NCBI GenBank assembly: GCA_032718475.1
Contig: JAUCBJ010009066.1
Location: 1 to 64,000, forward strand
Direction of reading: 5' to 3'
DNA from: Nemertoderma westbladi
Taxonomy: Eukaryota > Animalia > Xenacoelomorpha
DNA: 64,000 nt
Shown here: in pieces, positions 1 to 64,000 of the stretch
Layout of the letters: each line of letters starts with the position of its first letter
Numbering within the stretch: the stretch's first letter is position 1
Position numbers and translations under genes: made by a program
Notes under the pieces: model-generated
The model's input: only the letters and a program-made list of their open reading frames with translations
What the model was told of the DNA's origin: nothing
Databases searched by the model: none

Positions 1-272
1 CCTTGCTGGCGTACTGCAAGGTGACACAACACTGGATTACGCAATGAGGACGGCCACAAAGGGTGAAGATCTGGGATTTACACTACAAGAACATAGAAGT
101 ACTAGATATCCGGCAACTACAGTCACAGACACCGACTTTGCGGATGACATCGCCCTGCTCTCTAATGCGCTAGCAGATGCACATCTTCTACTGAATAAAG
201 TGGAGAGGGCTACTAAGGAAGTTGGATTGCACATAAATGCTACCAAGACCGAATTCATGACCTTTGAATGTT
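1..272 (+). mobile_element. RTE-clade LINE reverse-transcriptase fragment, cut by the window edge
   Basis: Translates as LAGVLQGDT...DYAMRTATKGEDLG...DTDFADDIALL...GLHINATKTEFM. It is a close inverted copy of about 4600-4880 with a small internal deletion. Confidence 0.9.
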
Positions 273-434
273 GATGTAAACTATGAATAATACAATTAGT
301 AATACCCATGTTTATACATTAGGCTACTTATGACAGAAGGTAGGGTAGGACGATACTGTATTATTGATTAACTGAGATCTCACCAGTATTATGTAGGCCT
401 AAACTACTCTGAACTCTCAACAATACTACTGACC

Positions 435-895
435 ATGCTCAATCACGTAACAATGTATTGGAAAGCTAAGTTTGCTGTGCTTATCACGGTTATACTGATC
501 CTCATTTACATTTCGTCTGATACTGGGATTAAGACCATTTTAACTTCATCAGACTATGTTATTAAAAATATCGACTATTATGACAAAGGAAATTACATGA
601 AAAACAATTCGTATGGTACGCAGAAAGCTGCGAAACCCAGTGGTAGACCTATAATTTGGGTCTTTGGTGAAGGCAAGGGCGGTACATCACTCATTGGCGA
701 TATTATAGCTAAAGAAACCTCAGTGTTCTATTACTACGAACCTGAACATATAGTTAACGACGGTTACGTTAAACTCTCTGATGACAATGAGTACTCAGAT
801 GAAAAAAAAGCAAATGAAATTCTAAAAGTTATTCATCAACTAGTCAATTGTGAATTTAGAGATGACAATATATTACGGTTCTACGCGTGTTCGAG
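435..895 (+). CDS. Carbohydrate (Gal/GlcNAc-6-O-type) sulfotransferase-like protein, exon 1
   Basis: N-terminal type II TM segment (FAVLITVILILIYI), 5'-PSB-like GEGKGGTSLIG and YYYEP motifs. Ends at AG|GTAAG, phase 2. Confidence 0.8.
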
Positions 896-920
896 GTAAG
901 CATTAAATTAATTAATTAGT

Positions 921-1345
921 ACCACTACTACTACTAGGATCGGCATGCTGCATTGCAGCTGCATTTTTAAGAATGCTGTGCCGGCTTGTCAACAAAATTG
1001 CGCCGCCACAACTCCCTATCACCCATGACATTTGTTAGATCATCCGCATCTTCAAGGCCAGTGTCCTTTAAGATGCGTCTCAAGAAAGTCATGGGCTGTC
1101 CACCATGCTTATTCACTCCATGAGGCTGCCAAAGTACAAGATTATGCACTGGCTGGTCCACACGGCGAAAGCAATGTCCTGCAAAGCGGAGGCGATTTTG
1201 TTCTAGTGTCAAGCTTGGGGGAACCAATGAGACACCTCCAATGTTATATAGTGTCTGGTTGGAGATGTGTTCATTGTACTTGACACAATGAACCCGGCGT
1301 AGCATTCTTGTGAATGTGCCATCCAGAGATTTGGTGTCTAAGGAG
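921..1345 (-). mobile_element. 5'-truncated RTE LINE 3' fragment in the sulfotransferase intron
   Basis: LDGTFTRMLRR...RLRFAGHCFR...LVLWQP...DRELWR resembles an RTE C-terminus. It has a (TAG)n tail at about 921-937 and is clearly diverged from the 3963-7384 family. Confidence 0.85.
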
Positions 1346-1720
1346 TAGGTGGGATGGGGAAGGGGGGGGGGGGGGGGGGGGGGGGGAGGGGCTATGGACG
1401 CAATTAAAAGTAAATTATTCAGTCATCGGGGGAAAATCGACGCGAATACCAAATACCAGCTGATTACTCGCGAAAATAAAACGGTAACCTGTTCTATATT
1501 TTTATTTAATACTTATATTAAAATCCTTTTTGTCAGGCATTTTAAAAAAGAAGCATTCACTTTTTGGGGTGTCTAGACCCTAAATTTGGGGTAATGTACA
1601 GTATCAAGCGAGTGCAGCGAGGGAGGTTTCCATAATTCCAAAAATATACAATGCTAATTAATAGACGCTAAATCCAGTCTTATTGTGTCAACTTTTATCT
1701 AAAATGTTTTTATTTTCTAG

Positions 1721-2480
1721 TTTTATGGGAAGTTGGGGGCGAAACTTCCACCATCGTATGATGGAATTATGCCCCGCAAAACGTGACAAGGGGGGCAAGG
1801 AGTGTAGCAACAATTGCCCCGAACTCAACCGAACAGACTTAACCAACATGTGCCGAAACAGCAAACAAATAGCCCTAAAGACGATCAACATTGATCTCGA
1901 TTTTGCGATGAAGTACATTATCAAACACCCAGAAGAAAACCTTAAGGTAGTTCATATATTTAAAGATCCAAGGGCTCATTTATCATCAATAATAAATACA
2001 AATATAAAAATCCATGAATTTGCCGAGAGACGAGATGATTTATGCCGTAAACTATGGATAGATGTGTCTTTGTGTATAAGATTTAATTTGCCATCTAATA
2101 AGTATATGCTAGTGAGATTGGATGACATTTCATTATACCCATTGAAATATTTGACTTACATTTACGAGTTTATTGGGTTGGAAGTCACCGAAGTTGCTAA
2201 GAACAACATTGAGGGCCTCACTAAAAGTGATGGACGTGGTTATGTTAACAGAAATGCAGAAGAAACAGCTGTTAAATGGGTCTCCTTATTGCCTTATGAA
2301 GACTTAATGGATATAGAGGATAAGTGCTGGGGGGTTTTGGATTACATGGGTTACAGATTAGTTGCTGAAGCGACAAAAGATATACAGGGAAATCTTACAT
2401 CTATAAAACAATATATTTATCCAAGTAAACCGATTGTGTCTTCAAGATATTTTAAAAGTTGTGTTATGGTTGAGGATTAA
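1721..2480 (+). CDS. Carbohydrate sulfotransferase-like protein, exon 2
   Basis: Acceptor tattttctag|T is phase-compatible with exon 1, giving 406 aa. Contains 3'-PB-like VVHIFKDPRAHLSS, VRLDDI..P..IYEFIGL and C-terminal C..VLDYMGY. Stop TAA at 2480. Confidence 0.8.
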
Positions 2481-3962
2481 TTAATGTTGTCTCGCTTAAT
2501 TAAATGTAATAATGTAATAATAATTAAATGTAATGTAATGTAATGTAACTAACTATAGTACTTTTTTTTACTTATGATATTTAAATACTGGTAGATGATT
2601 TTTATAAATTTTATTGGAATAGTTAGAATTAAGTACTCATTCATTCATTGTTTATAATCAAATAAAATTGACATAGTTAATTATGAAGTAAAAAGTGCAC
2701 TACACGAATAAAAACTGACATAAAGTTGATATAAGTAAAGATTAAAATCGTAGATATTATGTATTTAAAAATGATGCGATTACAATTTATGTCTTAACCC
2801 CAAACGAGCCGCCCCCCCCCCCCCCCCCCTCCCCGCCATTCGAGTAGTAATACACACCAAGTGAACTCAAATGTCATTTAACAATTTGGTATAAAGTGTG
2901 GGTGGGCAACAGTTTTGATTCAAATTCCGAAAAACTCCAGTAGGCGCTGGTGCTTCGTTGAAAAGCTGCAGCTGATGCTGTAACAGTCATTTATGAATTT
3001 AGCCTGTTCTTCAGTTGTATGATAAGGTCTCGCAAGGCTCACAAGGTATGTTGTGACTTATTGTGAAGTACAATTTTGCCTGTTGAATTTCAATATAATT
3101 GCTTTTTATTACAATATATAATCCTATTCATGTTTAAATTTAACGTATAGTTCAGAAATCGAACTTTTTTAAGAATACTTAAGTGGGGTAAAAATTATGG
3201 AGAATCTATTTCTGGTATTAGTTATTCAATTATCTGTTGCTTTCATGAATTATTTTCTATATATTTTGTTATTATAAATTATGTACCAGTAGTCCCTTTC
3301 GTTATGTCCTTTTGAAGTCTTTCGTTATCCGGTGGCGTTATTTAGTTTCTATGTAGTAGTTGTTTAAATATGCACTACAAATTTCATTATTTTATAACTA
3401 CTTTATAGGCCTATTTAGTATTGGGTATTTTATATTATCACTTTATTTAAATTCCGTACTTTATATTACTTTCAGGTACTTTATGTTATTACTTTATTTA
3501 TATTACCTTATTTATATTATTATTTATTAGGGGGGTGATTTAAGTGATGGGTGGTGTCCGCAGGCGTCTACAGTTCGCCTTGTTGCGATCCAATTCACTG
3601 TGTCTGGGAGGGGGTCGCAGATCTTGGAGAGGACTTGGGTTTGGGGATGGGGCCGACCTTCGGGGTACCTCCCAAACGCAAACTAACTGAAATAAGTAGT
3701 AAATAGAAATTAATACTTTTCAATTGTGCTTATTTCTTTTGATTATTTTAGTTTAATAATTATTTGCCTTTGAAAACTAACTAATTTTAAGGATACACCT
3801 CACGCAGAAAAGGTCAGACTCTCTGTTTTGCCTTTTTATGTCTGTTTGTCTGCAGAAAAATAGAGAAAAGCACACAACCTCACCAAAAGTATAACTATAG
3901 GATTTTCCAGGTTGGTGAATTCATTTACGATAAATAGTTTTTACGTTTGACGAGCGGTTGTA

Positions 3963-6900
3963 TACTACTACTATTACTAGGTCGAGCGAACTCGGACAGT
4001 GGAAATGAGATCCTACCAGGCTTCCCGATTCTCCATAGTTGTCGGAATTTCGTTTCTCCCAAGTTCAGTATCCCTTTCAAGTTGATCTATATATGTTATG
4101 GCCGGTCGTCCACGACTACGCTTTCCATGAGTTGGTTGCCAGAGAAGTAGATCTGGTATGACCTCATCTTTACTTCGCCAGCAGTGCCCACTGAATCTTA
4201 ATCTGCGTTCACGGAGGGTGGTTGATACAGGTGGTATTGTACCATAAAGCTCGGCGTTTGTCATGTGTTGTCTCCAGCTGATGTTTAGGGCTGCCCTTAG
4301 TAGTCTTGTGTAGCAACCATCAATTCGTTGTTCAAGTGATTTAGTCAGTGTCCAGGTCTCACCCCCGTATAAAAATACACTTTCCACTGTGGCTCGAAAG
4401 AACTTAGTCTTCAGGTGCCTGGAGAGATCTGATTTCCAGATGGTATCCATTTTTGATAGAGCTACCCAAGCCTTTGCTTTCCTAACTTCTATGTCCTTTT
4501 TGCTACTCTCTATCCATGATCCAAGGTACTGGAAGACATCGACCTTCCTTAGTTGATTATTATCAATGGTTGTCAAGTTTCCATCAACATTAAAGGTCAT
4601 GAATTCGGTCTTGGTAGCATTTATATGCAATCCAACCTCCTTAGCAGCCCTCTCCACTTTATTTAATAGAAGCTGTCCATCTTCTAACGTATTAGAGAGC
4701 AGGGCGATGTCATCCGCAAAGTCGGTGTCTGTGACTGTAGTTGCCGGATATCTACTACTTCTGCGTTCTTGAAGTGTGAATCCCAGATCTTCACCCTTTG
4801 TGGCCGTCCTCATTGCGTAATCCAGCACAATTACAAATAGTAATGGTGCTAATGTGTCACCTTGACGTACGCCGGCCAGGATTGAGAAAAACTCAGTTTC
4901 ATCATCTGGTGAGAGTACCTGAGCTTCTGTGTCACAATATAACAATCCAATGCCAGCAACAATTACTTCTGGTATTCCATAAGCTCTTAGGATTTCAAGC
5001 ATTTTACCTCTATGGATGGAGTCGAATGGCTTCTTGAAGTCCACAAAAGTCATGACTGCGGGGAGATTCTTTGACTTAATTCCTTCAATCGGTCTCCGTA
5101 GTGCAAGTATCTGAGCTATTATTGATCTACTTGGTCGAAATCCGTTTTGGCTCTTACGCAGTAGTTTCTCTATGTGACGCCTAATCCTATATAAAATCAT
5201 TTTATTGTATGTTTTGGCAGCTACCACAAGCAGACAGATCCCACGATAGCTTGTTGGTATGCCGAGGTCTCCTTTCTTGGGGAGAGGCTTTAGTTGACCT
5301 TTAGTCCAAATTTGTGGTGGCTTTTCTCCTTTTAACATCCGGTTGCAAATATTCAATAATGGTCTGTTTAGCACTCCGGTTTTCCATACCTCCGCTGGGA
5401 TTTCATCTAATCCACTCGCTTTATTATTGGACATGCTTTTAATGCTTCTTTGGAGTTCGGCAGGTGTGAAGTCCCCTGTTTCTATAGGTAGTGTCGTATC
5501 GTAGCGGTATATATTTTCCTTGTAGGGCTGACCTCGATGTTTGGTGGCTGCCCAAGCAAGTTGCTGAAGTGATTTTTCCACTTCCCAACACGTTCTTCAG
5601 GACTATCGGCTTTGAGGCGCCCCTTTGCACAACTTTTCAGACCAGATACCTCATTTACAGTTTGCCAGGTAAGTCTTGATTGTTGCTGTATGTGAGCAGT
5701 TGTAATTGCTTCAGTTTTATCCTGTATGTACTTTTCCTGGCTGATGTTGTAGGCCAATTTAAGATCGTCCTTAGCTTTCTCAACCTTGTTAATGTTTTCA
5801 GTTGTTGGTTGTTCGGTTTTAACTTTGTAGGCTATCTTAAGAGTTTCTCTCTTACAAGTAACCTCAGAGTTTTGCCATGACACATACTGTTTTCGTTTGG
5901 GTTTCTGGGGGATATGCCTCTTAGCTGATTCCTTGTGAGCTGTTATTATATTCTGGTATATTGAATCGGTGGATTGGTCTTCATCCATTGACTGAAGTGC
6001 TTCAAAGCGGTTTTGAACTTCTACTGTATAAGCATCCTTTACAGCATTGTCAGTTCTGAGTTTCTCCCAGTCATAGTTGATTTGCTTGCTTGTCCTGGGT
6101 TTGCTGGCTCTCAAACTGAGTCTGATCTCTGCAGTCACAATTCTGTGGTCCGAACCAATTAGGTTGAACGAACTGTATGCCTCGCAGTTGATCATGCTGT
6201 TTCTCCACTTTTTGTTTATAAGGATGTAATCCAGTTGTGCTTTGGTTCCATTAGGGTATTGAAAGGTCCATGGCTTCCCCTTACTCTTTTCGAATATGTT
6301 GTTTGTTGGTATCAATTCACATTCTTCCATTAGGTCTAAAAGTAAGTACCCATTTCTGTTGGAACTGGTGTTATAGGTGTAACCCTTGATGTCTTCTGGG
6401 CCAATTTGCGCATTCAGGTCACCAACAATGACTTTAACATTGTGTTTCGGAATGTCCTTAATAAGTCCATGTCCTTAATAAGTCCAGTCAGTTCTTCATA
6501 AAACTTGACTGCTTGTTCTGGCTCTGAGGCATTGGTTGGACAGTAGCAGCATATAACTGTTGCCTTGGGATTCCCATCAAATGTTGCGATCATAACCCTG
6601 GAATTTATAGATTCGATGTTGTTTAGGGTCTAAGTGCAAATGGGCTTTAAATGTCACTGTACTTCATGGCAGTGTGTTCATGACAAATCCGATGTTCTTG
6701 GATGCAGATGATGTCGATGTTATATTCCATTGCCAGAGCGACCATGTCACCCTGTTTGGTATGTGCTTTCAGCGTGCGTGCGTTCATTGTAGCAATCTTT
6801 AGTGTCTTTTTACATTTCAACAAGTTGGTTCTTCTCTCTTCTCTGTCTTCTGTTCCAGTAGCCAATTAATCGACCCCAGCCTGGTGTACCACTGAGGGAC

Positions 6901-7384
6901 GCGGTCCTTGTTGACCCGGGCGACGACCGAGCCGGTATTTCTCCTGGAGGGTTCTCATACTCATAACTTTCAGTTGCGGGAGTAAACCGCTTGTGGTCGC
7001 AACTCCTACAAGCGTCTTCGCAGCAGGTCGCCGTTGGTTGATTACCTTCCGCCGACCTTGTCAGCATGTCTAGTAGTTGGTTGATTACCTTCCGCCTATC
7101 CATGGCCTACAGCCCTGCTGCCGACTGTAGGGGTCCTTTTGTTAGGCCCTGAATCAAGTGTGCCTCCTGGGTTAGGTTACCTAACACTGGTAGAGGAGAA
7201 TTCAGTATAGACAGGGCGGGGCGTGTATCATCTCTAATGCAGATGCGTATCAAGCCTGTGCCTTCAATGGTGCCCTAGGCGCTATAGCCCTCAATGACTT
7301 ATTTAGTTGACGGGGCTAAACCAACCCACTCTTGATCAACTAAATAATGAATAGGCTATGCTTATCGGGCCTGCCCTACTGGGC
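3963..7384 (-). mobile_element. Near full-length, degenerate RTE-clade LINE (APE endonuclease plus RT)
   Basis: APE motifs (IATMNARTL, DIICIQEHR, GDLNAQIG, QLDYILI, SDHR) and RT motifs (FVDFKKPFDS, GVRQGD, FADD, YLGS). (TAG)n tail at 3963-3980. Disrupted by frameshifts near 5500 and 6640, a 17-bp tandem duplication near 6453-6486, and a probably premature stop at 4013. Confidence 0.92.
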
Positions 7385-7877
7385 TTCTTCATTATTTTTT
7401 AACAGACAAACAAACATACAGGCAGTGTAGATCCTCAAATGTTAAAAATAGCTTAAAAAATGGAATTACCATTAAAGAAAACCCCCGAAGCGAAAATTTT
7501 GACTCGATTGTGAATTTCTATATTTTTTGACAGACGACAAATACCGACAAAATGATACCGACAGGCAGACAGACACACGCACAGACAGAAGACAGACCAG
7601 AATCAATAAAACATACACGTGGTTTCAATTTGAAACTCACCTTTAAATTATATCTATATGAAACCATCAACACCACAAGAACAACACTGCCAACCGCTGA
7701 ACTACTGTTCAGACCTCATCTGGTGTTCATGGATGTCAACAACTGCAGCAAGGTCAATACTATCTCAACAAGTGGTGTTAGTTCTACTTGGCGCAGTGCT
7801 GTTAGTCCTGGTGTTTATAAGTTTAGTTTAGTTTAGCATGCAAATTATAAAGTTTAGTGATTTTCCTTAGAGTGACA

Positions 7878-8185
7878 TGGGGTTGTGAGGGCCAAGTCGA
7901 GTAGAGTCAAGTGGGTCACTGGGGAGATGTAGTCTGGGTCTCTCCTGTCTGACATTGACCGGGGTTGTCAGGGCCGCGTTGGGATGCTGGCCAACTGAGG
8001 AGATGTAGTCTGGGTCTCTCCTGTCTGACATTGACCGGGGTTGTGAGGGCCGCGTTGGGATGCTGGCCAACTGGGGAGATGTAGTCTGGGTCTCTCCTGT
8101 CTGACATTGACCGGGGTTGTGAGGGCCGCGTTGGGATGCTGGCCAACTGGGGAGATGTAGTCTGGGTCTCTCCTGTCTGACATTC
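7878..8185. repeat. 76-bp GC-rich minisatellite, about 4 copies
   Basis: ggggttgt recurs at 7961, 8037 and 8113 (period 76), with a variant first unit from about 7878. Confidence 0.9.
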
Positions 8186-8850
8186 ACTTCGTGGTGGGTT
8201 TGGACCAGGCAGGTCATCAACAGAAAATTGAAGAAAGTCCAAGCTGACTTCCCACTCTGGAGTAAATGTCAGAGAGCAACTAGATCAGATATCGATGCCG
8301 GATTCGAAGCGTACTCGATCTATTCCGAACTCTACCGCGGTTCCTCTTAGAGATGCAACGACAACGATTAGATAAAGTTATTGAAAGAGTAAAACGCTTT
8401 ACTGCAAATAACATGTCAGTATTATTGCCAAATTGATTCGGATTCGACATCCAATAATTATTATCGGCACCAATAATCACAGCATTAGTTTGTTCATAAA
8501 GATCTACGTCACAACTACGTCATAAAGGACTACGTCACAACATTTACGACGCCAAAGTCCGCCATCACCTTCCAACACACTGGAATATCCCTGATTTAAC
8601 ATAATTTAAAACAATACCTTCAATTAATTAATCCAAAACTTAGAAAAAATATACTAAATGTAAAAAAATCATTTGGTTAATGATGAGAATTGTTAATGTA
8701 ATTAAGTTTCAAAAGAATCTGTCACATTCCATAATCGAATTCGTCGATCGATACTTAGTGAGAATGGCTCTAACTGACTGACCTCCTAAACTACTGTGTA
8801 GGTACTACTGCTGCATTGGTCAGCATAATGTTTCATCTAATCGAACAATT

Positions 8851-9562
8851 TTAAGTTTGTCTCTTATTCATTGGGGTGACGCACCATTCTGTAGTACTAG
8901 TTCTAGAGACGTTGCTATTCCTCGAGATCTGGTCGTCTGGTAACGGCGTGGTCCGCCACTCCTGGGCGCGACTACTCCGCACAAACGGGGACGACGATGA
9001 TTGCTCGCCGCCATGGCAACGCGGGGAACGACGCGAACTCGGCGATCCCGGGTTCGAAACCGACTCGATCCATTCGGAAACGTAGTCGCTATGCGACGGA
9101 GTGGTGGCGCCGCGGGAGGCCGGGTTGCCGGGGCGACCGGCACCGTCGCTATGACGCCGACATCCATCGGGTTGACGCCGGTGTTCCGGGGGGCACCGCG
9201 ACGGGACTGAGTGGTCCCGATCCGGCTCGCGATGGCTCCCTCGAGCGCCCCCCAGCGGCCCCCGATGGAACCCAGTTCGCTCCTCGTCCCTAGACGACCT
9301 CCCGTACGCGTCCCGCCGCTCGGACCACCGCCCGTCGCGCCGCCCCCATCGCTCCCGACGGTAACCGTTCCTCGACTCCCACCCGGACTCTCTCCTGATT
9401 GGCTGATGATCCTGGCTCCGTTTGTTACACTCAGTTCGCCTCTCCATAGTGTCCCACCCTCTCGACTCCTCCCTTCGGTCGCCCCCCAATACATTATCCG
9501 GACTAGATCTCTTCTTTTTCTTTCTCTTTTTCTTCTTCTTTTTGTGTTTTTCTTTATTGACT
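8851..9562 (-). CDS. USP36/USP42-like deubiquitinase, last coding exon (Lys/Arg-rich tail)
   Basis: Acceptor tttttttcag|A, phase 2. Reads VNKEKHKKKKKKRKKKKRS then an R/S/D-rich region, like the basic C-termini of USP36/42. Stop at 8851. Confidence 0.7.
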
Positions 9563-9720
9563 CTGAAAAAAAAACAACATAAAAATTTGATCTGGTTGCT
9601 TTTCTCCGCACATTCGTTTTCAACCAACATGATTTTCAGTCTCATACGGAAGTTTTCTATTGATCGCCACGGACTGGCTGCATCTCATTATGACTATATT
9701 TATAACTTTTTCTCACTCAC

Positions 9721-9853
9721 TCCTCAATATGCCTGTAGTAATCCATATTAGATTTTGTATCCGTCAGCGGTTTGGTATAATCGTAATTTCCAATAATTAG
9801 TTTGTAGTTACTGACGTCTCCACTGCCGTCGTTCAGTTCATCAACAACATCTG
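9721..9853 (-). CDS. USP36/42-like exon
   Basis: TAG|CAG acceptor (NAGNAG, alternative start 9850). Open frame ADVVDELNDG...YYRHIE, donor GA|GTGAGT. Phase 1 in and phase 2 out match both neighbours. Confidence 0.65.
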
Positions 9854-10011
9854 CTATAGTGATACAATTAATTACGTCATTATTGGACTTCCGAAGTAAC
9901 TATATTAATAAACTAACAAATTCATTATGTAATACTTCCCATATTTTTTTTAAAAATAAGTAAAAATAATAATTATTTTATATATGAATGATGAACATTT
10001 GAAAATCTCAC

Positions 10012-10138
10012 CTTGAACTTTTTTATTTGGTGTTTTTACAGGAGTTATGGTATTCGGTGAAGTTTTCCTCTCAGATGGTTGGGGTAGAATATCTTTACTA
10101 GGTGTTTTTTGCTCGGATTTATTTGGAGTAACACTGGT
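10012..10138 (-). CDS. USP36/42-like exon (low complexity, SP/TP-rich)
   Basis: Acceptor tctcag|ACC, donor AAG|GTGAGA. Reads TSVTPNKSEQKTPSK...; phase 0 to 1. Confidence 0.7.
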
Positions 10139-10852
10139 CTGAGACAAAATAAACATTGAACATAATATGGGAGGTGGAGGGGGGTCACCCGTCGTATAAA
10201 GTTGTACATTATATTACAACCAGGGATACATACAACGTTAGCGGCACATAATATAACTTAATAACAAAGTAACTTAACGTTCTTTAAGGGATTATTATCA
10301 ATAATAGTGAATATACAGTTGGGTCAAACAAATCGCGCCAAAAAAATGGTTTAAAAATACTAAAAATTAATTTAACCAAAATAAAGTATAATAAATATAT
10401 TATAAGAGCATTTTTGTGTGTAAAATAATGATCTCGTTCAGTTTTTATTTCAAGTTTATTCCCATAAACTGGGTGCCCTGCCTGTAATAATGAGTCCAGC
10501 CCAGCCCACCATGGCTGTAATTGGACATTTTTGTTCAGCTCATACCGAATTTACGAATAATCAAAAAATGGAAAACTGTATTATAAATATATTGTAAGAT
10601 CTATGGAAAGATCATTTTTCTGTGTTTTGACATAGTTATTTATAATCACTTCACTGGCAAAAACGTCAGAATGTTAATTAATTAATGGATTAAATGGTAA
10701 ATCAGCTGTAATAGAACTGGAGTGGATTAAATACGAAAGCAAATTGATGAGGCCTAATAGACCAAACACGTATAGCCCTGGTTCAACCCCCGGTTAAAGG
10801 CTTCCAAATTTTTCAAAATATCAAATTTATAATTAAATTTATAATTAGTTAC

Positions 10853-10999
10853 CTTTCTTACTCCATTCATTGTAGAACAGCCCTCCGAACTTGGGATGTG
10901 GTTACTATCGTTACTATCAGGGGCATCTGTTGGGGAAAATTGTTTCATTTTGATATCGCGGATCTCTGCATCGCCAAAGCTTGCATTCGAACCCAAACA
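10853..10999 (-). CDS. USP36/42-like exon
   Basis: Acceptor ttacag|TGT, donor AAG|GTAAC. 49 codons CLGSNASFGDAE...; phase 0 to 0. Confidence 0.65.
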
Positions 11000-11579
11000 C
11001 TGTAATAAGCAATATATATTATAATAGAAAAATAATAGGGTTGGTGCGGGAAAAATAATATTTGGGTAAAAATAATCGAATAAGGTGTAACATGGTGCCT
11101 CCAACCGTGCGGCGGGGTTTCTTCGTTAATTAACATTAAGATTTAGGTCAGCGCTCATGATCTCCATTGGCTGTTCAATAAGAATCTATAGTAACTGGTA
11201 TTTATACGTAATAAATGATATCGGACGTGAATTAAAGAAATTTCGGATTCGTATGGCACAATAACAATACGTGATATTAAATTTGCAAGAACTTTGCTTT
11301 ACTAAGTAAGTGGATATTAATTATTTATTATTGAAAACAGCATATCCAACCAGTTTTCGTATAAAATGAAACAATTTTGTCTTTTTGTTTTCATAAATTT
11401 AGTTTCGTTTCGTTTCGTTATTAAACAATCTATGAAATTTTTGTTTTGCTTCCAAAGTTGTTAATTCGTTTTTCGATTCGTTTAAATATTTTTCAAAAAT
11501 GTCTTAGATGTTTTAAATAATTTTAGCCACGTATAACAAACCACGCAAACTTTTCAACTAACCAACTAAACATTTAAAA

Positions 11580-12620
11580 TATAGAGTAGAATGTGGTAGA
11601 ATCTAGTAGAATAGAGTAGAATGTAGTAGAATCTAGTAGAATAGATTAGAATGTGGTAGAATCTAGTAGAATAGAGTAGAATGTAGTAGAATAGAGTAGA
11701 ATGTAGTAGAATCTAGTAGAATAGAGTAGAATGTGGTAGAATCTAGTAGAATAGAGTAGAATGTGGTAGAATCTAGTAGAATGTAGTAGAATCTAGTAGA
11801 ATAGAGTAGAATGTGGTAGAATCTAGTAGAATAGAGTAGAATGTAGTAGAATCTAGTAGAATAGAGTAGAATGTGGTAGAATCTAGTAGAATAGAGTAGA
11901 ATGTAGTAGAATCTAGTAGAATAGAGTAGAATGTAGTAGAATCTAGTAGAATAGAGTAGAATGTAGTAGAATCTAGTAGAATAGAGTAGAATGTGGTAGA
12001 ATCTAGTAGAATAGAGTAGAATGTGGTAGAATCTAGTAGAATGTAGTAGAATCTAGTAGAATAGAGTAGAATGTGGTAGAATCTAGTAGAATAGAGTAGA
12101 ATGTAGTAGAATCTAGTAGAATAGAGTAGAATGTAGTAGAATCTAGTAGAATGTAGTAGAATCTAGTAGAATAGAGTAGAATGTGGTAGAATCTAGTAGA
12201 ATAGAGTAGAATGTGGTAGAATCTAGTAGAATCTAGTAGAATGTAGTAGAATCTAGTAGAATAGAGTAGAATGTGGTAGAATCTAGTAGAATAGAGTAGA
12301 ATGTAGTAGAATCTAGTAGAATAGAGTAGAATGTAGTAGAATCTAGTAGAATGTAGTATAATCTAGTAGAATAGAGTAGAATGTGGTAGAATATAGTAGA
12401 ATGTAGTAGAATCTAGTAGAATAGAGTAGAATGTAGTATAATCTAGTAGAATGTAGTAGAATCTAGTAGAATAGAGTAGAATGTGGTAGAATCTAGTAGA
12501 ATAGAGTAGAATGTAGTAGAATCTAGTAGAATAGAGTAGAATGTAGTAGAATCTAGTAGAATAGAGTAGAATGTGGTAGAATCTAGTAGAATAGAGTAGA
12601 ATGTAGTAGAATGTAGTAGA
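11580..12620. repeat. 10-bp satellite with 30-bp higher-order unit, left arm
   Basis: (atctagtaga atagagtaga atgt[a/g]gtaga)n. Confidence 0.97.
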
Positions 12621-12753
12621 CATGACTAACCGACATTACTCTATGGGTTTGTGTAGGCCTAGCCCAGCCCAGCCCAAATCTGCTGATACTTGATGGTTGA
12701 GCTTATACCTGAGATTAACATATTATAATTATGTAATATAGAGGATAGAGGAC

Positions 12754-15700
12754 ATGTCGGGATCGGCTTGTTGCAGCTGTAATGCGACAACGGGGCGATG
12801 CGCCAAGTGTGTTTGTGCACGGCAGGGGAGGTTATGTACAAACTGTGCCCCTGGGGGGAAAAATAATTGTAGAAATAGGGGACAAGCTGGTACACAAATA
12901 CCGGTTGCACCGGTATTGTCTGACACCAGAGCGCTTCATCAGTCGCAGCCGCTACCAGTGCGTGACAATCCCGACGTTTCGGCCCCCGTCTTCTATTCCC
13001 AGGATGGGGGGCGATTATCGGCATTAGCCAGCGACACTACCAGTGATGACGACACAACACTGGTAGACTTGGACGTGACTCTGGTCCCCTCAACCCCACG
13101 GGATTGTCTCCCCCTCTCGTTACAAACTATAGGATCGTCATCGTCGGGTTCCGCTGGCCCAACAACAACATCGTCGGGATCCGTTGGCCCCACAACAACA
13201 TCGTCGGGTTCCGCTGGCCCAACAACAACATCGTCGGGATCCGCTGGCCCCACAACAACATCGTCGGGTTCCGTTGGCCCCACAACCACATCGTCGGGTT
13301 CCGCTGGCCCTGCTTCCACCACGTCATCGTCGGGTTCCGTTGGCCCCACAACAACATCGTCGGGTTCCGCTGGCCCCACTCCCACCACGTCATCGTCGGG
13401 TTCCGTTGGCCCCACTTCCACCACGTCATCGTCGGGTTCCGTTGGCCCCAGTTCCACCACGTCATCGTCGGGTTCCGTTGGCCCCACTCCCACCACGTCA
13501 TCATCGGGTTCCGTTGGCACCACTTCCACCTCGTCATCCTCGGGCCCCACTACCACCACGTCATTGTCGGGTTCCGTTGGCCCCACCTCCACCACGTCAT
13601 CGTCGGGTTCCGTTGGCCCCACTCCCATCTCGTCAACCTCGGGCCCCTCTACCACCACGTCATCGACAGCAACGTCCCAGACCGGCGAAGTTACTTGGGG
13701 GATGAAACGATTCCCAAAGTCTGAGTTTTATTCCACCATAAACCAGACATACGATGAAATCGTTCACTGGCGAACGAATTTGTTTTTGATGCCTCAGGGG
13801 GCGGTGGGTCGCCAGGTAGTGACTGAGATGTCCCGTCTTATATCCCTAACTGTGTCTGACAATCCACTGAGAGACATCGCCGGTACGCTGTTGATGTTGC
13901 TGCCGGCTTTACTCCAACAGAAGCCCAGCCGCAACTCAACAACGGCGACACATCGGCGTGTTTTACAGCGACGGCTGGTGAGCTGGCAGGGAGGTCAGTT
14001 CCAGGAACTGATGGTCGAGGCCCGGGCGATACAATACCATCTCCCCAAACCTCGACAGACCGCCTCCCAAACCGTCGCTCTACAGAAGGCATTCGTCCGC
14101 CACATGTTGAGCGGCAACATCTCAGCAGCCACACGGTGTCTGAGTGCGGCTAATCGTGGGGCGCCAATGAAGTTGGGGGAGTCGTTTCTCGACAAAGACG
14201 GCGTCACGAAGACGGTGAGAGATGTTTTACGTGACAAACATCCACCAGCTCAACCAGCGGATGAGTCCATACTCATCGACCCAGCAGAGTATCCTGGCGC
14301 CCCTGAACATCACGGCGTCATCTTCGAGGGGATAGACGGAGAAGTAATACTGTCTAGCCTACTCCGGATGAAGGGGAACGCTGCTGGGCCGTCGGGCGTC
14401 GACGTTCAGGGGTGGAAACACCTGCTGACGAAGTTTAGGACTCAGTCGACCGAGTTGGCCAGCCAGATCGCGGAGTGGGCGAAACAGATCGCCCAGGTCG
14501 TTGTTCCACCCGAATCTCTCTCCGCGCTGCTGAACGCCCGGTTACTGGCGCTCAATAAGAACCCGGGCGTCAGGCCGATAGGTATTGGTGAGGTCCTGCG
14601 TCGCGTCATCGGGAAGGCGATCATCTACTGTATCCGGGAGGATTTACAGGAGGTTGGGGGTGACGTGCAGCTCTGTCTTGGCCAGAAGGCCGGGATAGAG
14701 TTCGCCATCCACAGCCTCAACGACGCCTTCGACAGCGATGATTGCGACGCGGTGTTACAGATAGACGCCACCAATGCTTTCAACGTTCTAAACCGCCAGG
14801 CAGCGATCCATAACATCCGGTCTGTCTGTCCCTCGCTGGCCACCGTCGTCACCAACTGCTACAGTCGCCCCTCACGGCTGTATGTGGATGGGGAGTTTAT
14901 CCTCTCAGAGGAAGGCTCCACACAGGGCGACCCGGTGGCCATGCCGATGTTTGGCGGCTCGATGATGCCACTTATAATCAAGTTAAGGGAACTGTGCGAC
15001 ATCATCCAGCGTTGGTTCGCGGATGATGGGAACGCGGCAGGGAAACTTGCGGAGCTCCGCAAGTTTTGGGACATTGTATCGAAAGAAGGTCCGCTTTACG
15101 GCTATTTCCCTTCGAAATGCCATCTAACTGTCAAACCAGGGAAACTAGCCGAGGCGGAGGCGTTGTTTGCGGGGACAGGGGTGGTGATAAACACCGTGGG
15201 CCACGAACTCCTGGGCGGCGTTATAGGGAGTGAGGGATTCAGGGGTGAGTTCCTGGACCGGATGGTGGATGAGTTCGCTGCCCAGGTCGACCGTATCTCC
15301 GACATCGCGGCGGTCGACCCCCACTGCGCGTACGCGGGGCTGGTGTTCGGGTTGTCGTGTCGGTGGCGGTACGTCTCGAGGGTCGTCCCGGGCGCCACCG
15401 AACACTTCGCTAAGCTGGAGGAGGCGGTGACGCGGTTCCTCTGTCGCCTCACCAACCGCCCCGCTATCTCCCCGGAGGAACGCCAGCTCCTCTCCCTACC
15501 GGTTCGCCTGGGAGGTCTGGGAGTCCCGGTAACCAGGGATCTCGACTCCCAATATAGGAACTCCCGGGCGATATGTGAACCCTTCCGCCAGCCAACCTCC
15601 CCCACGATGTCCCAGGTCAGGGAGGACCAGAAGCGGGTGCTGTCGGCGCTAAAGGCCGATACCGCTCAGAGAATAAAATCGAGAACGGAGGAGGTCAACA

Positions 15701-16542
15701 GCATTATATCCGTAGAACAACGGAAGTTATGCGAATTAACTTCGGAGAAGGGGGCGTCTACTTGGCTTAACACCAAGCCACTGAGTCATCTAGAAACTCA
15801 CCTGGACAAGGAGGAGTTCAGAGACGCCCTCTGTCTGCGGTACGGGTGGTCGCCGAAGAACCTCCCATCTCGTTGTGCCTGTGGGGAGCGATTTTCCGCT
15901 TCTCATATCCTGTCGTGCCCCACTGGAGGGTTTCCCTCTATAAGGCACAACGAGATCCGAGACTTCGTCGCCGACTCCCTGACCGAGGTGGCTCACAATG
16001 TGGCTGTTGAGCCAATGCTCCTGCCACTGTCGGGTGAGCAGTTCACCCTCCGATCCACCTCGACCGACCAGCAGGCGAGACTGGACGTTTCGGTGAGCGG
16101 ATTCTGGGGCAACCGCTTCCAGAAGACGTTCATCGACGTCTCAGTCTTCAACCCGCTGGCCGCCACCAACGCCGCCATGACGTTGGACGCCGCCCATCGC
16201 CACCATGAAGACCGGAAGGCCAGGAAGTATGAGGAGCGAGTGAGGGAAGTTGAACACGGCAACTTCACTCCCCTCATCTTCACGGCCTTCGGTGGGATGG
16301 CTCCAACCGCCACCCAGTTCGTCTCCCGCCTCGCGCACAAGATCGCCGATAAGCGGGAGATCCGTTACTCAGATAGCGTGACCTGGGTGCGCCGGCGTCT
16401 CAGTTTCGCCCTCCTCCGTTCCTCCCTCCTCTGTCTGCGGGGGTGTCGGTCGGCAGCGCGCCGCCCTGTGCGCTGCAATATCGCCGACACCTCCATCCGT
16501 CTGACCAACGCAGCAGTGGACACTACCGGTACTATTAACTAA
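12754..16542 (+). CDS. Retrotransposon polyprotein: Cys cluster, S/T/G/P linker, RT, CCHC knuckle, RLE
   Basis: RT motifs GVRPIGIGEVLRR, IDATNAFN, GSTQGDP, WFADD and GGLG. Knuckle CACGERFSASHILSC, then RHNEIRD. RLE-like ARLDV...FIDV...EDRKARKY. No APE domain. Confidence 0.93.
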   Translation: MSGSACCSCNATTGRCAKCVCARQGRLCTNCAPGGKNNCRNRGQAGTQIPVAPVLSDTRALHQSQPLPVRDNPDVSAPVFYSQDGGRLSALASDTTSDDDTTLVDLDVTLVPSTPRDCLPLSLQTIGSSSSGSAGPTTTSSGSVGPTTTSSGSAGPTTTSSGSAGPTTTSSGSVGPTTTSSGSAGPASTTSSSGSVGPTTTSSGSAGPTPTTSSSGSVGPTSTTSSSGSVGPSSTTSSSGSVGPTPTTSSSGSVGTTSTSSSSGPTTTTSLSGSVGPTSTTSSSGSVGPTPISSTSGPSTTTSSTATSQTGEVTWGMKRFPKSEFYSTINQTYDEIVHWRTNLFLMPQGAVGRQVVTEMSRLISLTVSDNPLRDIAGTLLMLLPALLQQKPSRNSTTATHRRVLQRRLVSWQGGQFQELMVEARAIQYHLPKPRQTASQTVALQKAFVRHMLSGNISAATRCLSAANRGAPMKLGESFLDKDGVTKTVRDVLRDKHPPAQPADESILIDPAEYPGAPEHHGVIFEGIDGEVILSSLLRMKGNAAGPSGVDVQGWKHLLTKFRTQSTELASQIAEWAKQIAQVVVPPESLSALLNARLLALNKNPGVRPIGIGEVLRRVIGKAIIYCIREDLQEVGGDVQLCLGQKAGIEFAIHSLNDAFDSDDCDAVLQIDATNAFNVLNRQAAIHNIRSVCPSLATVVTNCYSRPSRLYVDGEFILSEEGSTQGDPVAMPMFGGSMMPLIIKLRELCDIIQRWFADDGNAAGKLAELRKFWDIVSKEGPLYGYFPSKCHLTVKPGKLAEAEALFAGTGVVINTVGHELLGGVIGSEGFRGEFLDRMVDEFAAQVDRISDIAAVDPHCAYAGLVFGLSCRWRYVSRVVPGATEHFAKLEEAVTRFLCRLTNRPAISPEERQLLSLPVRLGGLGVPVTRDLDSQYRNSRAICEPFRQPTSPTMSQVREDQKRVLSALKADTAQRIKSRTEEVNSIISVEQRKLCELTSEKGASTWLNTKPLSHLETHLDKEEFRDALCLRYGWSPKNLPSRCACGERFSASHILSCPTGGFPSIRHNEIRDFVADSLTEVAHNVAVEPMLLPLSGEQFTLRSTSTDQQARLDVSVSGFWGNRFQKTFIDVSVFNPLAATNAAMTLDAAHRHHEDRKARKYEERVREVEHGNFTPLIFTAFGGMAPTATQFVSRLAHKIADKREIRYSDSVTWVRRRLSFALLRSSLLCLRGCRSAARRPVRCNIADTSIRLTNAAVDTTGTIN
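13135..13670 (+). repeat. Coding minisatellite (30/36-bp units) inside the retrotransposon ORF
   Basis: Repeated tcgtcgggttccg[c/t]tggcccc..., encoding SSGS[A/V]GPT(PT)TT. Confidence 0.9.
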
Positions 16543-16695
16543 CTGCAAACTGAAAACTGCAGAAGACAGGCAAATAGGCCCTCACTACCCTACTGTACAT
16601 ATTCAAATGTTGTCCAAGTATTGCCGTGTGTATATAGTTTCTTGAGTTATTTTTATAATATAATATATACATCAAGTTTACTGAAAAAAAAAAAA

Positions 16696-17717
16696 GAATG
16701 TAGTAGAATCTAGTAAAATGTAGTAGAATCTAGTAGAATGTAGTAGAATCTAGTAGAATAGAGTAGAATGTTGTAGAATCTAGTAGAATAGAGTAGAATG
16801 TAGTAGAATCTAGTAGAATAGAGTAGAATGTAGTAGAATCTAGTAGAATGTAGTAGAATCTAGTAGAATAGAGTAAAATGTGGTAGAATCTAGTAGAATA
16901 GAGTAGAATGTAGTAGAATCTAGTAGAATAGAGTAGAATGTAGTAGAATCTAGTAGAATAGAGTAGAATGTAGTAGAATCTAGTAGAATAGAGTAGAATG
17001 TAGTAGAATCTAGTAGAATGTAGTAGAATCTAGTAGAATAGAGTAGAATGTGGTAGAATCTAGTAGAATAGAGTAGAATGTGGTAGAATCTAGTAGAATC
17101 TAGTAGAATGTAGTAGAATCTAGTAGAATGTAGTAGAATCTAGTAGAATAGAGTAGAATGTGGCAGAATCTAGTAGAATAGAGTAGAATGTAGTAGAATC
17201 TAGTAGAATAGAGTAGAATGTAGTAGAATCTAGTAGAATGTAGTAGAATCTAGTAGAATAGAGTAAAATGTGGTAGAATCTAGTAGAATAGAGTAGAATG
17301 TAGGAGAATCTAGTAGAATAGAGTAGAATGTAGTAGAATCTAGTAGAATAGAGTAGAATGTAGTAGAATCTAGTAGAATAGAGTAGAATGTAGTAGAATC
17401 TAGTAGAATGTAGTAGAATCTAGTAGAATAGAGTAGAATGTGGTAGAATCTAGTAGAATAGAGTAGAATGTGGTAGAATCTAGTAGAATAGAGTAGAATG
17501 TAGTAGAATCTAGTAGAATAGAGTAGAATGTAGTAGAATCTAGTAGAATAGAGTAGAATGTAGTAGAATCTAGTAGAATAGAGTAGAATGTGGTCGAATC
17601 TAGTAGAATAGAGTAGAATGTAGTAGAATCTAGTAGAATAGAGTAGAATGTAGTAGAATCTAGTAGAATAGAGTAGAATGTAGTAGAATCTGGTATAATA
17701 GAGTAGAATGTAGTGGA
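16696..17717. repeat. 10-bp satellite, right arm
   Basis: Same units and orientation as 11580-12620. Confidence 0.97.
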
Positions 17718-19026
17718 GTTTGAGCTAAAGTTATAACGCGGTGGGTATTAACAAATAAAGTTACTTCTCATAATTCGAGATAAATGAGATAAAAATATCC
17801 CACTGGCAGTGACGAGTGACGTCACGATAAAAATAAAAATAATTTTATAAACCCCAATTACTTATGTCGTTAAAAACGACATAAGTAATTTATTAAGAAT
17901 TAAAATAATTGGCAGAATAAATAAATTAATAATGCGATATTAAACACCCAAGAAATATCTTCTTATACCATAAAATGTTGAATTGGATTAAATTACACAT
18001 AACTGTGGGGCGAGCCACGAACTAAGCTAGCATAGGTAGGTACCGCTGTTTATTACTACAGTTGTCTGTATTGACTCACACAATATTCGGTATAATATGC
18101 GAGGGGGACTAGCAGTTCTCTAGTCTCCCGCTAAAGGGCGACTGGCCAACGTAGCACCGGCACGATGAACTTGCTTACTCCGTTATGGGCGAAGGAAGGG
18201 CTCGCGAACCTGTTCATAACTGTTTAATGGTATTAGGTAGAGTTCAAACGGGATCCCGGCGTAGAAATGTTGAATGAAGTTGCAACGAAACATAAAGTTT
18301 TAATTAACTATCCAACAATCAAGTAAATTTATTTTAATATAATTTTATTTTACTAATATTTCACCGGGGTGAAATAAAGTCAAAAGAAATAGAGAAATAA
18401 AACTCAAACCCGTATTACTTAAACACGGCCACATTATTATATACTGAAAACTTCCCAAAGTACAATCCGGGAGATCCCAAAGAAGTCTGATCCCTATTAC
18501 ACACTAGTATTGGGGTTTATTTAGGATATAGTAAAGTTGTTTTTTTCGTTTATATATTTACTTTATCTACGGATTGGTATAAGTTAATATTCTACAAATT
18601 TATGAGGTATTACAGTTTTGCTGTATTAAATAAATAACTTACTTTTATATCTGTTTGCTTCGAATTAATTAGATCAATAATGAAATACAGAAAATCAAAA
18701 TTATATTATTAATTATCATATTTTTTTATAATTATTATTACAAATTACAGTGAAAATATCACAATTATATATTTTTTAATTAAACGAAAGGAAACAAAAA
18801 ATATTCACGAAAGGAAACAAAAAATATTCACTTTCGTTTCGTTTCGTTTCGTTTTGTCGTTTCGTTTTATTTTTTTTTGTATTATTTAATTTTTATCGAT
18901 TTCGTATGCAAAATATTTATCCAAAAAGAGTAAGATAAATTTAAATATATATTGAGTCCTGCAGAAAGAACAATCATGGGCGCCCAAGGGACGATAAAAT
19001 GTAAACAATGTCTAAATCGGTCTAAC

Positions 19027-19622
19027 CTGATTTCGTAAATTAGCCCTCATGTTTTGGTAATTATTTATCCCAGTCTCTTCCCCGCCTCGAGTAGGTGATG
19101 TCACACCGTTGCTAAGAGACTGCGGATTGTTTACCACCGTGTTCGTCCAACCGGAGCTCTTGGGCCAGTTAGTGGGGGAAGGGCCGCCGAAGTGAAGCGG
19201 TCTATTTACCAGTTTCGATCCGGTAAGTTTCATCTGAAACCCGTTCCGGAATCTGTTACTACTGCTTGTTCCATCTCCGACCGCTTGGGGCGTCTTAAAG
19301 TTAGGCCGATGTGGATCGATAACAGTCCGTCTAGGAGTCGTGGTTGGGGTAATAAGGTTAGGCAACAACGGCGAGCCAGTGAACACGTTGTATTTGACAG
19401 AAGAGCCAGGGCGCTGTGTGGAGTTCGGCAATTGCGGTCCAATAAACGGCGTTTGTTTCTGGGAGGGAGAATTCGACATCTCAGGGCCAATGAATGGTTC
19501 GCGTTTTATAGAAGAATTAGGCAACGGCATGCTATTTGAGCCAATCACTGACGGGCTTCTTGAGACGCCGTTTGGTTTTAGGGGATTGGTGGGGGTTGAG
19601 AGTGGGGGGTTCTTATTGATAC
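19027..19622 (-). CDS. USP36/42-like exon (Pro/Ser/Asn-rich region after the catalytic domain)
   Basis: Acceptor acttag|GT, donor CAG|GTTAGA, phase 1 to 0. Contains PFIGPE and PFIGPQL, reminiscent of the FIGPQLP motif recalled for USP42. Confidence 0.8.
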
Positions 19623-19876
19623 CTAAGTTAATGGAGAAAGTAAAGATCAAACATTATTGTTTTTATACAAATATTGAATAAATTATGTTCATTTAATCAG
19701 CTGTCTCTGGATATAAACAACTCTTGAAAATGAACGAAATAAATGACTCGCCGCAGACAAGAATCTAACAAGTGGTCGCCCAATTACCACTCAGTCATGG
19801 CCGACCAATCACTGAGGTCAGCACACTCTGTGTGATTAATTTATTATTGTATTTTGGGTAAATGAGTGGGTTTCCT

Positions 19877-20115
19877 ATTATTATGACTTGAGTGACTTGT
19901 CTTTCGTTGGGCACAGCTTAGCAAAGTCTGCAATGACGTCCAGGTGGGATCGAACTAGTGACCTGGCATACCGTAGACAAGGCAAAAGGCCGCTAGCGGT
20001 ATGGCTATTGGTTATAGTTATAGCGCCAGATTTCCAACATGAAGGTCACTAGTTCGATCCCACCTGGGCGCCATTACCGACTTTGCAAAGCTGTGCCTAA
20101 CGAAAGTCATAATAA
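19877..20115. mobile_element. Palindromic tRNA-derived SINE/MITE-like element
   Basis: Arms 19901-19963 and 20043-20106 are imperfect reverse complements. The right arm contains a tRNA T-arm/B-box-like GTTCGATCCCACCTGGGCGCCA. Confidence 0.65.
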
Positions 20116-20168
20116 ATTGATTGATTTGTAACACACAATAACAATTAACAAACATTGTTGGTTGATAC

Positions 20169-20215
20169 TAGGGATGCGACAGCGGAGCCGGAGCCGGAGC
20201 TCTGTCGCATCCCTA
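20169..20215. mobile_element. 47-bp miniature hAT-like element
   Basis: 14-bp TIRs tagggatgcgacag/ctgtcgcatcccta. 8-bp TSD gttgatac/gttgacac (1 mismatch). Internal (cggagc)x3. Confidence 0.75.
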
Positions 20216-20252
20216 GTTGACACTATTAAATTAATTAGTATCATAAACTCAC

Positions 20253-20385
20253 CGTTTTGTATGTTGTGTATTTGGTGGCTATTGTTGTTGCTAACGGCAA
20301 CAGGACCACTGCGCTGACGAAGGTAGAATAACACGTACGCCCCCTGGTGTTGTTTTAATGCCTCCAAACGAGATATTCCTGTAGC
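20253..20385 (-). CDS. USP36/42-like exon, end of the USP catalytic domain
   Basis: Acceptor ctttag|GCT, motif QGAYVLFY, donor G|GTGAGT; phase 0 to 1. Confidence 0.9.
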
Positions 20386-20490
20386 CTAAAGGGATAAAAA
20401 ATATTTACTTAAAAAACAATTGTTTTAAGGGGGGGGGGGGGGGGGGGGGGGGGGTAATATTTCAGTTGCTATGACATTGTAATTCAAGCT

Positions 20491-23400
20491 AGCCAATCAG
20501 TTTTTAGAACGAAATCAGTAACGTAGAGCCAAACCAGAATGTACAGCCAAATCAGTATAAAGAGCCAAATCAGTACGTAGAGCCAAATCAGTAAGTAGAG
20601 CCAAATCATTTATGTAGAGCCAAATCAGTATGTAGAGCCAAATCAGTAATGTAGAGCCAAATCAGTTGTAGAGCCAAATCAGTAAGTAGAGCTAAATCAG
20701 TAAGATAGAGCCAAATCAGTATCTAGAGCCAAATCTGTACCTAGAGCCAAATCAGTATGTAGAGCCAAATCAGTTTGTAGAGCCAAATCAGTGTAGAGCC
20801 AAATCATAGTAGAGCCAAATCAGTATGTAGAGCCAAATCAGTAAGTAGAGCCAAATCAGTAACGTAGAGCCAAATCAGTAAGATAGAGCCAAATCAGTAA
20901 GATAGAGCCAAATCAGTAAGTAGAGCAAAATCAGTAAGTAGAGCCAAATCAGTAATGTAGAGCCAAATCAGTAATGTAGAGCCAAATCAGTAAGATAGAG
21001 CCAAATCAGTAAGATAGAGCCAAATCAGTAAGATAGAGCCAAATCAGTAAGATAGAGCCAAATCAGTAAGATAGAGCCAAATCAGTAAGATAGAGCCAAA
21101 TCAGTAAGATAGAGCCAAATCAGTAAGATAGAGCCAAATCAGTAAGATAGAGCCAAATCAGTAAGATAGAGCCAAATCAGTTTGTAGAGCCAAATCAGTA
21201 AGTAGAGCCAAATCAGTAAGTAGAGCCAAATCATGTAATGTAGAGCCAAATCAGTAATGTAGAGCCAAATCAGTAAGATAGAGCCAAATCAGTAAGATAG
21301 AGCCAAATCAGTAAGATAGAGCCAAATCAGTAAGATAGAGCCAAATCAGTAAGTAGAGCCAAATCAGTTTGTAGAGCCAAATCAGTTTGTAGAGCCAAAT
21401 CAGTAAGATAGAGCCAAATCAGTAAGTAGAGCCAAATCAGTAAGATAGAGCCAAATCAGTAAGATAGAGCCAAATCAGTAAGATAGAGCCAAATCAGTAA
21501 GTAGAGCCAAATCAGTAAGATAGAGCCAAATCAGTAATGTAGAGCCAAATCAGTAAGATAGAGCCAAATCAGTAAGATAGAGCCAAATCAGTAAGATAGA
21601 GCCAAATCAGTAAGATAGAGCCAAATCAGTAAGATAGAGCCAAATCAGTAAGATAGAGCCAAATCAGTTTGTAGAGCCAAATCAGTTGTAGAGCCAAATC
21701 AGTTTGTAGAGCCAAATCAGTAAGTAGAGCTAAATCAGTTGTAGAACCAAATCAGTTTGTAGAGCCAAATCAGTAAGTAGAGCTAAATCAGTAATATAGA
21801 GCCAAATCAGTTTGTAGAGCCAAATCAGTAAGTAGAGCTAAATCAGTAGTAGAGCTAAATCAGTAATATAGAGCCAAATCAGTTTGTAGAGCCAAATCTG
21901 TACCTAGAGCCAAATCAGTATGTAGAGCCAAATCAGTTTGTAGAGCCAAATCTGTACCTAGAGCCAAATCAGTATGTAGAGCCAAATCAGTATGTAGAGC
22001 CAAATCAGTATGTAGAGCCAAATCAGTAAGTAGAGCCAAATCAGTAAGTAGAGCTAAATCAGTAACGTAGAGCCAAATCAGTATGTAGAGTCAAATCAGT
22101 ATGTAGAGCCAAATCAGTACGTAGAGCCAAATCAGTTTGTAGAGCAAAATCAGTGTAGAGCCAAATCAATAGGTAAAGCCAAATCAGTAAGGTAGAGCCA
22201 AATCAGTAAGATAGAGCCAAATCAGTAAGATAGAGCCAAATCAGTAAGATAGAGCCAAATCAGTAAGATAGAGCCAAATCAGTAAGATAGAGCCAAATCA
22301 GTAAGATAGAGCCAAATCAGTAAGATAGAGCCAAATCAGTAAGATAGAGCCAAATCAGTAAGATAGAGCCAAATCAGTAAGATAGAGCCAAATCAGTAAG
22401 ATAGAGCCAAATCAGTAAGATAGAGCCAAATCAGTAAGATAGAGCCAAATCAGTAAGATAGAGCCAAATCAGTAAGATAGAGCCAAATCAGTAAGATAGA
22501 GCCAAATCAGTAAGATAGAGCCAAATCAGTAAGTAGAGCCAAATCAGTAAGATAGAGCCAAATCAGTAAGATAGAGCCAAATCAGTAAGATAGAGCCAAA
22601 TCAGTAAGATAGAGCCAAATCAGTAAGATAGAGCCAAATCAGTAAGATAGAGCCAAATCAGTAAGATAGAGCCAAATCAGTAAGATAGAGCCAAATCAGT
22701 TTGTAGAGCCAAATCAGTTTGTAGAGCCAAATCAGTTTGTAGAGCCAAATCAGTTTGTAGAGCCAAATCAGTAAGTAGAGCTAAATCAGTTGTAGAACCA
22801 AATCAGTTTGTAGAGCCAAATCAGTAAGTAGAGCTAAATCAGTAATATAGAGCCAAATCAGTAAGTAGAGCCAAATCAGTAAGATAGAGCCAAATCAGTA
22901 AGATAGAGCCAAATCAGTAAGATAGAGCCAAATCAGTAAGATAGAGCCAAATCAGTAAGATAGAGCCAAATCAGTTTGTAGAGCCAAATCAGTTTGTAGA
23001 GCCAAATCAGTTTGTAGAGCCAAATCAGTAAGTAGAGCTAAATCAGTTGTAGAACCAAATCAGTTTGTAGAGCCAAATCAGTAAGTAGAGCTAAATCAGT
23101 AATATAGAGCCAAATCAGTTTGTAGAGCCAAATCAGTAAGTAGAGCTAAATCAGTTGTAGAGCCAAATCAGTAAGTAGAGCTAAATCAGTAAGATAGAGC
23201 CAAATCAGTATCTAGAGCCAAATCTGTACCTAGAGCCAAATCAGTATGTAGAGCCAAATCAGTATGTAGAGCCAAATCAGTAAGTAGAGCCAAATCAGTA
23301 ACGTAGAGCCAAATCAGTATGTAGAGTCAAATCAGTATGTAGAGCCAAATCAGTACGTAGAGCCAAATCAGTTTGTAGAGCCAAATCAGTGTAGAGCCAA

Positions 23401-26400
23401 ATCAATAGGTAAAGCCAAATCAGTAAGGTAGAGCCAAATCAGTAAGATAGAGCCAAATCAGTAAGATAGAGCCAAATCAGTAAGATAGAGCCAAATCAGT
23501 ATAGATAGAGCCAAATCAGTAAGATAGAGCCAAATCAGTAGGATAGAGCCAAATCAGTTTGTAGAGCCAAATCAGTAAGATAGAGCCAAATCAGTAAGAT
23601 AGAGCCAAATCAGTAAGATAGAGCCAAATCAGTAAGATAGAGCCAAATCAGTAAGATAGAGCCAAATCAGTAAGATAGAGCCAAATCAGTAAGATAGAGC
23701 CAAATCAGTAAGATAGAGCCAAATCAGTAAGATAGAGCCAAATCAGTAATATAGAGCCAAATCAGTAAGATAGAGCCAAATCAGTAAGGTAGAGCCAAAT
23801 CAGTAAGATAGAGCCAAATCAGTAAGATAGAGCCAAATCAGTAAGATAGAGCCAAATCAGTTTGTAGAGCCAAATCAGTGTAGAGCCAAATCAATAGGTA
23901 AAGCCAAATCAGTAAGGTAGAGCCAAATCAGTAAGATAGAGCCAAATCAGTAAGATAGAGCCAAATCAGTAAGATAGAGCCAAATCAGTAAGATAGAGCC
24001 AAATCAGTAAGATAGAGCCAAATCAGTAAGATAGAGCCAAATCAGTAGGATAGAGCCAAATCAGTTTGTAGAGCCAAATCAGTAAGATAGAGCCAAATCA
24101 GTAAGATAGAGCCAAATCAGTAAGATAGAGCCAAATCAGTAAGATAGAGCCAAATCAGTAAGATAGAGCCAAATCAGTAAGATAGAGCCAAATCAGTAAG
24201 ATAGAGCCAAATCAGTAAGATAGAGCCAAATCAGTAAGATAGAGCCAAATCAGTAATGTAGAGCCAAATCAGTAAGTAGAGCCAAATCAGTAAGATAGAG
24301 CCAAATCAGTAATATAGAGCCAAATCAGTAAGATAGAGCCAAATCAGTAAGGTAGAGCCAAATCAGTAAGATAGAGCCAAATCAGTAAGATAGAGCCAAA
24401 TCAATAAGATAGAGCCAAATCAGTAAGATAGAGCCAAATCAGTAAGATAGAGCCAAATCAGTTTGTAGAGCCAAATCAGTTGTAGAACCAAATCAGTTTG
24501 TAGAGCCAAATCAGTAAGTAGAGCTAAATCAGTTGTAGAGCCAAATCAGTAAGTAGAGCTAAATCAGTTTGTAGAGCCAAATCAGTAAGTAGAGCCAAAT
24601 CAGTAAGTAGAGCCAAATCCGTATGTAGAGCCAAATCAGTAAGTAGAGCCAAATCAGTATGTAGAGCCAAATCAGTAAGTAGAGCCAAATCAGTAAGATA
24701 GAGCCAAATCAGTTTGTAGAGCCAAATCAGTAAGATAGAGCCAAATCAGTAAGATAGAGCCAAATCAGTAAGATAGAGCCAAATCAGTAAGATAGAGCCA
24801 AATCAGTAAGATAGAGCCAAATCAGTAAGATAGAGCCAAATCAGTAAGATAGAGCCAAATCAGTAAGATAGAGCCAAATCAGTAAGATAGAGCCAAATCA
24901 GTAAGATAGAGCCAAATCAGTAAGATAGAGCCAAATCAGTTTGTAGAGCCAAATCAGTTGTAGAGCCAAATCAGTTTGTAGAGCCAAATCAGTAAGTAGA
25001 GCCAAATCAGTAATGTAGAGCCAAATCAGTTATGTAGAGCCAAATCAGTAAGATAGAGCCAAATCAGTAAGATAGAGCCAAATCAGTAAGATAGAGCCAA
25101 ATCAGTAAGATAGAGCCAAATCAGTAAGTAGAGCCAAATCAGTTGTAGAGCCAAATCAGTAAGTAGAGCTAAATCAGTTAGTAGAGCCAAATCAGTAATG
25201 TAGAGCCAAATCAGTAATGTAGAGCCAAATCAGTAAGATAGAGCCAAATCAGTAAGTAGAGCCAAATCAGTAAGATAGAGCCAAATCAGTAAGATAGAGC
25301 CAAATCAGTAAGTAGAACCAAATCAGTTTGTAGAGCCAAATCAGTTTGTAGAGCCAAATCAGTGTAGAGCCAAATCAGTAGGTAGAGCCAAATCAGTAAG
25401 GTAGAGCCAAATCAGTAAGATAGAGCCAAATCAGTAAGTAGAGCCAAATCAGTAAGATAGAGCCAAATCAGTTTGTAGAGCCAAATCAGTAAGTAGAGCC
25501 AAATCAGTATGTAGAGCCAAATCAGTATGATAGAGCCAAATCAGTAAGATAGAGCCAAATCAGTAAGATAGAGCCAAATCAGTAAGATAGAGCCAAATCA
25601 GTAAGATAGAGCCAAATCAGTTTGTAGAGCCAAATCAGTTGTAGAGCCAAATCAGTTTGTAGAGCCAAATCAGTAAGTAGAGCTAAATCAGTTGTAGAAC
25701 CAAATCAGTTTGTAGAGCCAAATCAGTAAGTAGAGCTAAATCAGTAATGTAGAGCCAAATCAGTTTGTAGAGCCAAATCAGTTTGTAGAGCCAAATCAGT
25801 AAGTAGAGCTAAATCAGTAATATAGAGCCAAATCAGTTTGTAGAGCCAAATCTGTACCTAGAGCCAAATCAGTATGTAGAGCCAAATCAGTTTGTAGAGC
25901 CAAATCTGTACCTAGAGCCAAATCAGTATGTAGAGCCAAATCAGTATGTAGAGCCAAATCAGTAAGTAGAGCCAAATCAGTAACGTAGAGCCAAATCAGT
26001 ATGTAGAGTCAAATCAGTATGTAGAGCCAAATCAGTACGTAGAGCCAAATCAGTTTGTAGAGCAAAATCAGTGTAGAGCCAAATCAATAGGTAAAGCCAA
26101 ATCAGTAAGGTAGAGCCAAATCAGTAAGATAGAGCCAAATCAGTAAGATAGAGCCAAATCAGTAAGATAGAGCCAAATCAGTAAGATAGAGCCAAATCAG
26201 TAAGATAGAGCCAAATCAGTAAGATAGAGCCAAATCAGCAAGATAGAGCCAAATCAGTAAGATAGAGCCAAATCAGTAAGATAGAGCCAAATCAGTAAGA
26301 TAGAGCCAAATCAGTAAGATAGAGCCAAATCAGTAAGATAGAGCCAAATCAGTAAGATAGAGCCAAATCAGTAAGATAGAGCCAAATCAGTAAGATAGAG

Positions 26401-29400
26401 CCAAATCAGTAAGATAGAGCCAAATCAGTAAGTAGAGCCAAATCAGTAAGATAGAGCCAAAACAGTAAGATAGAGCCAAATCAGTAAGATAGAGCCAAAT
26501 CAGTAAGATAGAGCCAAATCAGTAAGATAGAGCCAAATCAGTAAGATAGAGCCAAATCAGTAAGATAGAGCCAAATCAGTAAGATAGAGCCAAATCAGTT
26601 TGTAGAGCCAAATCAGTTTGTAGAGCCAAATCAGTTTGTAGAGCCAAATCAGTTTGTAGAGCCAAATCAGTAAGTAGAGCTAAATCAGTTGTAGAACCAA
26701 ATCAGTTTGTAGAGCCAAATCAGTAAGTAGAGCTAAATCAGTAATATAGAGCCAAATCAGTAAGTAGAGCCAAATCAGTAAGATAGAGCCAAATCAGTAA
26801 GATAGAGCCAAATCAGTAAGATAGAGCCAAATCAGTAAGATAGAGCCAAATCAGTAAGATAGAGCCAAATCAGTTTGTAGAGCCAAATCAGTTTGTAGAG
26901 CCAAATCAGTTTGTAGAGCCAAATCAGTAAGTAGAGCTAAATCAGTTGTAGAACCAAATCAGTTTGTAGAGCCAAATCAGTAAGTAGAGCTAAATCAGTA
27001 ATATAGAGCCAAATCAGTTTGTAGAGCCAAATCAGTAAGTAGAGCTAAATCAGTTGTAGAGCCAAATCAGTAAGTAGAGCTAAATCAGTAAGATAGAGCC
27101 AAATCAGTATCTAGAGCCAAATCTGTACCTAGAGCCAAATCAGTATGTAGAGCCAAATCAGTATGTAGAGCCAAATCAGTAAGTAGAGCCAAATCAGTAA
27201 CGTAGAGCCAAATCAGTATGTAGAGTCAAATCAGTATGTAGAGCCAAATCAGTACGTAGAGCCAAATCAGTTTGTAGAGCCAAATCAGTGTAGAGCCAAA
27301 TCAATAGGTAAAGCCAAATCAGTAAGGTAGAGCCAAATCAGTAAGATAGAGCCAAATCAGTAAGATAGAGCCAAATCAGTAAGATAGAGCCAAATCAGTA
27401 AGATAGAGCCAAATCAGTAAGATATAGCCAAATCAGTAAGATAGAGCCAAATCAGTAGGATAGAGCCAAATCAGTTTGTAGAGCCAAATCAGTAAGATAG
27501 AGCCAAATCAGTAAGATAGAGCCAAATCAGTAAGATAGAGCCAAATCAGTAAGATAGAGCCAAATCAGTAAGATAGAGCCAAATCAGTAAGATAGAGCCA
27601 AATCAGTAAGATAGAGCCAAATCAGTAAGATAGAGCCAAATCAGTAAGATAGAGCCAAATCAGTAATATAGAGCCAAATCAGTAAGATAGAGCCAAATCA
27701 GTAAGGTAGAGCCAAATCAGTAAGATAGAGCCAAATCAGTAAGATAGAGCCAAATCAGTAAGATAGAGCCAAATCAGTTTGTAGAGCCAAATCAGTGTAG
27801 AGCCAAATCAATAGGTAAAGCCAAATCAGTAAGGTAGAGCCAAATCAGTAAGATAGAGCCAAATCAGTAAGATAGAGCCAAATCAGTAAGATAGAGCCAA
27901 ATCAGTAAGATAGAGCCAAATCAGTAAGATAGAGCCAAATCAGTAAGATAGAGCCAAATCAGTAGGATAGAGCCAAATCAGTTTGTAGAGCCAAATCAGT
28001 AAGATAGAGCCAAATCAGTAAGATAGAGCCAAATCAGTAAGATAGAGCCAAATCAGTAAGATAGAGCCAAATCAGTAAGATAGAGCCAAATCAGTAAGAT
28101 AGAGCCAAATCAGTAAGATAGAGCCAAATCAGTAAGATAGAGCCAAATCAGTAAGATAGAGCCAAATCAGTAATGTAGAGCCAAATCAGTAAGTAGAGCC
28201 AAATCAGTAAGATAGAGCCAAATCAGTAATATAGAGCCAAATCAGTAAGATAGAGCCAAATCAGTAAGGTAGAGCCAAATCAGTAAGATAGAGCCAAATC
28301 AGTAAGATAGAGCCAAATCAATAAGATAGAGCCAAATCAGTAAGATAGAGCCAAATCAGTAAGATAGAGCCAAATCAGTTTGTAGAGCCAAATCAGTTGT
28401 AGAACCAAATCAGTTTGTAGAGCCAAATCAGTAAGTAGAGCTAAATCAGTTGTAGAGCCAAATCAGTAAGTAGAGCTAAATCAGTTTGTAGAGCCAAATC
28501 AGTAAGTAGAGCCAAATCAGTAAGTAGAGCCAAATCCGTATGTAGAGCCAAATCAGTAAGTAGAGCTAAATCAGTTGTAGAGCCAAATCAGTAAGTAGAG
28601 CCAAATCAGTAAGATAGAGCCAAATCAGTTTGTAGAGCCAAATCAGTAAGATAGAGCCAAATCAGTAAGATAGAGCCAAATCAGTAATATAGAGCCAAAT
28701 CAGTAAGATAGAGCCAAATCAGTAAGGTAGAGCCAAATCAGTAAGATAGAGCCAAATCAGTAAGATAGAGCCAAATCAGTAAGATAGAGCCAAATCAGTA
28801 AGATAGAGCCAAATCAGTAAGATAGAGCCAAATCAGTAAGATAGAGCCAAATCAGTTTGTAGAGCCAAATCAGTTGTAGAACCAAATCAGTTTGTAGAGC
28901 CAAATCAGTAAGTAGAGCTAAATCAGTTGTAGAACCAAATCAGTTTGTAGAGCCAAATCAGTAAGTAGAGCTAAATCAGTAATATAGAGCCAAATCAGTT
29001 TGTAGAGCTAAATCAGTAATATAGAGCCAAATCAGTAAGTAGAGCTAAATCAGTTGTAGAGCCAAATCAGTAAGTAGAGCTAAATCAGTTTGTAGAGCCA
29101 AATCAGTAAGTAGAGCCAAATCCGTATGTAGAGCCAAATCAGTAAGTAGAGCTAAATCAGTTGTAGAGCCAAATCAGTAAGTAGAGCCAAATCAGTAAGA
29201 TAGAGCCAAATCAGTTTGTAGAGCCAAATCAGTAAGTAGAACCAAATCAGTTTGTAGAGCCAAATCAGTTTGTAGAGCCAAATCAGTGTAGAGCCAAATC
29301 AATAGGTAAAGCCAAATCAGTAAGGTAGAGCCAAATCAGTAAGATAGAGCCAAATCTGTACCTAGAGCCAAATCAGTATGTAGAGCCAAATCAGTTTGTA

Positions 29401-30342
29401 GAGCCAAATCTGTACCTAGAGCCAAATCAGTATGTAGAGCCAAATCAGTATGTAGAGCTAAATCAGTAATATAGAGCCAAATCAGTTTGTAGAGCTAAAT
29501 CAGTAATATAGAGCCAAATCAGTTTGTAGAGCCAAATCAGTAAGTAGAGCTAAATCAGTTGTAGAGCCAAATCAGTAAGTAGAGCCAAATCAGTAAGATA
29601 GAGCCAAATCAGTTTGTAGAGCCAAATCAGTAAGTAGAGCCAAATCAGTAACGTAGAGCTAAATCAGTACGTAGAGCCAAATCAGTTTGTAGAGCCAAAT
29701 CAGTGTAGAGCCAAATCAATAGGTAAAGCCAAATCAGTAAGGTAGAGCCAAATCAGTAAGATAGAGCCAAATCTGTACCTATAGCCAAATCAGTATGTAG
29801 AGCCAAATCAGTTTGTAGAGCCAAATCTGTACCTAGAGCCAAATCAGTATGTAGAGCCAAATCAGTATGTAGAGCCAAATCAGTAAGTAGAGCCAAATCA
29901 GTAACGTAGAGCCAAATCAGTATGTAGAGTCAAATCAGTATGTAGAGCCAAATCAGTACGTAGAGCCAAATCAGTTTGTAGAGCCAAATCAATAGGTAAA
30001 GCCAAATCAGTAAGGTAGAGCCAAATCAGTAAGATAGAGCCAAATCAGTAAGATAGAGCCAAATCAGTAAGATAGAGCCAAATCAGTAAGATAGAGCCAA
30101 ATCAGTAAGATAGAGCCAAATCAGTAAGATAGAGCCAAATCAGTAAGATAGAGCCAAATCAGTAAGATAGAGCCAAATCAGTAAGATAGAGCCAAATCAG
30201 TTTGTAGAGCCAAATCAGTAAGATAGAGCCAAATCAGTAACGTAGAGCTAAATCAGTATGTGGAGCCAAATGAGTATGTAGAGCCAAATCAGTACGTAGA
30301 GCCAAATCAGTTTGTAGAGCCAAATCAGTAATGTAGGGCAAA
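20491..30342. repeat. 18-19-bp satellite filling almost an entire intron
   Basis: (agagccaaatcagtaagat / agagccaaatcagtttgt)n, about 9.8 kb. Confidence 0.97.
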
Positions 30343-30358
30343 TAATGAAACAACTCAC

Positions 30359-30481
30359 CATGGCGTCGTCATATTTAAACCATTGCCCCTTCCCGTAGAC
30401 CGTTGCTATGCCAACATAGTGCCCGGAATGGGGACTGGATCCGTGATGAAGAATAGCGCCAACTAGCGTATAATTGTGGCG
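30359..30481 (-). CDS. USP36/42-like exon, His box
   Basis: Reads RHNYTLVGAILHHGSSPHSGHYVG...QWFKYDDAM. Acceptor ttgcag|, donor ATG|GTGAGT; phase 0 to 0. Confidence 0.93.
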
Positions 30482-30844
30482 CTGCAAATTAAATAAACAT
30501 TATAGACAGAGGAAGTCAATAAATGTAATCATAGTGAAAGCGAAACACATTAACCACAACCCATGTATCAATAAAGTCAACTAATATATAACGACTAGTG
30601 TTAACTCTAACCCTCTGTTAACTAGTGTTAACTAAAACTTACAACTGTAACCATTTACTTTATCACTCATTTATTATTACTTTTGACGGTGTTTATTATT
30701 TATTACTTTATTATTAAGTTGAATGATTATCCATTGAACGAACTGCATAGTAAAATAATTTCAAAATCATTTCTAAATCTAAAATTACAAGATTCTAATT
30801 TACCCGATTAGGTAAATTAGTTTTGTACTGATATAGTTATGTAA

Positions 30845-31223
30845 CGGCCTGTTTACACGTGGGAACTTCTAGAGCAACTTTCTCGGCAACTTGTAGAGCA
30901 ACCCAGGTTGCCGATCAAGTTGCTCCGTGTAAACACGCAAAAAAGTTGCCGTAAAAGTTGCTCAACTTTTACGGCAACTTGAAGGAATTTGCGTTGGCGA
31001 ATTAGAGAGGGATAATTAGATTAAATTATCAAAAACTAGATAGTAGGCAAAATGACCCACTATTTTACAGTTAAACTAGCCAAGTTGCTCTAAAAGTTGC
31101 CGGCCAAAAGTTGCTGGTAAAGTTGCCACGTGTAAACAGCTATTAAATTAAGCTGCTCCAAAAAAAGTTGCTAGTTGCTGAGAAAGTTGCTCTAAAAGTG
31201 GCCACGTGCATGTAAACAGGCCT
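30845..31223. mobile_element. PIF/Harbinger-like MITE
   Basis: TIRs ggcctgtttacac.../...gtaaacaggcc with TAA on both flanks. Many internal aagttgc/gcaactt motifs. Confidence 0.75.
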
Positions 31224-31360
31224 TAATGGACATACCTAAAGGAAGGCGGTAAGCAAACAAGGCCTAACAGTTTGTTCTAGAACATATTTTCCAAAAGACT
31301 ATTGAAAAACTTAACAATTTACTCACGTCTTGGTAGTGGGTATTAACTGTTGTAAATGGA

Positions 31361-32067
31361 CCGATGTTCTTAGATACAGATGTTCTTGGATAATATGTTA
31401 TATTCCATTGCCAGAGCTACCACATCACCTTGTTTGCTATGAGCTTAGAGTGTGCGTTTAGTGTCTTTTTACATTTCAACAACTTGGTTCTTCTTTCTTC
31501 TCTGTCTTCTGTTCCAGTAGCCAATTTATCGACCCCAGTCTGGTGAACCACTGGGGGACGCGGTCCTTGTTGACACGGGCGACGACCGAGCCGGTATTTC
31601 TCCAGGAGGGTTCTCATACTCATATCTTTCAGTTGCGGGAGTAAACCGCTTGTGGTCGCAACTCCTACAAGCGTCTTCGCAGTAGGTCGCCGTTGGTTGA
31701 TTACCTTCCGCCGACCTTGTCAGCATGTCTATAGCCATTGGTTGCTTACCTTCCGTCTATCCATGGCCTACAGCCCTGCTGCCGACTGTAGGGGTCCCTT
31801 TGTTACACCCTGAACCAAGTGTGTCTCCTGGGTTAGGTTACCTAACACTAGAGGAAAATTCAGTATAGACAGAGTGGCGTGGGTGCATTTCTATTGCAGA
31901 TTCATTCATGTGACTCAAGCCTTTGCTTTCAATGGTGCCCTAGGCACTGTAGCCCTATCAATGAATTATTTAGTTGACGGGACTTACAAACGCACTCTTG
32001 AATAAGTCTTGATCAACTAAATGATGAATCGGCTATACTGGCGCGGATCGGGGTGCCCTACTGGGCT
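31361..32067 (-). mobile_element. 5' fragment of the same RTE family as 3963-7384
   Basis: Colinear with about 6689-7384. Homology of the two copies ends at tgccctactgggct, which defines the element 5' end. Confidence 0.9.
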
Positions 32068-32244
32068 GACAGCTACTTACAGGTAGTACCACATTACTGC
32101 CATAGTGGGAGCAGAATCTGGGTACTCTGAACTGACTTGTCTCGTTGTCTCCTCTGGTCGTCAACTTGGAATTAACTGTTGTAAATGATAGTAGCAATGT
32201 GTTGGCAAGCTGTGTTTTTCGAGGTGTTTTTGTTTATTATACAT

Positions 32245-32380
32245 TTATTATGGGAACGGCTCTAGGGGTCTCTCGAAAGAAAAATATATTTTACCAATTG
32301 TGAAAATAAAAGATAAGTTATTTAAGGTAAAACAAACTTATCATTCGTGGTTAAGACCCCTCTAACCTTTCCCATAATAA
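32245..32380. mobile_element. Small MITE-like inverted-repeat element at the satellite edge
   Basis: Imperfect TIRs ttattatgggaacggctctaggggtct and agacccctctaacctttcccataataa. Confidence 0.5.
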
Positions 32381-35300
32381 CTGTTGTAAATGGACTGCTT
32401 TACTCACCAGGGTATTAACTGTTGTAAATGGACCGATATCTTTACTCACCTGGGTATTAACTGTTGTAAATGGACCGATATCTTTACTCACCTGGGTATT
32501 ATATAACTGTTGTAAATGGACCGATATCTTTACTCACCCGGGTATTAACTGTTGTAAATGGACCGATATCTTTACTCACCTGGGTATTAACTGTTGTAAA
32601 TGGACCGATATCTTTACTCACCTGGGTATTAACTGTTGTAAATGGACCGATATCTTTACTCACCTGGGTATTATATAACTGTTGTAAATGGACCGATATC
32701 TTTACTCACCCGGGTATTAACTGTTGTAAATGGACCGATATCTTTACTCACCTGGGTATTATATAACTGTTGTAAATGGACCGATATCTTTACTCACCCG
32801 GGTATTAACTGTTGTAAATGGACCGATATCTTTACTCACCCGGGTATTAACTGTTGTAAATGGACCAATATCTTTACTCACCCGGGTATTAACTGTTGTA
32901 AATGGACCGATATCTTTATTCACCTGGGTATTATATAACTGTTGTAAATGGACCGATATCTTTACTCACCCGGGTATTAACTGTTGTAAATGGACCGATA
33001 TCTTTACTCACCCGGGTATTAACTGTTGTAAATGGACCGATATCTTTACTCACCCGGGTATTAACTGTTGTAAATGGACCAATATCTTTACTCACCCGGG
33101 TATTAACTGTTGTAAATGGACCGATATCTTTATTCACCTGGGTATTATATAACTGTTGTAAATGGACCGATATCTTTACTCACCCGGGTATTAACTGTTG
33201 TAAATGGACCGATATCTCTACTCACCTGGGTCTTAACTGTTGTAAATGGACCGATATCTTTACTCACCTGGGTATTAACTGTTGTAAATGGACCGATATC
33301 TTTACTCACCTGGGTATTATATTAACTGTTGTAAATGGACCGATATCTTTATTCACCTGGGTATTATATAACTGTTGTAAATGGACCGATATCTTTACTC
33401 ACCTGGGTATTATATAACTGTTGTAAATGGACCGATATCTTTACTCACCCGGGTATTAACTGTTGTAAATGGACCGATATCTTTACTCACCTGGGTCTTA
33501 ACTGTTGTAAATGGACCGATATCTTTACTCACCTGGGTATTAACTGTTGTAAATGGACTGATATCTTTACTCACCTGGGTATTATATAACTGTTGTAAAT
33601 GGACCGATATCTTTACTCACCCGGGTATTAACTGTTGTAAATGGACCGATATCTTTACTCACCCGGGTATTAACTGTTGTAAATGGACCAATATCTTTAC
33701 TCACCCGGGTATTAACTGTTGTAAATGGACCGATATCTTTATTCACCTGGGTATTATATAACTGTTGTAAATGGACCGATATCTTTACTCACCCGGGTAT
33801 TAACTGTTGTAAATGGACCGATATCTTTACTCACCTGGGTCTTAACTGTTGTAAATGGACCGATATCTTTACTCACCTGGGTATTAACTGTTGTAAATGG
33901 ACCGATATCTTTACTCACCTGGGTATTATATTAACTGTTGTAAATGGACCGATATCTTTACTCACCTGGGTCTTAACTGTTGTAAATGGACCGATATCTT
34001 TACTCACCTGGGTATTAACTGTTGTAAATGGACCGATATCTTTACTCACCTGGGTATTATATTAACTGTTGTAAATGGACCGATATCTTTATTCACCTGG
34101 GTATTATATAACTGTTGTAAATGGACCGATATCTTTACTCACCTGGGTATTATATAACTGTTGTAAATGGACCGATATCTTTACTCACCCGGGTATTAAC
34201 TGTTGTAAATGGACCGATATCTTTACTCACCTGGGTCTTAACTGTTGTAAATGGACCGATATCTTTACTCACCTGGGTATTAACTGTTGTAAATGGACTG
34301 ATATCTTTACTCACCTGGGTATTATATAACTGTTGTAAATGGACCGATATCTTTACTCACCCGGGTATTAACTGTTGTAAATGGACCGATATCTTTACTC
34401 ACCCGGGTATTAACTGTTGTAAATGGACCAATATCTTTACTCACCCGGGTATTAACTGTTGTAAATGGACCGATATCTTTATTCACCTGGGTATTATATA
34501 ACTGTTGTAAATGGACCGATATCTTTACTCACCCGGGTATTAACTGTTGTAAATGGACCGATATCTTTACTCACCTGGGTCTTAACTGTTGTAAATGGAC
34601 CGATATCTTTACTCACCTGGGTATTAACTGTTGTAAATGGACCGATATCTTTACTCACCTGGGTATTATATTAACTGTTGTAAATGGACCGATATCTTTA
34701 TTCACCTGGGTATTATATAACTGTTGTAAATGGACCGATATCTTTACTCACCTGGGTATTATATAACTGTTGTAAATGGACCGATATCTTTACTCACCCG
34801 GGTATTAACTGTTGTAAATGGACCGATATCTTTACTCACCTGGGTCTTAACTGTTGTAAATGGACCGATATCTTTACTCACCTGGGTATTAACTGTTGTA
34901 AATGGACTGATATCTTTACTCACCTGGGTATTATATAACTGTTGTAAATGGACCGATATCTTTACTCACCTGGGTATTAATTGTTGTAAATGGACCGATA
35001 TCTTTACTCACCCGGGTATTAACTGTTGTAAATGGACCGATATCTTTACTCACCCGGGTATTAACTGTTGTAAATGGACCGATATCTTTATTCACCTGGG
35101 TATTATATAACTGTTGTAAATGGACCGATATCTTTACTCACCCGGGTATTAACTGTTGTAAATGGACCGATATCTTTACTCACCTGGGTCTTAACTGTTG
35201 TAAATGGACCGATATCTTTACTCACCTGGGTATTAACTGTTGTAAATGGACCGATATCTTTACTCACCTGGGTATTATATTAACTGTTGTAAATGGACCG

Positions 35301-38300
35301 ATATCTTTATTCACCTGGGTATTATATAACTGTTGTAAATGGACCGATATCTTTACTCACCCGGGTATTAACTGTTGTAAATGGACCGATATCTTTACTC
35401 ACCTGGGTATTAACTGTTGTAAATGGACCGACATCTTTACTCACCTGGGTATTAACTGTTGTAAATGGACCGATATCTTTACTCACCCGGGTATTAACTG
35501 TTGTAAATGGACCGATATCTTTACTCACCTGGGTATTAACTGTTGTAAATGGACCGATATCTTTACTCACCCGGGTATTAACTGTTGTAAATGGACCGAT
35601 ATCTTTACTCACCTGGGTATTAACTGTTGTAAATGGACCGATATCTTTACTCACCTGGGTATTAACTGTTGTAAATGGACCGATATCTTTATTCACCTGG
35701 GTATTATATAACTGTTGTAAATGGACCGATATCTTTACTCACCTGGGTATTAACTGTTGTAAATGGACCGATATCTTTACTCACCTGGGTATTAACTGTT
35801 GTAAATGGACCGATATCTTTACTCACCTGGGTATTAACTGTTGAAATGGACCGATATCTTTATTCGCCTGGGTATTATATAACTGTTGTAAATGGACCGA
35901 TATCTTTACTCACCTGGGTATTAACTGTTGTAAATGGACCGATATCTTTACTCACCTGGGTATTAACTGTTGTAAATGGACCGATATCTTTATTCACCTG
36001 GGTATTATATAACTGTTGTAAATGGACCGATATCTTTACTCACCTGGGTATTAACTGTTGTAAATGGACCGATATCTTTACTCACCTGGGTATTAACTGT
36101 TGTAAATGGACCGATATCTTTACTCACCTGGGTATTAACTGTTGAAATGGACCGATATCTTTATTCACCTGGGTATTATATAACTGTTGTAAATGGACCG
36201 ATATCTTTACTCACCTGGGTATTAACTGTTGTAAATGGACCGATATCTTTACTCACCTGGGTATTAACTGTTGTAAATGGACCGATATCTTTATTCACCT
36301 GGGTATTATATAACTGTTGTAAATGGACCGATATCTTTACTCACCTGGGTATTAACTGTTGTAAATGGACCGATATCTTTACTCACCTGGGTATTAACTG
36401 TTGTAAATGGACCGATATCTTTACTCACCTGGGTATTAACAGTTGTAAATGGACCGATATCTTTACTCACCTGGGTATTAACTGTTGTAAATGGACCGAT
36501 ATCTTTACTCACCTGGGTATTAACAGTTGTAAATGGACCGATATCTTTACTCACCTGGGTATTAACTGTTGTAAATGGACCGATATCTTTACTCACCTGG
36601 GTATTAACTGTTGTAAATGGACCGATATCTTTATTCACCTGGGTATTATATAACTGTTGTAAATGGACCGATATCTTTACTCACCTGGGTATTAACTGTT
36701 GTAAATGGACCGATATCTTTACTCACCTGGGTATTAACTGTTTTAAATGGACCGATATCTTTACTCACCAGGGTATTAACTGTTGTAAATGGACCGATAT
36801 CTTTACTCACCAGGGTATTAACTGTTGTAAATGGACCGATATCTTTACTCACCTGGGTATTAACTGTTGTAAATGGACCGATATATTTACTCACCAGGGT
36901 ATTAACTGTTGTAAATGGACCGATATCTTTATTCACCTGGGTATTATATAACTCTTTAACTGTTGTAAATGGACCGATATCTTTACTCACCTGGGTATTA
37001 ACTGTTGTAAATGGACCGATATCTTTACTCACCTGGGTATTAACTGTTGTAAATGGACCGATATCTTTACTCACCTGGGTATTAACTGTTGTAAATTGAC
37101 CGATATCTTTACTCACCCGGGTATTAACTGTTGTAAATGGACCGATATCTTTACTCACCTGGGTATTAACTGTTGTAAATGGACCGATATCTTTATTCAC
37201 CTGGGTATTATATAACTGTTGTAAATGGACCGATATCTTTACTCACCTGGGTATTAACTGTTGTAAATGGACCGATATCTTTACTCACCTGGGTATTAAC
37301 TGTTGCAAATGGACCGATATCTTTACTCACCTGGGTATAACTGTTGTAAATGGACCGATATCTTTACTCACCTGGGTATTAACTGTTGCAAATGGACCGA
37401 TATATTTACTCACCTGGGTATTAACTGTTGTAAATGGACCGATATCTTTACTCACCCGGGTATTAACTGTTGTAAATGGACCGATATCTTTACTCACCTG
37501 GGTATTAACTGTTGTAAATTGACCGATATCTTTACTCACCCGGGTATTAACTGTTGTAAATGGACCGATATCTTTACTCACCTGGGTATTAACTGTTGTA
37601 AATGGACCGATATCTTTATTCACCTGGGTATTAACTGTTGTAAATGGACCGATATCTTTACTCACCTGGGTATTAACTGTTGTAAATGGACCGATATCTT
37701 TACTCACCCGGGTATTAACTGTTGTAAATGGACCGATATCTTTACTCACCTGGGTATTAACTGTTGTAAATGGACCGATATCTTTATTCACCTGGGTATT
37801 ATATAACTGTTGTAAATGGACCGATATCTTTACTCACCTGGGTATTAACTGTTGTAAATGGACCGATATCTTTACTCACCTGGGTATTAACTGTTGCAAA
37901 TGGACCGATATCTTTACTCACCTGGGTATAACTGTTGTAAATGGACCGATATCTTTACTCACCTGGGTATTAACTGTTGTAAATGGACCGATATATTTAC
38001 TCACCTGGGTATTAACTGTTGTAAATGGACCGATATCTTTACTCACCCGGGTATTAACTGTTGTAAATGGACCGATATCTTTACTCACCTGGGTATTAAC
38101 TGTTGTAAATTGACCGATATCTTTACTCACCCGGGTATTAACTGTTGTAAATGGACCGATATCTTTACTCACCTGGGTATTAACTGTTGTAAATGGACCG
38201 ATATCTTTATTCACCTGGGTATTAACTGTTGTAAATGGACCGATATCTTTACTCACCTGGGTATTAACTGTTGTAAATGGACCGATATCTTTACTCACCC

Positions 38301-41300
38301 GGGTATTAACTGTTGTAAATGGACCGATATCTTTACTCACCAGGGTATTAACTGTTGAAAATGGACCGATATCTTTACTCACCCGGCTATTAACTGTTGT
38401 AAATGGACCGATATCTTTACTCACCTGGGTATTAACTGTTGTAAATGGACCGATATCTTTACTCACCTGGGTATTAACTGTTGTAAATGGACCGATATCT
38501 TTACTCACCTGGGTATTAACTGTTGTAAATGGACCGATATCTTTACTCACCTGGGTATTAACTGTTGTAAATGGACCGATATCTTTATTCACCTGGGTAT
38601 TAACTGTTGTAAATGGACCGATATCTTTACTCACCTGGGTATTAACTGTTGTAAATTGACCGATATCTTTACTCACCCGGGTATTAACTGTTGTAAATGG
38701 ACCGATATCTTTACTCACCTGGGTATTAACTGTTGTAAATGGACCGATATCTTTACTCACCTGGGTATTAACTGTTGTAAATGGACCGATATCTTTACTC
38801 ACCTGGGTATTAACTGTTGAAAATGGACCGATATCTTTATTCACCTGGGTATTAACTGTTGTAAATGGACCGATATATTTACTCACCAGGGTATTAACTG
38901 TTGTAAATGGACCGATATTTTTATTCACCTGGGTATTATATAACTGTTGTAAATGGACCGATATCTTTACTCACCTGGGTATTAACTGTTGTAAATGGAC
39001 CGATATCTTTACTCACCTGGGTATTAACTGTTGTAAATGGACCGATATCTTTATTCACCTGGGTATTATATAACTGTTGTAAATGGACCGATATCTTTAT
39101 TCACCTGGGTATTAACTGTTGTAAATGGACCGATATCTTTACTCACCTGGGTATTAACTGTTGTAAATTGACCGATATCTTTACTCACCCGGGTATTAAC
39201 TGTTGTAAATGGACCGATATATTTACTCACCAGGGTATTAACTGTTGTAAATGGACCGATATCTTTATTCACCTGGGTATTATATAACTGTTGTAAATGG
39301 ACCGATATCTTTACTCACCTGGGTATTAACTGTTGTAAATGGACCGATATATTTACTCACCAGGGTATTAACTGTTGTAAATGGACCGATATCTTTATTC
39401 ACCTGGGTATTATATAACTGTTGTAAATGGACCGATATCTTTACTCACCTGGGTATTAACTGTTGTAAATGGACCGATATCTTTACTCACCTGGGTATTA
39501 ACTGTTGTAAATGGACCGATATCTTTACTCACCTGGGTATTAACTGTTGTAAATTGACCGATATCTTTACTCACCCGGGTATTAACTGTTGTAAATGGAC
39601 CGATATCTTTACTCACCTGGGTATTAACTGTTGTAAATGGACCGATATCTTTATTCACCTGGGTATTATATAACTGTTGTAAATGGACCGATATCTTTAC
39701 TCACCTGGGTATTAACTGTTGTAAATGGACCGATATCTTTACTCACCTGGGTATTAACTGTTGTAAATGGACCGATATCTTTACTCACCTGGGTATTAAC
39801 TGTTGTAAATGGACCGATATCTTTACTCACCTTGGTATTAACTGTTGTAAATGGACTGCTTTACTCACCTGGGTATTAACTGTTGTAAATGGACCGATAT
39901 CTTTACTCACCTGGGTCTTAACTGTTGTAAATGGACCGATATCTTTACTCACCTGGGTATTAACTGTTGTAAATGGACTGATATCTTTACTCACCTGGGT
40001 ATTATATAACTGTTGTAAATGGACCGATATCTTTACTCACCCGGGTATTAACTGTTGTAAATGGACCGATATCTTTACTCACCCGGGTATTAACTGTTGT
40101 AAATGGACCAATATCTTTACTCACCCGGGTATTAACTGTTGTAAATGGACCGATATCTTTATTCACCTGGGTATTATATAACTGTTGTAAATGGACCGAT
40201 ATCTTTACTCACCCGGGTATTAACTGTTGTAAATGGACCGATATCTTTACTCACCTGGGTCTTAACTGTTGTAAATGGACCGATATCTTTACTCACCTGG
40301 GTATTAACTGTTGTAAATGGACCGATATCTTTACTCACCTGGGTATTATATTAACTGTTGTAAATGGACCGATATCTTTACTCACCTGGGTCTTAACTGT
40401 TGTAAATGGACCGATATCTTTACTCACCTGGGTATTAACTGTTGTAAATGGACCGATATCTTTACTCACCTGGGTATTATATTAACTGTTGTAAATGGAC
40501 CGATATCTTTATTCACCTGGGTATTATATAACTGTTGTAAATGGACCGATATCTTTACTCACCTGGGTATTATATAACTGTTGTAAATGGACCGATATCT
40601 TTACTCACCCGGGTATTAACTGTTGTAAATGGACCGATATCTTTACTCACCTGGGTCTTAACTGTTGTAAATGGACCGATATCTTTACTCACCTGGGTAT
40701 TAACTGTTGTAAATGGACTGATATCTTTACTCACCTGGGTATTATATAACTGTTGTAAATGGACCGATATCTTTACTCACCCGGGTATTAACTGTTGTAA
40801 ATGGACCGATATCTTTACTCACCCGGGTATTAACTGTTGTAAATGGACCAATATCTTTACTCACCCGGGTATTAACTGTTGTAAATGGACCGATATCTTT
40901 ATTCACCTGGGTATTATATAACTGTTGTAAATGGACCGATATCTTTACTCACCCGGGTATTAACTGTTGTAAATGGACCGATATCTTTACTCACCTGGGT
41001 CTTAACTGTTGTAAATGGACCGATATCTTTACTCACCTGGGTATTAACTGTTGTAAATGGACCGATATCTTTACTCACCTGGGTATTATATTAACTGTTG
41101 TAAATGGACCGATATCTTTATTCACCTGGGTATTATATAACTGTTGTAAATGGACCGATATCTTTACTCACCTGGGTATTATATAACTGTTGTAAATGGA
41201 CCGATATCTTTACTCACCCGGGTATTAACTGTTGTAAATGGACCGATATCTTTACTCACCTGGGTCTTAACTGTTGTAAATGGACCGATATCTTTACTCA

Positions 41301-44300
41301 CCTGGGTATTAACTGTTGTAAATGGACTGATATCTTTACTCACCTGGGTATTATATAACTGTTGTAAATGGACCGATATCTTTACTCACCTGGGTATTAA
41401 TTGTTGTAAATGGACCGATATCTTTACTCACCCGGGTATTAACTGTTGTAAATGGACCGATATCTTTACTCACCCGGGTATTAACTGTTGTAAATGGACC
41501 GATATCTTTATTCACCTGGGTATTATATAACTGTTGTAAATGGACCGATATCTTTACTCACCCGGGTATTAACTGTTGTAAATGGACCGATATCTTTACT
41601 CAACTGGGTCTTAACTGTTGTAAATGGACCGATATCTTTACTCACCTGGGTATTAACTGTTGTAAATGGACCGATATCTTTACTCACCTGGGTATTATAT
41701 TAACTGTTGTAAATGGACCGATATCTTTATTCACCTGGGTATTATATAACTGTTGTAAATGGACCGATATCTTTACTCACCCGGGTATTAACTGTTGTAA
41801 ATGGACCGATATCTTTACTCACCTGGGTATTAACTGTTGTAAATGGACCGACATCTTTACTCACCTGGGTATTAACTGTTGTAAATGGACCGATATCTTT
41901 ACTCACCCGGGTATTAACTGTTGTAAATGGACCGATATCTTTACTCACCTGGGTATTAACTGTTGTAAATGGACCGATATCTTTACTCACCCGGGTATTA
42001 ACTGTTGTAAATGGACCGATATCTTTACTCACCTGGGTATTAACTGTTGTAAATGGACCGATATCTTTACTCACCTGGGTATTAACTGTTGTAAATGGAC
42101 CGATATCTTTATTCACCTGGGTATTATATAACTGTTGTAAATGGACCGATATCTTTACTCACCTGGGTATTAACTGTTGTAAATGGACCGATATCTTTAC
42201 TCACCTGGGTATTAACTGTTGTAAATGGACCGATATCTTTACTCACCTGGGTATTAACTGTTGAAATGGACCGATATCTTTATTCGCCTGGGTATTATAT
42301 AACTGTTGTAAATGGACCGATATCTTTACTCACCTGGGTATTAACTGTTGTAAATGGACAGATATCTTTACTCACCTGGGTATTAACTGTTGTAAATGGA
42401 CCGATATCTTTATTCACCTGGGTATTATATAACTGTTGTAAATGGACCGATATCTTTACTCACCTGGGTATTAACTGTTGTAAATGGACCGATATCTTTA
42501 CTCACCTGGGTATTAACTGTTGTAAATGGACCGATATCTTTACTCACCTGGGTATTAACTGTTGAAATGGACCGATATCTTTATTCACCTGGGTATTATA
42601 TAACTGTTGTAAATGGACCGATATCTTTACTCACCTGGGTATTAACTGTTGTAAATGGACCGATATCTTTACTCACCTGGGTATTAACTGTTGTAAATGG
42701 ACCGATATCTTTATTCACCTGGGTATTATATAACTGTTGTAAATGGACCGATATCTTTACTCACCTGGGTATTAACTGTTGTAAATTGACCGATATCTTT
42801 ACTCACCTGGGTATTAACTGTTGTAAATGGACCGATATCTTTACTCACCTGGGTATTAACAGTTGTAAATGGACCGATATCTTTACTCACCTGGGTATTA
42901 ACTGTTGTAAATGGACCGATATCTTTACTCACCTGGGTATTAACAGTTGTAAATGGACCGATATCTTTACTCACCTGGGTATTAACTGTTGTAAATGGAC
43001 CGATATCTTTACTCACCTGGGTATTAACTGTTGTAAATGGACCGATATCTTTATTCACCTGGGTATTATATAACTGTTGTAAATGGACCGATATCTTTAC
43101 TCACCTGGGTATTAACTGTTGTAAATGGACCGATATCTTTACTCACCTGGGTATTAACTGTTTTAAATGGACCGATATCTTTACTCACCAGGGTATTAAC
43201 TGTTGTAAATGGACCGATATCTTTACTCACCAGGGTATTAACTGTTGTAAATGGACCGATATCTTTACTCACCTGGGTATTAACTGTTGTAAATGGACCG
43301 ATATATTTACTCACCAGGGTATTAACTGTTGTAAATGGACCGATATCTTTATTCACCTGGGTATTATATAACTCTTTAACTGTTGTAAATGGACCGATAT
43401 CTTTACTCACCTGGGTATTAACTGTTGTAAATGGACCGATATCTTTACTCACCTGGGTATTAACTGTTGTAAATGGACCGATATCTTTACTCACCTGGGT
43501 ATTAACTGTTGTAAATTGACCGATATCTTTACTCACCCGGGTATTAACTGTTGTAAATGGACCGATATCTTTACTCACCTGGGTATTAACTGTTGTAAAT
43601 GGACCGATATCTTTATTCACCTGGGTATTATATAACTGTTGTAAATGGACCGATATCTTTACTCACCTGGGTATTAACTGTTGTAAATGGACCGATATCT
43701 TTACTCACCTGGGTATTAACTGTTGCAAATGGACCGATATCTTTACTCACCTGGGTATAACTGTTGTAAATGGACCGATATCTTTACTCACCTGGGTATT
43801 AACTGTTGCAAATGGACCGATATATTTACTCACCTGGGTATTAACTGTTGTAAATGGACCGATATCTTTACTCACCCGGGTATTAACTGTTGTAAATGGA
43901 CCGATATCTTTACTCACCTGGGTATTAACTGTTGTAAATTGACCGATATCTTTACTCACCCGGGTATTAACTGTTGTAAATGGACCGATATCTTTACTCA
44001 CCTGGGTATTAACTGTTGTAAATGGACCGATATCTTTATTCACCTGGGTATTAACTGTTGTAAATGGACCGATATCTTTACTCACCTGGGTATTAACTGT
44101 TGTAAATGGACCGATATCTTTACTCACCCGGGTATTAACTGTTGTAAATGGACCGATATCTTTACTCACCTGGGTATTAACTGTTGTAAATGGACCGATA
44201 TCTTTATTCACCTGGGTATTATATAACTGTTGTAAATGGACCGATATCTTTACTCACCTGGGTATTAACTGTTGTAAATGGACCGATATCTTTACTCACC

Positions 44301-47300
44301 TGGGTATTAACTGTTGCAAATGGACCGATATCTTTACTCACCTGGGTATAACTGTTGTAAATGGACCGATATCTTTACTCACCTGGGTATTAACTGTTGT
44401 AAATGGACCGATATATTTACTCACCTGGGTATTAACTGTTGTAAATGGACCGATATCTTTACTCACCCGGGTATTAACTGTTGTAAATGGACCGATATCT
44501 TTACTCACCTGGGTATTAACTGTTGTAAATTGACCGATATCTTTACTCACCCGGGTATTAACTGTTGTAAATGGACCGATATCTTTACTCACCTGGGTAT
44601 TAACTGTTGTAAATGGACCGATATCTTTATTCACCTGGGTATTAACTGTTGTAAATGGACCGATATCTTTACTCACCTGGGTATTAACTGTTGTAAATGG
44701 ACCGATATCTTTACTCACCCGGGTATTAACTGTTGTAAATGGACCGATATCTTTACTCACCAGGGTATTAACTGTTGAAAATGGACCGATATCTTTACTC
44801 ACCCGGGTATTAACTGTTGTAAATGGACCGATATCTTTACTCACCTGGGTATTAACTGTTGTAAATGGACCGATATCTTTACTCACCTGGGTATTAACTG
44901 TTGTAAATGGACCGATATCTTTACTCACCTGGGTATTAACTGTTGTAAATGGACCGATATCTTTACTCACCTGGGTATTAACTGTTGTAAATGGACCGAT
45001 ATCTTTATTCACCTGGGTATTAACTGTTGTAAATGGACCGATATCTTTACTCACCTGGGTATTAACTGTTGTAAATTGACCGATATCTTTACTCACCCGG
45101 GTATTAACTGTTGTAAATGGACCGATATATTTACTCACCAGGGTATTAACTGTTGTAAATGGACTGATATCTTTATTCACCTGGGTATTATATAACTGTT
45201 GTAAATGGACCGATATCTTTACTCACCTGGGTATTAACTGTTGTAAATGGACCGATATCTTTACTCACCTGGGTATTAACTGTTGTAAATGGACCGATAT
45301 CTTTACTCACCTGGGTATTAACTGTTGTAAATTGACCGATATCTTTACTCACCCGGGTATTAACTGTTGTAAATGGACCGGTATCTTTACTCACCTGGGT
45401 ATTAACTGTTGTAAATGGACCGATATCTTTATTCACCTGGGTATTATATAACTGTTGTAAATGGACCGATATCTTTACTCACCTGGGTATTAACTGTTGT
45501 AAATGGACCGATATCTTTACTCACCTGGGTATTAACTGTTGTAAATGGACCGATATCTTTACTCACCTGGGTATTAACTGTTGTAAATGGACCGATATCT
45601 TTACTCACCTGGGTATTAACTGTTGTAAATGGACCGATATATTTACTCACCTGGGTATTAACTGTTGTAAATGGACCGATATCTTTATTCACCTGGGTAT
45701 TATATAACTGTTGTAAATGGACCGATATCTTTACTCACCTGGGTGTTAACTGTTGTAAATGGACCGATATCTTTACTCACCTGGGTATTAACTGTTGTAA
45801 ATGGACCGATATCTTTACTCACCTGGGTATTAACTGTTGTAAATGGACCGATATCTTTACTCACCTGGGTATTAACTGTTGTAAATGGACCGATATCTTT
45901 ACTCACCTGGGTATTAACTGTTGTAAATGGATCGATATCTTTACTCACCTGGGTATTAACTGTTGTAAATGGACCGATATCTTTACTCACCTGGGTATTA
46001 CCCCTATTAACTGTTGTAAATGGACCGATATCTTTACTCACCTGGGTATTAACTGTTGTAAATGGACCGATATCTTTACTCACCTGGGTATTAACTGTTG
46101 TAAATGGACCGATATCTTTACTCACCTGGGTATTAACTGTTGTAAATGGACCGATATCTTTACTCACCTGGGTATTAACTGTTGTAAATGGACCGATATC
46201 TTTACTCACCTGGGTATTAACTGTTGTAAATGGACCGATATCTTTACTCACCTGGGTATTAACTGTTGTAAATGGACCGATATCTTTACTCACCTGGGTA
46301 TTAACTGTTGAAAATGGACCGATATCTTTATTCACCTGGGTATTANNNNNNNNNNNNNNNNNNNNNNNNNNNNNNNNNNNNNNNNNNNNNNNNNNNNNNN
46401 NNNNNNNNNNNNNNNNNNNNNNNNNNNNNNNNNNNNNNNNNNNNNTGCTTTACTCACCTGGGTATTAACTGTTGTAAATGGACCGATATCTTTACTCACC
46501 TGGGTATTAACTGTTGTAAATGGACCGATATCTTTACTCACCTGGGTATTAACTGTTGTAAATGGACCGATATCTTTACTCACCTGGGTATTAACTGTTG
46601 TAAATGGACCGATATCTTTACTCACCTGGGTATTAACTGTTGTAAATGGACCTGCTTTACTCACCTGGGTATTAACTGTTGTAAATGGACCGATATCTTT
46701 ACTCACCTGGGTATTAACTGTTGTAAATGGACTAGCTTTACTCACCTGGGTATTAACTGTTGTAAATGGACCAATATCTTTACTCACCTGGGTATTAACT
46801 GTTGTAAATGGACCGATATCTTTACTCACCTGGGTATTAACTGTTGTAAATGGACGTATCTTTACTCACCTGGGTATTAACTGTTGTAAATGGACCGATA
46901 TCTTTACTCACCTGGGTATTAACTGTTGTAAATGGACCGATATCTTTACTCACCTGGGTATTAACTGTTGTAAATGGACCGATATCTTTACTCACCTGGG
47001 TATTAACTGTTGTAAATGGACCGATATCTTTACTCACCTGGGTATTAACTGTTGTAAATGGACTGCTTTACTCACCTGGGTATTAACTGTTGTAAATGGA
47101 CCGATATCTTTACTCACCTGGGTATTAACTGTTGTAAATGGACCGATATCTTTACTCACCTGGGTATTAACTGTTGTAAATGGACCGATATCTTTACTCA
47201 CCTGGGTATTAACTGTTGTAAATGGACCGATATCTTTACTCACCTGGGTATTAACTGTTGTAAATGGACCGATATCTTTACTCACCTGGGTATTAACTGT

Positions 47301-50300
47301 TGTAAATGGACTGCTTTACTCACCTGGGTATTAACTGTTGTAAATGGACCGATATCTTTACTCACCTGGGTATTAACTGTTGTAAATGGACCGATATCTT
47401 TACTCACCTGGGTATTAACTGTTGTAAATGGACCGATATCTTTACTCACCTGGGTATTAACTGTTGTAAATGGACCGATATCTTTACTCACCAGGGTATT
47501 AACTGTTGTAAATGGACCGATATCTTTACTCACCTGGGTATTAACTGTTGTAAATGGACCGATATCTTTACTCACCTGGGTATTAACTGTTGTAAATGGA
47601 CCGATATCTTTACTCACCTGGGTATTAACTGTTGTAAATGGACCGATATCTTTACTCACCTGGGTATTAACTGTTGTAAATGGACCGATATCTTTACTCA
47701 CCTGGGTATTAACTGTTGTAAATGGACCGATATCTTTACTCACCTGGGTATTAACTGTTGTAAATGGACCGATATCTTTACTCACCTGGGTATTAACTGT
47801 TGTAAATGGACCGATATCTTTACTCACCTGGGTATTAACTGTTGTAAATGGACCGATATCTTTACTCACCTGGGTATTAACTGTTGTAAATGGACGTGCT
47901 TTACTCACCTGGGTATTAACTGTTGTAAATGGACCGTATCTTTACTCACCTGGGTATTAACTGTTGTAAATGGACTGCTTTACTCACCTGGGTATTAACT
48001 GTTGTAAATGGACCGATATCTTTACTCACCTGGGTATTAACTGTTGTAAATGGACCGATATCTTTACTCACCTGGGTATTAACTGTTGTAAATGGACCGA
48101 TATCTTTACTCACCTGGGTATTAACTGTTGTAAATGGACCGATATCTTTACTCACCTGGGTATTAACTGTTGTAAATGGACTGCTTTACTCACCTGGGTA
48201 TTAACTGTTGTAAATGGACCGATATCTTTACTCACCTGGGTATTAACTGTTGTAAATGGACGTAGCTTTACTCACCTGGGTATTAACTGTTGTAAATGGA
48301 CCAATATCTTTACTCACCTGGGTATTAACTGTTGTAAATGGACCGATATCTTTACTCACCTGGGTATTAACTGTTGTAAATGGACGATGCTTTACTCACC
48401 TGGGTATTAACTGTTGTAAATGGACTGCTTTACTCACCTGGGTATTAACTGTTGTAAATGGACCGATATCTTTACTCACCTGGGTATTAACTGTTGTAAA
48501 TGGACTGCTTTACTCACCTGGGTATTAACTGTTGTAAATGGACCGATATCTTTACTCACCTGGGTATTAACTGTTGTAAATGGACCGATATCTTTACTCA
48601 CCTGGGTATTAACTGTTGTAAATGGACTGCTTTACTCACCTGGGTATTAACTGTTGTAAATGGACCGATATCTTTACTCACCTGGGTATTAACTGTTGTA
48701 AATGGACTGCTTTACTCACCTGGGTATTAACTGTTGTAAATGGACCAATATCTTTACTCACCTGGGTATTAACTGTTGTAAATGGACCGATATCTTTACT
48801 CACCTGGGTATTAACTGTTGTAAATGGACTACTTTACTCACCTGGGTATTAACTGTTGTAAATGGACCGATATCTTTACTCACCTGGGTATTAACTGTTG
48901 TAAATGGACCGATATCTTTACTCACCTGGGTATTAACTGTTGAAAATGGACCGATATCTTTACTCACCTGGGTATTAACTGTTGTAAATGGACCGATATC
49001 TTTACTCACCTGGGTATTAACTGTTGTAAATGGACTGCTTTACTCACCTGGGTATTAACTGTTGTAAATGGACCGATATCTTTACTCACCTGGGTATTAA
49101 CTGTTGTAAATGGACCGATATCTTTACTCACCTGGGTATTAACTGTTGTAAATGGACCGATATCTTTACTCACCTGGGTATTAACTGTTGTAAATGGACC
49201 GATATCTTTACTCACCTGGGTATTAACTGTTGTAAATGGACCGATATCTTTACTCACCTTGGTATTAACTGTTGTAAATGGACGTGCTTTACTCACCTGG
49301 GTATTAACTGTTGTAAATGGACCGATATCTTTACTCACCTGGGTATTAACTGTTGTAAATGGACCGATATCTTTACTCACCTGGGTATTAACTGTTGAAA
49401 ATGGACCGATATCTTTACTCACCTGGGTATTAACTGTTGTAAATGGACCGATATCTTTACTCACCTGGGTATTAACTGTTGTAAATGGACCGATATCTTT
49501 ACTCACCTGGGTATTAACTGTTGAAAATGGACCGATATCTTTACTCACCTGGGTATTAACTGTTGTAAATGGACCGATATCTTTACTCACCTGGGTATTA
49601 ACTGTTGTAAATGGACCGATATCTTTACTCACCTGGGTATTAACTGTTGTAAATGGACCGATATCTTTACTCACCTGGGTATTAACTGTTGAAAATGGAC
49701 CGATATCTTTACTCACCTGGGTATTAACTGTTGTAAATGGACCGATATCTTTACTCACCTGGGTATTAACTGTTGTAAATGGACCGATATCTTTACTCAC
49801 CTGGGTATTAACTGTTGTAAATGGACCGATATCTTTACTCACCTGGGTATTAACTGTTGTAAATGGACCGATATCTTTACTCACCTGGGTATTAACTGTT
49901 GTAAATGGACCGATATCTTTACTCACCTGGGTATTAACTGTTGTAAATGGACCGATATCTTTACTCACCTGGGTATTAACTGTTGAAAATGGACCGATAT
50001 CTTTACTCACCTGGGTATTAACTGTTGTAAATGGACCGATATCTTTACTCACCTTGGTATTAACTGTTGTAAATGGACTGCTTTACTCACCTGGGTATTA
50101 ACTGTTGTAAATGGACCGATATCTTTACTCACCCGGGTATTAACTGTTGTAAATGGACCGATATCTTTACTCACCTGGGTATTAACTGTTGTAAATGGAC
50201 CGATATCTTTACTCACCTGGGTATTAACTGTTGTAAATGGACCGATATCTTTACTCACCTGGGTATTAACTGTTGTAAATGGACTGCTTTACTCACCTGG

Positions 50301-53300
50301 GTATTAACTGTTGTAAATGGACCGATATCTTTACTCACCCGGGTATTAACTGTTGTAAATGGACCGATATCTTTACTCACCTGGGTATTAACTGTTGTAA
50401 ATGGACCGATATCTTTACTCACCTGGGTATTAACTGTTGTAAATGGACCGATATCTTTACTCACCTGGGTATTAACTGTTGTAAATGGACCGATATCTTT
50501 ACTCACCTGGGTATTAACTGTTGTAAATGGACCGATATCTTTACTCACCTGGGTATTAACTGTTGTAAATGGACCGATAGCTTTACTCACCTCCACCTGG
50601 TATTAACTGTTGTAAATGGACCGATATCTTTACTCACCTGGGTATTAACTGTTGTAAATGGACCGATATCTTTACTCACCTGGGTATTAACTGTTGTAAA
50701 TGGACCGATATCTTTACTCACCTGGGTATTAACTGTTGTAAATGGACCGATATCTTTACTGCTCACCTGGGTATTAACTGTTGTAAATGGACCGATATCT
50801 TTACTCACCTGGGTATTAACTGTTGTAAATGGACCGATATCTTTATTCACCTGGGTATTATATAACTGTTGTAAATGGACCGATATCTTTACTCACCTGG
50901 GTATTAACTGTTGTAAATGGACCGATATCTTTACTCACCCGGGTATTAACTGTTGTAAATGGACCGATATCTTTACTCACCTGGGTATTAACTGTTGTAA
51001 ATGGACTACTTTACTCACCTGGGTATTAACTGTTGTAAATGGACCGATATCTTTACTCACCTGGGTATTAACTGTTGTAAATGGACCGATATCTTTACTC
51101 ACCTGGGTATTAACTGTTGTAAATGGACCGATATCTTTACTCACCTGGGTATTAACTGTTGTAAATGGACCGATATCTTTACTCACCTGGGTATTAACTG
51201 TTGTAAATGGACCGTGCTTTACTCACCTGGGTATTAACTGTTGTAAATGGACCGATATCTTTACTCACCTGGGTATTAACTGTTGTAAATGGACCGATAT
51301 CTTTACTCACCTGGGTATTAACTGTTGTAAATGGACCGATATCTTTACTCACCTGGGTATTAACTGTTGTAAATGGACCGATATCTTTACTCACCTGGGT
51401 ATTAACTGTTGTAAATGGACCGATATCTTTACTCACCTGGGTATTAACTGTTGTAAATGGACGTGCTTTACTCACCTGGGTATTAACTGTTGTAAATGGA
51501 CCGATATCTTTACTCACCTGGGTATTAACTGTTGTAAATGGACCGATATCTTTACTCACCTGGGTATTAACTGTTGAAAATGGACCGATATCTTTACTCA
51601 CCTGGGTATTAACTGTTGTAAATGGACCGATATCTTTACTCACCTGGGTATTAACTGTTGTAAATGGACCGATATCTTTACTCACCTGGGTATTAACTGT
51701 TGAAAATGGACCGATATCTTTACTCACCTGGGTATTAACTGTTGTAAATGGACCGATATCTTTACTCACCTGGGTATTAACTGTTGTAAATGGACCGATA
51801 TCTTTACTCACCTGGGTATTAACTGTTGTAAATGGACCGATATCTTTACTCACCTGGGTATTAACTGTTGTAAATGGACCGATATCTTTACTCACCTGGG
51901 TATTAACTGTTGTAAATGGACCGATATCTTTACTCACCTGGGTATTAACTGTTGTAAATGGACCGATATCTTTACTCACCTGGGTATTAACTGTTGTAAA
52001 TGGACCGATATCTTTACTCACCTGGGTATTAACTGTTGTAAATGGACCGATATCTTTACTCACCTGGGTATTAACTGTTGAAAATGGACCGATATCTTTA
52101 CTCACCTGGGTATTAACTGTTGTAAATGGACCGATATCTTTACTCACCTGGGTATTAACTGTTGAAAATGGACCGATATCTTTACTCACCTGGGTATTAA
52201 CTGTTGTAAATGGACCGATATCTTTACTCACCTTGGTATTAACTGTTGTAAATGGACTGCTTTACTCACCTGGGTATTAACTGTTGTAAATGGACCGATA
52301 TCTTTACTCACCCGGGTATTAACTGTTGTAAATGGACCGATATCTTTACTCACCTGGGTATTAACTGTTGTAAATGGACCGATATCTTTACTCACCTGGG
52401 TATTAACTGTTGTAAATGGACCGATATCTTTACTCACCTGGGTATTAACTGTTGTAAATGGACGTAGCTTTACTCACCTGGGTATTAACTGTTGTAAATG
52501 GACCGATATCTTTACTCACCCGGGTATTAACTGTTGTAAATGGACCGATATCTTTACTCACCTGGGTATTAACTGTTGTAAATGGACCGATATCTTTACT
52601 CACCTGGGTATTAACTGTTGTAAATGGACCGATAGCTTTACTCACCTGGGTATTAACTGTTGTAAATAGACCGATATCTTTACTCACCTGGGTTTAACTG
52701 TTGTAAATGGACCGATATCTTTACTCACCTGGGTATTAACTGTTGTAAATGGACCGATAGCTTTACTCACCTCCACCTGGTATTAACTGTTGTAAATGGA
52801 CCGATATCTTTACTCACCTGGGTATTAACTGTTGTAAATGGACCGATATCTTTACTCACCTGGGTATTAACTGTTGTAAATGGACCGATATCTTTACTCA
52901 CCTGGGTATTAACTGTTGTAAATGGACCGATATATTTACTGACTCACCTGGGTATTAACTGTTGTAAATGGACCGATATCTTTACTCACCTGGGTATTAA
53001 CTGTAGTAAATGGACCGATATCTTTATTCACCCGGGTATTATATAACTGTTGTAAATGGACCGATATCTTTACTCACCTGGGTATTAACTGTTGTAAATG
53101 GACCGATATCTTTATTCACCCGGGTATTATATAACTGTTGTAAATGTACCGATATCTTTACTCACCCGGGTATTATATACTGTTGTAAATGGACCGATAT
53201 CTTTACTCACCCGGGTATTATATAACTGTTGTAAATGGACCGATATCTTTACTCACCCGGGTATTAACTGTTGTAAATGGACCGATATCTTTACTCACCT

Positions 53301-54600
53301 GGGTATTAACTGTTGTAAATGGACCGATATCTTTACTCACCTGGGTATTAACTGTTGTAAATGGACCGATATCTTTACTCACCCGGGTATTAACTGTTGT
53401 AAATGGACCGATATCTTTACTCACCTGGGTATTAACTGTTGTAAATGGACCGATATCTTTACTCACCCGGGTATTAACTGTTGTAAATGGACCGATATCT
53501 TTACTCACCTGGGTATTAACTGTTGTAAATGGACCGATATCTTTACTCACCCGGGTATTAACTGTTGTAAATGGACCGATATCTTTACTCACCTGGGTAT
53601 TAACTGTTGTAAATGGACCGATATCTTTACTCACCCGGGTATTAACTGTTGTAAATGGACCGATATCTTTACTCACCTGGGTATTAACTGTTGTAAATGG
53701 ACCGATATCTTTACTCACCCGGGTATTAACTGTTGTAAATGGACCGATATCTTTACTCACCTGGGTATTAACTGTTGTAAATGGACCGATATCTTTACTC
53801 ACCTGGGTATTAACTGTTGTAAATGGACCGATATCTTTACTCACCCGGGTATTAACTGTTGTAAATGGACCGATATCTTTACTCACCTGGGTATTAACTG
53901 TTGTAAATGGACCGATATCTTTACTCACCTGGGTATTAACTGTTGTAAATGGACCGATATCTTTACTCACCTGGGTATTAACTGTTGTAAATGGACCGAT
54001 ATCTTTACTCACCTGGGTATTAACTGTTGTAAATGGACCGATATCTTTACTCACCCGGGTATTAACTGTTGTAAATGGACCGATATCTTTACTCACCTGG
54101 GTATTAACTGTTGAAAATGGACCGATATCTTTACTCACCTGGGTATTAACTGTTGTAAATGGACCGATATCTTTACTCACCCGGGTATTAACTGTTGTAA
54201 ATGGACCGATATCTTTACTCACCTGGGTATTAACTGTTGTAAATGGACCGATATCTTTACTCACCTGGGTATTAACTGTTGTAAATGGACCGATATCTTT
54301 ACTCACCTGGGTATTAACTGTTGTAAATGGACCGATATCTTTATTCACCTGGGTATTATATAACTGTTGTAAATGGACCGATATCTTTACTCACCCGGGT
54401 ATTAACTGTTGTAAATGGACCGATATCTTTACTCACCTGGGTATTAACTGTTGTAAATGGACCGATATCTTTACTCACCTGGGTATTAACTGTTGTAAAT
54501 GGACCGATATCTTTACTCACCTGGGTATTAACTGTTGTAAATGGACCGATAGGCCTATATTTACTCACCAGGGTATTAACTGTTGAAAATGGACCGATAT
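32378..54600 (-). repeat. 42-bp satellite made of the USP exon end plus its 5' splice site (about 500+ copies)
   Basis: Sense unit ATATCGGTCCATTTACAACAGTTAATACCCAG|GTGAGTAAAG matches the exon end ATATCGGTCCATTTTCAACAGTTAATACCCTG|GTGAGTAAA at 54600-54560. Confidence 0.97.
46346..46445. other. Assembly gap (100 N)
   Basis: Run of N. The true array length is therefore unknown. Confidence 1.
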
Positions 54601-54746
54601 TGATATTTTCCAAATATTTAACTCTCCTGGTGTCTTTCCTAACGATTCCAGGGAAATTTGATTTAAACCTTTTTAAATGAAGGATTAACACATTGGGCGG
54701 CTGGTGGATGAGCACTCGCTTAGTTGCGTTCACTTTATGGCGACAT
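54569..54746 (-). CDS. USP36/42-like exon (catalytic domain)
   Basis: Acceptor acgcag|A. Reads CRHKVNATKRVLIHQPPNVLILHLKRF...VKYLENINIGPF. Donor CTG|GTGAGT; phase 2 to 0. Confidence 0.93.
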
Positions 54747-54895
54747 CTGCGTATAGATTAATAGCGAATAATTAATAATTATTCAAATGATAAATTAAAT
54801 TTAAAAAATTAAATAATACAATGATAGCGTATTGATAAAAACGAATAACTATATGTTAGTCTCGCACTTGTACAATTCAATAATTCATTAGGGAT

Positions 54896-57800
54896 GTTAC
54901 CCCGAGGTATGTTTGTCACGCACCTGTACACTCGAGGTATGTTTGTCACGCACCTGTAACCCCGAGGTATGTTTGTCACGCACCTGTACACTCGAGGTAT
55001 GTTTGTCACGCACCTGTAACCCCGAGGTATGTTTGTCACGCACCTGTAACCCCGAGGTATGTTTGTCACGCACCTGTACATTAGAGGTATGTTTGTCACG
55101 CACCTGTAACCCCGAGGTATGTTTGTCACGCACCTGTAAACTCGAGGTATGTTTATCACGCACCTGTACATTAGAGGTATGTTTATCACGCACCAGTAAC
55201 CCCCAGGTATGTTTGTCACGCACCTGTAACCCCGAGGTATGTTTGTCACGCACCTGTACATTAGAGGTATGTTTGTCACGCACCTGTACATTAGAGGTAT
55301 GTTTGTCACGCACCTGTAAACTCGAGGTATGTTTGTCACGCACATGTAACCCCGAGGTATGTTTGTCACGCACCTGTAACCCCGAGGTATGTTTGTCACG
55401 CACCTGTAACCCCGAGGTATGTTTGTCACGCACCTGTACATTAGAGGTATGTTTGTCACGCACCTGTAAACTCGAGGTATGTTTGTCACGCACATGTAAC
55501 CCCGAGGTATGTTTGTCACACACCTGTAACCCCGAGGTATGTTTGTCACGCACCTGTACATTAGAGGTATGTTTGTCACGCACCTGTACATTAGAGGTAT
55601 GTTTGTCACGCACCTGTAACCCCGAGGTATGTTTGTCACGCACATGTAACCCCGAGGTATGTTTGTCACGCACCTGTAACCCCGAGGTATGTTTGTCACG
55701 CACCTGTACATTAGATGTATGTTTGTCACGCACCTGTACATTAGAGGTATGTTTGTCACGCACCTGTAAACTCGAGGTATGTTTGTCACGCACATGTAAC
55801 CCCGAGGTATGTTTGTCACGCACCTGTAACCCCGAGGTATGTTTGTCACGCACCTGTAACCCCGAGGTATGTTTGTCACGCACCTGTACATTAGAGGTAT
55901 GTTTGTCACGCACCTGTAAACTCGAGGTATGTTTGTCACGCACATGTAACCCCGAGGTATGTTTGTCACGCACCTGTACATTAGAGGTATGTTTGTCACG
56001 CACCTGTAACCCCGAGGTATGTTTGTCACGCACATGTAACCCCGAGGTATGTTTGTCACGCACCTGTAACCCCGAGGTATGTTTGTCACGCACCTGTACA
56101 TTAGAGGTATGTTTGTCACGCACCTGTACATTAGAGGTATGTTTGTCACGCACCTGTAAACTCGAGGTATGTTTGTCACGCACATGTAACCCCGAGGTAT
56201 GTTTGTCACGCACCTGTAACCCCGAGGTATGTTTGTCACGCACCTGTAACCCCGAGGTATGTTTGTCACGCACCTGTACATTAGAGGTATGTTTGTCACG
56301 CACCTGTAAACTCGAGGTATGTTTGTCACGCACATGTAACCCCGAGGTATGTTTGTCACGCACCTGTAACCCCGAGGTATGTTTGTCACGCACCTGTACA
56401 TTAGAGGTATGTTTGTCACGCACCTGTACATTAGAGGTATGTTTGTCACGCACCTGTAACCCCGAGGTATGTTTGTCACGCACATGTAACCCCGAGGTAT
56501 GTTTGTCACGCACCTGTAACCCCGAGGTATGTTTGTCACGCACCTGTACATTAGATGTATGTTTGTCACGCACCTGTACACTCGAGGTATGTTTGTCACG
56601 CACCTGTAACCCCGAGGTATGTTTGTCACGCACCTGTAACCCCGAGGTATGTTTGTCACGCACCTGTACATTAGAGGTATGTTTGTCACGCACCTGTACA
56701 CTCGCGGTATGTTTGTCACGCACCTGTAAACTCGAGGTATGTTTATCACGCACCTGTACATTAGAGGTATGTTTATCACGCACCAGTAACCCCCAGGTAT
56801 GTTTGTCACGCACCTGTAACCCCGAGGTATGTTTGTCACGCACCTGTACATTAGAGGTATGTTTGTCACGCACCTGTACATTAGAGGTATGTTTGTCACG
56901 CACCTGTAAACTCGAGGTATGTTTATCACGCACCTGTACATTAGAGGTATGTTTATCACGCACCAGTAACCCCCAGGTATGTTTGTCACGCACATGTAAC
57001 CCCGAGGTATGTTTGTCACGCACCTGTACACTCGAGGTATGTTTGTCACGCACCTGTACACTCGAGGTATGTTTGTCATGCACCAGTAACCCCAGGTATG
57101 TTTGTCACGCACCAGTAACCCCCAGGTATGTTTGCCACGCACATGTCACACTGAGGTATGTTTGTCACGCACCAGTAACCCCCAGGTATGTTTGTCACGC
57201 ACCAGTTACCCCCAGGTATGTTTGTCACGCACCAGTAACCCCCAGGTATGTTTGCCACGCACATGTCACACTGAGGTATGTTTGTCACGCACCTGTTACC
57301 CCCAGGTATGTTTGTCACGCACCTGTTACCCCCAGGTATGTTTGTCACGCACCAGTAACCCCCAGGTATGTTTGTCACGCACCTGTTACCCCCAGGTATG
57401 TTTGTCACGCACCAGTAACCCCCAGGTATGTTTGTCACGCACCTGTTACCCCCAGGTATGTTTGTCACGCACCAGTAACCCCCAGGTATGTTTGTCACGC
57501 ACCAGTTACCCCCAGGTATGTTTGTCACGCACCAGTAACCCCCAGGTATGTTTGCCACGCACATGTCACACTGAGGTATGTTTGTCACGCACCTGTTACC
57601 CCCAGGTATGTTTGTCACGCACCTGTTACCCCCAGGTATGTTTGTCACGCACCAGTAACCCCCAGGTATGTTTGTCACGCCCCTGTTACCCCCAGGTATG
57701 TTTGTCACGTACCAGTAACCCCCAGGTATGTTTGTCACGCACCTGTTACCCCCAGGTATGTTTGTCACGCACCAGTAACCCCCAGGTATGTTTGTCACGC

Positions 57801-58682
57801 ACCTGTTACCCCCAGGTATGTTTGTCACGCACCAGTAACCCCCAGGTATGTTTGTCACGCACCTGTTACCCCCAGGTATGTTTGTCACGCACCAGTAACC
57901 CCCAGGTATGTTTGTCACGCACCTGTTACCCCCAGGTATGTTTGTCACGCACCAGTAACCCCCAGGTATGTTTGTCACGCACCTGTTACCCCCAGGTATG
58001 TTTGTCACGCACCAGTAACCCCCAGGTATGTTTGTCACGCACCTGTTACCCCCAGGTATGTTTGTCACGCACCAGTAACCCCCAGGTATGTTTGTCACGC
58101 ACCAGTAACCACCAGGTATGTTTGTCACGCACCTGTTACCCCCAGGTATGTTTGTCACGCACCAGTAACCCCCAGGTATGTTTGTCACGCACCTGTTACC
58201 CCCAGGTATGTTTGTCACGCACCAGTAACCCCCAGGTATGTTTGTCACGCACCTGTTACCCCCAGGTATGTTTGTCACGCACCTGTTACCCCCAGGTATG
58301 TTTGTCACGCACCTGTTACCCCCAGGTATGTTTGTCACGCACCAGTAACCCCCAGGTATGTTTGTCACGCACCTGTTACCCCCAGGTATGTTTGTCACGC
58401 ACCAGTAACCCCCAGGTATGTTTGTCACGCACCTGTTACCCCCAGGTATGTTTGTCACGCACCAGTAACCCCCAGGTATGTTTGTCACGCACCAGTTACC
58501 CCCAGGTATGTTTGTCACGCACCTGTTACCCCCAGGTATGTTTGTCACGCACCAGTAACCCCCAGGTATGTTTGTCACGCACCTGTTACCCCCAGGTATG
58601 TTTGTCACGCACCAGTAAACCCCAGGTATGATTGTCACGCACCAGTAACCCCCAGGTATGATTGTCACGCACCTGTCACATT
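54896..58682 (-). repeat. 30-bp satellite spanning the USP exon/donor junction (about 125 copies)
   Basis: Sense unit ...[AACAG/TACTG/TACAG]|GTGCGTGACAAACATACCT.. matches the true junction GACAG|GTGCGTGACAATCATACCT at 58673. Confidence 0.97.
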
Positions 58683-58879
58683 GATACTGGTTGTTCCCAT
58701 AGAGTCGCGTAGATATAGCGAACATCCTCAGCAGTTCGATTATATTTACCGGATGGTCCGACTTGGGTAAATCCAAACTGAGTTGGGTGAACACTTCGTA
58801 AGTGTTCGACTTATAATGGCACTCACCACAGACAACCTGGGAGCGCATAGTACCCGCAAATATATCCCGCAAAGCTGAT
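58673..58879 (-). CDS. USP36/42-like exon (zinc-binding fingers subdomain)
   Basis: Acceptor ttttag|A. Reads SALRDIFAGTMRSQVVCGECHYKSNTYEVFTQLSLDL...NQYQCDR. Donor AG|GTGCGT; phase 2 to 2. Confidence 0.92.
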
Positions 58880-59415
58880 CTAAAAAATTTAAAAAAGCCG
58901 AAACATATTATTAATAATAAGAATAATAAGGTGTTGTTACCGACCCGGGGCTTCTCGCAATGTTATTATTTTGCTGTAATCACCTAGCAACGGCGTTGTT
59001 CATTAAATTGATTATCGATGATTTTCGATTAAAACAAATATATAAGAACATGTTAAATTAACAATGTATTATTCTAATTGGGGGAGTGGATGGGGACTTT
59101 CGATCGATTATTTTCGTAACTATTTTCGATCGATTAACGATTTTCGATCACCTTTGGACAACCAAGTAAATTAGTTGGGTATCACATCACGGTTTTTAAA
59201 GTATGTCGTTAATTAAACTCAATATAGAAAATAATGTGTATGTACCGGTAGATACAGGGAATTATTTTGTTCTTTTTTTTTTTTAGAATATTGGCCTTTA
59301 AAGCCAATAATTATCCTAACGTGGTTCCCATTCCTTGCCAGACCCCCCCCCCCCCCCCCCCTTCCTACTCGACGCCTCTACCTGATTTTCCCCCTCTCCA
59401 CCTGATCCCCCCTAC

Positions 59416-59632
59416 CTGGTTTTCCCATTCGCGTGTACTATAAGCGATTTGGACAGAGCGTCCAGCATGTAGACCAAATACTCGTGGGCGTCCTCCTCAC
59501 CACCGACGTGCATGTTGCGACACAAGGAGGACAATGACGCCACTAGCGGCTTGGGGAGGAATGCGGATTGGTTGGAATGGAGTTGTTCGCAGACCCGTGT
59601 CATATTGCAAGCGTGGCAGGGTTGGCGGTTGC
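59416..59632 (-). CDS. USP36/42-like exon (QED box region)
   Basis: Acceptor tcctag|GC. Reads PCHACNM...MHVGGEEDAHEYLVYMLDAL. Donor AG|GTAGG; phase 1 to 2. Upstream Cys-box exons are not in the window. Confidence 0.92.
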
Positions 59633-60107
59633 CTAGGATACAGGCCATACTGAGCATTAAATTAATTTCCAAACAATTATATAATATGTAATAATACCTA
59701 TATACTATTTTATTCATTCTAAACATGTGGTATATAAATTATACAATACATAAATAGGGCCTACTATATAATCATTAAATATATAAAATATCGTTTTTGC
59801 CATTCAATTATTACTTTAAATTACCGGTATTCATTAATTAAGAAATTATATATTATTAGGCCTAGTTCCCCATTAAACTAATAATAAAAGTTCTGAAGTT
59901 ATCATAAACATATATAAATAAAGAGGCCCCAACTCTGCAACTATGAGGATGAGGAATTACATCCGTAATATGTTTATCTGTTTGTATAATATAAATATAT
60001 ATACTAAGTATAGTAAAAATATTATACTATAGTAAAATAATAATATGTTAATCATACCTATTATTACAGCAGTACATGACACAGGTAGGTAGGCGATAGT
60101 TGCAGAG

Positions 60108-63100
60108 CAGTAGGGAACATACCCTTAAATAAGCTCCAAAAGTGGGTTCTTATTTAAGGAAAATGGCTCTTATTTAGGGGTTTTTGGGCCTTTTTTGGAT
60201 ATTTTTTCGATATAATATGCAATAACTTGTTTCAGGAAAAAATACCGCATAATTTTATTTCACAATGTAAAAGTTGGGTCTTTCTTGAACATAAAGCAAA
60301 AAACCAGAAAACATTTCACCGTCCGGTTTTTTTTCTACAAGCGTTTTAAAATTGCATCAAAAATACGACCAGTTCCTAAATAAGAGGGATTTTTTAAATT
60401 TACCTTATTTAAGACATCGAAATTGTACACAAATACTAATAGTCCTTAAATAAGAACTTTTTGACATGGGTTTCTTATTTAGGTATACAATTTCATTCCA
60501 AAATCTGCATACTCCTTAAATAAATTAAATATTTCTCATTTCTCACAGAGAGTAGAAGCAGTTCCGCGACAATAATAATATTGCTCCTCAAAAGTACTTT
60601 GTGTACAGTATGTGTTACACTTCTTTCATAATTCTTTGATTTACAGATTTATGTCAGTCTGTATAATGCTAATTGTTGGGTTAAGGATAAGGACAATGGT
60701 TGCACTGCACTCTATAAATCCTCTATAGAATATCGTATCATTATGAAGTTGCTAGCACTGGCATTCTTACCTCACACGGTAGCATAGAATAGCCCATTGA
60801 TATTCAAAAGAATAGCCCATCGCCCATCTGAGCGCACATACATTGTCACGTATTTCGATGAAACATGACTCAAGTAACTGGACATCGCCGCACAGTTTCG
60901 AAAAACTAACTTGTGTCCTGCATTTCCTCTTCTGCTCCGCGTTACGCCCCACTTAGATGGATTGTCCAAAATGTTGTACTTGAAAGGTGTGAAAAAAGTG
61001 AAAAACCAATGTCAATGTCATGTCAATAGGCACAAAGATGGTTCGTTTGGGCAGCTGATAGACGTTATGAAGGTTAAAGATGATGACTGGATGACGTTTT
61101 GGCTCAACTAGCTCAGGCAGGAGTGGGACACGTTCGTGGGACCTTTGCGCAGCATGAAGTGAGCAAAGCCTTAGCTAGCCCTAGCTGATAGGGGCCCCAC
61201 CCCATTTACATGTTGTCTTTCGTTAGTCAGAGGTCGTTCAACACAATACTCGTCTCCTTAATTTGCCTCATTGCGTTCGTTTGTTTTTTTACCAAACTTC
61301 AGATTATTTCTAATCTTTTGACAGACTACATACTGACATACATACAAAGTTTCGTTTAATTTCATCAAGGAATGACCGTGTTATTACCGATAAAAAATTT
61401 ACAACGACGACAGACAACTCGTTAATAGCACCCATATGCTAAGGCTTCGCTCACTTGAACGTGGCTCTCCCCCACATTCAATCCGGTTCGACGCAGTTTG
61501 TTGCTCATTGCTGCTCGTTGTGCTTTATTATTTCTCATTGTTGCTCGTTGTTGGTCATTGTTGCTTGTTGGTGCTCATTGTTGCTCGTTAGTTGTACCTT
61601 ATTATTGCTCGTTGTTGCTCGTTGTACTCTATTATTGCTCGTTGTTGCTCATTATTGCTCATTGTTACTCATTGTTGCTCGTTGTTGTACTTTATTATTG
61701 CTCGTTCAATCGTTGTTCCTCATTGTTGCTCGTTGTTGTACTTTATTATTGCTCATTGTTGGTCATTGTTGCTTGTTGGTGCTCATTGTTGCTCGTTAGT
61801 TGTACTTTATTATTGCTCGTTGTTGCTCATTGTACTCTATTATTGCTCGTTGTTGCTCATTATTGCTCATTGTTACTCATTGTTGCTCGTTGTTGTTCTT
61901 TATTATTGCTCATTGTTGCTCAGTGTTTCTCATTGTTGCTCGTTGTTGCTCAATGTTACTCGTCGTTACTCATTGTCATTGTTGCTCATTGTTACTCGTT
62001 GTTCCTCATGTCCTAATTATGGGTCGTTGTTTCTCGATATTGTAATTTATTATTGCTCATTGTTGCTCGTTGTTTCTCAATGTTGCTCGTTGTTGTACTT
62101 TATTATTGCTCGTTCAGTCATTGTTCCTCATAGTTGCTCGCTGTTTCTCATTGTTGTACTTTATTATTACTCATTGTTGCTCGGTGTTTCTCAATGTTAC
62201 TCGTTGTTGCTCATTGTTGCTCGTTGTTGCTCATTATTACTTATTGTTACTCGTTGTTGCTCATTGTTGCTCGTTGTTGTACTTTATTATTGCTCATTTA
62301 GTCGTTGTTCCTCATTGTTGCTCGCTGTTTCTCGTTGTTGCTCATTGTTGTACTTTATTATTACTCATTGTTGCTCGGTGTTTCTCAATGTTACTCGTTG
62401 TTGCTCATTGTTGCTCGTTGTTACTCATTATTACTCATTGTTACTCGTTGTTGCTCATTGTTGCTCGTTGTTGTACTTTATTATTGCTCATTCAGTCGTT
62501 GTTCCTCATTGTCAGATTGTTGCTCGCTGTTTCTCGTTGTTGCTCATTGTTGTACTTTATTATTACTCATTGTTGCTCGGTGTTTCTCAATGTTACTCGT
62601 TGTTGCTCATTGTTGCTCGTTCAGTCGTTGTTCCTCATTATTGCTCATTGTTGTTCGTTGTTTCTCGCTGTTGCCCATTGTTGCTCGTTGTTGTACTTTA
62701 TTATTGCTCATTTTTGCTCGTTGTTGCTCATTGTTTCTCATTGTTGCTCAATGTTACTCGTAGTAGGCCTAGTCGTAGTTGCTCATTGTTACTCGTTGTT
62801 GCTCATTGTTGCTCGTTCAGTCGTCGTTCCTCATTATTGCTCGTTGTTGTTCTTTATTATTGCTCAATGTTACTCGTTGTTGCTAATTGTTGCTCGTTGT
62901 TGCTCATTGTTTTGTTACTCATTGTTCATTTGTTGCTCGTTGTTGCTTATTGTTGGTCATTGTTGCTCGTTGTGCATTTTTGCACCTATCCAATTAAGCT
63001 CAGAAGCTCCCTTATCTCTGCATCTTGCAATGTCCTGTCAAGGTTAGGCAGGTAGGAGGTCATAACTGTCATAAGCAGATAAGGGCAGAAGGAGGACGGG

Positions 63101-63827
63101 GCTGGGAGACGAGGCTATAAGAGACATTATACAGTTATATAAGGATATTTAATTTAATTTATTTAATTTAATATATGAGAAATGAGGGCAGTATTGGTTG
63201 ACAGGAGATACGCAATGCGTATCCCATTGCGCCTCATAATAGCCTCTCGTCAACAAGTCAACCCCATCGACTAGCGGCACTGGCTATTTCAGCTGACGGG
63301 GCTCTGTCGAAAAACGCGTCCCTGATGCAGTAAGGGCCCTCTTTTGAGGAGCAATATTATTATTGTCGCGGAACTGCTTCTACTCTCTGTGAGAAATGAG
63401 AAATATTTAATTTATTTAAGGAGTATGCAGATTTCGGAATGAAATTGTATACCTAAATAAGAAACCCATGTCAAAAAGTTCTTATTTAAGGACTTTTAGT
63501 ATTTGTGTACAATTTCGATGTCTTAAATAAGGTAAATTTAAAAAATCCCTCTTATTTAGGAACTGGTCGTATTTTTGATGCAATTTTAAAACGCTTGTAG
63601 AAAAAAAACCGGACGGTGAAATGTTTTCTGTTTTTTTGCATTATGTTCAAGAAAGAACCAACTTTTATATTGTGAAATAAAATTATGCGGTATTTTTTAC
63701 TGAAACAAGTTCTTGCATATTATGTCGAAAAAATATCCAAAAAAGGCCCAAAAACCCCTAAATAAGAGCCATTTTCCTTAAATAAGAACCCACTTTTGGA
63801 GCTTATTTAAGGGTATGTTCCCTACTG
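60108..63827. mobile_element. Non-autonomous DNA transposon with 487-bp TIRs
   Basis: 60108-60594 and 63341-63827 are near-identical inverted repeats starting CAGTAGGGAACATACCC. CAGAG is duplicated on both flanks (60103-60107, 63828-63832). Confidence 0.9.
61495..62975. repeat. Degenerate ~10-bp satellite inside the TIR element
   Basis: (ttgttgctc[a/g])n with tgtactttatta variants. Confidence 0.92.
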
Positions 63828-64000
63828 CAGAGTGTGGAGTGGAGAAGCGGGGAAGATCTGCCGAGCTTGCTACTGCGCATGTCTGCCTGCCTGCATGTCA
63901 GCTTGTAGGTAGTGCAGGTATTTGTATTATATAGCAGTATAGGCCTAACAAGCTAAGCAAGTATAATTATTCACTCACATGTTTTTCTGTGATCAATCAA

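Follow-up and report, generated by a model that had tools for sequence, protein, structure and literature searches.

The window analyzed here, the first 64,000 nucleotides of contig JAUCBJ010009066.1 from Nemertoderma westbladi, carries on its minus strand a predicted gene that, judged by its sequence, is a USP (peptidase C19) deubiquitinase with a UCH domain and a His box. Three of the five exons tested passed the Pfam cut-off for UCH. The most upstream exon found in the window lies at 59416..59649 (Pfam UCH, E 2e-05; boundaries from splice-site analysis). It is followed by an exon at 58673..58879 with a weak UCH_1 match (E 0.11), a 178-nt exon at 54569..54746 (UCH, E 9.3e-06), and the His-box exon at 30359..30481 (UCH, E 2.1e-08). 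The top PDB match of the 178-nt exon was human USP36 (E 2.2e-06). The His-box exon matched other USPs best, with USP36 at E 0.06, and “USP36-like” therefore denotes likeness rather than an orthology call. We found no convincing motif for the Cys-box exon with its catalytic cysteine within 59600-64000, and this exon may sit outside the window; a homologue search with the 178-nt exon, limited to longer proteins, returned no matches.

Three consecutive introns of this gene hold tandem arrays, which occupy 88% of a 40.6-kb span. The array-free lengths of the introns with the 30-bp, 42-bp, and 19-bp repeats are 148, 1,896, and 148 nt, the first and the last being equal.

The 42-bp array fills the intron between the 178-nt exon and the His-box exon (32378..54600, minus strand). 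TRF reported a period of 42, 523.6 copies, and 93% matches, and we counted 518 GTGA donor cores with the authentic donor among them, in agreement with a preliminary description of a 22-kb array with about 500 U1 sites. Read on the minus strand, the unit is identical at 39 of 42 positions to the last 32 bases of the 178-nt exon joined to the first 10 bases of the intron, and its likeness to the exon ends 32 nt into it, just as had been described (an exon end of about 32 nt plus a donor). This anatomy supports the earlier proposal of a satellite seeded by a splice junction, and we refer to the exon whose 3' end seeded the array as the seeding exon. The array comprises 64 distinct unit types, and its donor cores are spaced 42 nt apart in 406 of 517 intervals.

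The authentic donor of the seeding exon, at 54568, reads CTG/GTGAGT. Most of the 518 cores differ from it: 363 read CAG/GTGAGT, 81 CGG/GTGAGT, 50 CAG/GTGAAT, and 15 CTG/GTGAGT, with 9 others. The motif MAG/GTRAGT occurs 0 times in the 7,253 non-repeat bases of the host gene. We scored U1 pairing as the duplex energy with the 5' end of U1, using an 11-nt motif taken from general knowledge; 451 of the 518 cores paired better than the first donor, 15 equally well, and 52 worse. The earlier statement that most units read CAG/GTGAGT and surpass the first donor thus holds. A second one, that the unit forms 14 codons without a stop, is accurate for the commonest unit (211 of 517) and fails for the 99 of 517 units that shift the frame or carry a stop. 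Downstream of the first donor lie four phase-0 donors (54520, 54478, 54436, and 54394; 54394..54520, minus strand) which, as previously noted, are in frame and stop-free. Their use, not seen here, would lengthen the exon to 226-352 nt. The first in-frame stop past the seeding exon falls in the fifth unit (54358-54356), matching the frame reported as open to 54356.

A second donor-repeating array, absent from the preliminary description, lies in the preceding intron (54895..58676, minus strand; TRF, 30 bp x 126), where it starts at the donor of the preceding exon; contigs of it were present in sequencing runs X1, X2, and X4. Among its 124 sites, GTGCGT is preceded by CAG in 80, CTG in 29, and CAT in 13. 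Read in the exon frame, none of the 19 distinct 30-nt variants contains a stop. Coding selection was considered as a reading of this open frame and rejected, since chance alone would give stop-free variants in about one case of two (P ~0.51). The third array (20512..30336, minus strand; 19 bp x 533) starts 22 nt after the next donor and contains 0 GTRAG motifs.

Evidence on which donor is used came from run X3, which is listed as “DNA?” and whose RNA nature we infer from a spliced contig. This contig (contig 17; 1,129 nt, depth 1038.5) covers exactly 54569-54749, and its loose ends correspond letter for letter to 30452-30481 of the His-box exon and 58676-58696 of the preceding exon. It contains two junctions, one between the first donor of the seeding exon and the His-box exon and one between the first donor of the 30-bp array (CAG/GTGCGT at 58672) and the seeding exon. 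The first donors are thus used in both donor-array introns, and the acceptor position of 30481 given previously is correct. Splicing at the authentic site persists, as viewed from the donor side in one library through assembled contigs, which drop rare forms. The preliminary description had held that a junction from 54569 to 30481 alone would speak against its functional proposals, and this is the junction present in the sole spliced contig. No X3 sequence covered the part of 54490-54950 that belongs to the array, an absence that we did not count as evidence by itself; the X3 individual may carry another allele of the array. Splicing through the first donor gives a linker to the His-box exon that equals the USP36 length to within one residue (6 steps, compared with 280 to 287).

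Within the 42-bp array, an internal block is present in two copies 6,420 bp apart (33490..45600), which are identical at 5,662 of 5,683 aligned bases (21 mismatches, 99.6%). A 100-N assembly gap, which the preliminary description did not mention, also lies inside the array (46346..46445), and 22 kb is therefore its assembled length only, the true length being uncertain. The continuous array ends at an insertion with 31-nt inverted arms of 84% identity (32241..32384), which suggest a MITE-like element. Past this insertion, repeat-family comparison identified a stub of the 42-bp unit (32168..32187, minus strand). Farther along lie a 5' fragment of a LINE-like element (31395..32036, minus strand; ~90% identical to 6717-7359 by blastn) and a detached degenerate unit followed by GTGAGT (31321..31370, minus strand), an old distal remnant of the array. 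The block duplication and the remnants split by MITE-like and LINE-like insertions are ordinary tandem-repeat turnover. Nested inverted repeats mark a second MITE-like element in the tail of this intron (30846-31222).

Contigs of array units were recovered from DNA runs X1 and X2, which belong to two studies (X1 may be the source sample), and a contig of run X4 crosses from the seeding exon 46 nt into the first unit. Relative to a unique contig, contig depth in X1 was ~70 for 46-nt units (57 in the assembly) and ~23 for CTG units (15 in the assembly), depth not being equal to copy number. With the same reservation, the array-to-unique depth was far lower in X2 than in X1, and X2 and X4, which represent one sample, disagreed. 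In both X3 and X4, the exon base at 54586 differs from that in the window and equals the repeat-unit base, and the first unit in X4 lacks a 6-nt insert that is present in the window. The exon end of these alleles is even nearer to the unit, which fits an origin of the unit from the exon or an exchange with it; from these bases, an exchange between exon and array at 54586 is possible.

Several other elements were observed in the window. A LINE-like element with split frames at 3983-7380 (minus strand), including an ORF at 4016-5596 that matches RVT_1 (E 4.4e-33), is the element that the fragment at 31395-32036 resembles (90%). A second element, at 11581-17714, contains a 1,266-codon open frame (12742-16542, plus strand) whose similarity to RVT_1 is weak (E 8.7e-05, below the cut-off) and which has an internal 30-36-bp coding repeat; the frame sits between two 1-kb blocks of one 30-bp satellite and ends in an A-run. 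These features suggest a non-LTR retrotransposon that is intact and possibly targets repeats. Two open frames of 175 and 271 codons at 372-2480 (plus strand) appeared sulfotransferase-type by eye and gave no hit in Pfam at E 0.001. Ahead of the most upstream exon found in the window, inverted copies of ~430 bp recognized by eye (60130-60560 and 63390-63830) flank a degenerate 10-bp repeat (61498-62973), and 60130-63830 is possibly a large non-autonomous DNA transposon.

We next consider signs of function in the sequence of the 42-bp array. The donor is unprotected from change, with 4 of 25 distinct substitutions located in its 9 nt (p 0.63), and counting changes by copy among the 407 42-mers placed 136 in the donor compared with 96 in the other 33 bases. 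The count is biased because units were defined on the donor core, and the bias favors conservation. The commonest unit variants alter the donor itself and weaken the U1 site, and one of them creates AATAAA. A single G-to-A change, found in 52 units, produces both a weaker donor and a new AATAAA. This hexamer is not enriched, with 54 occurrences in the 22,191 array bases and 6 in the remaining 1,896 bases of the intron.

A piece comprising an exon end and its donor is thus repeated more than 500 times while the first donor is used, and the array is probably a junction-spanning minisatellite (a “mirage”) that has likely been expanding neutrally. Such an array would have begun with a tandem duplication across the junction in which the authentic donor remained in the most upstream position, and unequal crossing-over or slippage would then have amplified and homogenized the copies. 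The spliceosome likely commits to the first donor, through exon definition or 5'-to-3' choice, as in human F7. The copies would cost little because of this likely commitment to the most upstream donor. Leakage to donors 2-5 would add 16-58 residues, and leakage past donor 5 would bring a stop and likely degradation.

Among the alternatives, a ladder of alternative donors survives best, and we still regard it as unlikely. In such a ladder, donors 2-5 would be used to a meaningful extent and would lengthen the loop that precedes the His box, a known insertion point in USPs, by 16, 30, 44, or 58 residues. All four downstream donors are reached in frame before any stop, and they pair with U1 at -13.8 or -13.1 kcal/mol, compared with -10.8 kcal/mol for the first donor. 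The 30-bp array likewise has 52 in-frame donors, the first included, before its first stop, an openness that, as noted above, is compatible with chance. Nor is selection needed to keep the 42-bp unit open, because 10 of its 14 codons are copied exon, and the frame is stopped by the fifth unit already. Moreover, the single X3 contig is continuous over the first-donor junction. Precedents do exist (PMC1557585): two pseudo-sites are used in human 6-16 and in CBS, and perfect pseudo-sites compete in F7 minigenes. Competition by the repeat donors is mechanistically possible, because pseudo-sites reading CAG/gtgagt took ~70-90% in these minigenes (PMC1557585). We consider similarly improbable an arrangement in which a highly expressed gene is spliced correctly past ~450 stronger donors while its array is put to use, either through a regulated ladder of loop insertions in the USP domain from the first few in-frame copies or through stepwise removal of the array, the output depending on array length.

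Stepwise (recursive) splicing, in which the CAG/GT of each unit would serve first as acceptor and then as donor and the intron would be removed piecewise, is very unlikely, although 363 units carry CAG/GTGAGT and the final mRNA would match the contig seen. We compared the sequence before the repeat CAG with the four correctly placed true acceptors of the host gene, leaving out the acceptor of the last exon and the donor of the first. The pyrimidine fraction was 0.55 before the repeat CAG and 0.60-0.75 in the true acceptors, two of which were near it at 0.60. The earlier argument that a weak polypyrimidine tract speaks against acceptor use is therefore right in direction, but it rests on a slight difference and is a modest one. 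The T fraction was 0.30 compared with 0.40-0.65, and the AG upstream of the repeat CAG lies 11 nt away, compared with 22 or >28 nt in 4 of 4 true acceptors. Because of this AG, the repeat CAG is an unlikely acceptor, and in this comparison it does not form the functional acceptor abutting a donor that characterizes a recursive splice site. Furthermore, CAG is replaced by CGG in 81+2 units and by CTG in 15, and the neighboring 10-kb intron has no such sites.

U1 telescripting is established, and 54 AATAAA hexamers are scattered among the 451 strong U1 sites. That the array is retained to serve as a U1 platform or sink and to guard a long intron from premature polyadenylation is nonetheless a shade more doubtful still. 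The intron is long through the array itself and would measure 1,896 nt without it, the density of AATAAA is no higher in the array than in the rest of the intron, and the commonest variants weaken the U1 site, one of them making AATAAA. The 19-bp array, in turn, does without U1 sites.

We give even less credence to an origin of the intron through the Rogers route, in which an AGGT segment within an exon is tandemly duplicated. The units do contain AG/GT along with 32 exon bases, and mirage-based intron gain is a published hypothesis (PMC3087553). However, the Rogers model, as given in a review (PMC3443670), needs the last copy as the source of the acceptor, and here a T-rich acceptor unrelated to the unit, at 30481, lies 1,896 nt (1.9 kb) beyond the array. 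The start of the His-box exon also differs from the unit sequence, and 10 unit bases are absent from both exons. As the real acceptor is no part of the repeat, this is not the Rogers configuration that the preliminary description had invoked. An assembly artefact, finally, can practically be dismissed: the 100-N gap and the 99.6% identical 6.4-kb block make the exact length uncertain, but the 64 distinct unit types, the unit contigs in X1 and X2, and the X4 contig that enters the first unit from the exon all speak for a real array.

The functional proposals made previously are thus not supported, as the first donor is the one in the sole spliced contig, the donor is unprotected, only four downstream donors are in frame, and an AG sits 11 nt upstream of the repeat CAG. 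No function of the 42-bp array is supported, and nothing here points to one; a function, if true, would be new. The array nevertheless offers a natural test of 5' splice-site choice, setting commitment to the first donor against hundreds of stronger decoys. Its copies carry the sequence that wins in F7 minigenes, whereas splicing in the assembled transcript goes through the weaker first site, and the decoys are apparently passed over. It also serves as a warning for gene predictors and read mappers.

Giant introns filled with satellites are known from Drosophila Y genes. There, as here, an expressed gene has a span that consists mostly of tandem repeat (88% here). The Drosophila Y introns reach megabases, whereas those described here measure tens of kilobases, and the unit here derives from the gene's own splice junction. 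A narrow search of the literature, in sources available in part, found no larger donor-repeating array, and the available part of PMC10078293 held nothing on junction-spanning arrays. The Rogers model shares with this locus a tandem duplication containing AG/GT; it differs in that the duplicated piece here holds bases of an existing intron and the acceptor used is no repeat copy (PMC3443670).

Intron 7 of human F7 contains a VNTR of 5-9 units of 37 bp, and splicing there relies solely on the most upstream donor (Borensztajn et al. 2006, PMC1557585). The same source describes further human arrays in 6-16 (25 pseudo-sites, two used), CBS IVS13 (15-20 units, two used), LMNB2 (10-15 units), and PDGF intron 4 (16-18 units), the last two using the authentic site only. 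When pseudo-sites in F7 minigenes were converted to CAG/gtgagt, their usage reached ~70% and ~90% (PMC1557585), a finding that runs counter to the reading preferred here. F7 and its kin resemble this locus in having a first unit that straddles the exon-intron boundary, repeated donors within the intron, and splicing from the most upstream donor. Those arrays have 4-25 copies, while this one has at least 517 downstream copies, and its length exceeds that of the five human cases (F7, 6-16, CBS, LMNB2, and PDGF) by a factor of 20 to 100. The unit here is mostly exon (32 of 42 nt, compared with 4 of 37 in F7), and two consecutive introns are affected. In addition, most copies here beat the authentic site in their match to U1, which is the condition that gave competition in the F7 minigenes.

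Similarly, the amphioxus “mirage” minisatellites of Adh3 and the globins BflGb6 and BflGb9 are tandem duplications of a boundary, with units of 10-160 bp (PMC3087553). They occur at either boundary, reportedly leave regular splicing undisturbed, and turn over by unequal crossing-over (PMC3087553). The idea that only donor-side duplications are tolerated was dropped, as both boundaries are duplicated in amphioxus (PMC3087553). What these mirages have in common with our locus is a tandemly duplicated exon-intron boundary in an animal gene. BflGb6 has 3-6 units, whereas the array described here is far longer and shows higher-order block duplication and remnants split by transposons. The arrangement is thus already in the literature (PMC1557585, PMC3087553), and the array in this USP gene is likely a further, very large and drifting example of it.
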